The notes under the pieces: model-generated
Database searches by the model: none
The model's input: the letters and a program-made list of their open reading frames with translations, nothing else
What the model was told of the DNA's origin: nothing
Program-made: the position numbers and the translations under genes
Shown here: positions 1-64,000 of the stretch, one piece after another
Position numbering within the stretch: position 1 is the first letter of the stretch
Layout of the letters: each line of letters begins with the position of its first letter
Origin: Candidatus Bathyarchaeota archaeon
GTDB taxonomy: Archaea; Thermoproteota; Bathyarchaeia; Bathyarchaeales; Bathycorpusculaceae
Assembly: GCA_963733095.1 (NCBI GenBank)
Contig: CAVTBV010000012.1
Coordinates: 59,915-123,914, forward strand
Direction: 5' to 3'
Length of the DNA stretch: 64,000 nucleotides

Positions 1-36
1 TTATGCTAGAAATCGTGCTGTACGGACCGCAGACTA

Positions 37-996
37 ATGTCCACTAAAATCACACTATTTGCCCTATTTCTAATTCTTTTGGCGCCAGTTCCCGCCGTTG
101 CCCAAGCCCAGCAACCCAGCGCCAATGATACCCAGAACTCATTGTATGATGCCTATAACGCTGTGCTCGACGCTTCCAAAGCAGGTGCAAACACAAACCA
201 ACTCGTAGACGAACTAAACCAAGCCATAAACCTAACCGCACAAGCTAAACAACTAATAAGCACAAACCCCCAACAAGCCGAAACATTAGCCAACCAAGTC
301 CAAACAATAACTCAAAACGTAACTCAGCAAGCAACAACCGCGAAACAAACATCAAACACACTATTAATAATCGCAATACCAACAGCCGCGGCTCTAATTG
401 CAGCTGGCGTAATAACATACTCGTTTGGGCCAAAAGTTCTTTGGAAAATATGGTTCAAACTCAGAAAAAACTACCGCGTAAAAAGTAAAAATGTCCCAGC
501 CAAGAACGCTTTGGTCATTACAGCAGAACAAGTATGCGCCATAATTTTAGGAATAACCGTCATTGTAGCATTTTTCTCATTTTCAGGTTTCTTACTTCCC
601 AAAAATCAAGGTGAACAGTTCTCGAAGCTAGGTATCTTGGGACCGAAGATGACTTCAGAAGATTATCCATCTCAAATAGTTGCCAGTGAAACAATTCACC
701 TATTTGGCTATTTAGGCAACCAGATGGGTGAACCAATGTATTATACCGTTATGATAAAACTTGGCAACAAAGATACAGCAGTAAACCCTGCACCAACAAC
801 TCCAATCCAACAATTTAGTCGAGTAATACCCAACAACCAAACCTGGACCTTCCCAGTGGACATTACTCTGACAAAATCAGGTGTTAATCAAAGAATAATA
901 TTTGAACTCTGGACATACAACCAGACCACAAACCAAAACCAATACCAATGCAAATGGGGACAAATCTGGCTTAACGTAACTGCTCCAGCAACTTAA
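37..996 (+). CDS. Membrane protein: signal peptide, helical region, TM segments and C-terminal DUF1616-like domain
   Basis: Hydrophobic N-terminus; GEQFSKLGILGP...YP..I..SETIHLF.YLGNQMG..MYY.V.IKLG and IIFELW.YN motifs typical of DUF1616. Confidence 0.6.
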   Translation: MSTKITLFALFLILLAPVPAVAQAQQPSANDTQNSLYDAYNAVLDASKAGANTNQLVDELNQAINLTAQAKQLISTNPQQAETLANQVQTITQNVTQQATTAKQTSNTLLIIAIPTAAALIAAGVITYSFGPKVLWKIWFKLRKNYRVKSKNVPAKNALVITAEQVCAIILGITVIVAFFSFSGFLLPKNQGEQFSKLGILGPKMTSEDYPSQIVASETIHLFGYLGNQMGEPMYYTVMIKLGNKDTAVNPAPTTPIQQFSRVIPNNQTWTFPVDITLTKSGVNQRIIFELWTYNQTTNQNQYQCKWGQIWLNVTAPAT

Positions 997-1339
997 AAAG
1001 TAGCAATAATCTAAGGCGCAAGAATGTAATCGCTCACATTCAAGACGTTATTTTGAAAAAGGATTACAGCAACATTAGCTAACTTATACGTGGAAGGGAT
1101 GACCATTAATCAAAAACAGCCTTTTAGTGTCTCAAGCAGAAATCGTGAAAGACGCCTCTTAACGCACTACGAAATCCAAGCGATAAGCGATACCTGCACA
1201 GAGGCTCATAAAACCGGCAGTTTTATTATTTCAACACCCTTTTTGAAGTTTGCACAAATTCTAACAGGTTTTGGTTAGACAAAGTTTTTATGCGCGATTG
1301 AAACTTAAAGTTCCCCGTCAAGACAAAGGATGATTCAGG

Positions 1340-2164
1340 ATGACCCTACAAAAAGGAGATTTCATACTAATCGATTATGTAGCTAAAGTTAAGGAAACAA
1401 ACGAAGTTTTCGACACAACAAAAGAAGATGTCGCAAAAAAAGAGCACCTGCACAAAGAAGGACAAATACATGAGCCTGAACTCGTTGTTGTAGGCGAAGG
1501 CTGGGTCCTAAAAGCCCTAGACGATGCACTAGCAACCATGGACATAGACAAGCCTTCAACCGTGGAAATTTCACCTGAAAAAGGCTTCGGACAAAGAGAC
1601 CCTGAAAAAATCAAACGGGTCCCAGTAAAGCAACTTTACGCAAAAGAAATTAACCCCATCGTCGGCGCTCGCATCGAATTCCAAGGAAAAAACGCCATTA
1701 TCCGCTCAGTCGGTGCAGGAAGAGTCCTACTCGACTTCAACCCGCCCTTAGCAGGAAGAACCCTCATCTACGACGTTACAGTAACAAAGAAACTCGATAC
1801 AGCAGAACAGAAAATCGGCGCCCTTATCCACCGCAGAGTGCCAGTTGTTGAAGAAAGCAAGTTCAATCTGTTCATAAAAGGCTGCGATTTAACCATAAAC
1901 ATGCCTGAAGAAACATTCTACGTTGAAGGCATTCAAATCGCTAAACGCGGCATCGCAATGGACATCCAAAAGTTCCTTCCAGAGCTTATGGAGACAAGGT
2001 TTATTGAAACCTTCAAAGCTGAGCCTAAACCAGCCGCAGCGACACCAGCAACACCCGCAGCTCCTGCCACCGCACCCGAAGCAGAAAAGGAGCCTGAGGC
2101 AAAACCAGAAGCCGCGAAAAAACCTGCAAAAGCCCCAAAAACAGCCAAAGCTGCCAAGGCATAG
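1340..2164 (+). CDS. slyD: Long-type archaeal FKBP peptidyl-prolyl isomerase (SlyD-like) with Ala/Pro/Lys/Glu-rich tail
   Basis: GDFILIDY..K....EVFDTT, ISPEKGFG.RDP and DFNPPLAGRTLIY motifs. Confidence 0.9.
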   Translation: MTLQKGDFILIDYVAKVKETNEVFDTTKEDVAKKEHLHKEGQIHEPELVVVGEGWVLKALDDALATMDIDKPSTVEISPEKGFGQRDPEKIKRVPVKQLYAKEINPIVGARIEFQGKNAIIRSVGAGRVLLDFNPPLAGRTLIYDVTVTKKLDTAEQKIGALIHRRVPVVEESKFNLFIKGCDLTINMPEETFYVEGIQIAKRGIAMDIQKFLPELMETRFIETFKAEPKPAAATPATPAAPATAPEAEKEPEAKPEAAKKPAKAPKTAKAAKA

Positions 2165-2327
2165 AGCTAAAACCAACATTTTCCTTTCCATAAAATTTTT
2201 TATTTTTAGACAACCCTAAGCTTACAGTTTGCTCGTTTTGAAGCTGAAAAATAAAAGATAAATTCCACAACTGAGCAATAGTATTAGAGACTTCTCAAAT
2301 TCCTATCAACCAGCTTCCAGCGAGGAG

Positions 2328-2723
2328 GTGGAAAAACATATGGATCACACCCTACTGCATTTTGAAATTCCAGCAAACAATGTAGAAAAACTGAAGCGTT
2401 TTTACGAAGAGGTTTTCGGTTGGAAAATCACCCAAGCTTCGGGACCAATCGAGTACTGGGTCATACAAACCGTTCCCGTTGACCCAAACGGCAAGCTTTT
2501 GCGACCAGGCGTAAACGGCGGAATGTATAAAAAAGCAGTGCCTGAAAGCAAACCTGTAAACTACTTTGCTGTAGAATCCATAAGCGACTTCTTGACAAAG
2601 ATTGAAAAGTTAGGTGGAAAGGTAACACAGCCCAAACAGGAAGTTCCCGAAGTCGGTTGGATAGCTGCCGCCGAAGACCCAGAAGGCAACTTGTTTGCGC
2701 TTTTTCAGCCGATACGTGTTTAG
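2328..2723 (+). CDS. VOC/glyoxalase-bleomycin resistance family protein
   Basis: HFEIPA....KLKRFY..VFGW, NGGM, YFAV.SI, GGKV..PK.EVP.VGW.A...DPEGN; ATG at 2340 is the likely start. Confidence 0.87.
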   Translation: MEKHMDHTLLHFEIPANNVEKLKRFYEEVFGWKITQASGPIEYWVIQTVPVDPNGKLLRPGVNGGMYKKAVPESKPVNYFAVESISDFLTKIEKLGGKVTQPKQEVPEVGWIAAAEDPEGNLFALFQPIRV

Positions 2724-3778
2724 CTTATGATTCCTGTTGCTTTGGCTGTTTTTTCGCAGGTTTCGGCGTTGAGGTTTAGTTTGTGGAGGATGGTGTAACG
2801 TTCAGGTCTTATTTTTGCGGCCATCTCCAAAGCCTTAACCACATCGGATTCTTTAACGCCTAGTTCCGCGGCTGTTGTTGGGGCGCCTAGTTGTTTGAGG
2901 GTTTTTTTGATGCGTTGCCAGTTCGAGTTGTAGAGGTAAGCGGTTAAGATGGTGCCGACGCCGCATTGTTCGCCGTGCATGGCGTGGTTTTCGTTTATGA
3001 TGTCTAAGGCGTGGCTGAAGAGGTGTTCGGAGCCGCTGCAGGGGCGGCTGCTTCCAGCGATGCTCATGGCAACCCCACAGCTGATGAGGGCTTCCAGAAG
3101 AACCCGCAGTCCTTCATCTTGTCTATAAACGATTAAATCCGCATTCTCCGTGACTATTTTAGCACTCATTAACGCCAAACTTGCCGCGTATCCACCATAA
3201 TACTCGTTGTATTCTGTGTGTGCAAGTTTCCAGTCTTTGACGGCTGTGAACTTGGAGATTACATCTCCGCAGCCGCTGACCACAAAACGCCAAGGTGCCT
3301 TTGCGATTATTTCTGTGTCTGCAATTATTGCCAGTGGCGCTTGAGCGAGGACAGAGTAGGGTTTGTCGGAGCCTTTAATTGAGGCAAGGGGGCTCGCGAT
3401 GCCGTCATGGGATACGGTCGTGGGTACACTGATGAAGGGAACTTTTAAGCTGCCTGAACAGACTTTCGCCGAGTCAATTATTGTTCCGCCTCCGATACCG
3501 AAGAGCACATGAGGCTTCAACTCTTTTATCTGGTTCTCAAGCTTCTCCACATCCTTTAACGTCATGGTTTTGATGGCGCAAAAATCCACAGTCAAACCTG
3601 AGTCTTCTAAGAGTTTAGAAACTTTTCTTCCCGCAAGGTCATAACATTGGGTGTCCGAAAGAACCAGCGCTGTTCCTTTGAGGTTTAGTCGTTTGGCGAC
3701 TTCGGGGATGCGGTTGATGGTGCCTTTTCCGACAATGACCTCCCGTGGAAGCTGCATGTAATGGTAGTTTAAAGTCAA
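2720..3778 (-). CDS. egsA: sn-glycerol-1-phosphate dehydrogenase
   Basis: GIGGGTIIDSAK, SVPTTVSHDGIASP, GSSRPCSGSEHLFSHALD and HGEQCG motifs. Confidence 0.96.
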   Translation of the reverse strand: MTLNYHYMQLPREVIVGKGTINRIPEVAKRLNLKGTALVLSDTQCYDLAGRKVSKLLEDSGLTVDFCAIKTMTLKDVEKLENQIKELKPHVLFGIGGGTIIDSAKVCSGSLKVPFISVPTTVSHDGIASPLASIKGSDKPYSVLAQAPLAIIADTEIIAKAPWRFVVSGCGDVISKFTAVKDWKLAHTEYNEYYGGYAASLALMSAKIVTENADLIVYRQDEGLRVLLEALISCGVAMSIAGSSRPCSGSEHLFSHALDIINENHAMHGEQCGVGTILTAYLYNSNWQRIKKTLKQLGAPTTAAELGVKESDVVKALEMAAKIRPERYTILHKLNLNAETCEKTAKATGIIS

Positions 3779-4120
3779 ATCAGACCCCTGTTAACTTGCA
3801 ATGACCTAATTGGGATGGATGCTTTAAAACTTTGGGAAATTAACAGTCATTTACTTTCTAAAAATGCTCTAGAAGATATGTTAATTAAAAAATGGGTTGG
3901 TTAAGGTTTCTTGGCGAAAACCGCTTTCCCAACATTAACTGCAGCCGCCGTTTTGCATGCGGCAATAGTTGGCGCAGCTAAGAAAGGCAGGTGGTAATGA
4001 CCGATTTCTTGGTTATTGACAAGTCAAAAGGAGGCGGCATGTTTGAGATTCTCAGTTTGGTTAATGTTATGCTTAAATATTGATTGTTGGTTTATTGGTT
4101 TTTAAGGAGACATAGAAAAC

Positions 4121-4393
4121 ATGCCCGCCATTGAAGTCGGCAGAATATGCGTAAAACAGCTCGGTCGCGAACTCGGCAAAAAATGCGTCATCATCGACGT
4201 CATGGACAAAAGTTTCGTGTTAGTTACGGGACCCAAAAAAGTAACCGGAGTCAAGCGAAGGCGAGTAAACATAAACCACATCATGCCCCTCACAGACAAG
4301 ATTGAAGTCAAAAGAGGCGCCTCAGACGAGGAAGTTGCCCAAGCCCTAGAAGTTGCAGGCAAACTTAAAGACATGACTTTAAATGCCGCATAA
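4121..4393 (+). CDS. rpl14e: 50S ribosomal protein L14e
   Basis: [44 protein letters not shown]; conserved adjacency to cbf5. Confidence 0.94.
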
Positions 4394-4455
4394 TTTTAAA
4401 CCTTAATTACCTCAACTTCTTTTTCTTACAACCAACTAGGAGCAAAACCCCAAGA

Positions 4456-5487
4456 ATGCCCAGAACAACCCCTCCGTGGGAAATCAAACGTGAATTGCTA
4501 ACCAAAGCAGAGGACTCTACCAACCCAAAGTACGGTTGTAAACCTTCTGAGCGCCCAGCAAAAGAGTATATTAGGTATGGTACGATTAATTTGGATAAGC
4601 CTGCAGGTCCCACAAGCCATGAGGTTGCAGCTTGGGTAAAAAGAATCATGCATCTGGAAGCTATCGGGCATGGAGGAACCCTTGACCCCAAAGTCACAGG
4701 GATTTTACCCATCACCTTGGAAGATGCAACCAAGATGGTTCAGGCGTTACTCCACAGTGGCAAAGAATACGTCTGCGTAATGAAACTTCATGGGGATGTG
4801 CCTGAGGACCATGTTAAACGTGTTCTGACGGAGTTTGAGGACGAAATTTTTCAGCGTCCACCCCTGCGATCATCCGTTAAGAGGCAGTTAAGGACAAGGC
4901 GAATTTACTATAATGACTTCATCGAGTTAGATGGGCGTAATGTGCTCTTCAAAGTCGGTTGCGAAGGCGGCACGTACATCCGTAAACTCTGCTTTGACAT
5001 CGGCGAAATCCTCGGCGTTGGCGCCCACATGCAAGAACTTCGCCGCACACGAGCAGGACCATTTATCGAATCCAGCGCCAAAAAAGTCACATTGCACGAT
5101 GTAGCTTACTGGTTTGGCGAATTCGAAACTAAGAAAGACCAATCTTTTTTGTGCAAATTCATAGAGCCCATGGAAGTTGCATTGATGCAGATTCCGAAAA
5201 TGGTCGTTCGCGACTCTGCTGTTGACGCACTCTGCCATGGAGCCAATTTGACTGCGCCAGGGGTTCTACAAGTTGACACAGGCATAGTGAAAGACTCAAC
5301 AGTTGCGGTTTTCACGCTCAAAGGTGAAGCGGTGTCATTGGCGAAGGCTCTTGTTTCAACCCAAGAAATCATGGAGTTGACTCATGGTGCTGTAGCTGCT
5401 TCGTCACGTGTGTTGATGCCAAGAGGCACTTACCCGAAAGTTTGGAAGAGTGGGGGCGCCAATGAGCAAAGATCCAAAGAGCGTTGA
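4456..5487 (+). CDS. cbf5: H/ACA RNA-guided pseudouridine synthase Cbf5 (TruB family) with PUA domain
   Basis: INLDKPAGPTSHEV, GHGGTLDPKVTG (catalytic Asp), CEGGTYIRKLC, MQELRRTRAGPF. Confidence 0.96.
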   Translation: MPRTTPPWEIKRELLTKAEDSTNPKYGCKPSERPAKEYIRYGTINLDKPAGPTSHEVAAWVKRIMHLEAIGHGGTLDPKVTGILPITLEDATKMVQALLHSGKEYVCVMKLHGDVPEDHVKRVLTEFEDEIFQRPPLRSSVKRQLRTRRIYYNDFIELDGRNVLFKVGCEGGTYIRKLCFDIGEILGVGAHMQELRRTRAGPFIESSAKKVTLHDVAYWFGEFETKKDQSFLCKFIEPMEVALMQIPKMVVRDSAVDALCHGANLTAPGVLQVDTGIVKDSTVAVFTLKGEAVSLAKALVSTQEIMELTHGAVAASSRVLMPRGTYPKVWKSGGANEQRSKER

Positions 5488-6076
5488 TCACTATTTTTCG
5501 TCGGTTCCCAAGTCGCAGGATCGCTTCGGGCTTGTTCGAACTATCCTCTGCGGCAAATCCTTCGAGTTTTTAACTTCATCGAGCGTTTTTTCGAAGCGAA
5601 AAGTTGATTGCGGCACTCGACTACTCATCGAATCCATGGTTCTTCCAAAAACAGGATGCGTTCTGGACATTGGTTGCGGGTACGGAGTTGTGGGAATTGC
5701 AGTAGCTAAATTCAACCCCAAATTGCATGTGATCATGACGGATGTGAACGCAAGGGCTGTGCGTTTAGCTAAAAAGAATTTAGGATTAAACGGGGTAACA
5801 AATGCCGAGGTCCGCTACGGCTTCTTCTATGAGCCTGTAGAGGATTTAAGGTTCAATTGTGTTTTGTCGAATCCGCCCGTAAGCGCAGGTATGGAAACCG
5901 TTAAGGCAATAGTGACTGGCGCTCCAAAAGTGATGGCGCCAGGTGCTAGTTTTCGTATGGTTATTCGCTCTAAAATCGGTGCCAAAATATTGCCTGAATT
6001 GTTTTCGATAACCTTTGGCAACTGTGGTGTGGTTGCACGGGAAAGCGGTTTTCGGGTACTCATGGGCAAACTGTAA
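5462..6076 (+). CDS. Class I SAM-dependent methyltransferase, RsmC/MJ0882-like
   Basis: DHYFS, VFSK..VD.GTRLL, VLDIGCGYGVVG and SNPPV motifs. Confidence 0.87.
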   Translation: MSKDPKSVDHYFSSVPKSQDRFGLVRTILCGKSFEFLTSSSVFSKRKVDCGTRLLIESMVLPKTGCVLDIGCGYGVVGIAVAKFNPKLHVIMTDVNARAVRLAKKNLGLNGVTNAEVRYGFFYEPVEDLRFNCVLSNPPVSAGMETVKAIVTGAPKVMAPGASFRMVIRSKIGAKILPELFSITFGNCGVVARESGFRVLMGKL

Positions 6077-6180
6077 GATTCTGTGTCTTTTTGACTGGAG
6101 TTTTGTTTCTTTTTCTCTTTGTGTTTCGCCTTAATTTATGGCAGACAAAAAGTGAGCATTTATCAGACAAGACCTTATAG

Positions 6181-6432
6181 GTGAGGTCCCAAAAAGTGTC
6201 CATATGGCGGCATAAAGTGACAGACGGAAACAAACGGGAACGAATAACGATCCGGCTCACAAAAAGGTACCTTGACCTGTTAAACCTGCTAATCGAGAGA
6301 GGAGTGTACAACAGTCGCAATGAAGCAATTCGAGATGTCCTCCGCATTATGTATGAATACCATGGGTTGAAGGTGTCTTCTGACAAAAACGCAGTGTTTG
6401 AAGCCAACCCGAATGATACGGGCAAGAACTAA
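6181..6432 (+). CDS. Ribbon-helix-helix (CopG/MetJ-like) DNA-binding protein
   Basis: RITIRL...YLDLL..LIERGVYNSRNEAIRDVLR pattern. Confidence 0.75.
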   Translation: MRSQKVSIWRHKVTDGNKRERITIRLTKRYLDLLNLLIERGVYNSRNEAIRDVLRIMYEYHGLKVSSDKNAVFEANPNDTGKN

Positions 6433-6500
6433 TTTTTGCTTAAGTACCGCAAACTTGAAAAAGCCACCTGTCCATAAGGTCAGAAGAAACAAGCATTCAG

Positions 6501-6761
6501 GTGGTAGCCATGGCAAAACTCAATAAAGTCGATGAAAAAGTTGTTGCAACTCTTCAATCAGAAGGTAGAGAATTAACACTACAAGAATTAACTGATAAAA
6601 CGGGCGAACCCTCCAAGAAGGTTTTTCGTTCCTTGCGAAAACTTTTCGAAAACGAGGTTGTGTCAACCCAAGCCCGCAAATACAAGCTGGTAATTACCGA
6701 CACCAAAGCAATCAAAGCGAAGCTTGCGGCTAAGGCAGAAGACGAAAGCGAACCCGAGTAA
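6501..6761 (+). CDS. Small winged-helix DNA-binding protein
   Basis: ELTLQELTDKTGEPSKKVFRSLRKLFENEVV HTH-like pattern. Confidence 0.55.
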   Translation: MVAMAKLNKVDEKVVATLQSEGRELTLQELTDKTGEPSKKVFRSLRKLFENEVVSTQARKYKLVITDTKAIKAKLAAKAEDESEPE

Positions 6762-6778
6762 AAATTTTTTGTTAAATT

Positions 6779-6855
6779 TGGAGCCTCGAGCGGGCCTTGC
6801 TCCCGCGGCCTGCTGCTTACAAGGCAGCCGCTCTACTGGGCTGAGCTATCGAGGC
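6779..6855 (-). tRNA. tRNA-Thr(UGU), 77 nt, CCA encoded, non-canonical D/T loops
   Basis: Manual cloverleaf: GCCTCGA/TCGAGGC acceptor stem, GCTGC-CTTGTAA-GCAGC anticodon arm, GCGGG-AGCAAGG-CCCGC T arm, U73-CCA. Confidence 0.93.
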
Positions 6856-7023
6856 ACTCAACAAAGTTGCCCAGATTACACCAACAAATAAACCTTATAC
6901 AAATAAAAGTTACTGCTAAAAATCCAACATGACTTGGATTCGCAGAGGAAAATTTACCTTTCCATGGTTTGTTTTTCTGTTTAGCAAGACATCAATTTCA
7001 ACCATGCGAGTAACAGTCAAAGC

Positions 7024-7245
7024 TTATTGTTCGCAGCTTATTACTTCGTCTTTGTCTTCTTTCATTTTTAAATTATGTTTTTTGACAATGTTGGTTATTT
7101 GTTGAATGATTTCGGAATCCGCGGCTACTTTTAAGTGTATTTCAAGGTTTTTAGCAGCGCCTTTCGAGGGAAGGTTAGACACTAAGTAGTAGGCGTTTGC
7201 ACCCATGTTTTCGCCAAGATTTATAATTTCTTTACCAGATAGCAA
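7024..7245 (-). CDS. Small hypothetical protein
   Basis: ORF only; no family recognised. Confidence 0.35.
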   Translation of the reverse strand: MLSGKEIINLGENMGANAYYLVSNLPSKGAAKNLEIHLKVAADSEIIQQITNIVKKHNLKMKEDKDEVISCEQ

Positions 7246-7440
7246 CCGCTTTATCCCTTTTCAGGTTAATGTTTCTCCCACCCAACCAACAATACGTACA
7301 GCAAATAATCTTTGGGTGATGCCAACGTTTCCTAGAAAAAAGGCCATCACTTGCCGTTGTTGCTTCAATGTGTGACAACATCATCTTATATCATTTACAA
7401 GTGTAACAAGATAAAACAAGAAAAGATAAAGAGCCAACGA

Positions 7441-7526
7441 GTTGAGCGGGTCTGGCGGCTAACAAAAGGAGAAGGCACAAAGGTTTTTGCCTCCCCAAAA
7501 CTAGCCCACGGCTAAATCCGCCCAAC
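7441..7526. ncRNA. Candidate structured RNA (long imperfect hairpin)
   Basis: Nested pairings GTTGAGCGG/CCGCCCAAC, GGCTA/TAGCC and AGGCA/TGCCT; followed by a T-run. Confidence 0.3.
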
Positions 7527-7672
7527 CATCACTTTTTGCCCCTTATGAAATGCTCGGTGCTGCTTCTAATTTAGAAGCTTGCGTATTTTTGTTAACCACT
7601 CTTTGTTCAGTCATTAATCAAACATATGTGTTTATACCATCAACATTCAAACTGAAGGAAAAAGTGTCCTCA

Positions 7673-7798
7673 ATGGTTAATTTTCCTAAATGCGATAAAA
7701 AATTGATGAAAACCGATAAAAAGTTAGAGAATTCTGTCTTCTTTGTAGCAGTTTTCACTTGCGACGAATGCGAAAAACAACTTGCAGTTACTCATTAA
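7673..7798 (+). CDS. 41-aa zinc-ribbon-like microprotein (first Cys apparently replaced by Phe)
   Basis: MVNFPKC...KLENSVF....FTCDEC; resembles the ORF at 58964-59107. Confidence 0.5.
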   Translation: MVNFPKCDKKLMKTDKKLENSVFFVAVFTCDECEKQLAVTH

Positions 7799-8223
7799 TT
7801 CGTCTTAACCCTGAGGCGGGTCGGGTCTTACTATTTCTTGCTTTGGCTTCTTTAATTTCTTGGGGTTTGGTTCTGCCGCGATCTGTTTTTGCCCCATAAT
7901 GTAAAAACTTGTTGTTGCAAAAGCACAACCACATGAGTATTTATCATAAGACACACTAATTGATAATCAGGCAAGGGTTGACTTAAACGTTAAGCGAAGT
8001 GTTCTATCTCTCTCTTCCTGAATATTTCGCTTGCGTCTAGGTTAACCCAAGCTCAACATCAACGATATATTTCCTTTTAAAATAAAAGCCTTGCTCAAAC
8101 CCATTTTCTCCGCACATTCAATTAATAAATCTTGGAATTCTATAATTTGTTAAAAGATTAGTTTAGAAACAAAAATATTGGGATTGCCCAAAGAAAATAT
8201 AGAAAAAAGTTGAAGGGGTGTCT

Positions 8224-8757
8224 TTATTTTACTGAGACTTTCCTTTTTGGCTTCGGTGCTTTTTTGGGAAGAACTATTTGCAGAACACCTTCAGAAAGGT
8301 TAGCTGCAACATCGTCTAACTTGATTTCCTCGGGCAACTCTATTTCTCTGTAAAACGTTTCACAAGCACGCTCTTTGCAGATGAATAATTTGCCTTTATC
8401 GTCATACTTCCATCCTGCATAGCCAGTTATCGCTACAGCGTTATCCTGTACTTCGATTTGTATGTCATCTTTTTTGAAGCCAGGCATCTCTGCCATTACG
8501 ATATATTCTTTTTCATGGTCTTCAATGTCGGTTACCGGGACTCTAACTTGAGGAATGATTGAGAGGTCAGACCAAACTGACGGAAAAAGCAAGTCTTCAA
8601 AATCATTTCTGAATCGGTTAAAGGTGTTGTCGAATTCTCGCCAAAGATTTGAGGTGGAAGGCTGTGCTAACGAGGTGGTTTTCTTTTGGGAGGGCTTTTT
8701 CTTTGTCACGGATAGTTTGGTTTCTTCAGCTTTGGCGGTTTTTTTATTTTCACTCAC
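8224..8757 (-). CDS. Hsp20/alpha-crystallin small heat-shock protein
   Basis: TDIED....Y.V.AEMPG.KKDDI.IEV, FYREIELPEEI, A....GVL.I.LPK; GTG 8757 chosen as likely start (ORF track begins at 8889). Confidence 0.92.
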   Translation of the reverse strand: MSENKKTAKAEETKLSVTKKKPSQKKTTSLAQPSTSNLWREFDNTFNRFRNDFEDLLFPSVWSDLSIIPQVRVPVTDIEDHEKEYIVMAEMPGFKKDDIQIEVQDNAVAITGYAGWKYDDKGKLFICKERACETFYREIELPEEIKLDDVAANLSEGVLQIVLPKKAPKPKRKVSVK

Positions 8758-9015
8758 GAAATTCACCGTTATTAGGTTTGTTGCCCCTGTCTGGATATAT
8801 TCATTTGTGGTTGTTAGCAAGCAACAACACCAAGTCAGCTTAAGATTGGGCATCTGAAATGACCGGTCTGAATGTCGAAAAAGCTTCATAACATAAGGGC
8901 AAAATAAGAAAACAATAGAAGTTAAGTGTAACTGCCAGAAGCCAACAACATACTTTTATAACAAACAAGCGTACCCTTCATTGAAACAAGATAAACTTTT
9001 GACCAGGTAATATCT

Positions 9016-9387
9016 TTGAAAAAAATAATAGTTATTGACGATGACACGTTTATTTTGAAGTCATTTTCTCGTGTCCTTACCAGTCGGGGCTTTGAAGTTG
9101 AGACCGCAGAAACTGGAAAGCAAGCATTAGAAAAACTAAAACAAAGCTTTTTCGATTTAGCTTTGATTGACGTTTGCCTTCCCGACATGGAGGGTACCGA
9201 CCTGCTTGAGAACGCTAAGAAGGAACTGGAAAAAACCGTTAAAATCATGCTCACCGGGCATCCATCGGTGGAAACAAGTGAAAAAGCAACATTTGAAGGT
9301 GCTGACACCTACATTGTTAAACCGATTAAAATGGATGAGTTAATTTCTGTTATCAATTTTTTTCTAAAGCCAAAACAGAGTGAATAA
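9016..9387 (+). CDS. Stand-alone response regulator receiver (CheY-like)
   Basis: IIVIDDD, ALIDVCLPDMEG (phosphoacceptor Asp), IMLTG, YIVKP. Confidence 0.9.
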   Translation: MKKIIVIDDDTFILKSFSRVLTSRGFEVETAETGKQALEKLKQSFFDLALIDVCLPDMEGTDLLENAKKELEKTVKIMLTGHPSVETSEKATFEGADTYIVKPIKMDELISVINFFLKPKQSE

Positions 9388-9489
9388 AAAAGCAGGGTAA
9401 ACATTTACCCTCGTACTTTTTCCTTGTTTAAGTTTAAACCGTGAGTTAATACAATTACGGATTCTCTAAAACTACATCAACTTATCTCT

Positions 9490-10224
9490 CTAAAGTCTTT
9501 TTGGATGGCCAACTACGCTAAGACAAATCGCACTCTCTTCAATTCCATCAGTGCCCAGTATTGAGTTGATTTCATCATCGAAGAAAGCCCCAACATGGCA
9601 AGATCCATAGGTAATGCTTACTGCCGCCAGAGCCAAGTTTTCCGCTATGTGCCCTGCATCCAAATAGATGTACCTGTAAGCTCTCTGAGAGTATTTCCAC
9701 TTTGACCTTCTAAAGATAGCCGTCCAGATGAAGACAACGGATGCATCTGCACACATTTCTTGGTCTAAAGCAGCGTGGGCTAATTTCTCGCCAAAACTTC
9801 CAAGCTTAATCTCTTCCAACGAATGATTCTTGATATTATAGTGGTAGATGCCTTTCTCCAGTTCTTCCACGTTGTTAACATAAATGTATGTCTCTATGGG
9901 GTATAATGCTCCAGCCGATGGTGCTGTGCGGAACTCGTAATTGTGTTCAGTTCTTTGGACGCCTGTAGATGTCCAAAGGAGAAAAGCCAAATCAACCTTG
10001 CTCAAAGGCTTAGTTGAGAATGTTCGTATGCTTTTACGTTTTTTAATTGCCTCAGTAAAGCTAAGGGTTGATTCTTGAAAGGATCTGGACAATTGAACGG
10101 CTTTACTGGCGGGATAGCTTTTGTAAACTTCAGGCTTGTTCGCCCAGTCCAAAGTACTACCCCAACTTTTGTTGCGAGAGTACTTTGTCTCAGTTTGAAA
10201 ATCGTCTCCAACGTTTTTTTCCAT
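9490..10224 (-). CDS. SagB/ThcOx-type nitroreductase-like dehydrogenase
   Basis: RKSIR.F, RTAPSAGALYPIETY, Y..RAYRYIYLDAGHIAENL.L, VGAF.DD. Confidence 0.9.
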   Translation of the reverse strand: MEKNVGDDFQTETKYSRNKSWGSTLDWANKPEVYKSYPASKAVQLSRSFQESTLSFTEAIKKRKSIRTFSTKPLSKVDLAFLLWTSTGVQRTEHNYEFRTAPSAGALYPIETYIYVNNVEELEKGIYHYNIKNHSLEEIKLGSFGEKLAHAALDQEMCADASVVFIWTAIFRRSKWKYSQRAYRYIYLDAGHIAENLALAAVSITYGSCHVGAFFDDEINSILGTDGIEESAICLSVVGHPKRL

Positions 10225-10712
10225 TAGCTACACCTTTCAAAAGCAATGGGTATTAACTTCAATCGAGCGCTAAATATTATTTATTAGTTTTCTTTTTTTG
10301 GCTGGAAAACTTTAACATTTTTAAAAACCAGAATTAAGCCGTTGTAACAACAAAAGTTAGCAAGTTCCCAAAAGCATGATGGCTCTTCAAGCTTAAAACC
10401 ACCAAATCCTAAAATCAATGCACCCTCTTGCTTTTGACCTCATCTTTCAAATAACTAAAGTTCAATCCAGCCCATTTTATCATACCTTGATGCTTGAGAA
10501 CTTGATTTATTAAGTCAATATTTCTTTTAAAATAACAGTTCAATAAACAACCATTATTTTACATGTTTAAAGCAAAATCAACCATCAAAACATGTTACAG
10601 CTCCCTGTGGGAACAAGGGTTTTCTCCTCAGAGTGCAGTTAACTTAAAGAACAAGCAGCAAATATACTAAGCATTCGCAAACTTAAAACGTGGAAAGTGG
10701 TGTAGGCTACAA

Positions 10713-12239
10713 GTGGCTCAAGCAACCTTTGAAGAAATCAGCGCATCAGACTTTTTCTACAGGAACCGAGACATCGCAGGCTTAACGAACCCTTCACGCG
10801 CCATCTTTGTCGCTATTCGTGAAATCGTAGAAAACTCTTTAGATGCAGCGGAGAGCCAAAGAATTCCTCCAGACGTCTACGTACGTTTGTCCTACGAGGG
10901 CGAAGCCACCAAAGAAACACAAATCTACAAACTCCGCGTCGAAGACAACGGCAGCGGAATCCCACCCCGATTCATTCCCTCAGCCTTCGGCCAAGTGCTC
11001 TACGGAAGCAAATACAAGCTCAAACAGGCAAGAGGCACCTTCGGCTTAGGAGGAAAAATGGCAGTGCTCTACGGACAAATTACAACCCACCAACCAGTTT
11101 ATGTAACCTCAAGCACTGGGCAAGAAAAAATCTATAGCTTCAAATTAATGATCGATATCCAGCGGAACAAACCCATAATTTTAGACCGCAAAGTCCTAAT
11201 CAACAAAGACCAATGGCGCGGCACCATCGTTGAATTCACACTTGAAGGCGACTATCTACGTGCCATGCCAAAAATCATCGAGTACTTCAAACAAACTGCC
11301 ATGGTTAACCCATATGCAAACATTACTTTTGTTGACCCTAAAGGCAGGCTCTACAAGTTCACAAGAGCAACAACCGAAATGCCTGAACCACCTAAAGAAA
11401 CAATGCCTCATCCCTACGGAGTTGACGTGGAACTCCTCCAGCGCCTCATCCAAATAACAACCTTCACAACAATGAAAGAGTTCTTGAAAGGGCAATTTCA
11501 TCGAGTCGGCGAAATTACCGCGCAGAAATTTCTCGAGTTCGCAGGTATCCCCCAAACCAAGAATCCCAAAAAATTATCCCACGAAGAAATCGTGCGCTTG
11601 ATGCAGAACCTCAAGAAATACAAAGACTTTCTTCCTCCAGACGCCAGTTGCCTCTCACCGCTGGGCGAAGACTTGCTTAAAGCTGGTATCGAAAAAGAGC
11701 TCAAACCTGAGTACCTTGTGGTTCACCAGCGTAAACCTTCCACTTATGCGGGTCATCCATTCATCGTTGAGTTAGCTATGGCTTATGGTGGAGAAGTCCC
11801 AAAGCGCGGAACATTTGTAATTTACCGCTTCGCCAACAAAATCCCACTTCTCTACGACGAAGCAAGCGACGTTTCTTACCGGGTAATCTCAGCCATGAAC
11901 TGGCGCCGTTACAAAGTCCAGCCTGAAATGCCCATAGCAATAGTTGTGCACATTTGCAGCACCAAAGTCCCGTACAAAACCGTAGGCAAAGAATTCATCT
12001 CCGACCGACCTGAAGTACGCAGAGAAGTCGCAAACGCACTGCGCGAGGTTGCACGTCAACTACAACACTTCTTGGCAAGGCAAGAACACGTGCACATGGA
12101 GAAGAAAAGGCTGGGAATTTTCAGCAAATACCTACCAAGAATCGCGGAGTTCTCAACCATTCTTGCCCAGAAAGACAAGCGACCAGACATAGATAAATTA
12201 CTTAAGAGTGTGCAGAAGTATGGAACAGAAGAAAGCTAA
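10713..12239 (+). CDS. top6B: DNA topoisomerase VI subunit B
   Basis: REIVENSLDA, VEDNGSGIP, GTFGLG, RFANKIPLLYD, STKVPYKTVGKE. Confidence 0.97.
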   Translation: MAQATFEEISASDFFYRNRDIAGLTNPSRAIFVAIREIVENSLDAAESQRIPPDVYVRLSYEGEATKETQIYKLRVEDNGSGIPPRFIPSAFGQVLYGSKYKLKQARGTFGLGGKMAVLYGQITTHQPVYVTSSTGQEKIYSFKLMIDIQRNKPIILDRKVLINKDQWRGTIVEFTLEGDYLRAMPKIIEYFKQTAMVNPYANITFVDPKGRLYKFTRATTEMPEPPKETMPHPYGVDVELLQRLIQITTFTTMKEFLKGQFHRVGEITAQKFLEFAGIPQTKNPKKLSHEEIVRLMQNLKKYKDFLPPDASCLSPLGEDLLKAGIEKELKPEYLVVHQRKPSTYAGHPFIVELAMAYGGEVPKRGTFVIYRFANKIPLLYDEASDVSYRVISAMNWRRYKVQPEMPIAIVVHICSTKVPYKTVGKEFISDRPEVRREVANALREVARQLQHFLARQEHVHMEKKRLGIFSKYLPRIAEFSTILAQKDKRPDIDKLLKSVQKYGTEES

Positions 12240-13317
12240 AATAACTGAAAGAAAACTGGAAGTTCTTGCGGGACTGAAAACGTTTGGCACCTCCATCTAT
12301 AATCAATTAGACCAAGGTGTTTTTCCAACTATTAACATGCCGAGCCGATCGACCGAAAACATCAACTATGACCCAACATTGCGCCAATACATCCTCGGCG
12401 AGAAAAGCGTTGACAGAAGCGCCCGCAACATCCGCCACATCAAACCCTTTACGCAACTTGCATGGTGTGCCATGTTTAGCAATGAATTAACCAGCAAACG
12501 CAAAACCTCAACCTTAAGAGATGTTTACTATTCGGCTCAAGCATATGAGATGACTTTTACCGACCAGCAAGAATCAAACAACATCATCACCGACCTCGAA
12601 ACCCTCACAGGCTTTGCACGAGAAGACTTCAGCATATTTCCCGAAGAACGCAGTGCAATTTTCGGCGACTTAGACATTGGCTATACAGTTCCCGGCTACG
12701 AAGGCAAAACGGTGAATTTAACAAGCCACCCAGACGGCGTACTCATTGGACCAGCGGTAACCTCTTCAGAATTCATAAAAACCAGCGCTGATAAAGTTAT
12801 AGCCATCGAGAAAGGCGCCCTCTTCACAAGATTTATTGAAGAAAACGTCCATAACAAACACAAATCGCTTTTAATTTCGTGTGGTGGACAAGCGCCAAGA
12901 CAAACCCGAAGCTTCATACGCCGACTTCACGACGAACTCGGTCTACCTGTATTCATCCTCACCGACGGTGACCCATGGGGAATGCACATTGCCCAAGTCA
13001 TCATCTCTGGCTCAGCCAACGCAGCACACCTCCGCGAACTAAACACACCTGACGCAGTTTGGAGCGGTGTTTGGGCATCCGACATCGTCGAATATAAACT
13101 ACCCACCGACCCGCTAGACGAAGTTGACATCAAACGGCTCTACGAGTTACAAAGGGACCCAAGATACCAAAGCGACCCTGTTTGGCAACGTGAAATCAAA
13201 ATGTTCCTCAAGATTAAGCGTAAAACGGAACTGGAAGCTTTCAGCAGATACGGCTTAACCTACATCGTAGACGAGTATTTACCTACTAAACTAGAAGCGG
13301 CAAAAGGCAAAAAGTAG
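12208..13317 (+). CDS. top6A: DNA topoisomerase VI subunit A (Spo11-like)
   Basis: STLRDVYY (catalytic Tyr), IAIEK, TDGDPWG, ELEAF; overlaps the top6B stop. Confidence 0.97.
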   Translation: MCRSMEQKKAKITERKLEVLAGLKTFGTSIYNQLDQGVFPTINMPSRSTENINYDPTLRQYILGEKSVDRSARNIRHIKPFTQLAWCAMFSNELTSKRKTSTLRDVYYSAQAYEMTFTDQQESNNIITDLETLTGFAREDFSIFPEERSAIFGDLDIGYTVPGYEGKTVNLTSHPDGVLIGPAVTSSEFIKTSADKVIAIEKGALFTRFIEENVHNKHKSLLISCGGQAPRQTRSFIRRLHDELGLPVFILTDGDPWGMHIAQVIISGSANAAHLRELNTPDAVWSGVWASDIVEYKLPTDPLDEVDIKRLYELQRDPRYQSDPVWQREIKMFLKIKRKTELEAFSRYGLTYIVDEYLPTKLEAAKGKK

Positions 13318-13564
13318 AATAATAGCCCTATTCACATGCTCAGAGCACAAACGCCATGAACGCTGAATAAAAGCCCTACAGCTTATCGAGAAAAGTAAGA
13401 TCCCAGACGCAAAAAAGTACCTGCTCATGCTCCACGCTTGAGGGATAACCTTTTTTGAGTTTTGCTATCTACAAACAACAAAAATATACGAAGCCGATAA
13501 AATCAACATCAAAAATGCAGTAACAACTAAAAAAAAGAGAAAGAGAATAAACTATAAACCGCAG

Positions 13565-15403
13565 TTATTTTTTGGGTTTCTCAGGTGCTTCTTTTTCAGG
13601 CTTAATTTCCATTTTCTCGGGTTTGCTGGTTTTGGTGTAGTAGTATTCGCCGATGCCCTTCTGGAACTTATCCATCTGCGAGTCTTCTTTGTTTACTCGT
13701 GGACGGAAAGTTACTGAGTCCCGTCTGAACGTGATATCCATTTCCTTGAGAAAAGTATTCATGCCTTGTCTTAGAGTGGTTGGTGGATGTGCTAAGCCGC
13801 TGGTGCCTGGTTCACCTTTGAAAACCATCAAGCGGTCAGCTATGAAGTCTTGGGTGACAACGTCGTGTTCAACTACAAAAGCTGGGATGCCATGGGCTTC
13901 TACTACGCGCCGCAGCGTTTTTGCAACGTTCAAGCGTTCCTCAACGTCTAGGTATGCACTTGGCTCGTCAAGCAGGAATAAATCAGTTTTGCGGCTTAGA
14001 CACGCGGCAACTGCAACTTTTTGGAGTTCTCCACCGCTGAGCTCCATTACATTCTTATCCATTAAGACCTGAAGTCGAAGCGGCTGGGCAATCTCGGTTT
14101 TGTACCAGCTTGAAGCAAAGTTTTCCTTAGCGACATCCATGAGCAGTTCTTGCACCGAACCCTCGTAGTCAGGCGCAATGTACTGGGGCTTGTAGCTTAC
14201 AGTTAATTTGCTCAGTTGACGTTTATCGTCTGTTTCTTCTAAGCCTGCTAAAATCTTGACAAACGTGGTTTTTCCGATGCCGTTGGGTCCCAGGATGCCA
14301 ATGATTTCGCCTGTTTTTATTTCTCCTGGTTCTATGGCAAGTTTGAAGCCTTTGAATGTTTTCTCCATCTTTTCCCATTTGAGCAGGGGTTCACCGATCA
14401 TTTCTCCTGCGTTTGGGGGTTTTTCATGGAAGACTATGGCTTCTTTGCGGAACATAATGTTCTCGTCTGGGATGTAGCCCTGAAGGTAAATGTTGATGCC
14501 TGTTCGAACGCCATGGGTATGTGAGACGACGCCGTAGACGCTTGGTTCACCGTAGAAGACGCAGATTTGGTCAGATAAGTAGTCAATGATTGCTAAGTCA
14601 TGCTCGGCGACAACGATTGTTTTCTGTTGCTCTTTGAGGCTACGAATTGTTCTTGCAACCACAAGCCTCTGCTTAACATCTAAGTAGCTGGAGGGTTCAT
14701 CGAAAAGGTACACATCAGCTTCCCGACTAAGCGCCGCCGCAACCGCAACCCGCTGAAGTTCCCCACCGCTAAGCACATCGAGCGGTCTATCCCAAATCTT
14801 CTTGAGCTCCAACTCTTCGGCAATCGCATCAAGCTGTTTGCGTTCATCAACCTTTTCCAAGAGATCACCAGCTTTACCCGATACCGCCTTGGGAATTTTG
14901 TCGACGTACTGGGGTTTGCTGCTGACTTTAAGTTTCTTTTCGCTTAGTTTCTGGAAGTAATCCTGAAGGCTTGAACCTCGATAATATTGAATAATCTCAG
15001 GCCACTCTGGTGGGTCATCGAACCTTCCTAGGTTAGGTTTGATTTCACCTGAGAAAACTTTGAGCGTTGTGCTTTTGCCGATACCGTTTTGTCCCAGCAA
15101 CCCCAAAACTGTTCCTGGCGAGGGCATGGGTAGGCGGAATAGTTTGAAGCTGTTGGCGCTGAAACGGTGGCTGCAATCCTTCTCAAGTTCGTCAGGCAAG
15201 TTGACAATGCTGATGGCTTTGAAGGGGCATTTTTTGACGCAGATTCCACAGCCGCTGCAAAGGGTTTCCGCTATGACTGCTTTGTTCCCTTCAACTTTTA
15301 TGGCTTCCACTCTGCTGCGCACCATTGGGCAAAAGCTAACGCAGAGTGAATTACATTTTTTGACTTTGCACTTGTCTTCGTTTAATACAGCGATTCTGGT
15401 CAT
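13565..15403 (-). CDS. rli: ABCE1/RLI ribosome recycling ATPase
   Basis: N-terminal Fe-S Cys motifs (CSGCGICVKKCP), two Walker A (GQNGIGKST, GPNGIGKTT) and LSGGELQ signatures. Confidence 0.97.
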   Translation of the reverse strand: MTRIAVLNEDKCKVKKCNSLCVSFCPMVRSRVEAIKVEGNKAVIAETLCSGCGICVKKCPFKAISIVNLPDELEKDCSHRFSANSFKLFRLPMPSPGTVLGLLGQNGIGKSTTLKVFSGEIKPNLGRFDDPPEWPEIIQYYRGSSLQDYFQKLSEKKLKVSSKPQYVDKIPKAVSGKAGDLLEKVDERKQLDAIAEELELKKIWDRPLDVLSGGELQRVAVAAALSREADVYLFDEPSSYLDVKQRLVVARTIRSLKEQQKTIVVAEHDLAIIDYLSDQICVFYGEPSVYGVVSHTHGVRTGINIYLQGYIPDENIMFRKEAIVFHEKPPNAGEMIGEPLLKWEKMEKTFKGFKLAIEPGEIKTGEIIGILGPNGIGKTTFVKILAGLEETDDKRQLSKLTVSYKPQYIAPDYEGSVQELLMDVAKENFASSWYKTEIAQPLRLQVLMDKNVMELSGGELQKVAVAACLSRKTDLFLLDEPSAYLDVEERLNVAKTLRRVVEAHGIPAFVVEHDVVTQDFIADRLMVFKGEPGTSGLAHPPTTLRQGMNTFLKEMDITFRRDSVTFRPRVNKEDSQMDKFQKGIGEYYYTKTSKPEKMEIKPEKEAPEKPKK

Positions 15404-15573
15404 TGTAGAGTCGTTTAATGATGCCTGCAAGATAGTTATAAATGTAAACCTTGAGGAAAAAAGAAAACAAAAATACTAAGCGTCTTTTTCATCGGTTAAA
15501 AATACCTCAAAAACTTTCGGGGAAAAATCAAACTTAAAAGAAGATATACAAGGTGTGGTTTAGGCGTTTTATT

Positions 15574-15642
15574 TTACCATTCTTCTTCTTCCCATTCTTC
15601 ATCTTCGCCTTCTTCCCATTCATCTTCTTCTTCGAATATCAT
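15574..15642 (-). CDS. 22-aa acidic Trp-containing microprotein MIFEEEDEWEEGEDEEWEEEEW
   Basis: Manual translation; perfect SD GGAGGTGA at 15651-15658, 8 nt before the ATG. Confidence 0.6.
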   Translation of the reverse strand: MIFEEEDEWEEGEDEEWEEEEW

Positions 15643-15843
15643 TCCTTTTTTCACCTCCAAACAAGACCGTATAAGCTACCGTACTCTACGAGGGGTTTAA
15701 GCGTTTAGATTCGTCAAATGACGTTAAACGTAAACCCAGTCTTGGGCTAGAACATGGGTTATGCACAAATTTTTCTACAAAATTTTGGAATTTTCCGTGC
15801 GGTAATCTCTTATAAAAAGTCTCGACAAATACACCCAAGAGGA

Positions 15844-16381
15844 ATGGTTATAAGAAGAATATTCAAAATAATCCACGCTATATTGCGGTATTGATAATTA
15901 TAATAGTAGCATTTGGAGCAGTAATAGTCTTAGACGTGGCGGCTTAGACTACAACTGGTTTCAAAACCTTAAACACCAACAGGAACCTCTATAGGAAAAG
16001 CCCGGCTTATCGGGAACCGTAAAAGGCGTCGCCGATAAGGTTACTATTGACTTGCAGACGAAAGGTTTCAATGTCACAGAGGCAGGGGTAAAAAGCTCAG
16101 CCGCAACCCACATCGTGGACTATAACATTGCAGTTGTCGGGGGTCCAGTTTACGCAGGTGCACTAATTAAAGACAAAATGAACGACTTATCCATTACTCA
16201 GGGCACCAAAGTCGGCGTTTTCGGAAGCGGACAAGGTGCAACTTCATCAGATGATATCACCCTAATTTAGCAGTCAATACCAATCAACGCTGGAATCTCA
16301 AATGCGATTGTCGTGAAAATCGGCAGCAGCGAAGACCTCAATACACGAGCCCAAGACTTTGTAAATCAACTTCTAACCTAA
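15844..16381 (+). pseudogene. Degraded membrane-anchored flavodoxin-like gene
   Basis: SPGLSGTVKGVAD, AVVGGPVYAG and VGVFGSG pieces interrupted by frameshifts and stops (TAG 16268-16270). Confidence 0.55.
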
Positions 16382-16673
16382 AAACCACCAACCCTTTCTT
16401 TCTTATCATATTTTGTTATTCTATCATATCAAAATAGATAAATCCCAACAATGAACATTAAGGTGGGAATGATGTGAGGCGACGGCTTCGAGCTATAGCT
16501 GTGAGAAAACGTCAATCAACACTGACCCATAAACTCTACAGTTTTGAATCGCTCATTAGTGAGCCTATAGTCCAAGAATTTTCTGAATGCCCCAATGTAA
16601 TAAGCCATAACAAGCATTTTGACTATTGTATAGGAATAATCCATATAATATTTAAGGAAGACACACAAAATAA

Positions 16674-17180
16674 GTGTGTGAGGCCAGAAAAATAAAAGCA
16701 GCGTTGCTAGCACCGCTATATCTTTCCATGTCGTGGATACTCACGGTAAGTTACCAACTGTTTACCGATACAGCAGTTAAGTCAATCGCATCATACGCTA
16801 ACTTTTGGATGCCATCAGCCGGCGCATGGTTAAATTCGAATGTCGCAACCGTTGTTTTTATCTATGCTTTCACTTGGATTTTTGTGTTATCTTCCGTTAT
16901 ACCCTCGGTGATTCTTGGAAAAGAGAGAAGCGTACTAATTCAATACCTTGTTGTCTTAACTCTCACCCTGTTGGCTTTCTACATGGCGGATATACTTCAA
17001 ATTGTTGCAGGGATCAATATAACCGACTTGCTTGCCGCTGCCACATTTCTCACTAACCCAATTTTGGCTGTCTTCTACTTGGCAGTACCCTACATTTTTA
17101 TGATTGGTTTAGATATTAGGGCCAGAAAAGCTGCTAAGGGCAGAAAACAGCTAAATAAAATAGTTAAACGACTCAGTTAA
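16674..17180 (+). CDS. Hypothetical multi-pass membrane protein
   Basis: About 4 hydrophobic segments and a basic C-terminus. Confidence 0.6.
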   Translation: MCEARKIKAALLAPLYLSMSWILTVSYQLFTDTAVKSIASYANFWMPSAGAWLNSNVATVVFIYAFTWIFVLSSVIPSVILGKERSVLIQYLVVLTLTLLAFYMADILQIVAGINITDLLAAATFLTNPILAVFYLAVPYIFMIGLDIRARKAAKGRKQLNKIVKRLS

Positions 17181-17193
17181 TCAGAAGAATATC

Positions 17194-17529
17194 TTACTTT
17201 TTGCGCATGTTACATTGGAGCACTTTGGGACAAATTAAACATTCGTCTTGCGTTAAGGTGCTTCCCGGTGGGGCGTTTAAGAGCCCATTAAAATGTGCAC
17301 ATTTAGCGGGTGAATCAAAAACCCTCGGGTACTCCGTTGGTTTTACACTTACAATCTTTCCTTTAGCGGTCTCTAACTCTAACCTTGACATGCAGAATGG
17401 ACAAGCATAATGAGTTTGGCGCGGAAGGACAGAATCATCCGTAATCATAGTTGGCTTATCAAATTGTTTTTCGCAGCCTTTATATGGACACTTGAGTTTT
17501 TCGTCGTGGTGTCCATGGAAAAGTGGCAT
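17194..17529 (-). CDS. Cys-rich zinc-binding hypothetical protein
   Basis: CPYKGC, CPFC and C..C..C clusters; ATG 17529 is the likely start. Confidence 0.6.
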   Translation of the reverse strand: MPLFHGHHDEKLKCPYKGCEKQFDKPTMITDDSVLPRQTHYACPFCMSRLELETAKGKIVSVKPTEYPRVFDSPAKCAHFNGLLNAPPGSTLTQDECLICPKVLQCNMRKK

Positions 17530-17729
17530 GTCAATCGCCTCCGGTATAAACTTAATAAAAATGGCATTTTTTAATAAAGATTTCCTAGAAGCAAACGCCG
17601 AGTCTTTACTGTACAACACAACTGCAGAAAGAGCCAGACCAGCCGAAGAAGATCTCTAGTCCCCCGAAACAAACAAAATTATTCTCTAGAAACGCTTCCT
17701 CAACAAGTTACCTGCCGCAAAAAGAGAGA

Positions 17730-18226
17730 TGAAACAACTAAGAAAAAGAACCATCAAAAAAGCCTTAAAAAAAAACCTCACCGTTAAGATACCACGATTT
17801 TAAAGAATTCATGAAAATCAGCGAAGAAATCCTAAAAGAAAGACACGCAACAAAATCTGTGTATCCTAACGAGGAAATCTAACGCTTAACAAACTAATTC
17901 CCAGATAACATAAAATTATTCGCTGCCTACAAGGACGATGTTATGTTGGCAGACGTCGTCATGTATGAAAATAAACATGCTGCCCACGCTCAATACGCAG
18001 CTAATCAAGACAAGGATGGGATTTTGGTGCAGAAGACTTAATCCTTGATTACCTCATACATGAATATTACAAAGATAGCATACTTTGATTTTGGCATTTC
18101 AAACTAGAAAATAGGGCAGGCAGTGCTATCCAAGGTTTTGAACAACGGCTTCATAAGCTACAAAGAAGGCTTGGAGCAAGATCCGTCAAATACGATTTAT
18201 ATTCATTAACCATCCAAGAGTTGAAG
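17730..18226 (+). pseudogene. Degraded GNAT/FemAB-like acyltransferase
   Basis: Fragments NIKLFAAYK, HAQYAA, LILDYLI, YFDFGIS and KEG..AR in shifting frames. Confidence 0.6.
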
Positions 18227-18303
18227 TGGAGCCTCGAGCGGGCCTTGCTCCCGCGGCCTGCTGCTTACGAGGCAGCCGCTCTACTGGGCTGAGCTATCGA
18301 GGC
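18227..18303 (-). tRNA. tRNA-Thr(CGU), 77 nt, CCA encoded, non-canonical D/T loops
   Basis: Identical to the tRNA at 6779-6855 except anticodon position 34. Confidence 0.93.
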
Positions 18304-18401
18304 GCTAATAACGCTAAACAACACGAAACCAATTTTTAAAGTTTCACAAACCCCAACCTTAAAAGCAACAAACAACCCATAAAAGATAGAGTATAATCCA
18401 A

Positions 18402-19433
18402 ATGTCCCCACACAAAACCTCAACAGCCAAAAATCTGGGCGAACACAGAATAATCGAAATCATTCAAAACCACCTCACTCCCATGCCCAACATGCCTGTT
18501 CCGTTTGGAGACGACGTTTCCGCAGTTACCATCAATCAAAACCAGGTCGCTGTGCTAAAAACCGACATGTTAGTAGCTAAGACCGATGTCCCTGACGAAA
18601 TGTCTCTCTTCCAAGCTGCAAGAAAAGCCTTAATCATGAACATCAGCGATTTCGCTTCAAAAGGTGTCCGGCCCACAGCGGCGCTTGTTGCTTTGGGGTT
18701 ACCTGCTAACTTTAACCAAAAAAACATCGAAGAAATAGGATACGGCTTGAATGCCGGAGCTCAAGAATACGGCGCGTACATAATCGGCGGCGACACAAGT
18801 GAAACCTCCGACTTAATTATTTCAATCTCGCTCTATGGTACGGCAGACCAGTCGGCCTTGATACTGCGAAGCGGCGCAAAACCCGGCGAAATTTTGGCAG
18901 TTACAGGTTTTTTCGGCAAATCAGCGGCAGGGTTACGTTTACTACTTGGCGGATGTTTAACTTTCAAGAACGCAAAATCCCTCTTAGATGCAGTTTTTAT
19001 GCCCAAAGCAAGGCTAGCGGAGGGTTTGGCGCTTGGCGGTTGCAGTGCGGTTTCGGCGTCTATGGATTCCAGCGATGGTTTAGCTTGGACTCTGCATGAG
19101 CTTGCGCGTTTGAGTAACGTAGGATTTGAACTTGACAAGGTCCCAGTTGCTCCAGAAGTTAAGCGATTTGCAGAGCTGAACAGTCTTGACGCGTCTGAAT
19201 TGGCGCTTTACGGCGGCGAAGAATACGAGTTAGTCGTAACTGTTAAGCCTGAAGGATGGGCTACGGCGGTGGCAGCTGTGGAAGCAGCAGGCGGACAATT
19301 ATTGCCCATAGGAAAAACAATAGAGCCAAAACAAATTTCGTTAAAAACCGATGGCAAGCATGTTCCGATTGAGGTGCGTGGTTTTGAACACTTCAAGAGC
19401 CAAATTGAGCCTTCTGGTCCAAAGTATAATTAA
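18402..19433 (+). CDS. thiL: Thiamine-monophosphate kinase
   Basis: LGEH.II, FGDD, KTDMLV, NISDFAS.G.RP, IIGGDT, MDSSDGLA, GGEEYELV. Confidence 0.94.
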   Translation: MSPHKTSTAKNLGEHRIIEIIQNHLTPMPNMPVPFGDDVSAVTINQNQVAVLKTDMLVAKTDVPDEMSLFQAARKALIMNISDFASKGVRPTAALVALGLPANFNQKNIEEIGYGLNAGAQEYGAYIIGGDTSETSDLIISISLYGTADQSALILRSGAKPGEILAVTGFFGKSAAGLRLLLGGCLTFKNAKSLLDAVFMPKARLAEGLALGGCSAVSASMDSSDGLAWTLHELARLSNVGFELDKVPVAPEVKRFAELNSLDASELALYGGEEYELVVTVKPEGWATAVAAVEAAGGQLLPIGKTIEPKQISLKTDGKHVPIEVRGFEHFKSQIEPSGPKYN

Positions 19434-19971
19434 TTATGGTAATACACGAGGCTGCCAAGTACGGTGTTTTTCCTAGGCTGATTTTTTCTCCAAATCGCTG
19501 GGCAAAGAGTTCGGCTTTTTTGGGTAGGCCAACGTGGTCGCCGAGAATGAAAAGGCTGTTTTCTGCAAGTTGAATTTGGGTTATGTCCTTGCCGTCTTCC
19601 TCAAGTACATAGATTTTGTGTGTTTGTGCTTTGGCTTTGAGGAGGGCTTCGAAGCTTGTTTTGTCCTTGGTTATGCCCGGGTGGGGTTTTCCGGAGAGTA
19701 TTTTTTTCAGGATTACTTGCCAGGTGCCCATGTCTGTGCGCACGTCATAGAGTGTTTCTCCGTTGATTTGGATGTGGATAGGCGGGTTTGGCGGACCATT
19801 TAAGATGGCGTGGAAAGTCACGTCCCTGCGCAATCCATGAGAAAGAAACAGGCTACTAACGATGCATTCGTGGGCTATGTCGAGTCTGCCAGCATCGTGG
19901 AGGCTTTGGAAGTTTGAGTCAGTTTGACCTATACGTGAGAAAAGGATGAATTCCCGCAGCAACACAGTCAC
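19393..19971 (-). CDS. trmY: tRNA (pseudouridine54-N1)-methyltransferase (SPOUT)
   Basis: REFIL, AGRLDI..ECI...LFLSH.LRRDV, FILGDH.GL, ISLG..PYLA..CI. Confidence 0.9.
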   Translation of the reverse strand: MTVLLREFILFSRIGQTDSNFQSLHDAGRLDIAHECIVSSLFLSHGLRRDVTFHAILNGPPNPPIHIQINGETLYDVRTDMGTWQVILKKILSGKPHPGITKDKTSFEALLKAKAQTHKIYVLEEDGKDITQIQLAENSLFILGDHVGLPKKAELFAQRFGEKISLGKTPYLAASCITIINYTLDQKAQFGS

Positions 19972-20305
19972 GCATACAGCTATACGCTGGTTGCTTTAAA
20001 GCGCTTTCCTGCAGAAAATTATGGATTCTGGATAGCAATACCTCTTCATGTAGCAAGAGACAAATAACCCTGGTTTTTGAAATTCTATTGCTCTAAAAAA
20101 ACAGCCATTACACCTTTCACTTTTAGGGAAGTATCCTACCATCTATCGTTTCTGCGATGAACCACTATTTGGATTCTAATATGCCATGATAAATTCAATT
20201 TCCAAAAAATTGTCCAACAAACTCGCAGTCCCTAAACCCAAAAAGCTGTGGATGCGTGGCTAAGGTTTTTATGGTTCTTGCGAAATTATGTTCACTACAC
20301 CCAGT

Positions 20306-20383
20306 GGGGCTCTCGGCTAGCTTGGTCTAGGCTTGTAGACTTGGGCTCTATAGACTCCGGTTCAAATCCGGGGAGCCCCACCA
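20306..20383 (+). tRNA. tRNA-Pro(UGG), CCA encoded
   Basis: GGGGCTC/GAGCCCC acceptor stem, CTTGGGC anticodon loop, canonical TTCAAAT T loop. Confidence 0.92.
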
Positions 20384-20504
20384 TTCGATTTTACTTCTGT
20401 TAAAGCTTATCTTCCTCGAACCTTTCAATTATTCTTTGTCAAGAACAGACGCTACAAAAACTTTTTAAAAATTAAAATATCTTACCTTAAAGGGGAGAAC
20501 ACCG

Positions 20505-20849
20505 TTGCTGTTTAAACACAAAAATGAACCTCAAACAAAACTTTATGTAGACTTGGGTGATTTGCAGAACGAAAAGGAACACCTGAGTAGCTTTATTCAA
20601 TTACACCTAAAAGTTGCCATATCCCAAGCCGGTGAAAAAATGGCAGTGGACTCAGAGAAGGTATCCCTACATGAGCTGCAGCATGTAGTGAACAAGTTTG
20701 TTTACCATCGAGACCTAAACGTCACTCACTGGGTCTCCGTTGAAGGTTCAACTGTGAAAATTAACAGGTTTAAGGGCAAAGATAAGAAAAAAGAGAGCCA
20801 TCAGAAGGAACCGCCGCATCAAACTGCTGCTCAAAGTTGGGGTCTTTAA
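20505..20849 (+). CDS. Possible divergent ribosomal protein eL22 (L22e)-like protein
   Basis: Pattern resemblance only (KVSL.EL..VVNKFVY..DL....WVSV....VKI..F). Confidence 0.4.
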   Translation: MLFKHKNEPQTKLYVDLGDLQNEKEHLSSFIQLHLKVAISQAGEKMAVDSEKVSLHELQHVVNKFVYHRDLNVTHWVSVEGSTVKINRFKGKDKKKESHQKEPPHQTAAQSWGL

Positions 20850-21116
20850 AAAACAGTCTTAAATTCGTTAGTAAACGATGGTTCACTGTGGATCTGACAG
20901 CAAAACAAGCCGCGGCCTCCAAATAGGGATATTGATGAAAAGTTTGGTCTTTCAATTCGGTCGGAGATGCCCCAACTTTCGTAAATTAGTTTTTTTAATT
21001 GCTTGAATGAACAAGGCAACTTAAAGTTCTCAAATATAGTCAGTCGACGATTCCGAATTTTTTGCGACCGCAAATCTTAAAACTATGTCGAGTTTAATGT
21101 TGTTTGAGGAATTCTG

Positions 21117-21482
21117 ATGGTTTACTGTAGCAAATGTGGTACGCAAAATCCCGATACCAACATTCACTGCACAAACTGCGGCGCTCCCCTCTACACGGTT
21201 GGGCAACGTTACCCGGGTAACGACCGAGAACATTACCGTCGGGTAGAAAACGAATGCTTTGGCTTGCCCAACGGCGGTATGATTGTAGGCACCGTTTTCG
21301 GTGTCATCATAATCCTTGTTGGGTCAGGTTTGTTCTTGCAAGCTACCTACGGCATAAATATAGATTTCTGGCAGTATATTTGGCCGTTCATAATAATTAT
21401 TTTCGGCGTACTCATCTTGCTAGGCGCACTTAATAGGCAAAGACGACACAGCGAACGCCCCTCTAACCCGCCTGCACCCTAA
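21117..21482 (+). CDS. Zinc-ribbon domain membrane protein (2 TM)
   Basis: YCSKCG...HCTNCGAPL followed by ECFGLP and two hydrophobic helices. Confidence 0.8.
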   Translation: MVYCSKCGTQNPDTNIHCTNCGAPLYTVGQRYPGNDREHYRRVENECFGLPNGGMIVGTVFGVIIILVGSGLFLQATYGINIDFWQYIWPFIIIIFGVLILLGALNRQRRHSERPSNPPAP

Positions 21483-22168
21483 ATGCAGTGTCCGCATTCT
21501 ACACAGGTTCTTTTATTGTTCCACTCTGAGAGTAAAATCCTAAACAACAACATAAATACAATTAACCCTAGCACATAGGCATCGACCAATATACTCTGCC
21601 CAACCGAATCCACCACAACCAAACTAATCAACGAACCAACAACAAACAAGGCGTTCACTATTATCTTGACGTAACCACTCATCTTTATCTGCGCCAAACC
21701 CACAAGTATCATCGTTTCTCCAACCACCAAAATCCAAAGACTTCCAATATCCAAAGTAAGAAAACCTAAAGAAAACAAAACTGCACCTCCCAAGGCAACT
21801 ATTGCCCCCCCCAACAAACCGCCGCATGCAGCACAAAAAACCGAACCTCCAAGAGTAATCCTATTACCAGAGAACTTCTCGCAGTTAGGATGGTGTCCTT
21901 TAAACTGCACTGTTGAAGAAGATTCGGTAGAGTTAGAAGAAACAATCGGTTTTTTGAATATCATGCGGCATTTGCCAGGATAAAACACCGCCACAACGCC
22001 CACGATACATAATACACTGAAAACGGCGCCGACGATTGGACGTCGGAAAGGTGACGGGTCTGGTTGTAGGTTAGGTTGAAGCAGAAGAAGCGGAACCAAC
22101 GCCAATCCACAAACTGTAACAATCAGCAAAAACAATGGAAAAAATTTTGAAGACACAGGTTTCTGCAA
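21479..22168 (-). CDS. Cys/His-motif membrane protein (DUF2085-like pattern)
   Basis: GHHPNC...FCAACGG within about 6 TM helices; C-terminal CVECGHC. Confidence 0.55.
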   Translation of the reverse strand: MQKPVSSKFFPLFLLIVTVCGLALVPLLLLQPNLQPDPSPFRRPIVGAVFSVLCIVGVVAVFYPGKCRMIFKKPIVSSNSTESSSTVQFKGHHPNCEKFSGNRITLGGSVFCAACGGLLGGAIVALGGAVLFSLGFLTLDIGSLWILVVGETMILVGLAQIKMSGYVKIIVNALFVVGSLISLVVVDSVGQSILVDAYVLGLIVFMLLFRILLSEWNNKRTCVECGHCI

Positions 22169-22177
22169 AGTTTTCGC

Positions 22178-23617
22178 CTAAAACAACGATTTGACTTTAT
22201 CCAACACACCCGACATTGCCATATGCCAGTAAGTGCGTCGCTTCATAGGATTGCCCGAGAAAAACCCGCCCAATCGCCTGCTCCATGAACCGTAGAAATC
22301 GCGGTAGCAGCCATAAAGCTCCTCTTGGACCTGGTGGGTGGAAAGAGTTTCGGTTGGCATGATGGCATGAATCATGTCGTAGTGGTTCCAATTACGATCT
22401 TCGATCCATCCGTTGCGTTCAGCTTCGGCGTAAACTTCGGTGCCTGGGAAAGGTGTTAAGATTCCGAACATGATGAAATCGGGGTCTAAGTCGTTGACGA
22501 ACTCTCTGAGTTGACGGACGGATTGGTAGGTTTCTTTGCGGTTGCCGATGATGACCATAGCGTGGGCGAAGATTCCGTTGTTACGCAACAACTTCACCGC
22601 AGTCTTTGCATCCTGAGGAGTAATGCCTTTCTTAAAGTAATCAAGCGTGTTAGGATCCGAATTCTCCACCCCAAGCAGCACCCAGCTTAACCCTGACTTA
22701 GCCAACCTTGGCAGGACGTCTTTGTTTCGGTTAATGTCGTCACAGCGTGCCTGAACAAACCATGTCACGTCAGGAACCTTTTTCGCGATGATTTCTTCTG
22801 CGATTTCTTCGGGGCGCTGTCCAGTTCCAAAATTGTCGTCGGTTAACCAAATCATCTCACTTCCAAACTCCCGATTACAATACGCCATCTCGTCTGCAAC
22901 ACGCTTCGCCGATTTAAGACGCCAGCACCCTTGCCAGTGACGCCACTGAGTACAGAAGGTACATTGGTGATTACATCCGCGTGCTCCTTCGATGAGAGCG
23001 TACGGCGCCCGTTTGCCAGCCATCACAGAGAAGTGGTATTTGAGCATGTTGTCTTTGACTAGGTGGTAGCCTGGAAACGGCAAATCATCCAGGTTTGCAA
23101 TCAAAGCCCTCGAAGGATTATGCACAACCTCTCCCCCGTTCCTAAAAGAGATGCCAGCAACGTTTTCCAACCTTTCGCCCTGTTGGCACGCACCCACCAA
23201 TTCCGCTAAAGTTTGTTCTCCCTCATTGCGGATAATAACATCGATTTCAGGGTGAAGTTGGAGGCTGTCTTGGGCTGTTGCAGTGAAGTGCTGTCCACCT
23301 GTTACCGTGAGGGTTTTTGGAGCCATGCGTTTAGCGGTTTCAAGAGTCTTTGCGACAGCGTAAGTGTTGCATGTAGCCAGAGAAGCACAGGCCACAATAT
23401 CGGGGTTCGAATCAGCCATATGTTCCTCCATTTTCTTCCAATCAACTTTCTCCGCGTTGCAATCCAGAATCTCCAGTTGGACATTGTTGTTTTCTCTTTC
23501 CAGATAGGCGGCGAGTTGGATGATACCATAGGGCGGCGGCAAGTATTCGCCCATGACAAACCATATGTCTTTAGGCGGCTCGACGAACATGACTTTCAAG
23601 TGCTGTTCCCTATCCAC
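22178..23617 (-). CDS. B12-binding radical SAM enzyme (class B, BchE-like)
   Basis: N-terminal cobalamin-binding domain (PPYGIIQLAAYLE, VTGGQHFT); CNHQCTFC CxxxCxxC motif; LGVEN; TPFPGT. Confidence 0.92.
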   Translation of the reverse strand: MDREQHLKVMFVEPPKDIWFVMGEYLPPPYGIIQLAAYLERENNNVQLEILDCNAEKVDWKKMEEHMADSNPDIVACASLATCNTYAVAKTLETAKRMAPKTLTVTGGQHFTATAQDSLQLHPEIDVIIRNEGEQTLAELVGACQQGERLENVAGISFRNGGEVVHNPSRALIANLDDLPFPGYHLVKDNMLKYHFSVMAGKRAPYALIEGARGCNHQCTFCTQWRHWQGCWRLKSAKRVADEMAYCNREFGSEMIWLTDDNFGTGQRPEEIAEEIIAKKVPDVTWFVQARCDDINRNKDVLPRLAKSGLSWVLLGVENSDPNTLDYFKKGITPQDAKTAVKLLRNNGIFAHAMVIIGNRKETYQSVRQLREFVNDLDPDFIMFGILTPFPGTEVYAEAERNGWIEDRNWNHYDMIHAIMPTETLSTHQVQEELYGCYRDFYGSWSRRLGGFFSGNPMKRRTYWHMAMSGVLDKVKSLF

Positions 23618-25253
23618 TGATTAGTGGATTGTGCTTATTAGATTGCCCGTAGATTCTTGGAAACTTAAATTTCGCTCAGGTTCAAATCCCGCAGCCTATA
23701 CCTCGCCCTTTTCGTTTATGTTAAATTGATAGGTAGAGGGTGAGGGGAGCGGCCAAAACAAGTATTATTATTGTGAGAAGAAATGTGGGGTATTCCGGCA
23801 CAACGTTATCTGGCCGCTGTCGGCTATGTTTGCCATATTAACCGCTATATTGTGGATACTACGGGTGTAAATGAAACTTAAAACCCAAAAGTCATCCACG
23901 ATTATGTAAAATTCATTGGAGCCCCATATAGAAGAAGTTAAGCCTGAAATGTTTGCCAATAGTCCTTTCGAAATGTAAATATCGGCGTATCCAGGGGTGC
24001 CATGTGTTCCGGAGTTTAAGTGGGTTGCAAGAGCTGGACCAGTTTTGGTCTTAAGTCTTGGAAAGCGGAAGCTTGGCTTGACATTTTTCTGTCATCGAAG
24101 ACCCGAAAGATGCTTCACCGTTCTGGATCACATTGCACCCTTATTTTCAAGGTGCATTGGTATGTTGATGGGGTTTTTTGGATTAATCTTTGCTGTTGCC
24201 CTTTCTGGGACATATTCCATTGTTTGCAACTGCATTCAAAGCCATGTAGTGCCCACTATCTTGGTTTTATAACTAGCAAATTTCTAATACGAGCGAAGAC
24301 CAATAAAATTACTAAAGAGGCAAGAACATAAGATGAACCCTGTTGGTTTGTAGACCCTTTCATTTTGATTGGGGACCCAAAGGAAACTACAGTTGGACCC
24401 CATTATACTTCAACTTTGATGGAACCTTCGCCTTCTTAGCAGGCGCAAACGAAGGGACATGGGCTCAGGTTGATGACATAATAATCTGGAGATTCAAACG
24501 GCAACCAGATACCGAAAACAATACAGTCTATTCAGGAAGCTGCACAAGAAATTTTTATGTCTGGACTGATGTTGTCGTTTAACGGAGAAAAAGGACACTG
24601 GCACGCGGTGAAAAAAGGCACTAAATTGTTTACCCTCAAGGAAAAAGAAAAACTACCCTACTTGATTGAAAAAGAAAGTAAACCAACGCTCGACCCGTTA
24701 GGGAAGAGAGAATAGTAGCCAGGTCCTCTACAAATATTTTTATCCCTGCAATCGGCGGAACAAAAAGACTGAACAAATTGAGAAGAACTATAATTTTCCA
24801 GTGATTGCACCAAAAGCTCTCACGAATTGCCAGCCACGGGATTACCAGCTTAGCTTTGGGGAAGGAGAACTCTTTGACATCTCCAAATTGCCCAATAATG
24901 TTAATACTCTCAACAGCGACATAAAGTGAAGAAGTTGCGAAATCCCAAGGAAAAACCTTTGTTGACCAACTACAATCACAAAAGGCAAACGAAAAATTCC
25001 AAATGATTCAGTCGATACACACTGATTCATATGTCGGCGACGTAGAGTTACTTAACGTTCCATGTGGTTCTCCAAATATGACCATAAAGGCAACAAAATT
25101 GTGTTGGTCCTCGATGCTAACTCGGGCAGAGTAATCAACAGCCTCGGCTTATAAGAGATTATAGTTTCGTCGGCACCCTTAGTTTCTACTTTTGTTGTTT
25201 CTAACTAACATAAAAACTTGGGGTAAAAATAAACTATTGTTGATGGAGCTATC

Positions 25254-25487
25254 TTATTGCACAGCTTCAACTTTTGTTATTTCAGGCACGTTTTTTTTGA
25301 TGACGGCTTCAACACCATTTTTAAGCGTCATCGCTGACATGGGACAACCTGCGCAATGTCCGACTAATCGAACTTTGACAGTTGATTGTTCAACTGCGAC
25401 AAGTTCCACGTCTCCACCATCAAGTTGAATTTGTGGTCTTATTTCGTCAAGTGCTGCTTGTACTCTTTTTTGGATTGATTCAGTCAT
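25254..25487 (-). CDS. Stand-alone NifU-C/Nfu Fe-S carrier
   Basis: IRPQIQLDGGDVELV...GHCAGCPMS..TLKNGVE. Confidence 0.92.
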   Translation of the reverse strand: MTESIQKRVQAALDEIRPQIQLDGGDVELVAVEQSTVKVRLVGHCAGCPMSAMTLKNGVEAVIKKNVPEITKVEAVQ

Positions 25488-25890
25488 GTAACTTCACTTG
25501 TGCATCTTTGAAAAGAATAAATGATTATAAAAGATTCCTGTTTCTTAGGGCACGATTATTCTTTTGCCTTAGGAAGAACTTTTGTGGCCCATTCTGTTCG
25601 AGTGTTGTAGATTTCGCGTAGTTTCGGAGTGGATGTCGAGGTTAACTTTACTTTTGCGAGCATTCGGCTTTTGGATTTGCTGATGGCGCTGTTACGCTTT
25701 GGCTTGTTCCTATTAATCTTATAATTTTCTGGGTTCATAACTATCCGCGCTATTCAAACTTATATCTAGCATATAGAAGTTGCCCCGTTTTTACTCAAAG
25801 AGTTAAATCCCAATAAAATCTGTGAAAACCTGCGGAAGACTTAAGCAACAACGCCTGTATTAAACATGAAAAATAGGCGCGGTTTAGGGT

Positions 25891-26130
25891 ATGGTTCATA
25901 GAAGAGTACGAGGCGGAAAATTTAAAATCAAACATGTTGAGAAGCTGCCCCCCGTCGAGTTGGGAGACGAATTAGACGTAAACATCAACGGTTTATGCCC
26001 AAACGGGGATGGCATGTCTAACATTCGAGGCTACGTTATACAGGTTCCAAAAGCTAAGCCCCGGGACCGCGTAAAAGTCAAGATTATCCAAGTAGACAAA
26101 AAGGCAGCGGTCGGCGAAATAATCGAATAA
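25891..26130 (+). CDS. TRAM-domain RNA-binding protein
   Basis: PPVELGD..DV.I......GDGM..I.GYVI.VP.AKP.D.VKVKI. Confidence 0.85.
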   Translation: MVHRRVRGGKFKIKHVEKLPPVELGDELDVNINGLCPNGDGMSNIRGYVIQVPKAKPRDRVKVKIIQVDKKAAVGEIIE

Positions 26131-26169
26131 CTTACCTGCAAGCATTTACAGACTTTAGTCACATACTAT

Positions 26170-26697
26170 TCAATGGTGATTATGCCTTTCATTGACCTCT
26201 ATATGCTCAATGGCTAAAACTGCGCCAATTACCACCCGATGGTCAACTGCACCAGTTATTGAAATGCCGATTTGATCTCTCAATGAAACCCACTTTTTAT
26301 GCACCGAAGCAACCAGTGCACCCTCGACTTCTATTCGATAATCATGCTCGGTGAAATCTCCATATATGCGCATGAATTCAACTCCGTTCTTTTCTACCCA
26401 AAATTCTTCGCCGATCAACTTTGCAATCTTCCTTCTGATTGTGCCAAGCTCAACGCCCTGATTATCAAAGATTGAGAATTCATTTCTGAGTGGCACCATT
26501 TTTCCCTGAAGACGCATCAACTCAAAGCCATGGTTATCGGTTACGACGAATTTGGGAGGAACCTGAATAAAGTTGCCTTCAGCCGAACCCAATTGGGCAC
26601 CTTTTAAGTCTTCAAAGTCATAGTGCTCGCGCACAGAGAGGATTTTCTTTTTAATCACAAAATCGGTAATTTCAAACATGAAACTTTGGTCGCTCAT
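26170..26697 (-). CDS. LURP-one-related/Tubby_C_2 (scramblase-like) protein
   Basis: IKKKILSVREHY, I.GDF.EHDY.I, A.VHKKW.S.RD. Confidence 0.8.
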   Translation of the reverse strand: MSDQSFMFEITDFVIKKKILSVREHYDFEDLKGAQLGSAEGNFIQVPPKFVVTDNHGFELMRLQGKMVPLRNEFSIFDNQGVELGTIRRKIAKLIGEEFWVEKNGVEFMRIYGDFTEHDYRIEVEGALVASVHKKWVSLRDQIGISITGAVDHRVVIGAVLAIEHIEVNERHNHH

Positions 26698-26747
26698 TTT
26701 CTGTCAAGAAGTATGAGGAGCCTTTAGCTAATATCTTTTCAGAAAAG

Positions 26748-27143
26748 TCAAATCTCATCAGCTGCAAGATTTTCGATATTTCTATTCTTTAGGTTGCTGT
26801 CAATTATGCTAAGGAGTCTGTCTGGTGGGATGGGTTTTCCCAAAAGGGCATCCGCACCTTCGATGCTGTTTTGCGATAGCAACTTGCCAGTGAGCATTAT
26901 CTTCAACGTGTTAGGTGAAGTGTTGTCTATCAATGGAAAAAGGTCAGTACCTTCCATGTCGGGGAGGCATAAATCGATTAACGCAACATCATAGTGATTG
27001 CTGCTTATTTTTTCTATGGCTTCGATGCCCTTCTCTGCTACCGTGACAGCGTAGCCGTTCCTTTGGAATATTCGGCTCAGAGTTCGCAGAATGGCGGTGT
27101 CGTCGTCGATTATAAGAATAGATGGCTGGCTATTATTAAACAA
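26748..27143 (-). CDS. Stand-alone response regulator receiver
   Basis: ILIIDDD, ALIDLCLPDMEG, IMLTG, KPI. Confidence 0.88.
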   Translation of the reverse strand: MFNNSQPSILIIDDDTAILRTLSRIFQRNGYAVTVAEKGIEAIEKISSNHYDVALIDLCLPDMEGTDLFPLIDNTSPNTLKIMLTGKLLSQNSIEGADALLGKPIPPDRLLSIIDSNLKNRNIENLAADEI

Positions 27144-27295
27144 GCAGTAAAACCTTCTAAGACATAATTGTGTTATGTTTTATTTATAACTTTACAAAGA
27201 GCTAAATGCTTGTTCTGATAGGTTGCCATGTTAGCGATTGTTGCAACTTATATTTTAAAAGAAAAATCGAGGATTTTGTTGACTTATCCAACTTT

Positions 27296-27894
27296 TCAAA
27301 CTGTTTTTATAGAGTCTACTGGATGATTAGGAAGTGCAGTGTCTACATTTATTTTTCTGTGGTAAACCCGTGCAGCGATGCATAATCCAGCGACCACTAT
27401 TGCAAAGTAGAAAGGCCATCCAAAACCTGCTGAGACAGCAACGCTTATGTTTGCTCCATCTGGCGCCATTCCTTGCGGAAGCGAAAGGGAACCTGAACCT
27501 GACATTGGAAAATCGAACCCTGAAAACCGCTGAACCAAATAACTCGTGGAAAACAATCCAATGATAAATATTATAACTGCATAGAGGGGTTTTTTGTATC
27601 CGAAACCAAGCAGTTTTTTGAGTATGATTTGTCGGGTTTCACTGAGTAGATGAGCATTATTATGCCTCCTGAACCCAACGATAATGCGCTGGCAATATTC
27701 AACGCGTAAATCAATGGAATAGTGATTGAATTGCCTAAGAGTGCAAGATTCAAGTTAACAGGGGAAACGTTAACAGATGCAAGCATAGGACTCCCAACTG
27801 CGAGTTGCCACCACGGAACAAAAAAGGAGACAACAATCAGCACAAGTGTTGAAATCCCAGCAACTAATGCAACGAAGTTAATTTTTTCCATCAT
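27296..27894 (-). pseudogene. Membrane protein split by a one-base frameshift at A-AAA-AAC (27613-27619)
   Basis: A -1 shift gives continuous ...SYSK-KLLGFGYKKPLYAVIIF...LFSTSY joining the two ORF-track pieces. Confidence 0.65.
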
Positions 27895-27895
27895 C

Positions 27896-28495
27896 TCACC
27901 CAGTTACGTTCATGGGAACACTGATTTGGATGGACCCATTTGATCCGATTGTTATGCCGTTTACGTTTATGGATATGTTGGTTAGGTTAATGTCCATTGA
28001 TGTGGCGCCTGGGTAGTTGTTTGCTATATATTCTTGAGCCTGCTGGGTCCACTGTCCTGAAAGGGCTAGTTGAACTGTTTGGTCAGCCTGAACTGTCACG
28101 GGACTGTTGAGGTTTATGCTTCCTGCGGGAATATTAGCTTGGGCGATTTCTACGTCTGTGCTAAAACTGTTCAGTGTCAAGTCATAATCGACGGGATTGG
28201 TGACTTGGAAAATGCCAGTAAACGTGTTCGTTGCCTCGTCGATTTGTACACTTACAAGTTCGGGGGACATTAATCCTCCCAAATCTTGGTTCGCATTATC
28301 GCCATTATCACCATTGTCAGAATGGCCAACATCAGGAATTATGTTACTGTTGCCGTTAATTATATCTTTGATTTGGGGAGGAATTACAAGTTGGGTTAAA
28401 TCGTTGGGGTAAATGACAACTACAGCCCCTATGGGCGCTACAATGGTTCCTACACTGATCAATAATAAGACAATACTTAGTGCCTGCATCTTCAC
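27896..28495 (-). CDS. Membrane-anchored extracellular beta-rich hypothetical protein
   Basis: N-terminal TM helix and an Asn/Thr/Ser-rich ectodomain; co-oriented with the downstream membrane gene. Confidence 0.6.
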   Translation of the reverse strand: MKMQALSIVLLLISVGTIVAPIGAVVVIYPNDLTQLVIPPQIKDIINGNSNIIPDVGHSDNGDNGDNANQDLGGLMSPELVSVQIDEATNTFTGIFQVTNPVDYDLTLNSFSTDVEIAQANIPAGSINLNSPVTVQADQTVQLALSGQWTQQAQEYIANNYPGATSMDINLTNISINVNGITIGSNGSIQISVPMNVTG

Positions 28496-28643
28496 TATTC
28501 ACCTATGGAATATTGATCGGATGTCTTGACGCTTAAGTCTTTTGCACCAAGCGTTCAGGGTTTGTTAAACCTGCACCCAATCCATAGTTAAACCTTAAAA
28601 AGGCGGCTAACCGCCGACGAGATAACTTAATTGAGCCTCTGCT

Positions 28644-28886
28644 TCAACATGAACCTTCAGGTTGATTAATCCACACTTTTTCTCTACTTTGAACTCTTAT
28701 CCTAGATTCCGTTTGCATAAGCTTGATTTGGGCTTGAACGACTCGATTGTCAGTCGAGTTGAATTCTTTTTTGATAGCATCTTCTAATTTTGGAATGTTG
28801 ATATGTTCAACGGTGCCCACGATGTTCCAAAAATAAACATGTACGTTTTGCCTCTTCTTCGCCCCAGAGTCTGAGTTTTTAACCAT
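28644..28886 (-). CDS. Small hypothetical protein
   Basis: 80-aa ORF with SD-like GGTA upstream; no family recognised. Confidence 0.45.
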   Translation of the reverse strand: MVKNSDSGAKKRQNVHVYFWNIVGTVEHINIPKLEDAIKKEFNSTDNRVVQAQIKLMQTESRIRVQSREKVWINQPEGSC

Positions 28887-29107
28887 AAAATTTACCTTGC
28901 ACAGTATGGATCTTCATTTTTTTCCTTATGATGCCGCACACATTCCGTACAGTCGCTGTGGCGGGGGCAGTCTCTTTTGGGACAGGGACAATTTGGAGCT
29001 GACATAACCAAAGCTAACCCGAACAAACAATATAATTATTGCTAAACTTTATTTGGGAAAGCTATAGAAACATGGCATAGCTAATTAGTGGCAGAAGAGG
29101 ATTTGCT

Positions 29108-29914
29108 TTGGCAAACGTATTGGATTCTTTGAGAAAACTAGTTGCATTCATAACCTTCATAGTTATTTTAGCTATAAGCACGGTCGTGGTCTTCGGGTTA
29201 TTTGCTGCTGGACCGTTCAACTTGCCAACTTTCATTCGACAGCTAGGCGACGTAATCATAGTTTTCGGGTTCGGGTTAACCGCCCTTTTCCTGCTAAGCC
29301 GTGCAAAACCCCTTTTAGCGCCACACATTGGACTGCAAGCTGCAACGATAAGTCAGTTCTTTTTCATAGCAATTGCCCTTGCTACAATGACCTTTGTCAC
29401 CTTAGGCATATTTGGCGTTCCAATTTCAACGCTCTTAACTGGTGCAGGCATCATTTCAGTCACGGTGGGTTTAATCATATCCACCTTCGTGGGCAGCATA
29501 CTATCAGGCACTCTGGTCTTCACCACTTACCAGTTCAAAATAGGCGAAGATGTAATGGTTAATAATGTGCCTGGAAAAATCATCGATATGACCGCGCTGG
29601 TTATGCGCATAAGAACAGATGTCGGACAAATCACTATTCCAAACAGCGCCATCGCCTCAGGAGGAGTCATAATAACCGCCGTACGCAAACCCGACGTAAA
29701 CCAAGAAAATCGTCTTCAATACGTGGTTGGTGACCGAGTAATCACATCTTACAGAAACGAGGAAGGAACTGTAAAAGAAATCACAGCATTTCACACCACC
29801 GTGGTTTTAGATTCGGGGAAAAAGATAACGTTCCTAAACAACAGCGTCCTCTCAGGTGCCGTGGCAATAGCAAAAATAACCCAAACCCAACAAACACAGC
29901 CCCACCCATTCTAA
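29108..29914 (+). CDS. MscS-family channel with duplicated beta-domain
   Basis: TM3 GAGIISVTVGL; two beta-domain copies FKIGEDV...IPNS and YVVGDRV...FLNNS. Confidence 0.75.
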   Translation: MANVLDSLRKLVAFITFIVILAISTVVVFGLFAAGPFNLPTFIRQLGDVIIVFGFGLTALFLLSRAKPLLAPHIGLQAATISQFFFIAIALATMTFVTLGIFGVPISTLLTGAGIISVTVGLIISTFVGSILSGTLVFTTYQFKIGEDVMVNNVPGKIIDMTALVMRIRTDVGQITIPNSAIASGGVIITAVRKPDVNQENRLQYVVGDRVITSYRNEEGTVKEITAFHTTVVLDSGKKITFLNNSVLSGAVAIAKITQTQQTQPHPF

Positions 29915-29972
29915 AACCTACTCCAAGCTAATTAGCAACCACAAATTCCCAATACTGAACAGGTAACCAAGT

Positions 29973-30376
29973 ATGCGAACTGCACCCTTAGCAAGCACAA
30001 TAATCTCAGTAGGCTTAATTCTCGTTGCATTTCTCTTTGTCCACGGGTTCTTAAGCAGCATAGGCAAAAACCGTTTTCACCCAGTTACAATAACACTTGC
30101 AATCACATGGGACCTGACAATGTCCATCGGCTGCATGCTGCTCCACACCGCAACCATCGCGTTAACTGCCCTTCTGACAGTCTACTTTGGAGTCCACGGT
30201 GCCATCGCTGTTTTGGTTATGGCTTTGGAGATTTCGGTCCTTCCGTTAGCTTTTGGCAAGTAAGAATCAAATCGCCAAACAAGTGGCATCGGAAACTAAC
30301 AAGAATCCTCTTTCCGATATGGTGGTTTGCATTTCTTTCAGGAGAAATGGTTTATCTGCTAATGTACGTGTTCTAA
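29973..30376 (+). pseudogene. DUF420-like 4-TM membrane protein with a frameshift near 30250-30260
   Basis: HG.IA..V in frame 1 and KWHRKL.R..F.IW..AF..G..VY in frame 2; one extra T in the TTTT run restores the frame. Confidence 0.55.
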
Positions 30377-30385
30377 AAAAGAAGA

Positions 30386-32386
30386 TCAAACAAAAAGCGT
30401 CAATAGTCTGAAGGCTAAACCCCCAATCAACACTGCAGCCGCAATGTTTGCCAACGATATGGTTGTTGCGGCTTTCCAACCGAATTCTTTTGCCAAAATA
30501 GCCACTGTTGAAACACAGGGTATGTAGAGCATTGCCACCAAAGCCATGATAACTAGTTGTACGGGTGAGAAGTACAGTGCCAAGTTGGTTGTTCCAAAGA
30601 TTGCGACGGCGCCGAGGAGCACGAATTCTTTGCGTACCGTGCCCAAGATGAGGAGTACCCCTGCCGCCGAAGGTAAGCCCAGCCACCAAACGGTCAATGG
30701 CGAGATTGCATTACTGAGGGGCGTCAACACGTTATATACGTACAAAGCTTGAAGCAGTGCGCTACCAACAATGTAGATGGGAAACACAATGTAGATGATT
30801 GATTTGGTTCTAGCCCATGTCTGCTTCAGCACAACTTTAAGCGAGGGAACCTTGAAGCTGCTCATTTCCATAATCAACCCAGTCGATTTGCCAGGAACCA
30901 CTTTCATAGCGATCCTACCTAAAGCAAAGATTACGGCAACATCAACCACATAGAGCAAAAGTGCCCATTGTATTCCGACAAATAACCCGACCATGCCAAA
31001 GAGCACGATGGTTCTGGCGGAACAAGGCGCAAAAGTTATAGCGAATGCTGCAAGAAGCCGCTCGCGTCGAGTCTCCATAATTTTGCAGGCTTGAATCGCT
31101 GGGACGTTACACCCGTAACCCAAAATTATCGGAATCAAAGCTTTACCGTGTAAACCCATCTTGTGCATCGCACTATCCATCACGAAGGCTACTCTGGTGA
31201 GGACTCCTGAGTTTTCAACAAAAGCCAACAGCAGGTAAAACGGGATAACGAAGGGTAAAATCAGGGTTAGCCCAGCGTTAAATCCTCCCCACACACCGTT
31301 CAAAACAATCGACAGAATCGGTTGGGATGCAGATAAAGCAGGATCAATTGGTTTGATGACGCTTAATCCACTTGAAATCAAATTAGAAAGTTCATTCCCT
31401 ATAAAGAAGGTCCAAAGCAGCAATCCAGCAATTATTCCCACCGATGTAAAGTATCCTAGCACCCTGTGGGTAGTTAACCAGTCGAGTTTTTCAGAGAAAG
31501 TGCTCTTCACTTCAGTTTGCTGGAGTGCAGAAGCGGCAATGGAACTTGCAAGAGCATATCGTTCAGAAGCGATGAGCGAGAAGCATACTTCTTGACATTT
31601 ACTGGACATTTCTTTTGATATTGTTAGGGCAGAATCGATGATTGTCCTTGACTGGGCAGATACGGCTTTGACGATTTCGGTGTCGCCTTCAAGCAGTTTT
31701 ATTGCAAGCCAACGAGGCGGATACTGCAGTGAAAGGTTGGCTTTTTCTATAACCTGTTTTAGTTTTTCGATGCTTTCTTCCACGTCTCGGCGGTATCTTA
31801 GACGTTTGACTTTCGGTTTGGATAGGGCGACGTTTACAGCTTCACCCATGAGTTCATAGATGCCTTCACCTCTCGTTGCCACAACAAAAACGACGGGCAC
31901 ACCAAGGGCTTGTTGCAACTTTTCCTTGTCAAGTACCATTCCTTTGCCTTTTGCAACATCCACTTGATTTACACATAAAACCAGAGGAGCCTGCAATTCA
32001 AGCAACTGGAGCGTAAAGAACAGGTTTCTTTCCAAAACTGAAGCGTCAACAACGTTTATGACCACGTCGGGTTTTTCAAGAGCGATGTAATCTCTTGAAA
32101 CAAGTTCCTCCATGGAAAACGTTGAAAACGAGTAGATGCCCGGTAAGTCTATAATCTTTATTTCATAGCCTTCATAGCTAAGAGTACCCTCTGCGCGATC
32201 CACGGTTTTTCCGGGCCAATTACCGATTATCTGGTTTGACCCGGTAAGCTGGTTGAAGATTACGCTTTTGCCTACGTTGGCGTTTCCTGCAAGCGCAAAA
32301 GTTAGTTGATTACAGTTTTTTCCTTTGGATATTTGCCCTTTTGACTTAGCATTAGGATGGCATGACAAATTCTGCAGCCTCCTCAA
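30386..32386 (-). CDS. feoB: Ferrous iron transporter FeoB
   Basis: G1 [27 protein letters not shown]; gate motifs [10 protein letters not shown] and APCSAR; LYIPC. Confidence 0.96.
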
Positions 32387-33102
32387 CTCTTGTGTTCAAC
32401 TTCAACGAAAACTTTGGATGCGATACCTCTGCCCAACGCTAATTTTGATCCTCGCACTGAAATCTCGATAGGTCCCTCAAACGGTGCTGATTTCAGCAGA
32501 GTTATCTTTGTACTAGGTGTTAACCCCATATCTAAAAGCCGCTGGAGCACGTTATGACCGCCTCTAATGAAGGAGATTTTGCCTGATTGCCCCCTTTTCA
32601 ACTCGCTTAATGCAACGAGGTTTTCTTTTCGTTTCCCAACTTCTTCTAAGCCTTGATTGTGAAGTTGGATGCATTCTTCACAGTTAGAGAAGGGTAAGTT
32701 ACAGGCGGGGATGGTTTTGCCATCATCAGAACAGATGTCTGGATGCTTTAGTAGGCGGCAGAGGGATTCTTCAGCTTCGTCTGAGAGGGCGTGCTCAAGC
32801 TGGCAAGCTTCCTTGTGAACTTTGTCTTTTCCGATGTGTAAAACGTCGAAGAGGAAGGTTTCGAGTAAGCGGTGTTTTCGGGTTACTCTTTGTGCTTCTT
32901 GGAGGCCTTTTTCGGTGAGGGCGCTGCCGTGGTAGGGCGAATATTTTACGTAGCCTTCTTCGGATAGTTTTTTGAGCATTTCGGTTACGCTGGCGGGTGT
33001 TACGTTTAGTTTTTGGGAAATTTCGGTGTTGCTGACTAGATCTCCGTTTCTTGCTATGCTGTAGACGGCTTTGAGGTAGTCTTGGGTTGATTTTTGCTCC
33101 AT
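32383..33102 (-). CDS. DtxR/MntR-family metalloregulator with C-terminal FeoA domain
   Basis: [38 protein letters not shown]; FeoA LLDMGLTP...[14 protein letters not shown]. Confidence 0.93.
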
Positions 33103-33118
33103 GTTAATCACCCTGTTT

Positions 33119-33174
33119 TTTAGGCACACCTAAATTTGGCTTTCAGAACTAATAAATGTTTAGGCGCACCTAAA
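33119..33174. promoter_or_regulatory. Pair of DtxR-type operators flanking the TATA box of the dtxR-feoB operon
   Basis: TTTAGG-CACA-CCTAAA (33119-33134) and TTTAGG-CGCA-CCTAAA (33159-33174), 40 bp apart. Confidence 0.8.
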
Positions 33175-33285
33175 AAATAACATCCATCAAACAACACACA
33201 TTGCCACAAACAAACCCCAACCCGCTTCCAGTAACGGCTAAATACTGCAAAGTCTAATTCCGTTGATACCTAGCGAGGGAAAACA

Positions 33286-34623
33286 ATGAAAGACCTGCCC
33301 AACTTAGTCGCAGATATAGTTGAAGCAACCAAAAAACACGAACACTACCGCGACAAAGAATGCATAAACATGATTGCCAGCGAAGGACTCAAGTCTCCAG
33401 CCGTCAACCAAATGCTCGACCTATCACACGACCTCGCATGCCGCTACGCAGAAGGCGAAAACGACGCCTTAGGCCACGTTAAGAAGCGGTATTATCAAGG
33501 GCAGAAGTTCATGTCTGAAATCGAGGATTTTGCGACTGACATTATGAAAAGCCTGTTTAACAGCACTTGGGCAGATGTCCGTTTAGTTTCAGGCACACAT
33601 GCAAACCTTGCAACTTTCAAGGGGTTATCTTTAGCCTCAAAGAACAACAAGATGGTTGTCACGCCCCTGAGCTGCGGCGCCCACATAAGCCACGATTACA
33701 CAGGTTTAGCAGGCAACGTTTTGGGTTTAGAGAACATAAACCACGTTTACAACATTGACGAATTCAACATTGACCCAGACAAATCAGCATACGTCATCCG
33801 CGCCGCAAAGCCAGGAATTGTTACGTTCGGTGGAAGCCTTTTCCTATTTCCACATCCAATCAAAGAGCTCAGAGCAGTCTGTGAAGAAGTCGGCGCATAC
33901 ATAGCCTACGACGCGTCCCACGTACTGGGCTTGATTGCGGGCGGCGAGTTCCAAGACCCCCTCCGAGAAGGCGCAGACTTCATCACATCATCTACCCACA
34001 AAACTTTCCCCGGTCCCCAAGGCGGTGTTATTATGGGAAGCCCAACTAACCCGGCAACCGAGAAGGCAGTGAAAAAGATACAATTTGCTGTTTTTCCACT
34101 CAGCGCATCAAGCACACACTTAGGCAGGTTGCCAGCACTCAGCATCGCGGCTTTGGAAATGAAGGTTTTCGGCTCACAATTAGCTAAGCAAATCGTCAAG
34201 AATGCTCAAACCGCAGGACAGTACCTCTGCGAAAACGGCGTGAAGGTCCTCGCAGAAAACAAAGGCTTCACAAAGAGCCACCAAATCGCTGTAGACATCC
34301 GCAACTTCGGAGGCGGCAACAAGATGGCACAGGACCTCGAAGACGCTAACATCATCCTAAACAAGAACCTCTTACCCTACGATGACCAAAGCAGCAAAGC
34401 AGACCCCTCAGGTTTGAGGATAGGCTTTCAAGACATAACAAGACGCGGCTTTGGCGAAGGCGACATCAAACACCTCTGCGACCTAATGCTTGACGTAATC
34501 AAGGGAAAACGTACACCCACCCAAGTTAAGATTGATGTTTTGGCGCTAAAGAAAGATTTTTGCAGCGTAAAGTACGGTTTCCAAAGCGTGCAAGAAGCCT
34601 TAGCTTACATTAAAAAGGCTTAA
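33286..34623 (+). CDS. glyA: Serine hydroxymethyltransferase
   Basis: INMIASE, RYAEG, RYYQG, SGTHAN, YDASHVLGLIAG, SSTHKTFPGPQGG (PLP Lys), SGLRIG. Confidence 0.96.
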   Translation: MKDLPNLVADIVEATKKHEHYRDKECINMIASEGLKSPAVNQMLDLSHDLACRYAEGENDALGHVKKRYYQGQKFMSEIEDFATDIMKSLFNSTWADVRLVSGTHANLATFKGLSLASKNNKMVVTPLSCGAHISHDYTGLAGNVLGLENINHVYNIDEFNIDPDKSAYVIRAAKPGIVTFGGSLFLFPHPIKELRAVCEEVGAYIAYDASHVLGLIAGGEFQDPLREGADFITSSTHKTFPGPQGGVIMGSPTNPATEKAVKKIQFAVFPLSASSTHLGRLPALSIAALEMKVFGSQLAKQIVKNAQTAGQYLCENGVKVLAENKGFTKSHQIAVDIRNFGGGNKMAQDLEDANIILNKNLLPYDDQSSKADPSGLRIGFQDITRRGFGEGDIKHLCDLMLDVIKGKRTPTQVKIDVLALKKDFCSVKYGFQSVQEALAYIKKA

Positions 34624-34696
34624 ACCACCCCTCTTTCGTTTTTCTTGGTGCTAAAGATTAATAAAGTCACATTTCGCTTTTAGCATAGGAAAACCC

Positions 34697-34984
34697 ATGA
34701 CCTTCGATTTCCTTTCAATTCTCTTCTTAATCGTTGCCATAGGGTTTGTTGTGCTTTTTGTGTTACTTCCAAGGTTCGGTCCGCATTACACTTCGAGGCT
34801 GACTTGCCCGAATTGCAGAAAAAGCTTCAATTTCCACTGGGTACCAGGCGCCACCATAACCTCACTCGTCTACAGGGGTAGACGACCGCTAAAATGTCCC
34901 TATTGCCATGTTAAATCAACCTACGACATCATGTCTACAAGAGTCACCAAACCAAAGACCCAAAAAGTCAAGCAAAAGGCATAA
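34697..34984 (+). CDS. Membrane-anchored zinc-ribbon protein
   Basis: N-terminal TM helix, CPNC and CPYC motifs. Confidence 0.65.
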   Translation: MTFDFLSILFLIVAIGFVVLFVLLPRFGPHYTSRLTCPNCRKSFNFHWVPGATITSLVYRGRRPLKCPYCHVKSTYDIMSTRVTKPKTQKVKQKA

Positions 34985-35066
34985 CTGACACAGCGTTCTA
35001 TCAGAGAACTTTATTATCCACAACAGCAATCAACTTTTTAACTAACATTTACGGGAGACACTTAGA

Positions 35067-36251
35067 ATGAAGGTACTGTTGAACGATGGCTTAGAGAAAG
35101 AAGGCTTAATGCTCTTTCATGAAGCAGGTATAGAAACAGACTTAAAAAAACGTGATTTAGCCGCTCTAATCGCTGATATTGGACAGTTTGACGCTTTAGT
35201 CGTTCGCAGCGCCACCAAGGTCACGCGCGAGGTTTTGGAAGCAGGCGCCAAGGGCAAACTCAAAATCGTCGGCAGAGCAGGCGTCGGATACGACAACATC
35301 GACACGGCTGCAGCTTCTGAATTCGGTATTGTAGTAAAGATAGCGCCGTATGGAAGCACGAACGCCGTTGCAGAATTAACCTTCGACCTAATGCTGAGTA
35401 TTTCAAGAAAGACACCCCAAGCCCACCACTCGCTTAAGAGTGGGGTTTGGAAAAAAGATACGCTCAAAGGCAACGAACTCGCCTACAAGACGCTGGGTCT
35501 TTTGGGTTGCGGCAGAATAGGACAAAAAGTTGCCCAAATCGCCAGACGTGGCTTTGACATGGAAGTCATAGGCTACGACATTAAACCATGCTTTGAATCA
35601 GGCATAAGATTCATGACTAAAGAGGAAGTGCTCGCCAAAGCCGACTACATCAGCATCCACACGGGCGGCAAAGAAGTCATAATCGGTGAAAAAGAATTCG
35701 CACTCATGAAACCCACGACCTACGTAATCAACACCTCCCGAGGCAGCAACATTGACCAGCGAGCACTCTACAAGGCACTCAAAGAAGGCAAAATCGCTGG
35801 CGCAGCAACCGATGTCTACAAGGAAGAGCCCAAAGGGGAAGGTACCGAATTCAAAGACCAACTAAAAGAACTCGACAACATCGTGCTAAGCAGCCACCTT
35901 GGCGCATCAACAGCGGAAGCCCAAAGAGAAACCTCAACAGAGATTGCCCGCGTAGTCTCAGGCTACCTTTTAGGTGGAGACTTTACCAACGCCGTGAACG
36001 CTGGAGAAAACATCGAAGTGGAAGAAAAACCAGTATACACACTCTTCATTCACCATAGAGACGTTCCAGGCGTGTTTGCCAACATCGACAAAGTTCTCGC
36101 CGAAAACGACGTCAACATCCGAGCAAACTATTCACGGCAAATCGGCAAAAGCGGCTACGCCATCTCAGTGTATGTTCTGCACAAAAAAGTTGCCAATAAA
36201 ACGCTTGAGGTTCTAAAGAAAATCGACAATGTCTGCGACGTCAAAACCTAA
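35067..36251 (+). CDS. serA: D-3-phosphoglycerate dehydrogenase with ACT domain
   Basis: LVVRSATKV, GRAGVGYDNID, GCGRIG, INTSRG, DVY..EP, SSHLGAST; ACT HRDVPGV. Confidence 0.92.
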   Translation: MKVLLNDGLEKEGLMLFHEAGIETDLKKRDLAALIADIGQFDALVVRSATKVTREVLEAGAKGKLKIVGRAGVGYDNIDTAAASEFGIVVKIAPYGSTNAVAELTFDLMLSISRKTPQAHHSLKSGVWKKDTLKGNELAYKTLGLLGCGRIGQKVAQIARRGFDMEVIGYDIKPCFESGIRFMTKEEVLAKADYISIHTGGKEVIIGEKEFALMKPTTYVINTSRGSNIDQRALYKALKEGKIAGAATDVYKEEPKGEGTEFKDQLKELDNIVLSSHLGASTAEAQRETSTEIARVVSGYLLGGDFTNAVNAGENIEVEEKPVYTLFIHHRDVPGVFANIDKVLAENDVNIRANYSRQIGKSGYAISVYVLHKKVANKTLEVLKKIDNVCDVKT

Positions 36252-36336
36252 AAAGACAGAATCTACAAAACACACAACTTCGAATTTCAATCAAGTTAAA
36301 GTGTATATAAGAGAGCATTCGCGTTAAATTCATCAA

Positions 36337-37017
36337 ATGAAACTCGCAGTACTGTTTTCAGGCGGCAAGGACTCAACTCTTGCACTGCACTTGGCGGCAG
36401 AAAAGGAAGAGGTAGCTTGCCTGGTCACTGTGGTTTCAAAGAACAAGGAAAGCTACATGTTCCATACCCCAAACATCGATGTGACGGCGCTTCAGGGAGA
36501 GGCGTTGGGGTTCCCGTTGGTTTCGGTGGTTACGGAAGGGCGGAAGGAAGAGGAGCTTGCCGACTTGGAAAAAGCAATCGTTGAGGCGAAAGAGAAATTT
36601 CAAGTTGATGGCGTGGTTACAGGTGCGGTAGAATCTGTTTACCAAGCTTCAAGGGTTCAGCGCATCTGCAACTGCCTAAATATCTGGTGCTTTAACCCTC
36701 TGTGGAAGCATGACCAGAAAGCACTTTTGGAAACGCTCATCGCGAAGAATTTCAAGGTGGTTATTTCGGGGATTTTTGCTTATCCGCTCGACGAGAAATG
36801 GCTTGGAAAACAAATAGATGGGGCAATCATAAACAAGCTCATTGAGCTTCAAGGTAAATATGGGATTAGCCCCTCGGGGGAGGGGGGAGAGATTGAGACG
36901 ACCGTTCTTGATGCTCCAATGTTTAAACAGAAAATAGAAATCCTCGATTATGGGGTTGAAGCAAGGGGGAACTGTGGAGTTTTCCAGATTAAGAATGCTC
37001 GGTTGGTGCCCAAATGA
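36337..37017 (+). CDS. dph6: Diphthine--ammonia ligase (PP-loop ATPase)
   Basis: LFSGGKDS, SYMFHTPN, GAVESVYQ..RV, SPSGEGGEIETTVLDAP. Confidence 0.88.
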   Translation: MKLAVLFSGGKDSTLALHLAAEKEEVACLVTVVSKNKESYMFHTPNIDVTALQGEALGFPLVSVVTEGRKEEELADLEKAIVEAKEKFQVDGVVTGAVESVYQASRVQRICNCLNIWCFNPLWKHDQKALLETLIAKNFKVVISGIFAYPLDEKWLGKQIDGAIINKLIELQGKYGISPSGEGGEIETTVLDAPMFKQKIEILDYGVEARGNCGVFQIKNARLVPK

Positions 37018-37562
37018 TTCTGGTAGTGGACATGAACTGGAAGCGGAATTCTTTGGCGTTTAGCGAGTTTGTTTCCCCAATCATTTCTGTTGTGCAGCGG
37101 CTTGAGGAATGCGAGGTGAAGCATTTTTTAGATATTGAGCCAGGGGAACTTGGGGATTATAGCAAGATTGTACTCTCGGGAACAACTCTCAAAGACCATG
37201 AAACCCTAAAGCAACTCGGTAGGTTCAGTTGGATAAAAACGTGTGAGAACCCCATTTTGGGAATTTGCGCAGGCATGCAAACTATAGCTTTAGTTTTTAA
37301 AGAATACCTAACGCCGTGTCTGCAAATCGGAATGACAGAAAACAAAACTCTTAAAACCAACCCGCTTTTCCAAGGCGACTTTAAGGCTTATGCCCTTCAC
37401 AACTACTCAGTTGGAAATTGCCAAAACTTTGAAACACTTGCAGAATCCACAAAATGCATCCAAGCCATAAAACACAAACAAAAAAACATCTACGGTGTCC
37501 TATTCCACCCAGAAGTGCGAAACCAAGATATCCTAAAACGTTTCATGCAACTAAACCAGTAA
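37014..37562 (+). CDS. Class I glutamine amidotransferase (glutaminase) domain protein
   Basis: VLSG, PILGICAGMQ (nucleophile Cys), LFHPEV (His-Glu); ATGA overlap with dph6. Confidence 0.85.
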   Translation: MILVVDMNWKRNSLAFSEFVSPIISVVQRLEECEVKHFLDIEPGELGDYSKIVLSGTTLKDHETLKQLGRFSWIKTCENPILGICAGMQTIALVFKEYLTPCLQIGMTENKTLKTNPLFQGDFKAYALHNYSVGNCQNFETLAESTKCIQAIKHKQKNIYGVLFHPEVRNQDILKRFMQLNQ

Positions 37563-37616
37563 CCTGGATTGCTGTGGTCCCAATCCTCTTAAGCATCGAA
37601 GCACTATTCTTTTCAA

Positions 37617-37805
37617 ATGCAACCCCCAAGGATCCAGATCAAGCCAGGCATCCGCGTTAAAATCGTTTTGAAGCAGGACCAACAGAGCGGCAGATTAACT
37701 GAGGGCACCGTCAAAGAAATCTTGACCAGCAGTCCAACTCACCCTCACGGAATCAAAGTGCGACTTACAGATGGAAAAGTCGGCAGAGTACAATCAATTG
37801 GCTGA
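37617..37805 (+). CDS. YwbE family (DUF2196) protein
   Basis: IKPG..V.IVLKQDQ.SG.LTEG.VKEILT.SPTHPHGIKVRL.DG.VGRV. Confidence 0.9.
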   Translation: MQPPRIQIKPGIRVKIVLKQDQQSGRLTEGTVKEILTSSPTHPHGIKVRLTDGKVGRVQSIG

Positions 37806-37876
37806 GCCTAAAAAAGAAGAGTTAAATAGAATTTTCATTTCAGCAAAAAATGCCAAAAAACAAAAATGTAAGATGT

Positions 37877-38167
37877 TTAGGGCGTTGTCTCTGGGACATA
37901 GGCGTTAGTTTGCATTTCGGTTTCCTGTTCAGCTGCTGATCTTGCAGGTTTTGAGGTAAGGGCTGCGACTGTGAATGAAAGAACGGCGGATACTATAAAC
38001 GGAAGCATTGCAGTTACGACAGTCAACGCTATGAAGATTTCAGGAGCAGCTGAGGAATACAGTGTTGTATCCAATTTGTAATTTATTATTCCTGCTACCG
38101 CAGAAAATACTGAGAATATGATGCCAAACGCGATGGCGATTTTATTTACAATTTTCCAGTTATCTAT
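37877..38167 (-). CDS. Small 2-TM membrane protein, apparent ATA start
   Basis: The frame extends 31 codons upstream of the ORF-track start through a TM helix to ATA, preceded by SD GGTGA. Confidence 0.5.
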   Translation of the reverse strand: MDNWKIVNKIAIAFGIIFSVFSAVAGIINYKLDTTLYSSAAPEIFIALTVVTAMLPFIVSAVLSFTVAALTSKPARSAAEQETEMQTNAYVPETTP

Positions 38168-38327
38168 TTGTCCTCACCAGTAATCCTTTGCTTGTACTGC
38201 GGAGCTTTTAAGCTATTGCTATTTCAAGCTGAAACCGCCCCCTTCATCAAAGCATGTTGGCGATTGGTAGAAGGGGTTAAAAGTTAATAGGGAGTGTTTC
38301 AATTTAGACTAATGGGAGATTTTTGTT

Positions 38328-40742
38328 TTGGCCAATCAACTATCCGTAGAGAAACTACGTAATGTTTGTGATGCTAATTTTATGCATTGTGAATCAACCA
38401 AGGACCTGATTCCGCTCAGTGAAATCATCGGTCAAGAAAGAGCTGTCCGAGCATTAAAATTTGGATTAGGAATAAAAAACCATGGCTTCAACGTATACGT
38501 GGCAGGGTACCCTGGAACAGGAAGAAAAACCGCAGTCAAAAACTTCGTGGAAGCCCAAGCTAAAACGCGACCTGTTCCGCCCGACTGGTGCTACGTGAAC
38601 AATTTTGGGAATCCGTATGAGCCAAAAGCCATAATGTTGCCAGCTGGAAAGGGCAAAGAATTCCGAGAAGGCCTAAAAAACTTCATTGAAAACGTAAAGA
38701 CTACGCTTCCGAAGGCTTTTGAAAGTGAAGACTACGTCGCTCGAAGAGAAGCTACAATTAAAGGGTTAGAAAGCCAGCGGAAAAAACTAATCGATGAGTT
38801 AAGCAGCAAGGCGCAGCGTGAAGGTTTCGTAATTCAAACGACCCCAATCGGCATACTACTTATTCCAGTGGTAAATGGCAAACCGTTAAGTGAAGAAGAA
38901 ATTCTTGCGCTCCCCACAAAAACAAGGGATCAACTAAACGAGAAAAGGGAACAGTTGGAAACTGAATTCAGAAACACCATGCGGCAACTTATCGATATGG
39001 AGCGTAAAATCCATGAGGCGCTCAGGAAACTAAACAAGGAAGTTGCCCTCTACGCGCTGGGAAACCAAGTGGAGAGCCTGAAAGAGAAATATCAAGCTAC
39101 CCCAGAAGTTACAACTTACCTAAAAGAAGTAGAAAGTGACGTTCTGGATAATCTGCAGCAATTTATAAGAAGAGGCGAACCTGAACAGCAACTTCCGTTT
39201 CCGATGCCTTGGATGAAAGAAGAACCCTACAAAAAATATGAAGTAAACCTAGTTATTGACAACTCTAACACGACAGGTGCGCCAGTGGTCATGGAGACTA
39301 ACCCTACATACCACAATTTGCTTGGCAGAACCGAGAAAGAAGCCCAGTTCGGCGCTCTCATCACCGATTTTAGAATGATACGCGGAGGAGCAATTCATCG
39401 GGCTAATGGCGGATACTTAATTGTTCCAGTTGAAGATTTGCTTAGAAACCCATTATCCTACGATGGCTTGAAGCGAGATGTCAGGGATGGAAAAATGTTC
39501 ATAGAAGAACCAGAAGAACGCTACGGCTTCCTCAGCGTAAAAACCCTAAAACCCCAGCCCATTCCATTAACCGCCAAAATAATCCTCATAGGCACACCCT
39601 ACCTATACCAACTCATGTTCTCATTAGACCCTGATTTTCAAGAACTCTTTAAGATAAAGGCCGAATTCGACACGACTATGCCAAGAACAGACGAAAAAAT
39701 ACGACAATACGCCGCATTCGTATGTAGCCTTTGCGATAAAGAAGGACTCAAACACCTTGATGGTAGCGGCTTAGCAAAACTAATCGAGTACAGCTCAAGA
39801 ATAATCGAAGACCAGTACAAGCTATCGACACAATTTTCCAATATTGCGGACATAATTCGCGAATCAAACTACTATGCCTCAGAAGAAAACTCGGAATTTA
39901 TAACAGGATACCAAGTCAAAAAGGCCATCGAAGAAAAGATTTACCGCTCAAAACTCATCCAAGAAAAAATCCAAGAAATGATTACCCGTGGCTTCTTCCT
40001 CATCGACACCGTTGAAAATAAGGTTGGTCAGGTTAACGGTTTATCTGTTATGGGATTAGGAGATTTCGCTTTCGGCATGCCCTCACGCGTGACAGCTAGC
40101 ATCGGTTTAGGCCGTGAAGGCGTCATGGATATTGAACGTGAAGCAAAAATGGGCGGACCCATACACACTAAAGGCGTTTTGATTCTCAGCGGTTACCTAA
40201 ACGACAAGTATGCAAGGGATAAGCCACTTAGCCTTTCAGCAAGACTGGTCTTTGAGCAAAGCTATGAAGGCGTTGAAGGCGACAGCGCATCAAGCACCGA
40301 GCTCTACAGCATACTCTCCGCACTCAGTGGATTGCCAATCAAACAGAACCTAGCCGTCACCGGCTCCGTTAACCAGAAGGGAGAAGTCCAAGCTATCGGT
40401 GGCGTCAACGAAAAAATCGAAGGTTTCTATGAAGTCTGCAAAGCCAAAGGATTGACTGGCGCACAGGGAGTTATGATTCCGGACAGCAACGTTCAAAACC
40501 TGATGCTAAAAGAAGAAGTCGTGGACGCGGTTAAAGCAGGCAAATTCAACGTGTACTCGGTTAAAACAATCGACGAAGGCATCGAAGTTCTCACAGGAAC
40601 TAAAGCAGGGGGACGGCGATCAGATGGAACCTATGAGGAAGGCACCGTAAACTATTTGGTGGACAAGCAACTGCGCGAGATGGCGGAGAAACTAAAAGAA
40701 TACCCAGCCGTACAAGCACACCAGAAAAAGCTCGAAGAGTAG
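38328..40742 (+). CDS. Lon-like protease, soluble LonC/AAA_32 type
   Basis: IIGQERA, GQVNGLSV, GPIHTKG, EGDSASS (Ser), GGVNEKIEGF (Lys); no membrane anchor. Confidence 0.92.
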   Translation: MANQLSVEKLRNVCDANFMHCESTKDLIPLSEIIGQERAVRALKFGLGIKNHGFNVYVAGYPGTGRKTAVKNFVEAQAKTRPVPPDWCYVNNFGNPYEPKAIMLPAGKGKEFREGLKNFIENVKTTLPKAFESEDYVARREATIKGLESQRKKLIDELSSKAQREGFVIQTTPIGILLIPVVNGKPLSEEEILALPTKTRDQLNEKREQLETEFRNTMRQLIDMERKIHEALRKLNKEVALYALGNQVESLKEKYQATPEVTTYLKEVESDVLDNLQQFIRRGEPEQQLPFPMPWMKEEPYKKYEVNLVIDNSNTTGAPVVMETNPTYHNLLGRTEKEAQFGALITDFRMIRGGAIHRANGGYLIVPVEDLLRNPLSYDGLKRDVRDGKMFIEEPEERYGFLSVKTLKPQPIPLTAKIILIGTPYLYQLMFSLDPDFQELFKIKAEFDTTMPRTDEKIRQYAAFVCSLCDKEGLKHLDGSGLAKLIEYSSRIIEDQYKLSTQFSNIADIIRESNYYASEENSEFITGYQVKKAIEEKIYRSKLIQEKIQEMITRGFFLIDTVENKVGQVNGLSVMGLGDFAFGMPSRVTASIGLGREGVMDIEREAKMGGPIHTKGVLILSGYLNDKYARDKPLSLSARLVFEQSYEGVEGDSASSTELYSILSALSGLPIKQNLAVTGSVNQKGEVQAIGGVNEKIEGFYEVCKAKGLTGAQGVMIPDSNVQNLMLKEEVVDAVKAGKFNVYSVKTIDEGIEVLTGTKAGGRRSDGTYEEGTVNYLVDKQLREMAEKLKEYPAVQAHQKKLEE

Positions 40743-40849
40743 CCCGAGAGATTAATTCGAAATTTTTTCTTCTCTTTTTTAGTTATTGAGTTTGGATCTG
40801 TATTTTGGCTAATCAAAGCTTATCTTAACGTTCACTAGAATGACATTAG

Positions 40850-41095
40850 GTGCTTATGTTGGTGCAGCCAAGAGTTAAGCGCAAACGGAGCCGTGCATTG
40901 AAAATTTTGCTTCTTCCAGCGTTCATCTTCATTGGCGCTATAGGCTGGTGTCTTTATACATTAGGGGACCGAAAGACAGCCAATCGAAAACCAACATACA
41001 GAAAACCAGTAGAAAAAGACAACGTAACCCTGTTGCCCATCATTCTTGAAGAACAACAGGAAATAACAGTGCAAAATAAATCAAGCAACAACTAA
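40850..41095 (+). CDS. Small hypothetical protein with a single TM helix
   Basis: Basic N-terminus and one hydrophobic helix. Confidence 0.5.
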   Translation: MLMLVQPRVKRKRSRALKILLLPAFIFIGAIGWCLYTLGDRKTANRKPTYRKPVEKDNVTLLPIILEEQQEITVQNKSSNN

Positions 41096-41238
41096 TACTC
41101 AATCATTCCCAACTTTTAAGTCCATCCAAATAGCAGAGCTCACACGCTTGTTGTTACAGGAACACACCAACAATGCCATTTATACTCCGTAAATAATTGT
41201 TAGATTGCGAGAAATAGCCATCCAAGAGGTACACCCAC

Positions 41239-41348
41239 ACTTGACGGGTCAGCCGTTAACCATGACGCGTATCGCCTTAGCCCCTAAAGAAGGATGAGGG
41301 GACTACTTTTGATATGCGTCTTGGGTTAACACGGGCGATCCGTCAAGT
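41239..41348 (+). ncRNA. Candidate structured RNA, 110-nt rod-like hairpin
   Basis: ACTTGACGGGTC/GATCCGTCAAGT, GTTAACC/GGTTAAC, GACGCGTATC/GATATGCGTC and CCCCT/AGGGG; G-U wobbles favour the + strand; TTTATA at 41179 upstream and a T5 run downstream. Confidence 0.45.
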
Positions 41349-41443
41349 CTACTTTTTGTTACGAGCGCACCAACATATTATAACCGGTTTCTATTATATA
41401 ATTTATTAAGGCTTAGATGCAATGCTACCTTTCGTGAGCCAAT

Positions 41444-41797
41444 TTGAGCTACAAAGAACGTATGCACCCTAAAGTCAGCAGGGCAGAAATCGAAGTTTTT
41501 AAAGCCTTAAGTGTGTCGGGGTTGACCAGCGGTATGGTGACACAGCAACCAATCATTTTAAAATCAACTATTCCTGATTTTTGCTGGATGGAAAAACGCA
41601 AAATCGTATACTTAGACGGCATACCTGTACATAAAAAAGATAAGGCAATAGAACGTGACGAGGAAATAACTGACCTGTTAATTGCCCAGGGCTGGGATGT
41701 ATTAAGGATTCCATACAATCCACCTTTGACGGATAAGGGATTACAAGAAATTATGGCAACTATAAAGCGGTTCCTAAACGTTGACGAAGAAGAATAA
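41444..41797 (+). CDS. DUF559/Vsr-like PD-(D/E)xK endonuclease
   Basis: S.AE, TIPDF, YLDG..VH, ERD.....LL..QGW.VLRI. Confidence 0.75.
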   Translation: MSYKERMHPKVSRAEIEVFKALSVSGLTSGMVTQQPIILKSTIPDFCWMEKRKIVYLDGIPVHKKDKAIERDEEITDLLIAQGWDVLRIPYNPPLTDKGLQEIMATIKRFLNVDEEE

Positions 41798-41929
41798 CGG
41801 TTTAGTGTTCATTTAAAATTGTTCCCCAATCCATCAAATGCAAGAGGGGGAAGGAATGAATAGTCTAAAAAAACGCGAGACAATGTCCTATACGAACTCT
41901 CAGTCATGGACACTGACCTTGATGAAGAA

Positions 41930-42211
41930 AACTGTTGTTCAAGATAAAGAGCATACCTTTTCTGATCGTAGGGAAAATCCAATTCTTGGATCGAACCGTT
42001 CTCCCCTTAGAATCTAAAGAGTCTTGTACACTGTAGCTAAACTTACTTGGGGGTTAGTCTTTCTGACTTCACTGCAGATTCTTTGCGCACTATGATGCTC
42101 TCTATTCAAAAGCGCAAATTTGTAGATTGCTATTCTTTTCGGAGTTACCTTGTATCCTTTGCTACGAAAAGTCTGAATTATCAACACAACTGATTTGTTC
42201 GGTTCTTGCAT
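41930..42211 (-). pseudogene. Fur/PerR-family regulator remnant
   Basis: GYKVTPKR.AI, HHSA..I, VSLATVYKTL then a stop; IQELDF...RY follows out of frame. Confidence 0.75.
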
Positions 42212-42300
42212 GCACTATATTAGGTAATAATAACTCTTTAATAATTTCATTCCCGTTATATGTAGTAAGGTCTCATGTGAAAGAGACAGGATGTAACATT

Positions 42301-44645
<2,345 letters not shown>

Positions 44646-44659
44646 TCGTAGCAAGAGCT

Positions 44660-44779
44660 AGCGATAACAATACAGCAAAAGTTGCTCACTTGGAACAAGA
44701 AGTCTGCGAGCTAATAGAAGCAGGCTACGAATACGTTTGCGAAATGGGTCATTTCAAGCTTTTCAGAAAACACAAATAA
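44660..44779 (+). pseudogene. C-terminal remnant of a Bathyarchaeia-type tyrosine integrase
   Basis: AKVAHLEQEVCELIEAGYEYVCEMGHFKLFRKHK* resembles the remembered KVA...E...LIE.GFEYV......LFRKRK integrase tail; 275 bp from the tRNA-derived att copy. Confidence 0.65.
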
Positions 44780-45053
44780 CCATCAGTTTCCAAAGACCGG
44801 AGATTCGCCCAAAAGCTGGGATTCATGCTGAAGAGCAGGGAAGGGGCTTTTGATTTGAAGTGCGATTCCCTACGCTGTTTACTGGTAATTGAAGCCGCTT
44901 GCAAGCAAGTAACCGCGGATTCCTAATTATCGATGAACTGATCGTCTTCCTGCTTTTACAACATTTCAAATGAAGCAATTGCTAATTTGAATGAAACTCA
45001 AACTATGTATATTTTAGATAAAATAAGCTCAAAAACAAGCCAAACTGGTAAAT

Positions 45054-45071
45054 TGGCGCCGGGAGGGGGAT
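45054..45071 (-). repeat. 18-bp duplicate of the tRNA-Ser 3' end (att site)
   Basis: TGGCGCCGGGAGGGGGAT is identical at 45054-45071 and 48015-48032. Confidence 0.88.
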
Positions 45072-45116
45072 CCAGCACCTTTTTACCAGTAAAAAACTAA
45101 CGCGCGCTCAGGCATA

Positions 45117-45620
45117 TTAATCTTTGAAAGTGTTGAAGCTAAACAATTCTTCAATTGGTTTCTTCTTTCTTGGTTTCGGCTGCTCAGCAGGATAACCTAG
45201 CGTTAATAGTGCTACGACTTTCCATTTGTCGGGGACTTTTAGGGATTCTTTGACTTTATTCTCGTCGAAGGCGCCTATCCAACAGGAGCCAACTCCGAGT
45301 GCCCAGGCGGCGATGACCATGTTTTGCATTGCGATTGTTGCGTCAACGACAGCCCATTTTCCAGTTAAGAGCGATTTTATGTCAGCGCATCCGACAACGA
45401 CTGCCGGAGCATCTTTGATAAAACCGTTGAAGGGTAAATTGGAGAATTTCTTCGCTAGTTCATGGTCTTTTACGACTATGAAATGAATTGGCTGTTTATT
45501 GACCGCAGAGGGCGCTTGTCTGCCAGCTTAAAGAATTTGTTTCATTACATCTTCGGGTAAATCTTTTGCTTCATAGCGTCTAATGCTTCTGCGGTTGAGA
45601 ATCAAATCAAGAACGGACAT
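45117..45620 (-). pseudogene. Nitroreductase family gene with a single in-frame TAA at codon 31
   Basis: MSVLDLILNRRSIRRY...QIL*AGRQAPSAVNKQP...DATIAMQNMVIAAWALGVGSCWIG. Confidence 0.88.
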
Positions 45621-45886
45621 AAAACCTCACATTTTCCTAAACTTTGCTTTTCCCTTTCAGTACAGCCTCTTAAAAACACTTCTGCGATGTGCTGAGAGTC
45701 TTCATTTACGGGCTTCAGTTGTTGCTGAGTTGCAACTTCATTGACTCACGATTATTGAATGAATTGAGCTAGCTTATGGAAAAAAACTCAGTTAGTACAT
45801 TGAGTTGAAATGCTTAAGAACGCAAAAGTATTTGAGAAACAGTTTTCGACTGTTTGTATTGCGCTTGCATTGGTTAGGCGGGATGT

Positions 45887-46774
45887 TTGTTTATGAGTGA
45901 GATGAAAGGGAAAATCTGTGTTGTAACGGGCAGCAACTCTGGAATTGGGAAAGAAACTGCCTTAAGCTTGGCGAAGATGGGTGCCAACGTTGTTATGGTT
46001 GTTCGCAATCAAGAGCGAGGCGAAAAAGCACGGTTGGAAATAGTAAAGCAAACCGGAAACAACACTATCGATTTAATGATCTGCGACTTGTCTTCTATGG
46101 ATTCAATCAGGCGATTCGCGCAGAAATTTAAGGGGAAATATAACAGACTCGATGTGCTGGTTAATAATGCTGGAGCGATGTTCAATAAACGCGAGGTTAC
46201 ACCAGAAGGCTTTGAACGAACGCTTGCCGTCAATTACTTGGGACCGTTTCTACTCACACATGAGATGCTGGATTTGCTTAAATCGAGCGCTCCTTCCAGA
46301 ATAATCAACGTAAGTTCAGGATTAGCCAAAAACGGCAAGGTAGACCTTGACGATCTCCAAAGCGAAAAGAACTACGCGGGAACAAAAGCTTATGCTCGAG
46401 TTCGGGCAACAGTTTACGCTAACACTAAACTGATGCTAATGATGTTTACGTATGAACTAGCAAGACGACTAAAAGATACCGGAGTCACTACAAATGTGCT
46501 CATGCCTGGTTTTGTCGCGACTAACCTTGGAAAAAACAGCGGCAGCCTAAGTTCGTCCATTATGTTCAAAATGGTTCGTCCAATGCAGGTGAGCGCTAAG
46601 AAAGGGGCAGAAACATCAGTTTACTTGGCTTCATCTGATGAAGTTAAGGATGTTTCTGGAAAATGCTTTGCAAAGAAAAAAGAAGCCACTACATGTCCAG
46701 CGTCTTATGATGAGCCAATCCAGAAGCGATTGTGGAATGAGACGGTTGCCTTGCTTAATTTGCCCCCAACATGA
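45887..46774 (+). CDS. Short-chain dehydrogenase/reductase (retinol-DH-like)
   Basis: TGSNSGIG, LVNNAG, NVSS, YANTK, PGFVATNL. Confidence 0.92.
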   Translation: MFMSEMKGKICVVTGSNSGIGKETALSLAKMGANVVMVVRNQERGEKARLEIVKQTGNNTIDLMICDLSSMDSIRRFAQKFKGKYNRLDVLVNNAGAMFNKREVTPEGFERTLAVNYLGPFLLTHEMLDLLKSSAPSRIINVSSGLAKNGKVDLDDLQSEKNYAGTKAYARVRATVYANTKLMLMMFTYELARRLKDTGVTTNVLMPGFVATNLGKNSGSLSSSIMFKMVRPMQVSAKKGAETSVYLASSDEVKDVSGKCFAKKKEATTCPASYDEPIQKRLWNETVALLNLPPT

Positions 46775-46791
46775 CTTGGAAGTTTTTTATT

Positions 46792-47090
46792 TCAAAGTAA
46801 TGTAAGAGTTTGCCGTGGGCTGTATCCCATTATCTTCAACGATAGGCCCATGTACTCTATTTTTTCGGGATCAACTTCTACCAGCTCTACCGTCTTGGGA
46901 AACTCCTTCATGTCTAACTGCTTTGCAGTTTTTTTCCATTGGTATGATTCTAAGCCTTCTTTCAGGCTATCAGGGTCCTGTCTGGAGATTATTTTCGCTC
47001 TTCCATTTATTTGGGCGCGCGTGCTTCTAGCACCAATTTACTAGTAAAAAGATGTTGATTGTAGGATTTTGGCAAGTACGCTGAGTTGGA
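46792..47090 (-). pseudogene. Pyridoxamine 5'-phosphate oxidase-like (FMN-binding) remnant
   Basis: Manual translation RAQINGRAKI...EGLESYQW...VDPEKIEY...LKIMGY; 5' part disrupted. Confidence 0.45.
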
Positions 47091-47159
47091 GAGCTGAAGG
47101 TTGAAGCACACAATAATGCGGTAAGGCTTAATTAGTGGATAAAAGTGAGACATATTTAT

Positions 47160-47179
47160 ATGTAATAATTATATTACAT
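47160..47179. promoter_or_regulatory. 8-4-8 palindromic operator directly downstream of TATA
   Basis: ATGTAATA-ATTA-TATTACAT abutting TTTATA (47155-47160), 20 bp before the ArsR start. Confidence 0.65.
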
Positions 47180-47198
47180 GTAATCGTGGAAAATATGC

Positions 47199-47507
47199 AT
47201 GTCAAAAATGGAACAACTATCAACGAAGCTAAAGGCATTATCTCATCCAATGGCATTGAAGATAGCAACCCTGCTAGCTAAGGAAGACGAAGATATGTAT
47301 CTAAATCAAATTGCAAAAAGGTTAGGAATCAACAGAGCGCTAGCAAAAATACACCTAAAAAAACTAGAACGAGGCGGAATCGTCAAAAGCAGAGTAGTTC
47401 TGGTTGAAGGCGAAGCACTAGCCCTCAGATACTACAAACTTCAAGACTTTGACGTTCATGTCTCTCCTGAAGTACTAAAGAAGGAGGGGGAAACATATGA
47501 AAAGTAA
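47199..47507 (+). CDS. ArsR/SmtB-like HTH regulator
   Basis: LKALSHP..LKI..LL, YLNQIA..LGI.RALAKIHLKKLE..GIV.S. Confidence 0.85.
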   Translation: MSKMEQLSTKLKALSHPMALKIATLLAKEDEDMYLNQIAKRLGINRALAKIHLKKLERGGIVKSRVVLVEGEALALRYYKLQDFDVHVSPEVLKKEGETYEK

Positions 47508-47787
47508 AAACCTTATAATTCTAAGTGTCTGGTCAGCGGTAACAATAATTTTTGCCTTACTTATAACTCTTGGAGCAGGCTACAGTGATAACCCTACACA
47601 ATGGCTAATATGGATGTTTGATGATTGGTGGATTGTATTTCTGGTGACATTGATTTTTACCGGTATCGTCAGTTACTTCGTCAAGGAACCAGAAGTTAAC
47701 ATGCAAAGCAATCTACAAAATATAGGAGCAAAATTGGATTCACTCTCCAAAGAAGCAGCAGAAATAAAGAAAGCAATTGAAGATTAG
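47497..47787 (+). CDS. Small membrane protein with C-terminal coiled coil
   Basis: 2 TM helices and an I.AKLDSLSKE..EIKKAIED heptad; overlaps the ArsR stop. Confidence 0.65.
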   Translation: MKSKNLIILSVWSAVTIIFALLITLGAGYSDNPTQWLIWMFDDWWIVFLVTLIFTGIVSYFVKEPEVNMQSNLQNIGAKLDSLSKEAAEIKKAIED

Positions 47788-48014
47788 GCAATAAATGTGT
47801 CCCAACCCCCTTTTTTCATTTTTGACTCATTAACTCGCATATAACCAATGCAGGTGCGATACAATGTGGGTTCAAAACGTGGGTTTTATCCTAAGAAGGT
47901 TCACTTTCGCCTATTTTTACCAGTAAAAATCTTTTGCATAATTTTAGAAAAATCGACAAGTAACCCATAATTACGCCTATTTAGGCAAAATAACCTCAAC
48001 TGCAGCCTTAAAAA

Positions 48015-48126
48015 TGGCGCCGGGAGGGGGATTTGAACCCCCGTGGCCCCGAGAGGCCACAAGCTAATTGGTACCCTTATAGAGGTATCTCCAGGCTTGC
48101 TCCCTGCCTGGCTAGGAGACCCCGGC
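48015..48126 (-). tRNA. tRNA-Ser(GGA) with a 23-nt intron at 37/38 (48066-48088), CCA encoded
   Basis: GCCGGGG/TCCCGGC acceptor stem, long variable arm, GGGGG-TTCAAAT-CCCCC T arm, BHB-like intron. Confidence 0.93.
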
Positions 48127-48353
48127 AAACAAAACCAATCAACAATTCACATATTGGTTTGCACCTTTTCTCTGAGTTTAGCCCAATTTAAAGTTTTATC
48201 GTAAAACCACTCTTTACACAGAATCGACCCAAAATCTGATGATACGACCAAAAATTTTAGTTTCTGCTAACGTACTTAGCAATTATTTATTTTCAGTAAA
48301 TACAAAACAAATTAATGGAGTAAAAATATTATTCAAGTCAGCGAGAGCACGAA

Positions 48354-49022
48354 ATGAGTAAGAAGAAATTAATGTTACTGGCTATTGGAGTAGCTATTCT
48401 GATTGTATCTTTAGCAGTGGCGTCACTGTCCATGTTGCCTGTTGGAAGCAAGGACGAAAAAATTCGTGTTGCCTGCGTTGGCGACAGCATTACAGGAGGA
48501 ACCGACTATCCATCGGACCTTTGGATGCTGCTTGGCGAAAACTACACCGTCGGCAACTTTGGCGTACCCGGGTCCACGGCATCTGTTGACTCAGAAAACC
48601 CCTACATGAACAACACCGAATTCCAAAACGCCAAAAACTTCGAGCCCAACATCGTAATCATTATGCTGGGAACAAACGACGCTAATTCACAAATTAATCC
48701 AACCCAAAAAATCGCCGTAGACGACTACGTGAAATTGGTCAAGGCATTCCAATCGCTTCCAAGTAAACCTCAGATTTACCTTGTGAAGCCGCCTCCAGTT
48801 TTCTGCAACGGAACAATTCCCAGCGCCGAATATTTCAGTGACCATGTGATACCCACCATCGAACAGGCGGCAAAACAGACTAACGTGCCAATCATAGATG
48901 TGTATTCTGCTATGGCTGACAAATCTGCTTTTTTCCCCGACGGAGTCCACCCCAATGGTCAAGGAGCTAACTTAATCGCTTACGAAATATACAAGGCAAT
49001 AACCAGTCAAAACATATCTTAG
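48354..49022 (+). CDS. Membrane-anchored SGNH/GDSL hydrolase
   Basis: N-terminal TM helix; block I GDSIT, block III GTND, block V DGVHP. Confidence 0.92.
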   Translation: MSKKKLMLLAIGVAILIVSLAVASLSMLPVGSKDEKIRVACVGDSITGGTDYPSDLWMLLGENYTVGNFGVPGSTASVDSENPYMNNTEFQNAKNFEPNIVIIMLGTNDANSQINPTQKIAVDDYVKLVKAFQSLPSKPQIYLVKPPPVFCNGTIPSAEYFSDHVIPTIEQAAKQTNVPIIDVYSAMADKSAFFPDGVHPNGQGANLIAYEIYKAITSQNIS

Positions 49023-49144
49023 CAGGGGTTTGCGCTGTTTTAGCGGTTCTGTCCCCAGCAGAGCAACCGCTTTTTTCCGTGCTATAAGTCAAATCTTATT
49101 AGCCTAAAACACCCAAAGAACGGTATTAGCAAGGTGGAGCAAGC

Positions 49145-50209
49145 CTGATTCAAGAACGAATACGCCCCATTCCTGTTGACCTGATCCGAACATTAGCAAT
49201 CATAGGCGTCATTACACTTCACGCTGCAAACGAGGCAATAGTCCCCCAAGCTATGACCCAGACCGAAGTTTATCGCTGGTGGATGGTTAATACCTACCAG
49301 ACTCTGGGGCGAACAGGAGTTCCGCTGTTTGTAATGTTGACGGGCGCACTCTTGCTTCAACCCTCCAAGGTTGAGCCAATAAAAGACTTTTTTAAGAAAC
49401 GATGGGCAAGAATTGGTTTGCCGTTTCTGTTTTGGGGCGCCATCTACTTCGCATGGGACTATTACGCTGACCACCTCGCCCTAACGTCAAACTTTATCTT
49501 TCAAGGTATACTGACGGGTCCTTACTTTCAATTCTGGTACCTCTACATGCTTGCCGGCTTATACCTGCTAACTCCAATCCTGCGATTAGTGGTGGCTCAT
49601 GCTCCCCCTGAGATTTTCAAGTATTTCTTTGCAGTGTGGCTTTTAGGAGCCTTCATTATTCCAATTCCAGGCATTATCGGACCGTTCTACCTAGATGGAA
49701 ACCTTCTGACGCTTCCCCTGTGGGCTGGATACTTCGTGTTAGGCGTATTCCTTATGTCTGTAAAGATTCGCCGACGGGTGTTGGCGGGTCTTGTGGCGCT
49801 TGGGTTAATCTTAACCTTGGTCGGAACCTACGCTATAGCCGCCACCGTCGGAGGACCGCACACCTACTACTTCCAAGACTACTTTAGCCCAACAATAATT
49901 TTAGCTTCAGCCGCCCTGTTTCTGCTCTTAAACACCCTAAAAGTTCCCAAAACTCAAGCAGAAGCACCGCACCCAAAAGTCAACTGGCTCATCAGACAAA
50001 TCAGCCAGAGCACCCTTGCAATTTTCCTGTTCCACGTAATTGTCCTTGAAACCCTCCAGCGGGGCTATCTGTGGGGCTTCACAATTAGCGGCAACAACCT
50101 AAACTCCATCATCGAAATTCCTCTGGTAAGTGTGGTTACTCTGTTTATTTGCCTTGGAATAATTCTGCCCCTCAGGAAGGTACCCATCATAAAGAACCTA
50201 ATTGGCTAA
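49145..50209 (+). CDS. Acyltransferase-3 (OafA/YiaH-like) membrane O-acyltransferase, apparent CTG start
   Basis: In-frame upstream extension DLIRTLAIIGVITLH (AT3 motif), GVPLFVMLTGALLL, KRWARI, FWYLY; SD GGTGG before CTG. Confidence 0.87.
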   Translation: MIQERIRPIPVDLIRTLAIIGVITLHAANEAIVPQAMTQTEVYRWWMVNTYQTLGRTGVPLFVMLTGALLLQPSKVEPIKDFFKKRWARIGLPFLFWGAIYFAWDYYADHLALTSNFIFQGILTGPYFQFWYLYMLAGLYLLTPILRLVVAHAPPEIFKYFFAVWLLGAFIIPIPGIIGPFYLDGNLLTLPLWAGYFVLGVFLMSVKIRRRVLAGLVALGLILTLVGTYAIAATVGGPHTYYFQDYFSPTIILASAALFLLLNTLKVPKTQAEAPHPKVNWLIRQISQSTLAIFLFHVIVLETLQRGYLWGFTISGNNLNSIIEIPLVSVVTLFICLGIILPLRKVPIIKNLIG

Positions 50210-50276
50210 TCCTTTAGGAGTTTCTGCGGTTCATTAGAGAAATACTACTTCGATGGCATTATCAAAAAATGAAAAC

Positions 50277-52061
50277 TTAGACTCCCGCCCAGAACAGTGT
50301 TTTCTTTCGCATAAAGGAAATGAATTCTTTGAGGAGTTCTTGCTCTTCGCTATTGAGGTCATCCATGTGGGCTGTCAACAGTTTTTTCGCGTCTGCTTCA
50401 GGAACCTTCACGTACAAAACGTCACGTTCAAACACGTGCCGTCCCGCTGTGGGTTTATCCATAGAAATCGCCACCTGCATGCCTGCTTTAGCTTCGCCGA
50501 TTGCTTTGCCCTTATCCTGAATCTGGTCCACTTCACCCAAATCTGAACTGTCTTCTACCCGCATAAGCGAAACTTTGGGTTTTATTCTGCCACTCAAGAT
50601 TTCAACGCCGAGCACCACTGGTTTGGCACGTCGGAAAATGCAGTTGGGCAACACCGTAAGCTTTCCGGGTTTAACTAGCGCCTCAAACTCTTCTTCGCTC
50701 TTGGCTTCGCGTTTGTTCTTTGCCCATTCCAGGTAGTTGTCTATTAGGTTGTAGATGATTGGGTCTTTGAAGATTTTAACGCCGTTTGCTTCCGCTTCGA
50801 TTTCAGCATCGGGCAATACTTTAACGCCGAAGGCGAGGATTGCGCCAACTAAAGGCTGGTGAGCCTTCACCACGGAAGCCTCAATCACGTCGCGTTTGCT
50901 GATGTCGCCGATGTCAGCGATTCGAACTTGGATGTTGTTGGCTTTTAAAATCTCAGCCATGGCTTCAAGGGAGCCTAAAGTGTCAGCTTTTACTATGACG
51001 CCGTCGATTTCCTTGGTAATTCTAATTCTGCCGATTTCTTCCGTGATGAGCTTACAGTACTTGGCAACGTCTTCGCCCTCAGGCACAGCAAACAACGGTG
51101 CACCCGCCAACGCACCCTCCAAATCTGGCGCAACAATCTTTACACCTGCACTAGCATAAACACACTCAACGCTTGTGAATTTGTCGCGTGGGTCACGCAT
51201 CTCATCGAGCGGTTTAGGAACCAGAATCGTTCGTACACGCGCCGAGATGGGTCCGTTCTTGCCGCCGACAACTATCAAGTCGTCCTTGTGCAGGGTTCCA
51301 TCGTAAACAATAGCGTTGAGCGTTAACCCTAAACCCGGTTCCTCTTTAACTTCTAAGATGGAGCCTTTTGCGGCGCCGTCCGTTGTTTGCAATCGTTTTT
51401 TGAGGAACTGCTGAGTTAACCCCACTAGAACCATAACTAATTCGGATAAGCCTTCGCCTGTTTTGGCGCTGGTCGGCACCAAAGCAATGTTGATGGTGAA
51501 GTCGCGAATATGGTCGAATCTGTCAGTTTTGAATCCTAAACGACTAAAATCCCCCATGACCGCGTATAAGCGGTTGTCTAGCTCTTCGCGAACAAAGCTC
51601 GATTGTTCAGCATACGATTTTAGGAAGGGCGCACCTTGCTGTGCTTTCCAGCCAGGAAGGCGATCAATCTTGTTAACTGCAACGATGAAAGGGGTTTTGC
51701 GTGCCTTAAGAATCTCGATACACTCGAAGGTTTGGGCTTCAAAACCACGCAATGCATCAACCACCAGAATAGCAATGTCTGCAACGCTGCCGCCCCGGCG
51801 CCGAAGGTTCGTAAACGCTTCATGCCCAGGCGTATCCACGATTAGTAAACCAGGAATTTCGATGCCTGTTTTAAAGTTGCCCATGTAGGGGCCGATGAGT
51901 TGTTTTAGGGTTTCCACAGGGAAAAAGCTCGCGCCGATGTGCTGAGTCATTCCACCCGCTTCGCGAACTTGCACGTTAGTTTTGCGTAATTCGTCAAGTA
52001 CCGAGGTTTTGCCTGAATCTACGTGTCCAAGAACACAGACTATTGGTTGGCGCGTGGGCAT
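50277..52061 (-). CDS. infB: Translation initiation factor aIF5B (IF2)
   Basis: LGHVDSGKT, REAGGMTQHIGA, DTPGHEAF, NKID, KADTLGSLEA. Confidence 0.97.
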   Translation of the reverse strand: MPTRQPIVCVLGHVDSGKTSVLDELRKTNVQVREAGGMTQHIGASFFPVETLKQLIGPYMGNFKTGIEIPGLLIVDTPGHEAFTNLRRRGGSVADIAILVVDALRGFEAQTFECIEILKARKTPFIVAVNKIDRLPGWKAQQGAPFLKSYAEQSSFVREELDNRLYAVMGDFSRLGFKTDRFDHIRDFTINIALVPTSAKTGEGLSELVMVLVGLTQQFLKKRLQTTDGAAKGSILEVKEEPGLGLTLNAIVYDGTLHKDDLIVVGGKNGPISARVRTILVPKPLDEMRDPRDKFTSVECVYASAGVKIVAPDLEGALAGAPLFAVPEGEDVAKYCKLITEEIGRIRITKEIDGVIVKADTLGSLEAMAEILKANNIQVRIADIGDISKRDVIEASVVKAHQPLVGAILAFGVKVLPDAEIEAEANGVKIFKDPIIYNLIDNYLEWAKNKREAKSEEEFEALVKPGKLTVLPNCIFRRAKPVVLGVEILSGRIKPKVSLMRVEDSSDLGEVDQIQDKGKAIGEAKAGMQVAISMDKPTAGRHVFERDVLYVKVPEADAKKLLTAHMDDLNSEEQELLKEFISFMRKKTLFWAGV

Positions 52062-52541
52062 CTGTTTTTTTCTCCTTAAATAATTTTGATGATTGGATGA
52101 TTGTTATGGCTGTTGATTAATGAATACTCATTTATCAAGGTGTTCGTTTAAGTTTTGGTTTAATTAAAGCCAAAAAAGCGACTTAATTCGAGCACAATAT
52201 CTTAAATGCGAATGGGACTAAAAAAGTTTGCAAGTGCCAAACCAATACCTTTGATTACTATTTTTAGGGTGGGATTGAACCTTACACTGAGTGAACATAT
52301 CACCCGCATTCCTCTTGCGACTCCGTAGAACTATATAGATACTTGATCGATAGCTTTACAATAAATACAACTTGCATTGGAGTTTAGTTTTGGAGATATA
52401 AAGTGTTAGGAAGGTTACTGATTTCCGCATGATGGCTTGGTTCTGATTCGAGCTAGTAAACAGAAGAGAAATTGAAAAAATATGATATGAAAGATTTTAT
52501 ATATCGAAGACCAGGTTCTATTCAACCGGAGTTTTAGCTGT

Positions 52542-53615
52542 TTGCAGAAAAAGAAACGTGATACAAGAGCTTTTATCGTAGAGAAATATTTGGTTTGGTT
52601 GGTACTAAGAATCTGCATTCTTGTTTTTCTCTTCGTGCTGCTGGAGAGCAGTTATAGAGAAGGGGCATTCTACATCTTCGGAACGGCAGAAATTCAAACA
52701 ACAATCTACATGGTTCTGCAAAAGATTTTATTCTCCGGGTTAGTGTGGTTTTTCTTAGCAGTTTCCAAAAAAATTATTGTTCCAGCAGTAATACTCTCTA
52801 TTTCTCCTGTAGTTGGAAAAGTAGTAAGAGACCCTCGCTCCAGAAGTAGAACTGTCAAATCAACAAATCGATATCTAACCTACATAGTCTACTTCACTGC
52901 AATAGCGGCTCTTGTCTTAATTTGGGCTTACTCATTTATAGGCGCATGGATCGCCGGGTTTCTTGGAACTGGGATGATTGTTACATTAACCTTCATTCTT
53001 GGCTTGTTCACATCTAGCGTTCTTGGCAACGTCTTAGCATACAGTGTTCTTGAGGGGACAAGCGAATTCAAGACCGGCGACAGAGTGCAGATTGGCGAAA
53101 GCTACGGGGACATAGTTGAGGTAGGTGTGTTTTACACAAGAATCAAAACGATAAAAGATGAAGTAATCAGCATTCCAAACTTGATTGTGATGAACAAAGA
53201 GATGAAAAATTTTAGTGCCTTAAAAGAAGTCTTGATTTATGTATCAGTCTCCTTAGGTTATGACGTTGATAAGGATCAGGCTAAAAGAATCTTAATCGAA
53301 AGTGCCGAAAAAACCAGAGGAATCTTAACAACAAACCAAAAACCAACTGATGCTCTAGGAGACATTGAAAGTGAGGAAAAAACGGAAGGACTCTTGAAAG
53401 ATAGAAAACCATTCGTTTTGCTAAAAGATCTTGGAAACTATTCAGTAACTTATGAAATTAATGCCTACACTGACCAGCCTAATTCACTTATCAACATAAA
53501 AAGCGAACTTATTGACAATATTCTGAATGAATTTAAAAAAGCAGACATAGAGATATTATCACCATTTCATGTTGCTCAACGACAATATCCCAAAGTTGCT
53601 GCTGTGGAAACCTAA
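52542..53615 (+). CDS. MscS-family mechanosensitive channel
   Basis: FKTGDRVQIG...GDIVE....YTRIKT...E.ISIPN, NFS, VSLGYDV, V.YEINAYT. Confidence 0.88.
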   Translation: MQKKKRDTRAFIVEKYLVWLVLRICILVFLFVLLESSYREGAFYIFGTAEIQTTIYMVLQKILFSGLVWFFLAVSKKIIVPAVILSISPVVGKVVRDPRSRSRTVKSTNRYLTYIVYFTAIAALVLIWAYSFIGAWIAGFLGTGMIVTLTFILGLFTSSVLGNVLAYSVLEGTSEFKTGDRVQIGESYGDIVEVGVFYTRIKTIKDEVISIPNLIVMNKEMKNFSALKEVLIYVSVSLGYDVDKDQAKRILIESAEKTRGILTTNQKPTDALGDIESEEKTEGLLKDRKPFVLLKDLGNYSVTYEINAYTDQPNSLINIKSELIDNILNEFKKADIEILSPFHVAQRQYPKVAAVET

Positions 53616-53869
53616 TAATATATGCGTGGGACCCTAAAGGTGAGAGATAATTAGTCATTAAGTGTACAAAGCAAGGAAAAGCAGTAGCTATTTTTCATCT
53701 AACAATTAACAATAGAACGTTTTGACTACCAACGCACATCTTCTCTCACACTACCTAACAAATCTCTTATTACGCTGCCCAATTCACGACTACCCAAAAC
53801 AATTAAATTAAAATTTTCTTGCCTTGCCAACTTAATTATAACCCATCCGGTTTACCATATTCAAGACTC

Positions 53870-54162
53870 TTGTCAATATCAACACCTCCATTTCAGCTGC
53901 CGAATCCAAGAGCGCGCTCTTCTAAGTTTACACGTGAAGAATACACGGTTTCTGGAAAAAACTTGGTTGACCGGGTTGGGGAACTTTTGCGTAAGGGAAA
54001 TGTGACGCGGGTAATCGTTAAGGATGAAGCAGGTAAAACTTTGCTAGAGATTCCAGCGACGGTGAGTGTGGTTGGAGTTGTTGTGGCTTCTTGCCTGGCA
54101 GCGTTAGGTGTGTTGCTGCTTTGGTTACAAACTGCAAAATTGGGGTTGAAATAAGAGAATAA
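53870..54162 (+). pseudogene. DUF4342 family gene, frameshifted and degenerate
   Basis: EEYTVSG.NLVDRV.ELL..GNVTRVIVK....TLLEIPAT; ALVTNCKI.VE in a shifted frame. Confidence 0.7.
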
Positions 54163-54169
54163 GATTTGT

Positions 54170-54370
54170 TTATTCTGGCGGTTTAACCAGAAGCAGAAAA
54201 ACGCCCAATAGCAAAAGAATAGCGCTCAGGGCCCCGAAGAGCACGTTAAATGGCCCTAAATCGGCGGTTGTAGCTGTAAAATAGAGCATAACTGCACCGA
54301 TAACTATCAAGAGTAATCCGAAGAGTCTTTCAGCTAAAGATACCCAGAATGTATCGCCTTCTTCACTCAT
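54170..54370 (-). CDS. Small 2-TM membrane protein
   Basis: Two hydrophobic helices; SD-like AGGAAG upstream. Confidence 0.6.
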   Translation of the reverse strand: MSEEGDTFWVSLAERLFGLLLIVIGAVMLYFTATTADLGPFNVLFGALSAILLLLGVFLLLVKPPE

Positions 54371-54536
54371 GTCTTGTTTTCTTCCTTGCGTCTTTTCTTA
54401 TGCGTTTCTTTCATATAAACAAGAGGAGTTATTTTAAATTTTGGTGTGAAAATAAGGGATAATTAAAAAGTACATCTATGAGCATAAATACATTACATTT
54501 ATAAAAAATAAGAGCAATTAGAGGGTGTTTTTGGTA

Positions 54537-54930
54537 ATGGTAATTGAAAACAGCGTATCCATTAAATCTATACCAAATAATCAGGTAAAAGACTATTTTA
54601 TGTCATTGCACAACAATAAATCGGACACAAAGTAGAATTATGGCGCCATGATTGGGTCTTTCGTCGACTTTTTGGAAAACAAGGGCATAGAACGCTTTGA
54701 AGATGGAACAAAACTGATGTTTGTCAGTTTCTCTCAACTAAACGATCACAAAAAACAAGAAACCTGTACATTTTCATAATTAAGATCTTCTAAGATTATC
54801 TGGGGAAAAAGGAATTAGTCGAATATCTTTACCAAAAACCAGTGAAAGGGGCGATTACTCATCAGAATTGCTAACACCTGAAGAAGTCATGAAATTAGCG
54901 ACGGAAGAGGGCAGAAGGCGAAAGATGAAC
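54537..54930 (+). pseudogene. Degraded N-terminal part of a tyrosine recombinase
   Basis: Fragments T..NY...I..F..FL, KTDV.QFL, T.NLY...IK.F..YLG and ELLTPEEVMKL across stops and frameshifts. Confidence 0.5.
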
Positions 54931-54982
54931 AAGAGCAAATGCATTAGGCGTGAGCTGGTTATTCTCTGCAGATCAAGCCGAC

Positions 54983-56137
54983 TTATAATTCTGTCCCGTT
55001 CCAAAATATCACTTTGTTGTAATGAACCGTGCTGGATTGCAAACTGTCTTCGTAGACTACGTCAAGATTTGGTCCATACTGCTTTAGCAAAATCGTCACG
55101 TTGCCCCATACGCTAGCTGAAAGGTTGTCTGCGGGCCACAGACCCCAAATTGTGTCGTTTGGCCCTCTAAAACCAAACCCGTAACCTGCTGGGAGCACAT
55201 ACGCTATTCGGTTTTGAACAAGGTTTTGTGGTTGTGGATTTGTATTTATGTAATTCCAGAATTGCTTCATCGCGTTAAGCTGGTCGGGTTGCAGAATGTT
55301 TTCAGTATAGTTCAGGTTGCTGTCAAAGACCAAGATGAATTTGGCTCCATTTTGGTAAGCATACACCATGTCGTCGTATAGTTGAGTTGCATTTTCTAAG
55401 TAGGGCGCCTGGGTATATGTATCTGTTATCATTACACCCCAGTCCTCATTGCTCATTGTGGCTGCTCCGCGGCACAGCGCAAGCTGAAGGGGCGTACTCA
55501 AGTTATAAGCGAATTCTGCTAAGACCACATCGTAGCCTCCTTGGTAGTCAAATTCATAAAGGGCGTAATCAGATGTCATCAGAGGAATAGCATCAAATTT
55601 GAAAACTGCCAAGTCCTGGTTAAGGGCAATGACAAACTTGTTAGCGGCGTCGGTGTAGTTGTCTGCTTGCTGCACAAGCATCAAAGATATGTTACCATTT
55701 TCAACTGAAGATCTGGCGCGGTCTATCTGTGCGCCTCCAGCTTCATCATAGGGAAACAACCCCCAGAAACGGTTTCCCCAAGTTTGCTTAGCCTGAATTA
55801 CCCATTGAGTCTGGTTGAAGGCTTCGGGGTTTATATGCCAGAAGGGTGCAAAGGTCAGTCCGCTATTATTGATGTACTGACAAACTCCGTTAAGCTCAGA
55901 CATGTTGTAGGTTATTACTGTACTGCCAACAACGATAAAATTAGTGTAGCTGCTAACTTGGTTTACAAGTTCTTCAAAGCTTCGCACGTCTGAGAATGCT
56001 ATGTCAAGTCCGAAATAAACATCTGGAGTGTATTTCGTTGGTTGACTTGCAATGTGGATGCCCGCCACTACCCCAATCAGCAATATGACAAGCAAAATTA
56101 TTAGAAGATATATGTGTAATCTTTTCATCCACATCAC
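54983..56137 (-). CDS. Membrane-anchored extracellular hypothetical protein (possible glycoside-hydrolase-like barrel)
   Basis: N-terminal TM helix; aromatic-rich; YDEAGG, TSDYALY.FDY..GYDVVLAEF, ALCRGAA...WGVMIT. Confidence 0.65.
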   Translation of the reverse strand: MMWMKRLHIYLLIILLVILLIGVVAGIHIASQPTKYTPDVYFGLDIAFSDVRSFEELVNQVSSYTNFIVVGSTVITYNMSELNGVCQYINNSGLTFAPFWHINPEAFNQTQWVIQAKQTWGNRFWGLFPYDEAGGAQIDRARSSVENGNISLMLVQQADNYTDAANKFVIALNQDLAVFKFDAIPLMTSDYALYEFDYQGGYDVVLAEFAYNLSTPLQLALCRGAATMSNEDWGVMITDTYTQAPYLENATQLYDDMVYAYQNGAKFILVFDSNLNYTENILQPDQLNAMKQFWNYINTNPQPQNLVQNRIAYVLPAGYGFGFRGPNDTIWGLWPADNLSASVWGNVTILLKQYGPNLDVVYEDSLQSSTVHYNKVIFWNGTEL

Positions 56138-56673
56138 AATTTATGAAGAAAATAATCTTTGACTTCTTTACGCTCACTACCTTTAGAGCACTCATTTATC
56201 CTTAAAATATTTTGTTTTTGAGCACACACTTAAAAAACCAGAAATAGTTCCGTTTGAAGGCTTCAACGAACTTTAGTCCAGAGTCCAAATTTTTTAGGCT
56301 TAAAAAACTGCAAATACCATATGCACTATGTTTATCCAGATATAATTATCCTGACAATTATTAACATAATTCTTAATTATCTTGGAAGTAAGAAAACAAA
56401 AACCCAACAATTATCCACCATTTTGTCACCATAATTTTAAATTATTCCATAATTTTTGTGGTTGTACGTTTGCGCGTGGATTTGAAAGTGGATAAACCCA
56501 AGGTTGATTTGCCAGCCTAAGCATTTTCGATAGTTTGGATGGCTGAAAAAACTCTAATGCCGCTTCCATACTGGTTTGTGCAATGAACCATTATTAGGAT
56601 CCAAATATGAGTGTAGCAAAACTACACATGTCCCAAAAGTTATTATCCTATACCAAACTTTTAGGCTGGTGCC

Positions 56674-57952
56674 ATGATGAGAGAAAAAGCTAAAGAATGG
56701 CTAAAAATTGGCACCTTAACAGACGAATGGATTAAAGCATCCTATGACAGTTCAGACGCTCAAAGTGTTTGGAAATATCATGATCGAATGAACACTTTTT
56801 TGGAATTTGTGGGCTTAACGGATGTAGAGTTTATTGAGGGTTTCAAGCGGTCAAAGGATCGTTTAGAGTGGGCTAAACAGACAGGTGCCAAAGTCATAGC
56901 GTTCTACAATGATCGGGTGCAAAGGGGTTATGCAACCAACACAGTTAGAGCAGAAGTTTCCACGGTTAGAGCCTTCTGCCGAGACAATGCCACCACACTG
57001 ATCATTCAGCGTCGGAAAATAGCTAAAGCCAAAAGCGCAAAGGGAGAACATGAGTTCACACGCGAAGAATTAGCCAAGATGTTCTACGTTGGCGATGTCA
57101 GAGGCAAAGCAGTCTTAAGCACTGCAGTAAGTTTAGGTTTCAGCGTGGAAGATTTCTCTGAGCTAAAAAGAGAATACATTGAGGGGTTAGTGAACAAGGC
57201 TTTAACGGAAAAGATTGACTTTATCGGGTTCGACTATGAACGGGGAAAAACAGGGGTTGAATCAAGAAGCCACTTGACACCTGAAGCAGTTAACAGCCTC
57301 AAAGCATGGTTTGAATACATTGACACAAAGAGAGCCGAAAAAGGTCTACCTAAAAGTGAGTGGGTTTGGTGCAATGGTAACGGTGGGCACCTAAACGAGC
57401 AGACACTAAACGACATTGTAAAAGACTTGGTGAAGAAAGCCAATATTTCAGTCACAGGAAAGCTAAGGTTTCACTTATTGCGCAAGTTCTTAATGAGTAG
57501 CCTTCATGATGCTGGGTTTGACAGTTGGGAAACGAAAAGAGCGTTAGGCAAAGAAATTCCCACAAGCGATTCTACTTATCTTAGAGGGTTAAGCCGAAAA
57601 GTAACTGAAAAATTCCCTCAAGCTTACTCGTACATTCGGTTAAGTGGGTTCGCTAACCACAATGGAACAAAACTTGAGGAAATGCAGGCTAAAATCCAAC
57701 AGTTAGAGATCGCTCAGGAACAGTTGACGCTTCAGAATCAAGCACTTCTCAGGAATGATCGAGTTTGCTATTCCTAAAGAAACCATGAAAAAAGCAATCT
57801 ATGAAGCAGCCAAAACACTACCCGATATGAACGAAAACAAACTTGAGCAAATACGAGTTAACTTACAATCTACTCAGAATCCATCAGAAATGCTGAACAC
57901 CTTGAGAAACATACAAACAATTGGGCAAGTCAGAATAAACGTGCGATCTTAA
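56674..57952 (+). CDS. Tyrosine recombinase/integrase-like protein with atypical active site; probable +1 frameshift near 57754 separating a C-terminal tail (57755-57952)
   Basis: SAM-like N-domain (TVRAEVSTVRAF), FTREEL.KM, RGKTG, RFHLLRKF (HxxR), LGK, STY. Confidence 0.8.
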
Positions 57953-58052
57953 GTTTTATTAGTTCTTATAATTGTATTTTTTATTAGAAATTCAATTCTT
58001 ATTAAAAACTTAAAAGGTCAACTCTGGATAAAGGATATGGGAAGGAAAACTT

Positions 58053-58604
58053 ATGGTTGACCTCTTAAACGTATCATTAGCAGTAATAGCTATTTTTTCA
58101 GCTTTATTTGTAGCATTATCCGAAGGCTTTAAAATTACACTCGGCTTTCGAGGTTCTGAAGAAACTCGACAAAGGAAAGAGCGGATTGATATCAAACTGC
58201 ACCGCGAGCTTAATGATGAAATTGAAGATTTCTTGTCAAGTGATGCATGTCGAGGTGGAAGTCCAGATCGCATTATAGGAATTCAAGATTTAGGTTTCAA
58301 GGCAATGCTCGCTGAGGATGCAGCTAATGACTTAATAACTCGCTCAGACAAAAGCATGAAGAATGCAATCAAGAACTTGTTAGCTGGAACTTTGATATTG
58401 TTTGTCACAGTGGCGGTTCTTATTAGTGTGGATTTTACACAACTTGATAATTTAATATTTGCTGGAGTTTATGTTGGCATTACCGCTTTTCTTTTTTGGA
58501 GATTTGCTTCAAGCACAATGAAATCACTTCATTATAGAGAGCAGCTTATCACACTTGACGATGAGCCGACACTACAAAAAGCTGAAGAAGTTGACCTTGA
58601 ATAA
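58053..58604 (+). CDS. Hypothetical membrane protein (3 TM)
   Basis: Hydrophobic N-terminus and two C-terminal TM helices. Confidence 0.7.
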   Translation: MVDLLNVSLAVIAIFSALFVALSEGFKITLGFRGSEETRQRKERIDIKLHRELNDEIEDFLSSDACRGGSPDRIIGIQDLGFKAMLAEDAANDLITRSDKSMKNAIKNLLAGTLILFVTVAVLISVDFTQLDNLIFAGVYVGITAFLFWRFASSTMKSLHYREQLITLDDEPTLQKAEEVDLE

Positions 58605-58859
58605 AGCCGTATATTAGCCCTTCACCCTCTTATCTAAGTTGAGCTTCGAGCTTTTTCGACAAAATTTTGTGGGTTTGAACCCTTGAGGGTTCATGATAAG
58701 CCCATGGTGAAAAGTTAGGATAGTACAACTGAAACTGTATTTTTTCTATTGACATCTTAGTATGTTATCGCGCACAAACAACCCTTTGCAAGCACGGAAA
58801 AGAAAACCAACGAACAAGCCTCAACACCCAAACAAAACCCAAAACAAACCTCTTCGCCC

Positions 58860-58918
58860 CCGATGGGTCAAAATCTGCGCTCAGGGAGTCGAAATGGGTA
58901 CCCATTTTATGTAGTGTC
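58860..58918 (+). repeat. ~60-bp repeat copy R1 with 16-bp palindrome AAATGGGTACCCATTT (58892-58907)
   Basis: About three quarters identical by manual alignment to R2 (59276-59334). Confidence 0.75.
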
Positions 58919-58963
58919 CAATGAACGTTCAGTTTTTTAAAACGGTGCTTTAGTTTAATGTGC

Positions 58964-59107
58964 CTAACTTGTTACATGAAAATGACGTTTACATTCGGGA
59001 CATTGGTAGGATTTAATGTGAAACACACAGTTTTCGATTTCCTTTTCATGGTTTGTGACTTCACTTCCGCAGCTTGGGCATTTAACAATCAAAAAATATT
59101 CAGTCAT
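58964..59107 (-). CDS. 47-aa zinc-ribbon microprotein
   Basis: MTEYFLIVKCPSCG...EIENCVF..KSYQCPECKRHFHVTS. Confidence 0.7.
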   Translation of the reverse strand: MTEYFLIVKCPSCGSEVTNHEKEIENCVFHIKSYQCPECKRHFHVTS

Positions 59108-59275
59108 TACGGTTCATCTATGGTAGAATGCAGTTTTGTAATTTGAAGTCTTGTGAGAACATTATGATACAACAACTCCATACAATCGAAAAACAAGTGC
59201 ATCCAATGGAAAAGCGTTCACATGGAATAGCGGAAAAGATCGCACCACATCCAAACAACAAAACTCTACTCCCCT

Positions 59276-59334
59276 CCGATGGGTTCAAATACGCGTAAGC
59301 AACGTCGAATGGGGTACCCATTTTTCGTGGTGTC
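59276..59334 (+). repeat. ~60-bp repeat copy R2
   Basis: CCGATGGGT...GTCGAA..GGGTACCCATTTT..GT.GTGTC, 416 bp after R1. Confidence 0.75.
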
Positions 59335-59764
59335 GCTATCAGAATTAGGTTTTCTAATTGACAAGATAAATATTGAAAATCCTAATGCCCGCGATATTTT
59401 CTAAGTGCGAGAGTTGCTGCTCTATCAGGGGGATGATGTCGCCGTCCCAACCTTAGGGCAAAGTAGTTCTTCCGAGGGAAGTTATCCCTATATTCTTATT
59501 GTTGGCGTCTAGATAAAAGCTTTCATATCTTAGCATTCGTGGGCACAACGCATGTACAACTAAATTTTACAAACTGTTCTAGTTTACATATACCCAACTT
59601 ATAGAGGCAGGAAAAATTCGCGAATAATCCATTTAAGTGCAGCAAATCAAGCATTAGAAATTTTGTGAATAAAATGTTTCAATTGTTACGTCTCATGCTA
59701 CAAAAATTATAATAATATAATTCATAGTAATATTATGAGCATATAATGTGCTTGAAGGAATAGG

Positions 59765-60856
59765 ATGATTGTAAAACGTAATCTTTTAAGAATTACGATT
59801 GCTATTCTTATTCTCACCAGCTTGTTTTTATCACTTAATATTGACTCGGTTTTAGCTCAAAAAGACAGCAATAATGGTATAACAGTGACAATTAATACAT
59901 CAAATGGCGAAATCAAATATGATAAGCCGCTCATAATCCAAGGAGTTGTTTATAATACAACGACATATGAACCAACTAGGGCAACGATTGTAATACAAAT
60001 TTTAAAGGATAATACGGTTTTATACACAGCAACAACCGTTTCCTCATTACCAGACGGCAAGTATCAAGATCAGGGATATTGTGTTTGTCAAACAGGTACT
60101 CTCCAAATTACAGTATTAGCAACTTCACAAGGATATAATGCAAGCGCATCAACAACTGTTGTTTCAGAATATTATAAAACGATTTTTGACTTATTGATTG
60201 TCTATTTGATTCCATTTATACTATTGTCTGCTTCAGTAATCGTCTTCGTAATTGCGATTGTGAGTCAGACGGCTGCTAAAAAGAATAAACACGTGAAACA
60301 ATTGGGGCTTGATTCTGGCAAAGTATTTGTCGCTATTATGTTTGTACTTCTTTCTCTCCTCACAGCTAGCATTGTCGCTTTCTTTCTTTTTGTTCCTAGT
60401 CAAATCGGAGCAAGTAGTCCAATCGGGCTAGTTGTAAACTCTAATGGAAATGAAACTCAATGGGTGGTAAACCTTGGGGGACAGAGAACTATAGAATCCT
60501 CGCAATACCTTGGAGGAATTCAAATCCCAGTATATGTTTTAGTTATGAGTTTTCTCGGCGCTTATGTATTTTTCCTAACAAAAATCCGAACTCTTTTAGA
60601 AATACCCAACGGAAATGACTTGACTAAGCAATCATTGGAGTACTTAGCGCGTTTCTTCATTGCTCCTCTATTAGCAATTGCATTGTTTCTAGTTCTTTGG
60701 CAATTGGAAGTTAGGGGTACTTTCATTTTGGGTGCGGTGAGTTTTGCTACTGGCTTAATAATCGAGCTTGTAACCGACAAAATATTAGAATTCGCTAAAA
60801 ACGTAATTGGTGTCAAAGAAACTCCTAAAACTAACATTATTACAAAAAAGCCTTAG
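59765..60856 (+). CDS. Signal peptide + Ig-like domain + multi-TM membrane protein
   Basis: Beta-rich ectodomain; TM region with SFLGAY, RFFIAPLLA and AVSFATGL. Confidence 0.7.
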   Translation: MIVKRNLLRITIAILILTSLFLSLNIDSVLAQKDSNNGITVTINTSNGEIKYDKPLIIQGVVYNTTTYEPTRATIVIQILKDNTVLYTATTVSSLPDGKYQDQGYCVCQTGTLQITVLATSQGYNASASTTVVSEYYKTIFDLLIVYLIPFILLSASVIVFVIAIVSQTAAKKNKHVKQLGLDSGKVFVAIMFVLLSLLTASIVAFFLFVPSQIGASSPIGLVVNSNGNETQWVVNLGGQRTIESSQYLGGIQIPVYVLVMSFLGAYVFFLTKIRTLLEIPNGNDLTKQSLEYLARFFIAPLLAIALFLVLWQLEVRGTFILGAVSFATGLIIELVTDKILEFAKNVIGVKETPKTNIITKKP

Positions 60857-61060
60857 GATCCACTTATCTTTCCTAAAGAACAAATAAAACAAATTTTTGT
60901 GCAAAAACAGAGCCCTTGGGTGCGAGGAGGGTGCCCTTTGGGGCGGTATGGTCGACTTTTTATGTTTTCTTTCCTAAGTCTTTTTTTTCTATGACGGCGG
61001 AAAAGGAGATTTAGGGGGTCAAAGGAAGAGTGTATTGTCATTTCATTTATTCCTAAGAGA

Positions 61061-61120
61061 CGGTGGGTGAATTCTACGCTACGGGCATAGAAGAGGGCGT
61101 CGGGGTCGAGGTTACTCCCT
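61061..61120 (+). repeat. Degenerate third copy R3 of the island repeat
   Basis: CGGTGGGTGAATTCTACGCT versus R1 CGATGGGTCAAAATCTGCGCT, followed by GGGGTCGAGGTTACTCCC. Confidence 0.4.
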
Positions 61121-61298
61121 CAGGTCAGCTGAGAGCGTTATTTGGCAAGTGAAACTTTGCTAGTTAAAACTCATTGAAATATTAAATAATTAAAATTAGC
61201 ATATATTATATTTACATAAAAAATTAGAAAAAGTTTTAAATTGAAAGGCTCTGTTAACCATACTTAGATTTCTAATCAATTTTATAGGAGGTGAAAAA

Positions 61299-61784
61299 TT
61301 GACTAAAACTTTTATTCTATGGGTTCATGGAGCATCAGTTATACCCGAATATACAAAGGCATTTACGGGACATGACTACGGATTGTACTTGCGCCCAACT
61401 GGTTACGGCTCAATAGTAAAACAGAAGGTAGGTACAGACAACTGGTTTCATTTCGCGATTCCTTCTGGAAGTAAACTCTGTGGTATTCCTGGTGATGCTC
61501 GGGTATCGCTTCAAGAAGCGTTTGTACGATTCAAAATTAACACTGGGGCTGTCATAAAACAAATTACAGTTCACGAAAATGATCATCCAAACAGCAGTAG
61601 CCCAAGAATTTTTGACTCTGGTTCAATCTCAATTACGGGACAAGATACTGAATATGCCATCCCGATTGTTCCTTATAAAATATGCACAGGTCCTATTGTG
61701 ATATGTGTATATGTCCATTGGGAAGCTGATAACGGCGAAGTTTTGTTCACTGGTGCAGGTGCACGCTTTGAAGCCACCGAATAA
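61299..61784 (+). CDS. DUF6623-like beta-sandwich protein
   Basis: WVHG.SV..E...G......NWFHFAIP pattern; SD GGAGGTG and TTG start. Confidence 0.6.
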   Translation: MTKTFILWVHGASVIPEYTKAFTGHDYGLYLRPTGYGSIVKQKVGTDNWFHFAIPSGSKLCGIPGDARVSLQEAFVRFKINTGAVIKQITVHENDHPNSSSPRIFDSGSISITGQDTEYAIPIVPYKICTGPIVICVYVHWEADNGEVLFTGAGARFEATE

Positions 61785-61794
61785 AGCAAATCAA

Positions 61795-61847
61795 TGGTGG
61801 CGGAGTAAAATGGTTAAGGCTTAACGAGATGATTACTCCGTTCACCA
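61795..61847. other. Bulged hairpin immediately after the DUF6623-like gene (terminator or recombination site)
   Basis: TGGTG/CACCA, CGGAGTAA/TTACTCCG and GTTAA/TTAAC. Confidence 0.55.
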
Positions 61848-62226
61848 CCTCATTCTTTTGGTAAGTTAGTGCGCGATTCGGTTATTTGTATGATAGAAAG
61901 GCAAAATAGGCTCAAATTAGCCCTAAAATAGCGATATCGTTGGATGTTAGCTCATGTTTTTGAGTTTAACTTATGGATTCTGGAAATATTTTTTTGAGCT
62001 AATCTAACCAGTTTTTAGATTCTCCTTGTGTCGATTTATGCAGGAAACTCACTGTTAGCTATTGTAATTCTTAAAATCTCTTCGCTCAACATTTTTCTTG
62101 CTTGACATTTTATTCCATCGCTTGGTATTATCGGTGGGTGATCGTATTCAGTCCAAAAGACTATTTTTAACAGTGTTAGATTTGGGGCATCCATTATTTT
62201 TTCGCATAAACAGCTTTCTGGAAGAT

Positions 62227-62560
62227 TTAGGCGCAGTTTGAGCAGAAATAATGTTTGGATATTAGACCTTTTGAGATTGCACAATCCTTGCAAAGTGGTT
62301 TTAAGCATTTTTCACAGACTTTTGCATGTTCATCACATACTAATTTTTCGCATTCGACTCATACATTAGTTGGAAAATCTTCGCATGGTCTATCTAAGAA
62401 CTTTGTTTTTGAGCATTTCAGTTCATCGAGCACTAATTCTCCTGAATATCCCAAATAATCTCTTTTGAATTGTTTTGGAGAGTTTGGAAGCTTGTAACTT
62501 AAATGGAAAATTGGAACTGCAAAAACACCCAAGGAACCCAGTTCTAAAATATCTTTTTTC
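62227..62560 (-). pseudogene. Remnant with a Cys-rich multi-zinc-finger C-terminus and in-frame TGA at 62359-62361
   Basis: ...PC.DF.TNV*VECEKLVCDEHAKVCEKC.KPLCKDC.....HYFCSNCA*; no start codon found. Confidence 0.55.
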
Positions 62561-62671
62561 TTAAGTGAGAGGTGGTTTGAACGATTTGAATGAACTGTGG
62601 CAAATCTTAAGTGGACTCGTCTCTTATTGCATATATCAAATTGGATTAAACACCGAATAAAGTGATGTTAC

Positions 62672-63710
62672 TTGACTAATTGGTTCGTAATTTATGACCT
62701 TCTAACTTACAATCAATATCGCATTTATGAGGATATGATTCTATGTGAAGCAAAATATTCTCGACGCAATAGTAGTCTTAGAACAAAACTTGTTGTCCCA
62801 TGTGAGAAGAAATTTTTTGACATAAAGGAAAATGATAGAGTGGTTTATTATGCTAGAGGCGCTGGAGTGATTGTGGGTATATTTAAGATTCTTTCAAGCA
62901 AAACATTTTTTATAAAAAGCCCAGATGTAGAAAGGTATCTTTTTGCAAAAAAAAATTAGAAAAATCAGAGGTTTAAAAGATGAATACTTGAATTTCAAAA
63001 AATTAATTTATAATTCAAATTTTAATGGAATAGATGTAAATGAAATGCTTGAAAAGAAAATGTCGTGGAGTATTCTAGATGATAATGATTACAGCAAAAT
63101 AGAACAGGCATATAATAACCGTTCTTACCAAATAAAAATCAAGAATAAGCCAAATGAATTTGGATCTCATGGTTGGATAATTGATCCAGAGGTTAGCAAT
63201 GGTATTCTTAGTTACTATAATGGACGAGCCACATCTTTCTCAAGTCTCTTTCTAGCTTCAATCTTTGGATTGCTAACTTTAGCAGCGATACTGCAATCAG
63301 TGTTTAGTCAACCAAATTTTACTCTAATGAATAATTGGGTTGTTTTACTGCTCTCATCATTCCTTTATTTTTTCTTCATCATAGTGGGTTATTACACCCT
63401 AAATACATACTTTCATTATACGGGCATAGCTGATAGAATAAAGAATTTCGCATTAGACATTCCTTATCTAAAGGAACTGGAGAAAGTGTGGGCTGTTGGT
63501 GAAAAAGACAATCGCTACTATGAAACTAATCTTTCACAAGTTATAATGGACAAGGAAAGACATTATAGTAATTCGTTATTGAAAAAATATATTCTTAGAC
63601 ATGCTGCATTATTCATTGGAGGATACATAATAGCACTCTTAGCGTTAAGTTTACTAATATATTGGAATCTACTATTACAATTTTGGAGCATTATTAGTAA
63701 ATTCATGTGA
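62672..63710 (+). CDS. EVE/PUA-like domain fused to a 3-TM membrane domain, split at an A9 run (62947-62955)
   Basis: IKENDRVVYYA....IVGIFKI.S is EVE-like; deleting one A joins it to IRKIRG...YLNFKKL...W.IL...DY..I and the TM helices. Confidence 0.6.
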
Positions 63711-64000
63711 AAATCAATAATGCTCAATATCTACCTACTTGGTTTTGTTAGGGTCTAATCTTGCAAGGAAACGCTTAATATTGAAAATGCTTTACTGAGA
63801 GTTGGATTAAAAATTTTTTATGTGGCAATCTTAAGAACAAAGCCAGCATTTAATTATAACCCGTGCTAATAGTTGATGGCGTCAAGTACAAGCCTTGGAC
63901 TCATAAAGATGAAGAGAAAGAATTCCATCCATTAGTAAAAGCACACAATCATATGGGCTAACAAAGAGGAATAGAGAATGGTTAAAGTTTCAAAGGATGG

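Follow-up and report, generated by a model that had tools for sequence, protein, structure and literature searches.

The nucleotides G18, U54 and Psi55 count as universal features of cytosolic tRNAs (PMC7912444, PMC4810234), and many enzymes, models and annotation heuristics assume their presence. Within the tRNA elbow, A58, G18, G57, G19 and C56 form one continuous stack; G18 is inserted between nucleotides 57 and 58, with one hydrogen bond to Psi55, and the ribosomal L1 stalk and RNase P read the G19-C56 pair from its outer face (PMC4810234). U54 and A58 form a reverse-Hoogsteen pair, and a longer A54-A58 pair takes its place in eukaryotic initiator tRNA, as known from yeast (PMC7912444). 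A54 blocks some Psi55 synthases (PMC7912444, PMC7749629): Psi55 next to A54 is impossible for human PUS10, and yeast Pus4 requires U54 (PMC7749629).

T-loops also occur outside tRNA, in FMN and cobalamin riboswitches and in introns, where they follow the consensus YGNRA with a G at position 2. The nucleotide that intercalates into these loops is almost exclusively an adenosine, which is held at the sugar edge of that G by two hydrogen bonds, and tRNA, with U at position 2, is the exception among T-loops (bioRxiv 10.1101/2022.12.26.521914). Here, we describe tRNA-Thr genes of a Bathyarchaeales (Bathy-6) archaeon that are probably working ACA/ACG decoders and whose elbow has apparently been rebuilt in two layers into a joint of the riboswitch/intron type. 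A search of the literature, GtRNAdb aside, found no published account of an A18/G55 combination, of archaeal elongator tRNAs with A54 or of unusual tRNA-Thr in Bathyarchaeia.

Two tRNA-Thr genes with A18, A54 and G55

The stretch of DNA analyzed (64,000 nucleotides; hereafter, the window) is ordinary archaeal chromosome, encoding G1P dehydrogenase, Cbf5, Topo VI A/B, ABCE1, aIF5B and LonB. It contains two tRNA-Thr genes, which are listed in Table 1 with the comparator tRNAs and neighboring modification enzymes.

Table 1. Coordinates of tRNA genes, their elbow loops and tRNA modification genes in the window
Feature	Position	Strand	Evidence and details
tRNA-Thr(UGU), encoded CCA, A18/A54/G55 elbow	6779..6855	(-)	ARAGORN; Rfam RF00005; cloverleaf minimum-energy fold
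tRNA-Thr(UGU) D loop, A14-G15-C16-C17-C17a-A18-G19-U20-A21	6834..6842	(-)	Direct read; Rfam alignment; A18 = 6837, G19 = 6836
tRNA-Thr(UGU) T loop, A54-G55-C56-A57-A58-G59-G60	6795..6801	(-)	Direct read; Rfam alignment; A54 = 6801, G55 = 6800, C56 = 6799
tRNA-Thr(CGU), same body and elbow	18227..18303	(-)	ARAGORN, Rfam; A18 = 18285, T loop 18243-18249
tRNA-Pro(UGG), canonical elbow: GG in D loop, T loop UUCAAAU	20306..20383	(+)	ARAGORN, Rfam
tRNA-Ser(GGA), 23-nt intron, canonical T loop UUCAAAU	48015..48126	(-)	ARAGORN with intron search
Cbf5 (TruB-family pseudouridine synthase)	4456..5487	(+)	Pfam; NCBIfam TIGR00425 446.8 bits, cut-off 238
TrmY-family SPOUT methyltransferase (m1Psi54 enzyme family)	19393..19971	(-)	Pfam PF04013 140.4 bits, cut-off 25.5

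Part by part, tRNA-Thr(UGU) is GCCUCGA-UA-GCUC-AGCCCAGUA-GAGC-G-GCUGC-CUUGUAA-GCAGC-AGGCC-GCGGG-AGCAAGG-CCCGC-UCGAGGC-U-CCA. Its stems (acceptor GCCUCGA/UCGAGGC, D GCUC/GAGC, anticodon GCUGC/GCAGC and T GCGGG/CCCGC) form a cloverleaf of 7/4/5/5 bp that is also the minimum-energy fold, and they carry the D loop AGCCCAGUA, the variable loop AGGCC and the T loop AGCAAGG, with U73 and an encoded CCA at the end. Against Rfam RF00005, the gene scores 57.7 bits (E 7.5e-10) and covers the model in full from 1 to 71; its CGU twin, which differs only at nucleotide 34, scores 56.2 bits, and both lie above the gathering score of 29 bits. The anticodon loops, CUUGUAA (UGU) and CUCGUAA (CGU), have 7 nt, U33 and a purine at 37. 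The acceptor end of archaeal tRNA-Thr is typically G1-C72, C2-G71 and U73. A direct read of the UGU gene gives exactly this end, and U73 is present in all 56 distinct sequences of the family among the matches listed.

In the Rfam alignment, the D-loop A faces the first G of the consensus GG, which places it at position 18, and the T-loop A-G faces the consensus U-U at positions 54-55. The canonical G18, U54 and U55 are absent, and A18, A54 and G55 stand in their place. G19 and C56 are both present in the alignment and are invariant in all A18 alleles among the matches listed. The original prediction had described four normal stems, A18, the T loop AGCAAGG and a retained G19-C56 pair; ARAGORN, Rfam, the cloverleaf fold and direct reading bear out each of these points. 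The G18/U54/U55 set is a near-universal trait of tRNAs and is not a requirement of the Rfam model.

Both comparator tRNAs in the window, Pro and Ser, are canonical, as had been stated. The tRNA-Pro T loop is UUCAAAU in all 43 orthologues at related loci, and the other tRNAs in 1.74 Mb of related genomes are canonical as well (43 Pro, 4 Ser, and Ala, Cys, Gly, Trp and Tyr). The proposal that the altered elbow is Thr-specific holds against these sampled tRNAs, but the same elbow also appears in bacterial tRNA-Cys-like genes (see below). The tRNA-Ser gene is found only by intron-aware ARAGORN and is missed by intron-free ARAGORN and by Rfam at both thresholds; its T arm shows as a weak tmRNA-clan match at 48026-48043.

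Cbf5 lies ~1.3 kb from tRNA-Thr(UGU) and is syntenic in related genomes, and the TrmY-family gene sits between tRNA-Thr(CGU) and tRNA-Pro. The TrmY-family protein scores 149.6 bits against the NCBIfam TrmY model NF002560, under its cut-off of 183. Both enzymes are nevertheless encoded in the same window as a tRNA-Thr that would be unmodifiable at positions 54 and 55. ThrRS, Pus10 and EF-1A were not found among the annotated window ORFs, which make up about half of 47 candidates.

Distribution and conservation

A scan with the A18 D arm TAGCTCAGCCCAGTAGAGC over one genome per GTDB species identified at least 118 loci. The loci listed are nearly all from Bathyarchaeia MAGs of soil, peat, wetland and termite gut origin, and include 'Bathy6' MAGs and Candidatus Bathycorpusculum (order Bathyarchaeales). 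Genome loci and window together give at least 92 Thr-UGU and at least 26 Thr-CGU genes with A18. At least 82 of the UGU genes are identical to that of the window over the 74-nt body, in the genomes of more than 80 Bathyarchaeia species. The genes flanking these loci keep synteny with the window at a nucleotide identity of only 79-85%, and 89 of 90 upstream regions differ among the loci listed, with a T/A-rich box in common at about -50 to -30. A tRNA body that is 100% identical despite such flanks and distinct upstream regions points to strong purifying selection on the exact tRNA-Thr(UGU) sequence.

More than 100 independent assemblies, produced in separate studies, contain the same sequence without change, which excludes both chance and assembly error, and the tRNA-Thr(UGU) gene with its A18/A54/G55 elbow is real. 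The suggestion that the genes are decaying or unexpressed copies, or artefacts of MAG assembly, draws on the unusual nucleotides themselves and on nothing more. Against it, the tRNA-Thr Rfam score exceeds that of the adjacent canonical tRNA-Pro, the sequence stays identical across the same assemblies while the flanks diverge, the upstream T/A-rich box is kept, and the sequence is present in metatranscriptome assemblies. The conservation pattern effectively refutes decay or artefact, to which we assign next to no probability.

A 15-nt T-arm pattern is too short to be selective, as ~115 of its 120 matches are chance bacterial hits. The five Bathyarchaeia matches to this pattern are all tRNA-Thr; four are complete and have A18, and the fifth ends at a contig edge. 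Elsewhere, a Thermoplasmata tRNA-Thr(GGU) on a GC-rich contig and three tRNA-Cys(GCA)-like genes in Binatia-type bacterial MAGs have an identical D arm and the T loop AGCGAAG. The bacterial genes look atypical, with A73 and, in one of them, C33, and their neighbors (transposase, APH kinase, Fic, methyltransferase) give no functional hint. When viral contigs were scanned with the tRNA body, the only matches were two phage tRNAs, which are unrelated and have canonical T loops.

A Thr-GGU gene of Bathyarchaeales was never found in the related-genome loci (1.74 Mb) or in metagenome contigs. The five Thr-GGU genes on metagenome contigs are of bacterial type, all with bacterial-style D loops; four of them lie beside tRNA-Gly and tRNA-Tyr.

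An allele series on one tRNA body

Genes with G18 were sought through the same anticodon arm following G18-G19, in metagenome contigs and then in genomes, and the matches listed are almost entirely from Bathyarchaeia. One group, consisting of CGU genes only and with a slightly different acceptor and T stem, combines G18 with the canonical U54-U55 T loops UUCAAAG and UUCAAAU. The commonest state listed outside the A18 group combines G18 with A54-U55 (AUCAAGG or AUCAAAG) and includes the complete genomes CP170178 and OY970280. A few G18 genes have G54 (GUCAAAG) or A54-C55 (ACCGAAG). With A18, at least four genes keep U55 (AUCAAAG or AUCAAGG) and at least 114 have G55 (AGCAAGG, AGCGAGG or AGCAAAG).

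The UGU gene of the window differs from the commonest G18 allele (at least 38 copies) at 2 of 74 positions, G18A and U55G: the D loop of that allele, AGCCCGGUA, differs at 18 only, and its T loop, AUCAAGG, differs at 55 only. Likewise, G18A and U55G alone separate the CGU gene of the window from the commonest G18 CGU allele. One locus (L155) carries G18A alone and is a one-step A18/U55 intermediate. Because such intermediates exist, the change is stepwise rather than simultaneous. A54 is a separate change, older and far more widespread than A18/G55, because it is common in alleles whose G18 and U55 are intact. The original prediction had made A54 part of the same rewiring; the A54-A58 pair that it invoked has its precedent in initiator tRNA (PMC7912444), but the distribution of alleles sets A54 apart as an earlier layer.

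Coupling of positions 18 and 55

The T loop was left unconstrained in both the A18 and the G18 scan, so the counts at positions 18 and 55 are unbiased with respect to the T loop; they cover genes with a 9-nt D loop. Among the matches listed, the 118 A18 genes comprise 114 with G55, 4 with U55 and none with C55, and the 221 G18 genes comprise none with G55, 215 with U55 and 6 with C55. Counted as 56 distinct sequences among these matches, A18 occurs with G55 in nine and with another nucleotide in four, and G18 occurs with G55 in none and with another nucleotide in 43 (Fisher's exact test 9e-8, uncorrected for phylogeny). Covariation between 18 and 55 among related tRNA-Thr genes is therefore strict in the matches listed, and the claim that the two positions change together stands as an association but not as a single event, given the A18/U55 intermediates. 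Covariation between D-loop nucleotides 16/17/17a and T-loop nucleotides 59/60, where C-G pairs would be possible in the 'variable pocket', gave no clear signal.

Neighbor-joining trees of single neighboring proteins from MAGs, with numpy bootstrap, suggest that the elbow has switched repeatedly. In the Cbf5 tree, a sister relationship of the two G18/U55 loci has 0% bootstrap; both are nested among A18/G55 loci, and 100% of replicates place one of them with five A18/G55 genomes. The tree of the CGU neighbor, an AIR-synthase-like protein (80 loci), requires at least five changes at 18 and at least five at 55 in 300 of 300 bootstrap replicates. The U54 forms are basal in this tree, and the two A18/U55 loci L126 and L363 branch together as the sister group of an A18/G55 clade with 100% bootstrap, which is the order expected for G18/U55 to A18/U55 to A18/G55. 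A second A18/G55 background, a CGU gene with the D loop AGCCCAGCA and the T loop AGCAAAG, is found in four assemblies whose UGU gene has G18/U55. This background is probably an independent origin and was not copied from the resident paralogue, because the UGU gene there is still G18/U55. The two-site difference from the commonest G18 allele and the five or more switches on the neighbor-gene tree favor the predicted compensatory change at 18 and 55, with the contact itself proposed by analogy.

If gene conversion acted between the near-identical UGU and CGU paralogues, or if strains exchanged alleles, nucleotides 18 and 55 could be transferred jointly and the count of independent events inflated; neither process would explain the complete absence of G18/G55 among the matches listed. 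A broader form of this idea holds that constraint was relaxed once A54 was in place, that A18 and G55 became near-neutral, and that they hitch-hike as a 77-nt unit without any direct contact. Drift of this kind is visible in the G18 genes among the matches listed, of which six have moved to C55 (ACCGAAG) and others to G at position 54. A54 precludes Psi55 formation by human PUS10, and yeast Pus4 needs U54, while the identity of the UGU and CGU paralogues save for nucleotide 34 makes gene conversion plausible. However, none of the 221 G18 genes listed has G55 although A18/U55 alleles occur, and the A18/G55 pair is fixed and 100% conserved in more than 80 species. In addition, A18/G55 occurs on the distinct CGU background (C20, A59) beside a G18/U55 UGU gene, which conversion from the resident paralogue does not explain, and riboswitch T-loops select the same combination of G with A. 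Hitch-hiking without contact is thus unlikely.

Function of the A18/G55 tRNA-Thr genes

Among the 127 assemblies listed, of which 35 show both the UGU and the CGU gene, none has a second, different gene for the same anticodon; the count covers genes sharing this anticodon arm or D arm, and divergent paralogues would escape it. In the 14 window genes that were identified with confidence, ACA accounts for 28% and ACG for 15% of Thr codons, 43% together. With no second gene per anticodon in the sampled genomes and this share of codons, the A18/G55 tRNA-Thr genes are most likely the working ACA/ACG decoders of the lineage, and they would be aminoacylated and would decode normally. About one-third of the UGU genes listed lack an encoded CCA, so RNase Z and the CCA-adding enzyme must accept the A18/G55 elbow in these organisms. 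The exact tRNA sequence is present with zero differences in contigs from three of four metatranscriptomes; these contigs run into the flanks of other strains, with DNA carry-over possible, and are a weak sign of transcription that does not extend to a mature or charged tRNA.

It has also been considered that these are special-purpose, non-translational tRNAs, whose elbow insulates them from EF-1A or the ribosome for threonine donation to another pathway or lets them evade an elbow-recognizing toxin or virus factor. Such tRNAs have a parallel in the non-proteinogenic tRNA-Gly of S. aureus, which lacks G18/G19 and is described without the U55/C56 set, and the atypical bacterial tRNA-Cys-like genes with the same elbow (A73, and C33 in one) adjoin a transposase or Fic gene. 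This account fits poorly with the sampled genomes, where each anticodon has one gene and no canonical duplicate, and with a window genome in which the decoders of both ACA and ACG, and hence of 43% of Thr codons, have the elbow. G19-C56, the T stem and the Thr-type acceptor end (G1-C72, C2-G71, U73) are normal, and the viral-contig scan gave no link to virus evasion. A special purpose outside translation is therefore very improbable, and working decoders remain the preferred reading.

The original prediction had further proposed co-evolution of the elbow with ThrRS, its editing system or EF-1A. This proposal finds no support, as both elbow types coexist within single genomes. Thr-UGU of the A18/G55 type stands beside Thr-CGU of the G18/U55 type in at least 14 assemblies, the complete chromosome OY970286 among them, and in four others the arrangement is reversed, with A18/G55 in Thr-CGU and G18/U55 in Thr-UGU. 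Given such mosaics, one ThrRS and one EF-1A must serve both elbows.

Proposed elbow architecture and evolutionary route

The older layer of the proposed elbow would be widespread in the order and consist of the change from U54 to A54, which would give a purine-purine A54-A58 pair and may have arisen after, or along with, a purine at position 60. The second layer, found in this sublineage, would consist of G18 to A18 followed by U55 to G55. These changes would convert the tRNA-type joint, with U at T-loop position 2 and an intercalating G, into a riboswitch/intron joint of G and an intercalating adenosine. A18 is the candidate intercalator, bonded to the sugar edge of G55; the hydrogen-bond geometry of this contact is proposed by analogy with the non-tRNA T-loops. 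Such a G-plus-A joint would explain why G55 occurs with A18 only, why A18/U55 is rare and looks transitional, and why G19-C56 and the purines 57 and 58 are untouched. G19-C56 is kept, and with it the outer face for RNase P and the ribosomal L1 stalk, so that processing and translation could go on.

Because there is no U at position 54 or 55, a tRNA-Thr with A54/G55 should carry no Psi54, Psi55, m1Psi54 or m5U54. The prediction that it is a non-substrate for the Psi54 and Psi55 synthases and for TrmY follows from this chemistry. A plausible route is that A54 first abolished Psi55 and relaxed position 55, with A18 and then G55 fixed later.

Significance

Each element of this elbow is known already: the tRNA, the A54-A58 pair and the G-plus-A T-loop joint. 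What appears, from the literature searched, to be new is that they come together in a cytosolic elongator tRNA whose intermediates still exist and whose positions 18 and 55 have switched together repeatedly, and an A18/G55 tRNA-Thr should surprise tRNA specialists. Widespread uncultured archaea of soil, peat and gut would decode ACA and ACG with tRNAs that lack G18, U54 and Psi55, and the rule that takes Psi55 or G18 as a universal mark fails in this Bathyarchaeales lineage. A bolder reading, that a free-living archaeal order has exchanged the G18-Psi55 contact of a cytosolic elongator tRNA, among the most conserved tertiary contacts known, for the A/G solution of riboswitches and toggles between them repeatedly, in effect running a natural double-mutant cycle, is possible but tentative, and we would sooner doubt it than accept it.

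With G18/U55, A18/U55 and A18/G55 alleles on an otherwise identical 74-nt body, it can be tested how much the 18-55 contact contributes to energetics and function. It can likewise be asked whether tRNA-type and riboswitch-type T-loop joints are interchangeable, and what Psi55 and m1Psi54 contribute in a cell that holds both modified and unmodifiable tRNAs. If A18/G55 alters the handling of the tRNA, through escape from Pus10, Cbf5 or TrmY or through E-site or RNase P kinetics, it would provide an isoacceptor-specific regulatory layer for ACA and ACG. If the reading is correct, tRNA engineering would also gain in A18/G55 an orthogonal elbow that is ready for use.

Comparison with known systems

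Riboswitch and intron (group I/II) T-loops and the tRNA-Thr loop agree at three positions: position 2 (nucleotide 55) is G, position 4 is a purine and position 5 is A. Compared with YGNRA, G55, A57 and A58 fit, as do the AGCGA variants with G57. In the riboswitch and intron loops, an adenosine from the partner loop enters between positions 4 and 5, and A18 is its candidate counterpart in tRNA-Thr. Unlike these T-loops, tRNA-Thr has A rather than U or C at position 1, so there is no Y-A pair, and its T loop sits in a tRNA elbow where position 3 (C56) still pairs with G19. The bulged nucleotides are G59-G60 in tRNA-Thr and N-Y in the riboswitch and intron loops.

Eukaryotic initiator tRNA-Met and tRNA-Ala(AGC) resemble tRNA-Thr in having A54 for U54, with the purine-purine A54-A58 Hoogsteen pair that is predicted for tRNA-Thr (PMC7912444, PMC7749629). 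A purine at position 60 is common to the eukaryotic initiator (A60) and tRNA-Thr (G60). Both eukaryotic tRNAs retain G18/U55, whereas the archaeal elongator described here has neither. An initiator-type T loop was considered for tRNA-Thr and rejected, on the basis of G60 instead of A60, a UGU or CGU anticodon instead of CAU, and a G1-C72 first pair. Hallmarks of initiators include the A1:U72 pair and a run of G-C pairs in the anticodon stem. These features, together with CAU, are absent from tRNA-Thr.

The non-proteinogenic tRNA-Gly of Staphylococcus is, like tRNA-Thr, a natural cytosolic tRNA without G18, and is described without the U55/C56 set (PMC4574755). It also lacks G19-C56, which tRNA-Thr keeps, and its genes are extra copies beside canonical proteinogenic isoacceptors and serve the cell wall as peptidoglycan bridge donors, whereas the tRNA-Thr variant is apparently the sole gene for each anticodon. 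Many metazoan mitochondrial tRNAs, like tRNA-Thr, depart from the G18/G19 and T-Psi-C rules. tRNA-Pyl and tRNA-Sec are likewise without the standard elbow. In elbow-less tRNAs, the loops are short or missing and the partners have co-evolved (PMC4810234), whereas tRNA-Thr retains standard loop sizes and architecture, with only the identities of the bases swapped.

Modification-enzyme genes and other features of the window

Genes for two elbow-modifying enzyme families lie near the window's tRNA-Thr genes: Cbf5, from a synthase family able to make Psi55, and a methyltransferase of the TrmY (m1Psi54) family. Each pairing is found again in related genomes, and the proximity is probably coincidental synteny. 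Both tRNA-Thr genes lack U54 and U55.

Coordinates of features in the window and at loci (L numbers) from scans for related tRNA genes
Feature	Location	Strand	Remark
Cbf5 gene	4456-5487	+	within 1.3 kb of tRNA-Thr(UGU)
SagB-family peptide dehydrogenase domain protein	9490-10224	-	between both tRNA-Thr genes
TrmY-family gene	19393-19971	-	within 1.1 kb of tRNA-Thr(CGU)
B12-binding radical SAM methyltransferase-like protein	22178-23617	-	
tRNA-Ser(GGA)	48015-48126	-	23-nt intron at canonical 37/38 position
Phage-integrase-family gene	56674-57777	+	adjoins low-GC end of window
ARAGORN "intron-containing Cys, Ala or Ser" tRNA	L414:6806-6916		
Same call	L466:3436-3541		
Same call	L471:1996-2103		
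Same call	L263:6766-6873		
Same call	L344:97-204		
tRNA-Cys(GCA)-like gene	L157:1885-1961	-	Binatia/'Deltaproteobacteria' MAG contig
tRNA-Cys(GCA)-like gene	L167:484-560	+	Binatia/'Deltaproteobacteria' MAG contig
tRNA-Cys(GCA)-like gene	L175:5038-5113	+	Binatia/'Deltaproteobacteria' MAG contig
tRNA-Thr(GGU), A18	L188:6267-6341	+	GC-rich contig, binned Thermoplasmata (nzgw66)

The SagB-family and B12-binding radical SAM proteins may be peptide-maturation enzymes; no tie between them and the tRNAs was found. The final 8 kb of the window (56000-64000) has a GC content of 0.35-0.38, down from ~0.44, and this region by the integrase gene may represent an integrated element.

Intron-containing tRNAs

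The window's tRNA-Ser(GGA) is not reported by the Rfam tRNA model, even at E<=0.1, and its T arm is marked solely by a tmRNA-clan fragment match in Rfam (48026-48043). Five further tRNAs that ARAGORN labels as intron-containing have tRNA-Pro(UGG) bodies with an insertion of ~30 nt 3' of the anticodon stem, so their introns likely occupy a non-canonical position and the ARAGORN isotype is likely wrong.

Variation in the T loop and recurrence of the elbow

Six tRNA-Thr(CGU) genes, including those at L399 (CAVRJR), L370 (CAWABA), and L361 (JBEKTQ), combine G18 with the T loop ACCGAAG (A54, C55, G57), making C55 a third state of position 55. G54 is likewise present, as the T loop GUCAAAG. Altered T loops, either UCCGAAU (C55) or CUCGAAU (C54), also occur in tRNAs for other amino acids, namely tRNA-Met at L396, tRNA-Val at L211, and an intron-containing tRNA-Met at L451. 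These are isolated cases at loci matched in the Bathyarchaeia scans, and T-loop relaxation may extend beyond Thr tRNAs in some genomes.

The three tRNA-Cys(GCA)-like genes carry the A18 D arm of the tRNA-Thr genes together with the T loop AGCGAAG. Their discriminator is A73; the usual discriminator of tRNA-Cys is U73. One has C33, the acceptor 3' strand is defective in one, and ARAGORN calls only one of the three. Genes for a DDE transposase, a Fic protein, and methyltransferases adjoin them. The tRNA-Thr(GGU) gene at L188 also has the T loop AGCGAAG (A54, G55), apparently an independent occurrence of the A18/A54-G55 elbow in a different archaeal phylum, and again in a Thr tRNA.

Follow-up and report, generated by a model that had tools for sequence, protein, structure and literature searches.

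Two overlapping genes in the genome of a soil archaeon of the order Bathyarchaeales probably encode a two-subunit, glutamine-dependent diphthine amidotransferase (diphthamide synthetase), in which a Dph6 protein would be paired with a class I glutamine amidotransferase (GATase) of its own. Such a two-subunit enzyme had been proposed in a first-pass annotation of this DNA, and gene fusions, synteny, sequence conservation and predicted folds lend the proposal support. EF-2 carries diphthamide in archaea and eukaryotes alike, and this conserved modification is what diphtheria toxin attacks. Where its amide nitrogen comes from has been discussed ever since the identification of Dph6 in 2012, the candidates being RidA domains (eukaryotes) and AsnB fusions (a few archaea). 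Because the pair described here is found adjacent or fused across many archaeal lineages, this last nitrogen would probably come from glutamine rather than from free ammonia.

The gene pair and its surroundings

The pair lies on the forward strand of the window, the whole 64,000-nucleotide stretch of DNA that was analysed, which comes from a 2.84-Mb Bathyarchaeales MAG (95% complete). Its features, in window coordinates, are:

36304-36310, + strand: TATATAA, a TATA-box-like element about 30 nt 5' of the dph6 ATG, read from the sequence
36337-37017, + strand: dph6, 226 aa (P0001), predicted diphthine-amidating PP-loop ATP pyrophosphatase, with the PP-loop SGGKDS at residues 8-13 (36358-36375)
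37005-37008, + strand: GGTG, Shine-Dalgarno-like, 5 nt 5' of the GATase ATG and within the dph6 coding sequence
37014-37017, + strand: ATGA, stop/start overlap of 4 nt, read from the sequence
37014-37562, + strand: Dph6-associated class I GATase, 182 aa (P0002), with a PF00117 match
37266-37268, + strand: TGC codon of Cys85, in the GICAGMQ motif
37506-37508, + strand: His165, in the FHPE motif
37512-37514, + strand: Glu167, in the FHPE motif

The overlap of the dph6 stop with the GATase start, on which the first-pass annotation had drawn, is confirmed together with both ORFs: dph6 ends in ...CCC AAA TGA, and the GATase ATG begins with the last A of the Lys codon, an arrangement consistent with translational coupling of the two genes. 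The GGTG is a predicted Shine-Dalgarno-like element for the GATase. An 85-nt spacer from serA precedes the TATATAA element, a putative promoter that, by the spacing generally known from archaeal promoters, would yield a near-leaderless bicistronic transcript.

The neighbouring genes are feoB, glyA, serA, an iron repressor/feoA gene, and genes for a DUF2196 protein and a Lon-like protease. No GMP synthase ATPase subunit is among them, as had been stated at the first reading, and the only GuaA synthetase domain in the genome is part of a fused GuaA on contig 1. An Rfam scan of 34500-38500 gave no match at E up to 0.1. The small DUF2196 gene (37617-37805, + strand; 105 bits), which starts 55 nt past the GATase stop, was considered as a part of the module and rejected, since it is found downstream of the pair only in the nearest relatives. 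On the opposite strand (30386-33129), the start of feoB overlaps a gene that fuses a DtxR/IdeR-type iron-dependent repressor to a FeoA domain: together they form an ordinary iron-uptake unit, although the repressor-FeoA fusion is itself notable.

Judged by its sequence, P0001 is a full member of the Dph6 family. It scores 277.6 bits against TIGR03679 (Dph6_archaeal; equivalog cut-off 197.3) and 237 bits against PF01902 (DUF71), aligns with the Pyrococcus structures PH1257 and PF0828 (2d13, 3rjz) at 175-177 bits, and in these alignments keeps the PP-loop SGGKDS and the GEGGE-x-E motif. All of the PF0828 residues that de Crecy-Lagard et al. (2012; PMC3541065) placed at the modelled EF-2 interface (S44, Y45, E78, Y103, Q104, A149, E183, E186 and E188) are conserved in P0001, as are the proposed catalytic residues. 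The genome holds four PF01902 paralogs, only P0001 exceeding the Dph6 cut-off; the Dph6 model gives the other three 138, 110 and 102 bits. Dph2 (298 bits) and Dph5 (303 bits) are encoded by one gene each, and there is an EF-2-sized ORF of 744 aa with an HEDPVHRG loop (H-x-D-x-x-H-R-G). PF01902 is represented by the linked Dph6 alone in five out of five genomes, drawn from five lineages, all of which carry Dph2; there it must be the amidating enzyme of the pathway.

The other DUF71 genes of the host genome are outside the window, on its contig 12. The third paralog, at 138 bits (299235-299927, - strand; L028:2001-2669), is 32-35% identical to any Dph6, and is found across the genus at 69-87% identity, Dph6-less genomes included; it could conceivably serve as a back-up for the amidation step. 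The two more divergent DUF71/PP-loop paralogs (within 340192-349395; L029:2007-2750, + strand, and 6473-7177, - strand) have three B12-binding radical SAM genes and a PQQ-like beta-propeller gene as neighbours, and apparently belong to an uncharacterised cluster for modification or biosynthesis that has no relation to diphthamide. Elsewhere in the archaea, some Dph6 proteins of about 400 aa (P0233, P0235, P0236) have an HD-domain region (PF13328/PF01966) fused in place of the glutaminase.

P0002 matches PF00117 at 59.8 bits (cut-off 22.8). Its Cys-His-Glu triad, described as intact at the first reading, is indeed so: Cys85, His165 and Glu167, along with G83 and G87 of the G-x-C-x-G nucleophile elbow, are invariant across 30 diverse homologues (alignment A1), and both triad and elbow are at least 90% conserved among 114 fusions to Dph6. 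P0002 belongs to a distinct archaeal GATase family, which has conserved motifs of its own at E18, P22, D61 and H129, with family-specific E18, G56 and H129 invariant in the same 30 homologues. Over its full length P0002 is 42% identical to the C-terminal domain of a fused Dph6-GATase, P0122; it is this domain, rather than P0002 itself, that showed the GATase alpha/beta fold, Foldseek matching it to GuaA-A structures at a TM of about 0.8.

Conservation, fusion and loss of the linkage

In 17 genomes of the genus, dph6 is followed by the GATase with the ATGA overlap and both genes are intact, the orthologues being 52-77% (GATase) and 68-83% (Dph6) identical; three further Bathyarchaeales genera have this arrangement too. 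Co-occurrence and fusion were analysed more widely with a profile of 30 diverse stand-alone homologues, which yielded 80 loci in species-representative genomes, 65 of them with a true orthologue. Dph6 is directly upstream on the same strand at 58 of these 65 loci, which were found via the GATase, so that the count tells how often the GATase sits with Dph6 and not the reverse; 36 of the adjacent loci have the identical overlap geometry, and two are fused. Five further loci have Dph6 0.5-3.4 kb upstream; one of the remaining two is at a contig edge, and the other is without Dph6 in reach. The hosts belong to the Bathyarchaeia, Methanomicrobiales, Methanotrichaceae, Methanosarcinales, Theionarchaea, Thermoplasmata, Aenigmatarchaeota, Woesearchaeota, Pacearchaeota and Nanoarchaeota, and include a Thermococci MAG. 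Of 81 genomes sampled from the Methanomicrobia (the class of Methanospirillum), about 50 have the GATase family, several of them as fused frames of 446-482 aa.

A protein search with Dph6 recovered more than 100 natural proteins of 405-507 aa with an N-terminal Dph6, a linker and a C-terminal GATase, from Methanothrix, Micrarchaeota, Aenigmarchaeota, Woesearchaeota and others; their domain order is the gene order of the pair in the window. At E up to 1e-10, an exhaustive homologue search gave 360 clusters (50% identity level), most of which are stand-alone proteins about 180 aa long. The linkage goes far beyond what chance would produce, since dozens of genomes in several phyla repeat the geometry seen in the window; a linkage that is not conserved, which the first-pass annotation had allowed for as evidence against its own reading, is the opposite of what is seen in the 17 genus genomes and at 63 of the 65 orthologue loci. 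Single-contig methanogen genomes, presumably those of isolates, have the pair as well, which makes experiments on it feasible.

Both genes are under purifying selection, going by within-genus dN/dS values, calculated from genome loci, of 0.137 (GATase) and 0.085 (Dph6), and the pairwise distances of the two proteins are correlated (r = 0.89, 83 pairs), which is what co-inheritance should give. Two fusions with 45% identity between them were modelled with AF2 and reached pLDDT values of 91.7 and 91.5 and pTM values of 0.90 and 0.89, with disordered linkers of 21-22 residues; such pTM values across disordered linkers suggest that the Dph6 and GATase domains are confidently predicted to pack in a fixed arrangement. 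Foldseek matched the N-terminal domain to PH1257/PF0828 (TM 0.95), and the C-terminal domain to glutaminase subunits of GMP synthetase.

Within the Bathyarchaeales the distribution is patchy: the pair is found only in one family (f1, three genera) and in four of the six genomes of one genus of another (f11), other families of the order having a Dph6 that is only 43-48% identical to P0001 and is without the GATase. Compared with 22 GATase-less Dph6 sequences (from these other families and five Methanomicrobia, thus two lineages only), the linked type has a signature of Cys28, Ala104, Gln108, Cys118, Asn120, Gln127, Phe147 and Pro150, all of which P0001 carries; position 150 is always Gly in the 22. 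Residues 81-84 are present in the linked type, P0001 included, whereas the GATase-less set is gapped at signature column 84, and in Pyrococcus PH1257 and PF0828 all four residues are missing. Positions 104, 108, 118, 120 and 127 appear to drift after loss of the GATase in four lineages, few enough events that this is only a lead. Since two genomes (G006, G071) and two f11 genomes keep the linked-type Dph6 without a GATase, the partner would be helpful but not obligatory.

In a free Dph6 tree, the 22 GATase-less rows are split from 70 linked-type rows with an SH-aLRT of 99; the GATase-less sample covering two lineages, linked Dph6 is not claimed as an exclusive clade among all archaea. An AU test in which all 38 Bathyarchaeales rows were held together, a group named after the free tree had been seen, did not reject that arrangement (delta lnL 11.2, p = 0.335). 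Horizontal transfer of the module into this genus is accordingly not established, and the patchiness could reflect either horizontal spread or repeated, differential loss.

Four related genomes have defects in the module. In G015 (L026/L147), dph6 has in-frame stops and the GATase is broken, with Dph2 and Dph5 intact; in G023 (L025/L146), the GATase is frameshifted, the Dph6 match begins at residue 14 and Dph2 has six stops. Two genus members, G010 and G020 (92% and 95% complete, respectively), have no Dph6 above the cut-off, and have intact Dph2 and Dph5. The module thus looks dispensable for part of the genus; either diphthine amidation has really been lost there, or the defects could stem from indel errors in long-read MAGs.

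Proposed mechanism and alternative readings

Adenylation of the diphthine carboxylate is an established step for the Dph6 family. In the enzyme proposed here, P0001 would carry it out on EF-2 in an ATP-dependent manner via its PP-loop, while P0002 would hydrolyse glutamine at Cys85/His165/Glu167; the ammonia released would be handed to the Dph6 active site across a fixed protein-protein interface, by analogy with the split archaeal GMP synthetase. Owing to the 4-nt overlap, the two subunits would be made in about equal amounts. Free ammonia could probably still be used, at lower efficiency, since some relatives keep this type of Dph6 after the GATase has been lost.

One alternative is that the pair is a glutamine-dependent PP-loop amidotransferase, but one whose substrate is not diphthine, or not only diphthine, the carboxylate being instead on some other protein or small molecule. 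The signature of the linked Dph6, the presence of four DUF71 paralogs in the host genome, and the two genomes that keep Dph2 and Dph5 without a Dph6 above the cut-off would all fit with this; the equivalog cut-off that P0001 passes and its three paralogs fail, the conservation in P0001 of the residues proposed to face EF-2 in PF0828, and the position of the linked gene as sole DUF71 member beside Dph2 in all five of the genomes from five lineages speak against it, and we consider it unlikely. A similarly low probability is given to a model in which P0002 partners Dph6 without delivering ammonia, whether by some other gamma-glutamyl hydrolysis (of peptidase C26 type) or as a scaffold or regulator. 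P0002 does have weak matches to Peptidase_C26 and to gamma-glutamyl-CDP-amidate hydrolase, and in some genomes the linked type of Dph6 outlives its GATase; the invariant triad, however, favours catalysis over a scaffold role, the nearest structures and families are glutaminase subunits of GMP synthetase, and joining a class I GATase with a PP-loop adenylating enzyme in one chain is how amidotransferases are classically built, as in GuaA, NadE and related enzymes.

Could the GATase belong to an ordinary GMP synthase as its subunit A, or be a protein of TrpG/PabA type, and lie beside dph6 by chance? In databases, the stand-alone homologues go under "GMP synthase-like glutamine amidotransferase" (the fusions are labelled "diphthine--ammonia ligase"), and the best NCBIfam match of P0002 is GuaA subunit A (PRK00758); this match is at 66.8 bits, however, against a cut-off of 198, and that to TIGR00888 is at 56.2 bits against 172. 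Seven class I GATase domains were found in the genome, and the six others are accounted for by a fused 527-aa GuaA, TrpG, CarA, PyrG, HisH and PurQ, so that no other synthase needs P0002. A separate GuaA-B subunit was not found genome-wide, the only TIGR00884 match above the cut-off being inside the fused GuaA. Methanomicrobia that have this gene carry a second, weaker-scoring GATase of GuaA-A size, and both the Dph6 linkage and the fusions, which hold across phyla, already refute a chance neighbour. Identity with GuaA subunit A or TrpG is accordingly rejected for P0002, leaving it a very remote prospect; and the partnership with GuaA-B or TrpE against which the first-pass annotation had set its own reading does not fit a genome that has a complete fused GuaA, a TrpG encoded elsewhere, and a GATase below the GuaA-A cut-offs.

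A broader proposal is also reasonably likely: that there is a second form of the last diphthamide enzyme, a glutamine-hydrolysing diphthine amidotransferase (of EC 6.3.5 type, not 6.3.1.14) composed of a distinct Dph6 subtype and a dedicated class I glutaminase, split or fused, on which most Methanomicrobia, Methanothrix, many DPANN and some Bathyarchaeia would depend as their sole route of amidation. The dedicated glutaminase subunit would define a new enzyme activity, and a widespread mis-annotation of both stand-alone genes and fusions would be corrected. Such an enzyme would be a simple and testable model for the channelling of ammonia to a substrate carried on a protein, and may explain how diphthamide is completed in acidic or ammonia-poor habitats, for example by peat and soil Bathyarchaeia.

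Comparison with known systems

With the characterised Dph6 (EC 6.3.1.14; yeast YLR143W, archaeal PF0828, PH1257 and MJ0570), P0001 shares the PP-loop, the EGGE-x-E motif and the residues proposed to face EF-2. The Dph6 proteins that have been characterised or structurally solved stand alone, or have RidA-like domains in eukaryotes, whereas the type described here has a dedicated glutaminase. Characterised Dph6 has been described as ammonium-using, and work in yeast treats ammonia as the donor (PMC3585130).

That glutamine might feed Dph6 is, as a general idea, not new: de Crecy-Lagard et al. (2012; PMC3541065) suggested that NH3 is supplied by a GAT-II/AsnB domain which a few archaea have fused to DUF71. 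A literature search found no description of the class I glutaminase-Dph6 form, the only related proposal being this one, which makes no mention of a class I partner. The AsnB-DUF71 fusions (Methanohalophilus, Methanosalsum, Nanosalinarum; PMC3541065), which were also recovered in the protein search (P0232, P0238, P0241), share with the pair in the window the proposed principle of glutamine hydrolysis feeding Dph6. They differ in that their glutaminase is of class II (Ntn), comes with an extra PP-loop domain, is N-terminal and is found in few genomes; that of the window type is a class I triad enzyme, either C-terminal or the product of its own coupled gene, and it occurs in far more genomes.

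The closest parallel is the two-subunit archaeal GMP synthetase (M. jannaschii, P. horikoshii; PDB 2lxn, 7d40, 1wl8, 2d7j), which likewise combines a small stand-alone class I GATase (about 185 aa) with a PP-loop adenylating enzyme, and whose GuaA-A is the nearest relative of P0002 in both sequence and structure. Each of the two systems also occurs as one fused chain in other lineages. The synthetase partner, however, is Dph6, from the DUF71 branch of PP-loop enzymes, rather than GuaA-B, and the substrate would be a modified histidine on EF-2 rather than XMP; P0002 fails the family cut-offs for GuaA-A and has its own motifs (E18, P22, D61, H129); and the order here is synthetase then glutaminase, the reverse of that in fused GuaA.

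Follow-up and report, generated by a model that had tools for sequence, protein, structure and literature searches.

A gene joining an EVE-like domain to a three-helix membrane module, interrupted at an adenine tract in a Bathyarchaeota contig

Two reading frames and an adenine tract

The window analyzed here is a 64,000-nt stretch of a Candidatus Bathyarchaeota contig (GenBank CAVTBV010000012.1) and belongs to an archaeal chromosome, with genes for Topo VI A and B, RLI, aIF5B, KatG, and FeoB. Near its end, two overlapping ORFs meet at a run of nine adenines (Table 1), the second being read in the +1 frame relative to the first. A sequence-only reading of this DNA had proposed that the two ORFs are joined if the tract loses one A and that the break falls inside a predicted EVE domain. 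Both points are true. Deleting one A leaves a 1,038-nt open frame of 345 codons, reading ...ERYLFAKKIRKIRGLKDEYLNF..., and a 345-aa protein results. The extra A sits in a Lys-Lys-Ile stretch (GCA AAA AAA ATT), and the frameshift corresponds to residue 94, within β strand 89-99 of an N-terminal domain that ends at about residue 150. The ORF1 product covers residues 1-94 of the EVE-like domain, followed by an Asn and a stop that are made by the extra A; with the frameshift lying inside that strand, it would be a truncated barrel. In the whole 64-kb window, runs of nine A or T occur only twice and runs of eight only three times. In the family alignment, the N-terminus MTNWFVIYDL of the window protein corresponds to the family N-terminus MTKWFV.HDL, which fixes the start at the TTG codon. 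Two elements read by eye upstream, one TATA-like and one Shine-Dalgarno-like, are possible expression signals of the gene, and the block AAGTGAT.TTACTTGACTAATTGG upstream of the gene is conserved in L001, the contig that encodes the closest homolog.

Table 1. Coordinates, in the window, of the interrupted gene, its domains, nearby signals and the upstream integrase.
Feature	Position	Strand	Remarks
Tyrosine integrase	56674-57777	+	Pfam Phage_integrase 1.5e-11, phrog_1 7.8e-14
TATA-like CATATATC	62630-62637	+	Possible expression signal, read by eye from the sequence
GTGAT, Shine-Dalgarno-like	62662-62666	+	Possible signal, 5 nt upstream of the TTG start
ORF1	62672-62959	+	TTG start at 62672, 95 aa, TAG stop 62957-62959
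EVE-like (PUA superfamily) domain	62672-63122	+	Residues 1-150 of the restored protein; family profile and AF2 fold
ORF2	62943-63710	+	Stop 63708-63710; rest of the EVE domain, linker and 3-TM module
A9 tract	62947-62955	+	Nine A, CAAAAAAAAAT; A8 gives the in-frame 345-aa gene, A9 and A7 both break the frame
Conserved membrane module	63186-63707	+	Residues 172-345; hydropathy, charge counts, AF2
TM1	63228-63308	+	Residues 186-212, hydrophobic
TM2	63324-63401	+	Residues 218-243, hydrophobic
TM3	63588-63686	+	Residues 306-338, hydrophobic

Homologs of the restored protein were sought exhaustively and without profiles among 1.8 billion cluster representatives, and 122 matches were obtained. A word-indexed search recovered the window's own pieces and one close relative, to which a profile added P0041. 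The closest homolog, P0002 (76% identity), is the sole close relative in an index of 5.8 billion proteins, and its protein runs uninterrupted across the junction (...EKYVFAKKIRKIRGSKDEYLNFKK..., YVFAKKIRKIRGSKDEYLNFKK, FAKKIRKIRG). At the site of the window's A9, the DNA of P0002 (L001) has AAAAAAGA, 8 nt in length (A6GA). About 26 of the 122 matches, 312-387 aa long, align over both halves. Using domain profiles built from the family alignment, we found both the N-domain and the membrane module in 42 representatives, the membrane module alone (approximately 170-250 aa) in 70 and the N-domain alone in 10. The genes of this family have a GC content of 0.30-0.39 and are Lys-rich. When the restored frame of the window gene was compared with that of L001, dN/dS was 0.24 overall, 0.31 upstream of the tract and 0.22 downstream, indicating that both parts were under purifying selection as one reading frame. 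The restored gene carries no lesion besides the tract. Hence, ORF1 and ORF2 are almost certainly one gene encoding an EVE domain plus three transmembrane helices, as the sequence-only reading had supposed from the position of the break: intact single-protein homologs were found, and the read-through in P0002, the approximately 26 full-length homologs and the dN/dS values all bear the proposal out. Two separate genes were ruled out by the read-through homologs together with the position of the break inside a β strand of the domain.

An EVE-like domain and a membrane module

EVE domains are specificity modules of modification-dependent nucleases and toxin systems. Searched alone, the window protein (ORF1 fragment or restored protein) matched the Pfam EVE family PF01878 with an E value of 0.037 and 14.5 bits, below the cut-off of 23 bits. 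Among family members, PF01878 matched 11 of 32 in one set and 7 of 68 in another (best E 1.1e-6), and those above the cut-off include P0106 (29.1 bits) and P0099 (24 bits). The profile of the family alignment A1, compared with the PDB, matched PH1033 (1wmm) with an E value of 1.3e-5, profile positions 25-144 aligning with residues 16-144 of the 145-residue chain; it also matched MJECL36 (2p5d). An AF2 model computed from a 32-sequence alignment (pLDDT 90.7, pTM 0.78) begins with a strand at residues 3-8 and a helix at 10-17, followed by strands, that is, a PUA-like barrel with a helix after strand 1. A model from the single sequence, with a pLDDT of about 30 in the N-terminal half, was replaced by this alignment-based model. 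The best PDB matches of the model in Foldseek were 2gbs (Rpa0253, an EVE protein), 6yex (VcaM4I) and many YTH domains, with probabilities of 0.9-1.0. Judged by the family profile and the predicted fold, residues 1-150 form an EVE domain of divergent sequence, and the PH1033 match and the AF2 barrel agree with the EVE/PUA-like N-terminus read earlier from the sequence. In the window's sub-branch, the Trp of the family's conserved D..W motif is absent, and the binding pocket may therefore differ.

The stand-alone archaeal EVE proteins PH1033 (UPF0310, PDB 1wmm/2hd9) and MJECL36, and also Rpa0253, resemble the N-terminal half in that the whole PH1033 chain aligns with it and the best structural match is an EVE protein. 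They differ in being soluble, single-domain proteins, whereas here a domain of low identity to them is fused to a 3-TM module. A parallel in organization is found in VcaM4I (EVE-HNH, 6yex), the second-best fold match, and in EVE-McrB, where an EVE reader and an effector also share one polypeptide; in these Type IV restriction enzymes the effector is a nuclease or a GTPase, in contrast to the membrane module of the present family. EVE-fused modification-dependent enzymes have been catalogued as defence proteins (PMC7641849). In two other proteins, P0060 and P0099, the same EVE subtype is joined not to the membrane module but to a C-terminal domain of approximately 130 aa with a D...EVQV motif. 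This domain resembles PD-(D/E)xK nucleases by eye and had no match in the PDB, Pfam or NCBIfam.

The three transmembrane helices anticipated in the C-terminal half were recovered both by hydropathy and in the AF2 model, where helices span residues 172-211, 222-262 and 311-344. The loop between TM1 and TM2 is uncharged, and 11 Lys and Arg residues follow TM2 in the segment between TM2 and TM3. By the positive-inside rule, this charge pattern would place the EVE domain and segment 250-310 in the cytoplasm. The best-conserved part of the protein is the pre-TM1/TM1 segment, LLDYYNSRATSFASLFVASIFGLVTLSAIIQ, in which the share of sequences with the commonest residue is 0.73 vs. 0.39 in the EVE domain. 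Its invariant polar residues are N183, R185, S188, S196, T202, and Q208. A polar first helix conserved to this degree points to more than a simple anchor: the module may itself be active, for example as a channel or an oligomeric pore.

The membrane module had no match in Pfam, the PDB or BFVD. For SLATT domains specifically, no Pfam match was obtained among approximately 100 members, and the sole SLATT-like match in BFVD had an E value of 1.6. Matches to holin families were isolated, weak and below threshold, and came from a few single members. The SLATT and 2TM effectors of CBASS-type systems and the RexB-type channels would be comparable in principle, a cytoplasmic sensor on mobile elements being paired with a small helical membrane effector, but they share no sequence similarity and no significant structural similarity with the module. 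Phage holins are likewise small, have two to four TM helices and are encoded in viral genomes near tail or packaging genes. The EVE-membrane protein differs from them by its large conserved cytoplasmic reader, its position on the opposite strand in one provirus and the lack of a significant holin-family match. Taken by itself, the membrane module, whose polar first helix is nearly invariant, is a family of considerable size that lacks annotation.

Length of the adenine tract

We compared the tract with other contigs covering this locus. The Logan contig L002 spans 62145-64000 and 1.7 kb beyond; it carries A7, which breaks the frame, and is otherwise identical to the window over 1854 nt. Contigs from a freshwater sediment (X2, 2024) and a wetland (X3, 2019) have one A fewer than the window at 62947, that is, A8, and their frame is intact. 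X2 contains Nextera adapter remnants and 151-nt contigs, indicating short-read data. Over the approximately 35 kb of the window compared with X2 and X3 contigs, the A tract is the sole indel in the gene region. Two other indel sites were present in these 35 kb: T5/T6 at 25787, and one-base gaps at 48080 and 48086 that stem from a single X3 contig only partly aligned there. The indel at 25787 was rejected as a frameshift error of the window as it is intergenic. Two control tracts, A8 at 13529 and A9 at 17767, agree in length with the short-read contigs; this length comparison covers these two, and a T8 at 60981 is a further long run. Ten large housekeeping genes in the window are full length, suggesting that the assembly is generally sound. 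On the contig sequences, the odds are roughly even, and we lean at most slightly toward A9 being a real allele and not a consensus error. Three lengths (A7, A8, and A9), all from contigs alone, are on record for this probable slippage hotspot. In our reading, the gene was functional until recently, and A9 in the window is its OFF allele or, in the worst case, a miscalled version of it, but not an evolved switch.

A serious alternative, to which we give somewhat less than an even chance, is that the true sequence is A8 with an intact gene, and that A9 and A7 are both miscalls of long-read consensus or k-mer assembly. A8 was indeed present in two independent short-read contigs (X2 and X3), and the A9 and A7 sequences, which flank the in-frame length and match at 100% elsewhere, possibly come from one sample. 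Such miscalls would, however, require two errors in opposite directions at one site, and, save for the single intergenic T5/T6, the window equals its short-read counterparts over the 35 kb and at both control A tracts. The size of the contig to which the window belongs (510 kb) suggests a long-read assembly. Three related loci are on Flye-style contigs (L001, L004, and L012; L004 belongs to a Bathyarchaeota MAG from Microflora Danica, a Nanopore project), and two of their three gene copies are also frameshifted, one of them in a G run; the copy in L001 carries several frameshifts. Counting the window, broken family copies occurred in three of four long-read-style contigs (window, L001, and L004), whereas the short-read copies examined were all intact, a pattern to be expected if homopolymers in AT-rich genes are miscalled. 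The long-read work from which L004 stems associated a reduced coding density of low-GC archaeal MAGs with homopolymers >6 (PMC12313526); on the other hand, R10.4 consensus resolves most homopolymers <11 nt (PMC9262707), and the ten housekeeping genes of the window are intact.

The sequence-only reading had further suggested that the gene is kept off by slippage. The finding of A7, A8, and A9 in near-identical sequences fits slippage at this site as well as homopolymer miscalls, and the tract is not conserved in homologs. At its position L001 has A6GA, and other members have scattered A6-A8 runs elsewhere, as expected for AT-rich, Lys-rich genes. This absence of conservation gives no sign of a selected switch and makes programmed recoding unlikely as well. 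A contingency locus, in which reversible slipped-strand mispairing would alternate between ON (A8) and OFF (A7 and A9) and hedge protection against cost or toxicity, is therefore improbable in our view, even though both OFF lengths are one step from ON, the three lengths occur in near-identical backgrounds, the tract is the sole indel in or near the gene, and the remainder of the gene is under purifying selection with no other lesion. A8 is also short for efficient switching. The bacterial homopolymer contingency loci are similar in that a mononucleotide run within an ORF sets the frame and occurs in several lengths; here, by contrast, the tract is not conserved, is short, is made of A and lies in an archaeal host. 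Phase variation is no more than a possibility, and the frameshift alone is ordinary. Nine-A/T runs suffice for RNA-polymerase slippage in bacteria, and a stop follows the tract immediately, but a regulated minority full-length product made by transcriptional slippage on A9 or by +1 ribosomal frameshifting is very improbable, given that no homolog has the frameshift, that the full-length relatives are all single ORFs and that near-identical sequences have A8 at the DNA level.

Further features of the window and of related loci stood out. Segment 45039-48010 (2,972 nt) is absent from an X2 contig, which joins 45038 to 48011 at a depth of 10. It is flanked by 22-nt direct repeats, AAA(T/A)TGGCGCCGGGAGGGGGAT, at 45050-45071 and 48011-48032, contains ORFs at 45887-46774, 47199-47507, and 47497-47787, and may be a small mobile insertion or the site of a repeat-mediated deletion. 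On the + strand, at 23997-25131, four or five overlapping frames of 75-100 aa follow one another in changing frames, and this chain resembles a single gene that several frameshifts have interrupted; over 24525-25025 the short-read contigs are gapless, so the breaks there seem real. At 44001-44667, the 3' end of katG (42474-44645), contig depth in four metagenomes was 15-78 vs. approximately 2 elsewhere, with many partial matches, and the GC content of 0.52 is above the window mean. The conserved catalase-peroxidase sequence draws contigs of other organisms to this region. As for the L004 copy of the EVE-membrane gene (4255-5245; MAG MFD01872.bin.1.202), a GGGG(G) run within the EVE-coding part has lost one G and splits the gene, and in the C-terminal YW motif the codon of the invariant Trp is TGA. 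The 18.5-kb contig L001 has mostly very short gene calls and looks error-rich or decayed; at 6609-8541, its type IIG restriction-methylase is split into three called genes (292, 74, and 166 aa).

Genomic context and proposed function

From approximately 52 kb to the end of the window, after aIF5B, the GC content falls from about 0.45 to 0.33-0.39. A tyrosine integrase (Table 1) is encoded in this low-GC stretch, 5 kb upstream of the EVE-membrane gene. The stretch (approximately 52000-64000) also carries an MscS-type channel gene and several genes without a family match, and it probably represents an integrated element that continues past the window end. No known defence or phage family was found among the neighbors of the EVE-membrane gene in the window. 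The protein matched no PADLOC family even at E values up to 10 and had no match in PHROGs or NCBIfam, and a search of IMG/VR gave no homolog. When conserved peptides were used to search for loci, the result was one genome locus, seven metagenome loci (all with the membrane module only) and no viral contig.

For the context of the family, simple counts were made over a dozen or so mostly short loci. In four (L003, L013, L016, and L007), a homologous integrase is convergent and directly downstream of the gene, and in L009 a membrane-only copy and an integrase are 2 kb apart. In L012, which encodes P0004, the intact gene is found on the opposite strand between the large terminase gene and the tail collar/fibre genes of a tailed provirus. 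Among the longer homolog loci, no more than two have defence genes close by. In L001 the type IIG restriction-methylase is located 2.5 kb upstream of the gene and a PIN gene on its downstream side, L012 has Mrr_cat and ASCH genes, and L006 has VapBC nearby. In many loci the membrane module stands alone, and in some (L006 and L009) another small membrane protein follows. The integrases adjoining the gene and the provirus copy indicate that the family is accessory cargo of integrating elements and viruses, and we consider such a status, on mobile elements or proviruses, to be highly probable. The L012 region itself (ENA ERZ25039495 contig_6823, region 1-15094) has a 166-aa ORF beside the EVE-membrane gene on the same strand. 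Its provirus also encodes ParB-like, Mrr_cat and ASCH proteins, a PDC-S18 candidate, and a defence-like P-loop ATPase with weak mad3/PtuA/LmuB-like matches.

Our best overall explanation, to which we give about an even chance, is a mobile-element gene of EVE-membrane type whose window copy has one A too many. In the mechanism that we propose, the EVE domain would be cytoplasmic and connected by a short linker to the three-helix membrane module. It would read a modified base in DNA or RNA, most plausibly of a competing virus or element, and this reading would control the module, which could perturb the membrane by ion leak or depolarization. In this way, the element would provide its host with exclusion or abortive infection. 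From the window copy (A9), the full protein would not be made, only a truncated EVE fragment of 95 aa. Modified-base binding and pore formation are both inferred here from the domain family (PMC7641849) and from context, and a sensor-effector function in defence or exclusion stays tentative, at somewhat below an even chance. Still less likely, and in our judgment quite unlikely, is the complete scheme in which an EVE reader directly gates a new membrane effector in archaeal provirus or element immunity or exclusion, with its expression toggled by slippage at the coding A tract.

Defence and exclusion genes are common on mobile elements and proviruses, and the earlier proposal of a defence effector is in line with the family being cargo of such elements; it is not matched by a PADLOC family or by a defence gene beside the window copy. 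That the membrane module also exists as a protein of its own shows that it can function with no EVE sensor attached, which counts against the sensor-effector reading. The main functional rival, possible though doubtful, is a role in the element's own cycle, as a holin-like or egress protein or as a membrane tether of its own (modified) genome in replication, packaging or entry. Lysis or accessory genes often lie between tail-fibre and terminase genes, where the intact L012 copy is also found; morons are usually on the strand opposite the structural operons, and the L012 gene, being on that opposite strand, is moron-like. A role in the cycle would suit the many loci where the membrane module is alone, at times followed by a small membrane protein (L006 and L009), but many copies adjoin integrases at element ends and not in late operons. 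The holin-family matches of a few members, which point the same way, are weak and sub-threshold, and no significant holin or viral structural match was obtained.

The EVE-membrane architecture is real and belongs to an undescribed archaeal family; among its candidate functions, that of a sensor-effector on mobile elements is the best supported and a reasonable inference. Full-text literature searches yielded no description of an EVE-membrane fusion, and the EVE census (PMC7641849) names no transmembrane fusion, with zero occurrences of the word. The frameshift at A9 is also of practical use, as an example on which methods that separate true homopolymer alleles from errors of the consensus in long metagenomic contigs can be tried. 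Sediment and soil archaea are poorly studied and few defence functions have been tested there. If the proposed function is true, the gene would be a small single-gene candidate for virus-virus or element-host conflict, and, with the tract acting as a switch, it would represent the first EVE-controlled membrane effector together with a rare homopolymer phase variation of an archaeal defence gene. Modified-base sensing would then extend to membrane-acting effectors.
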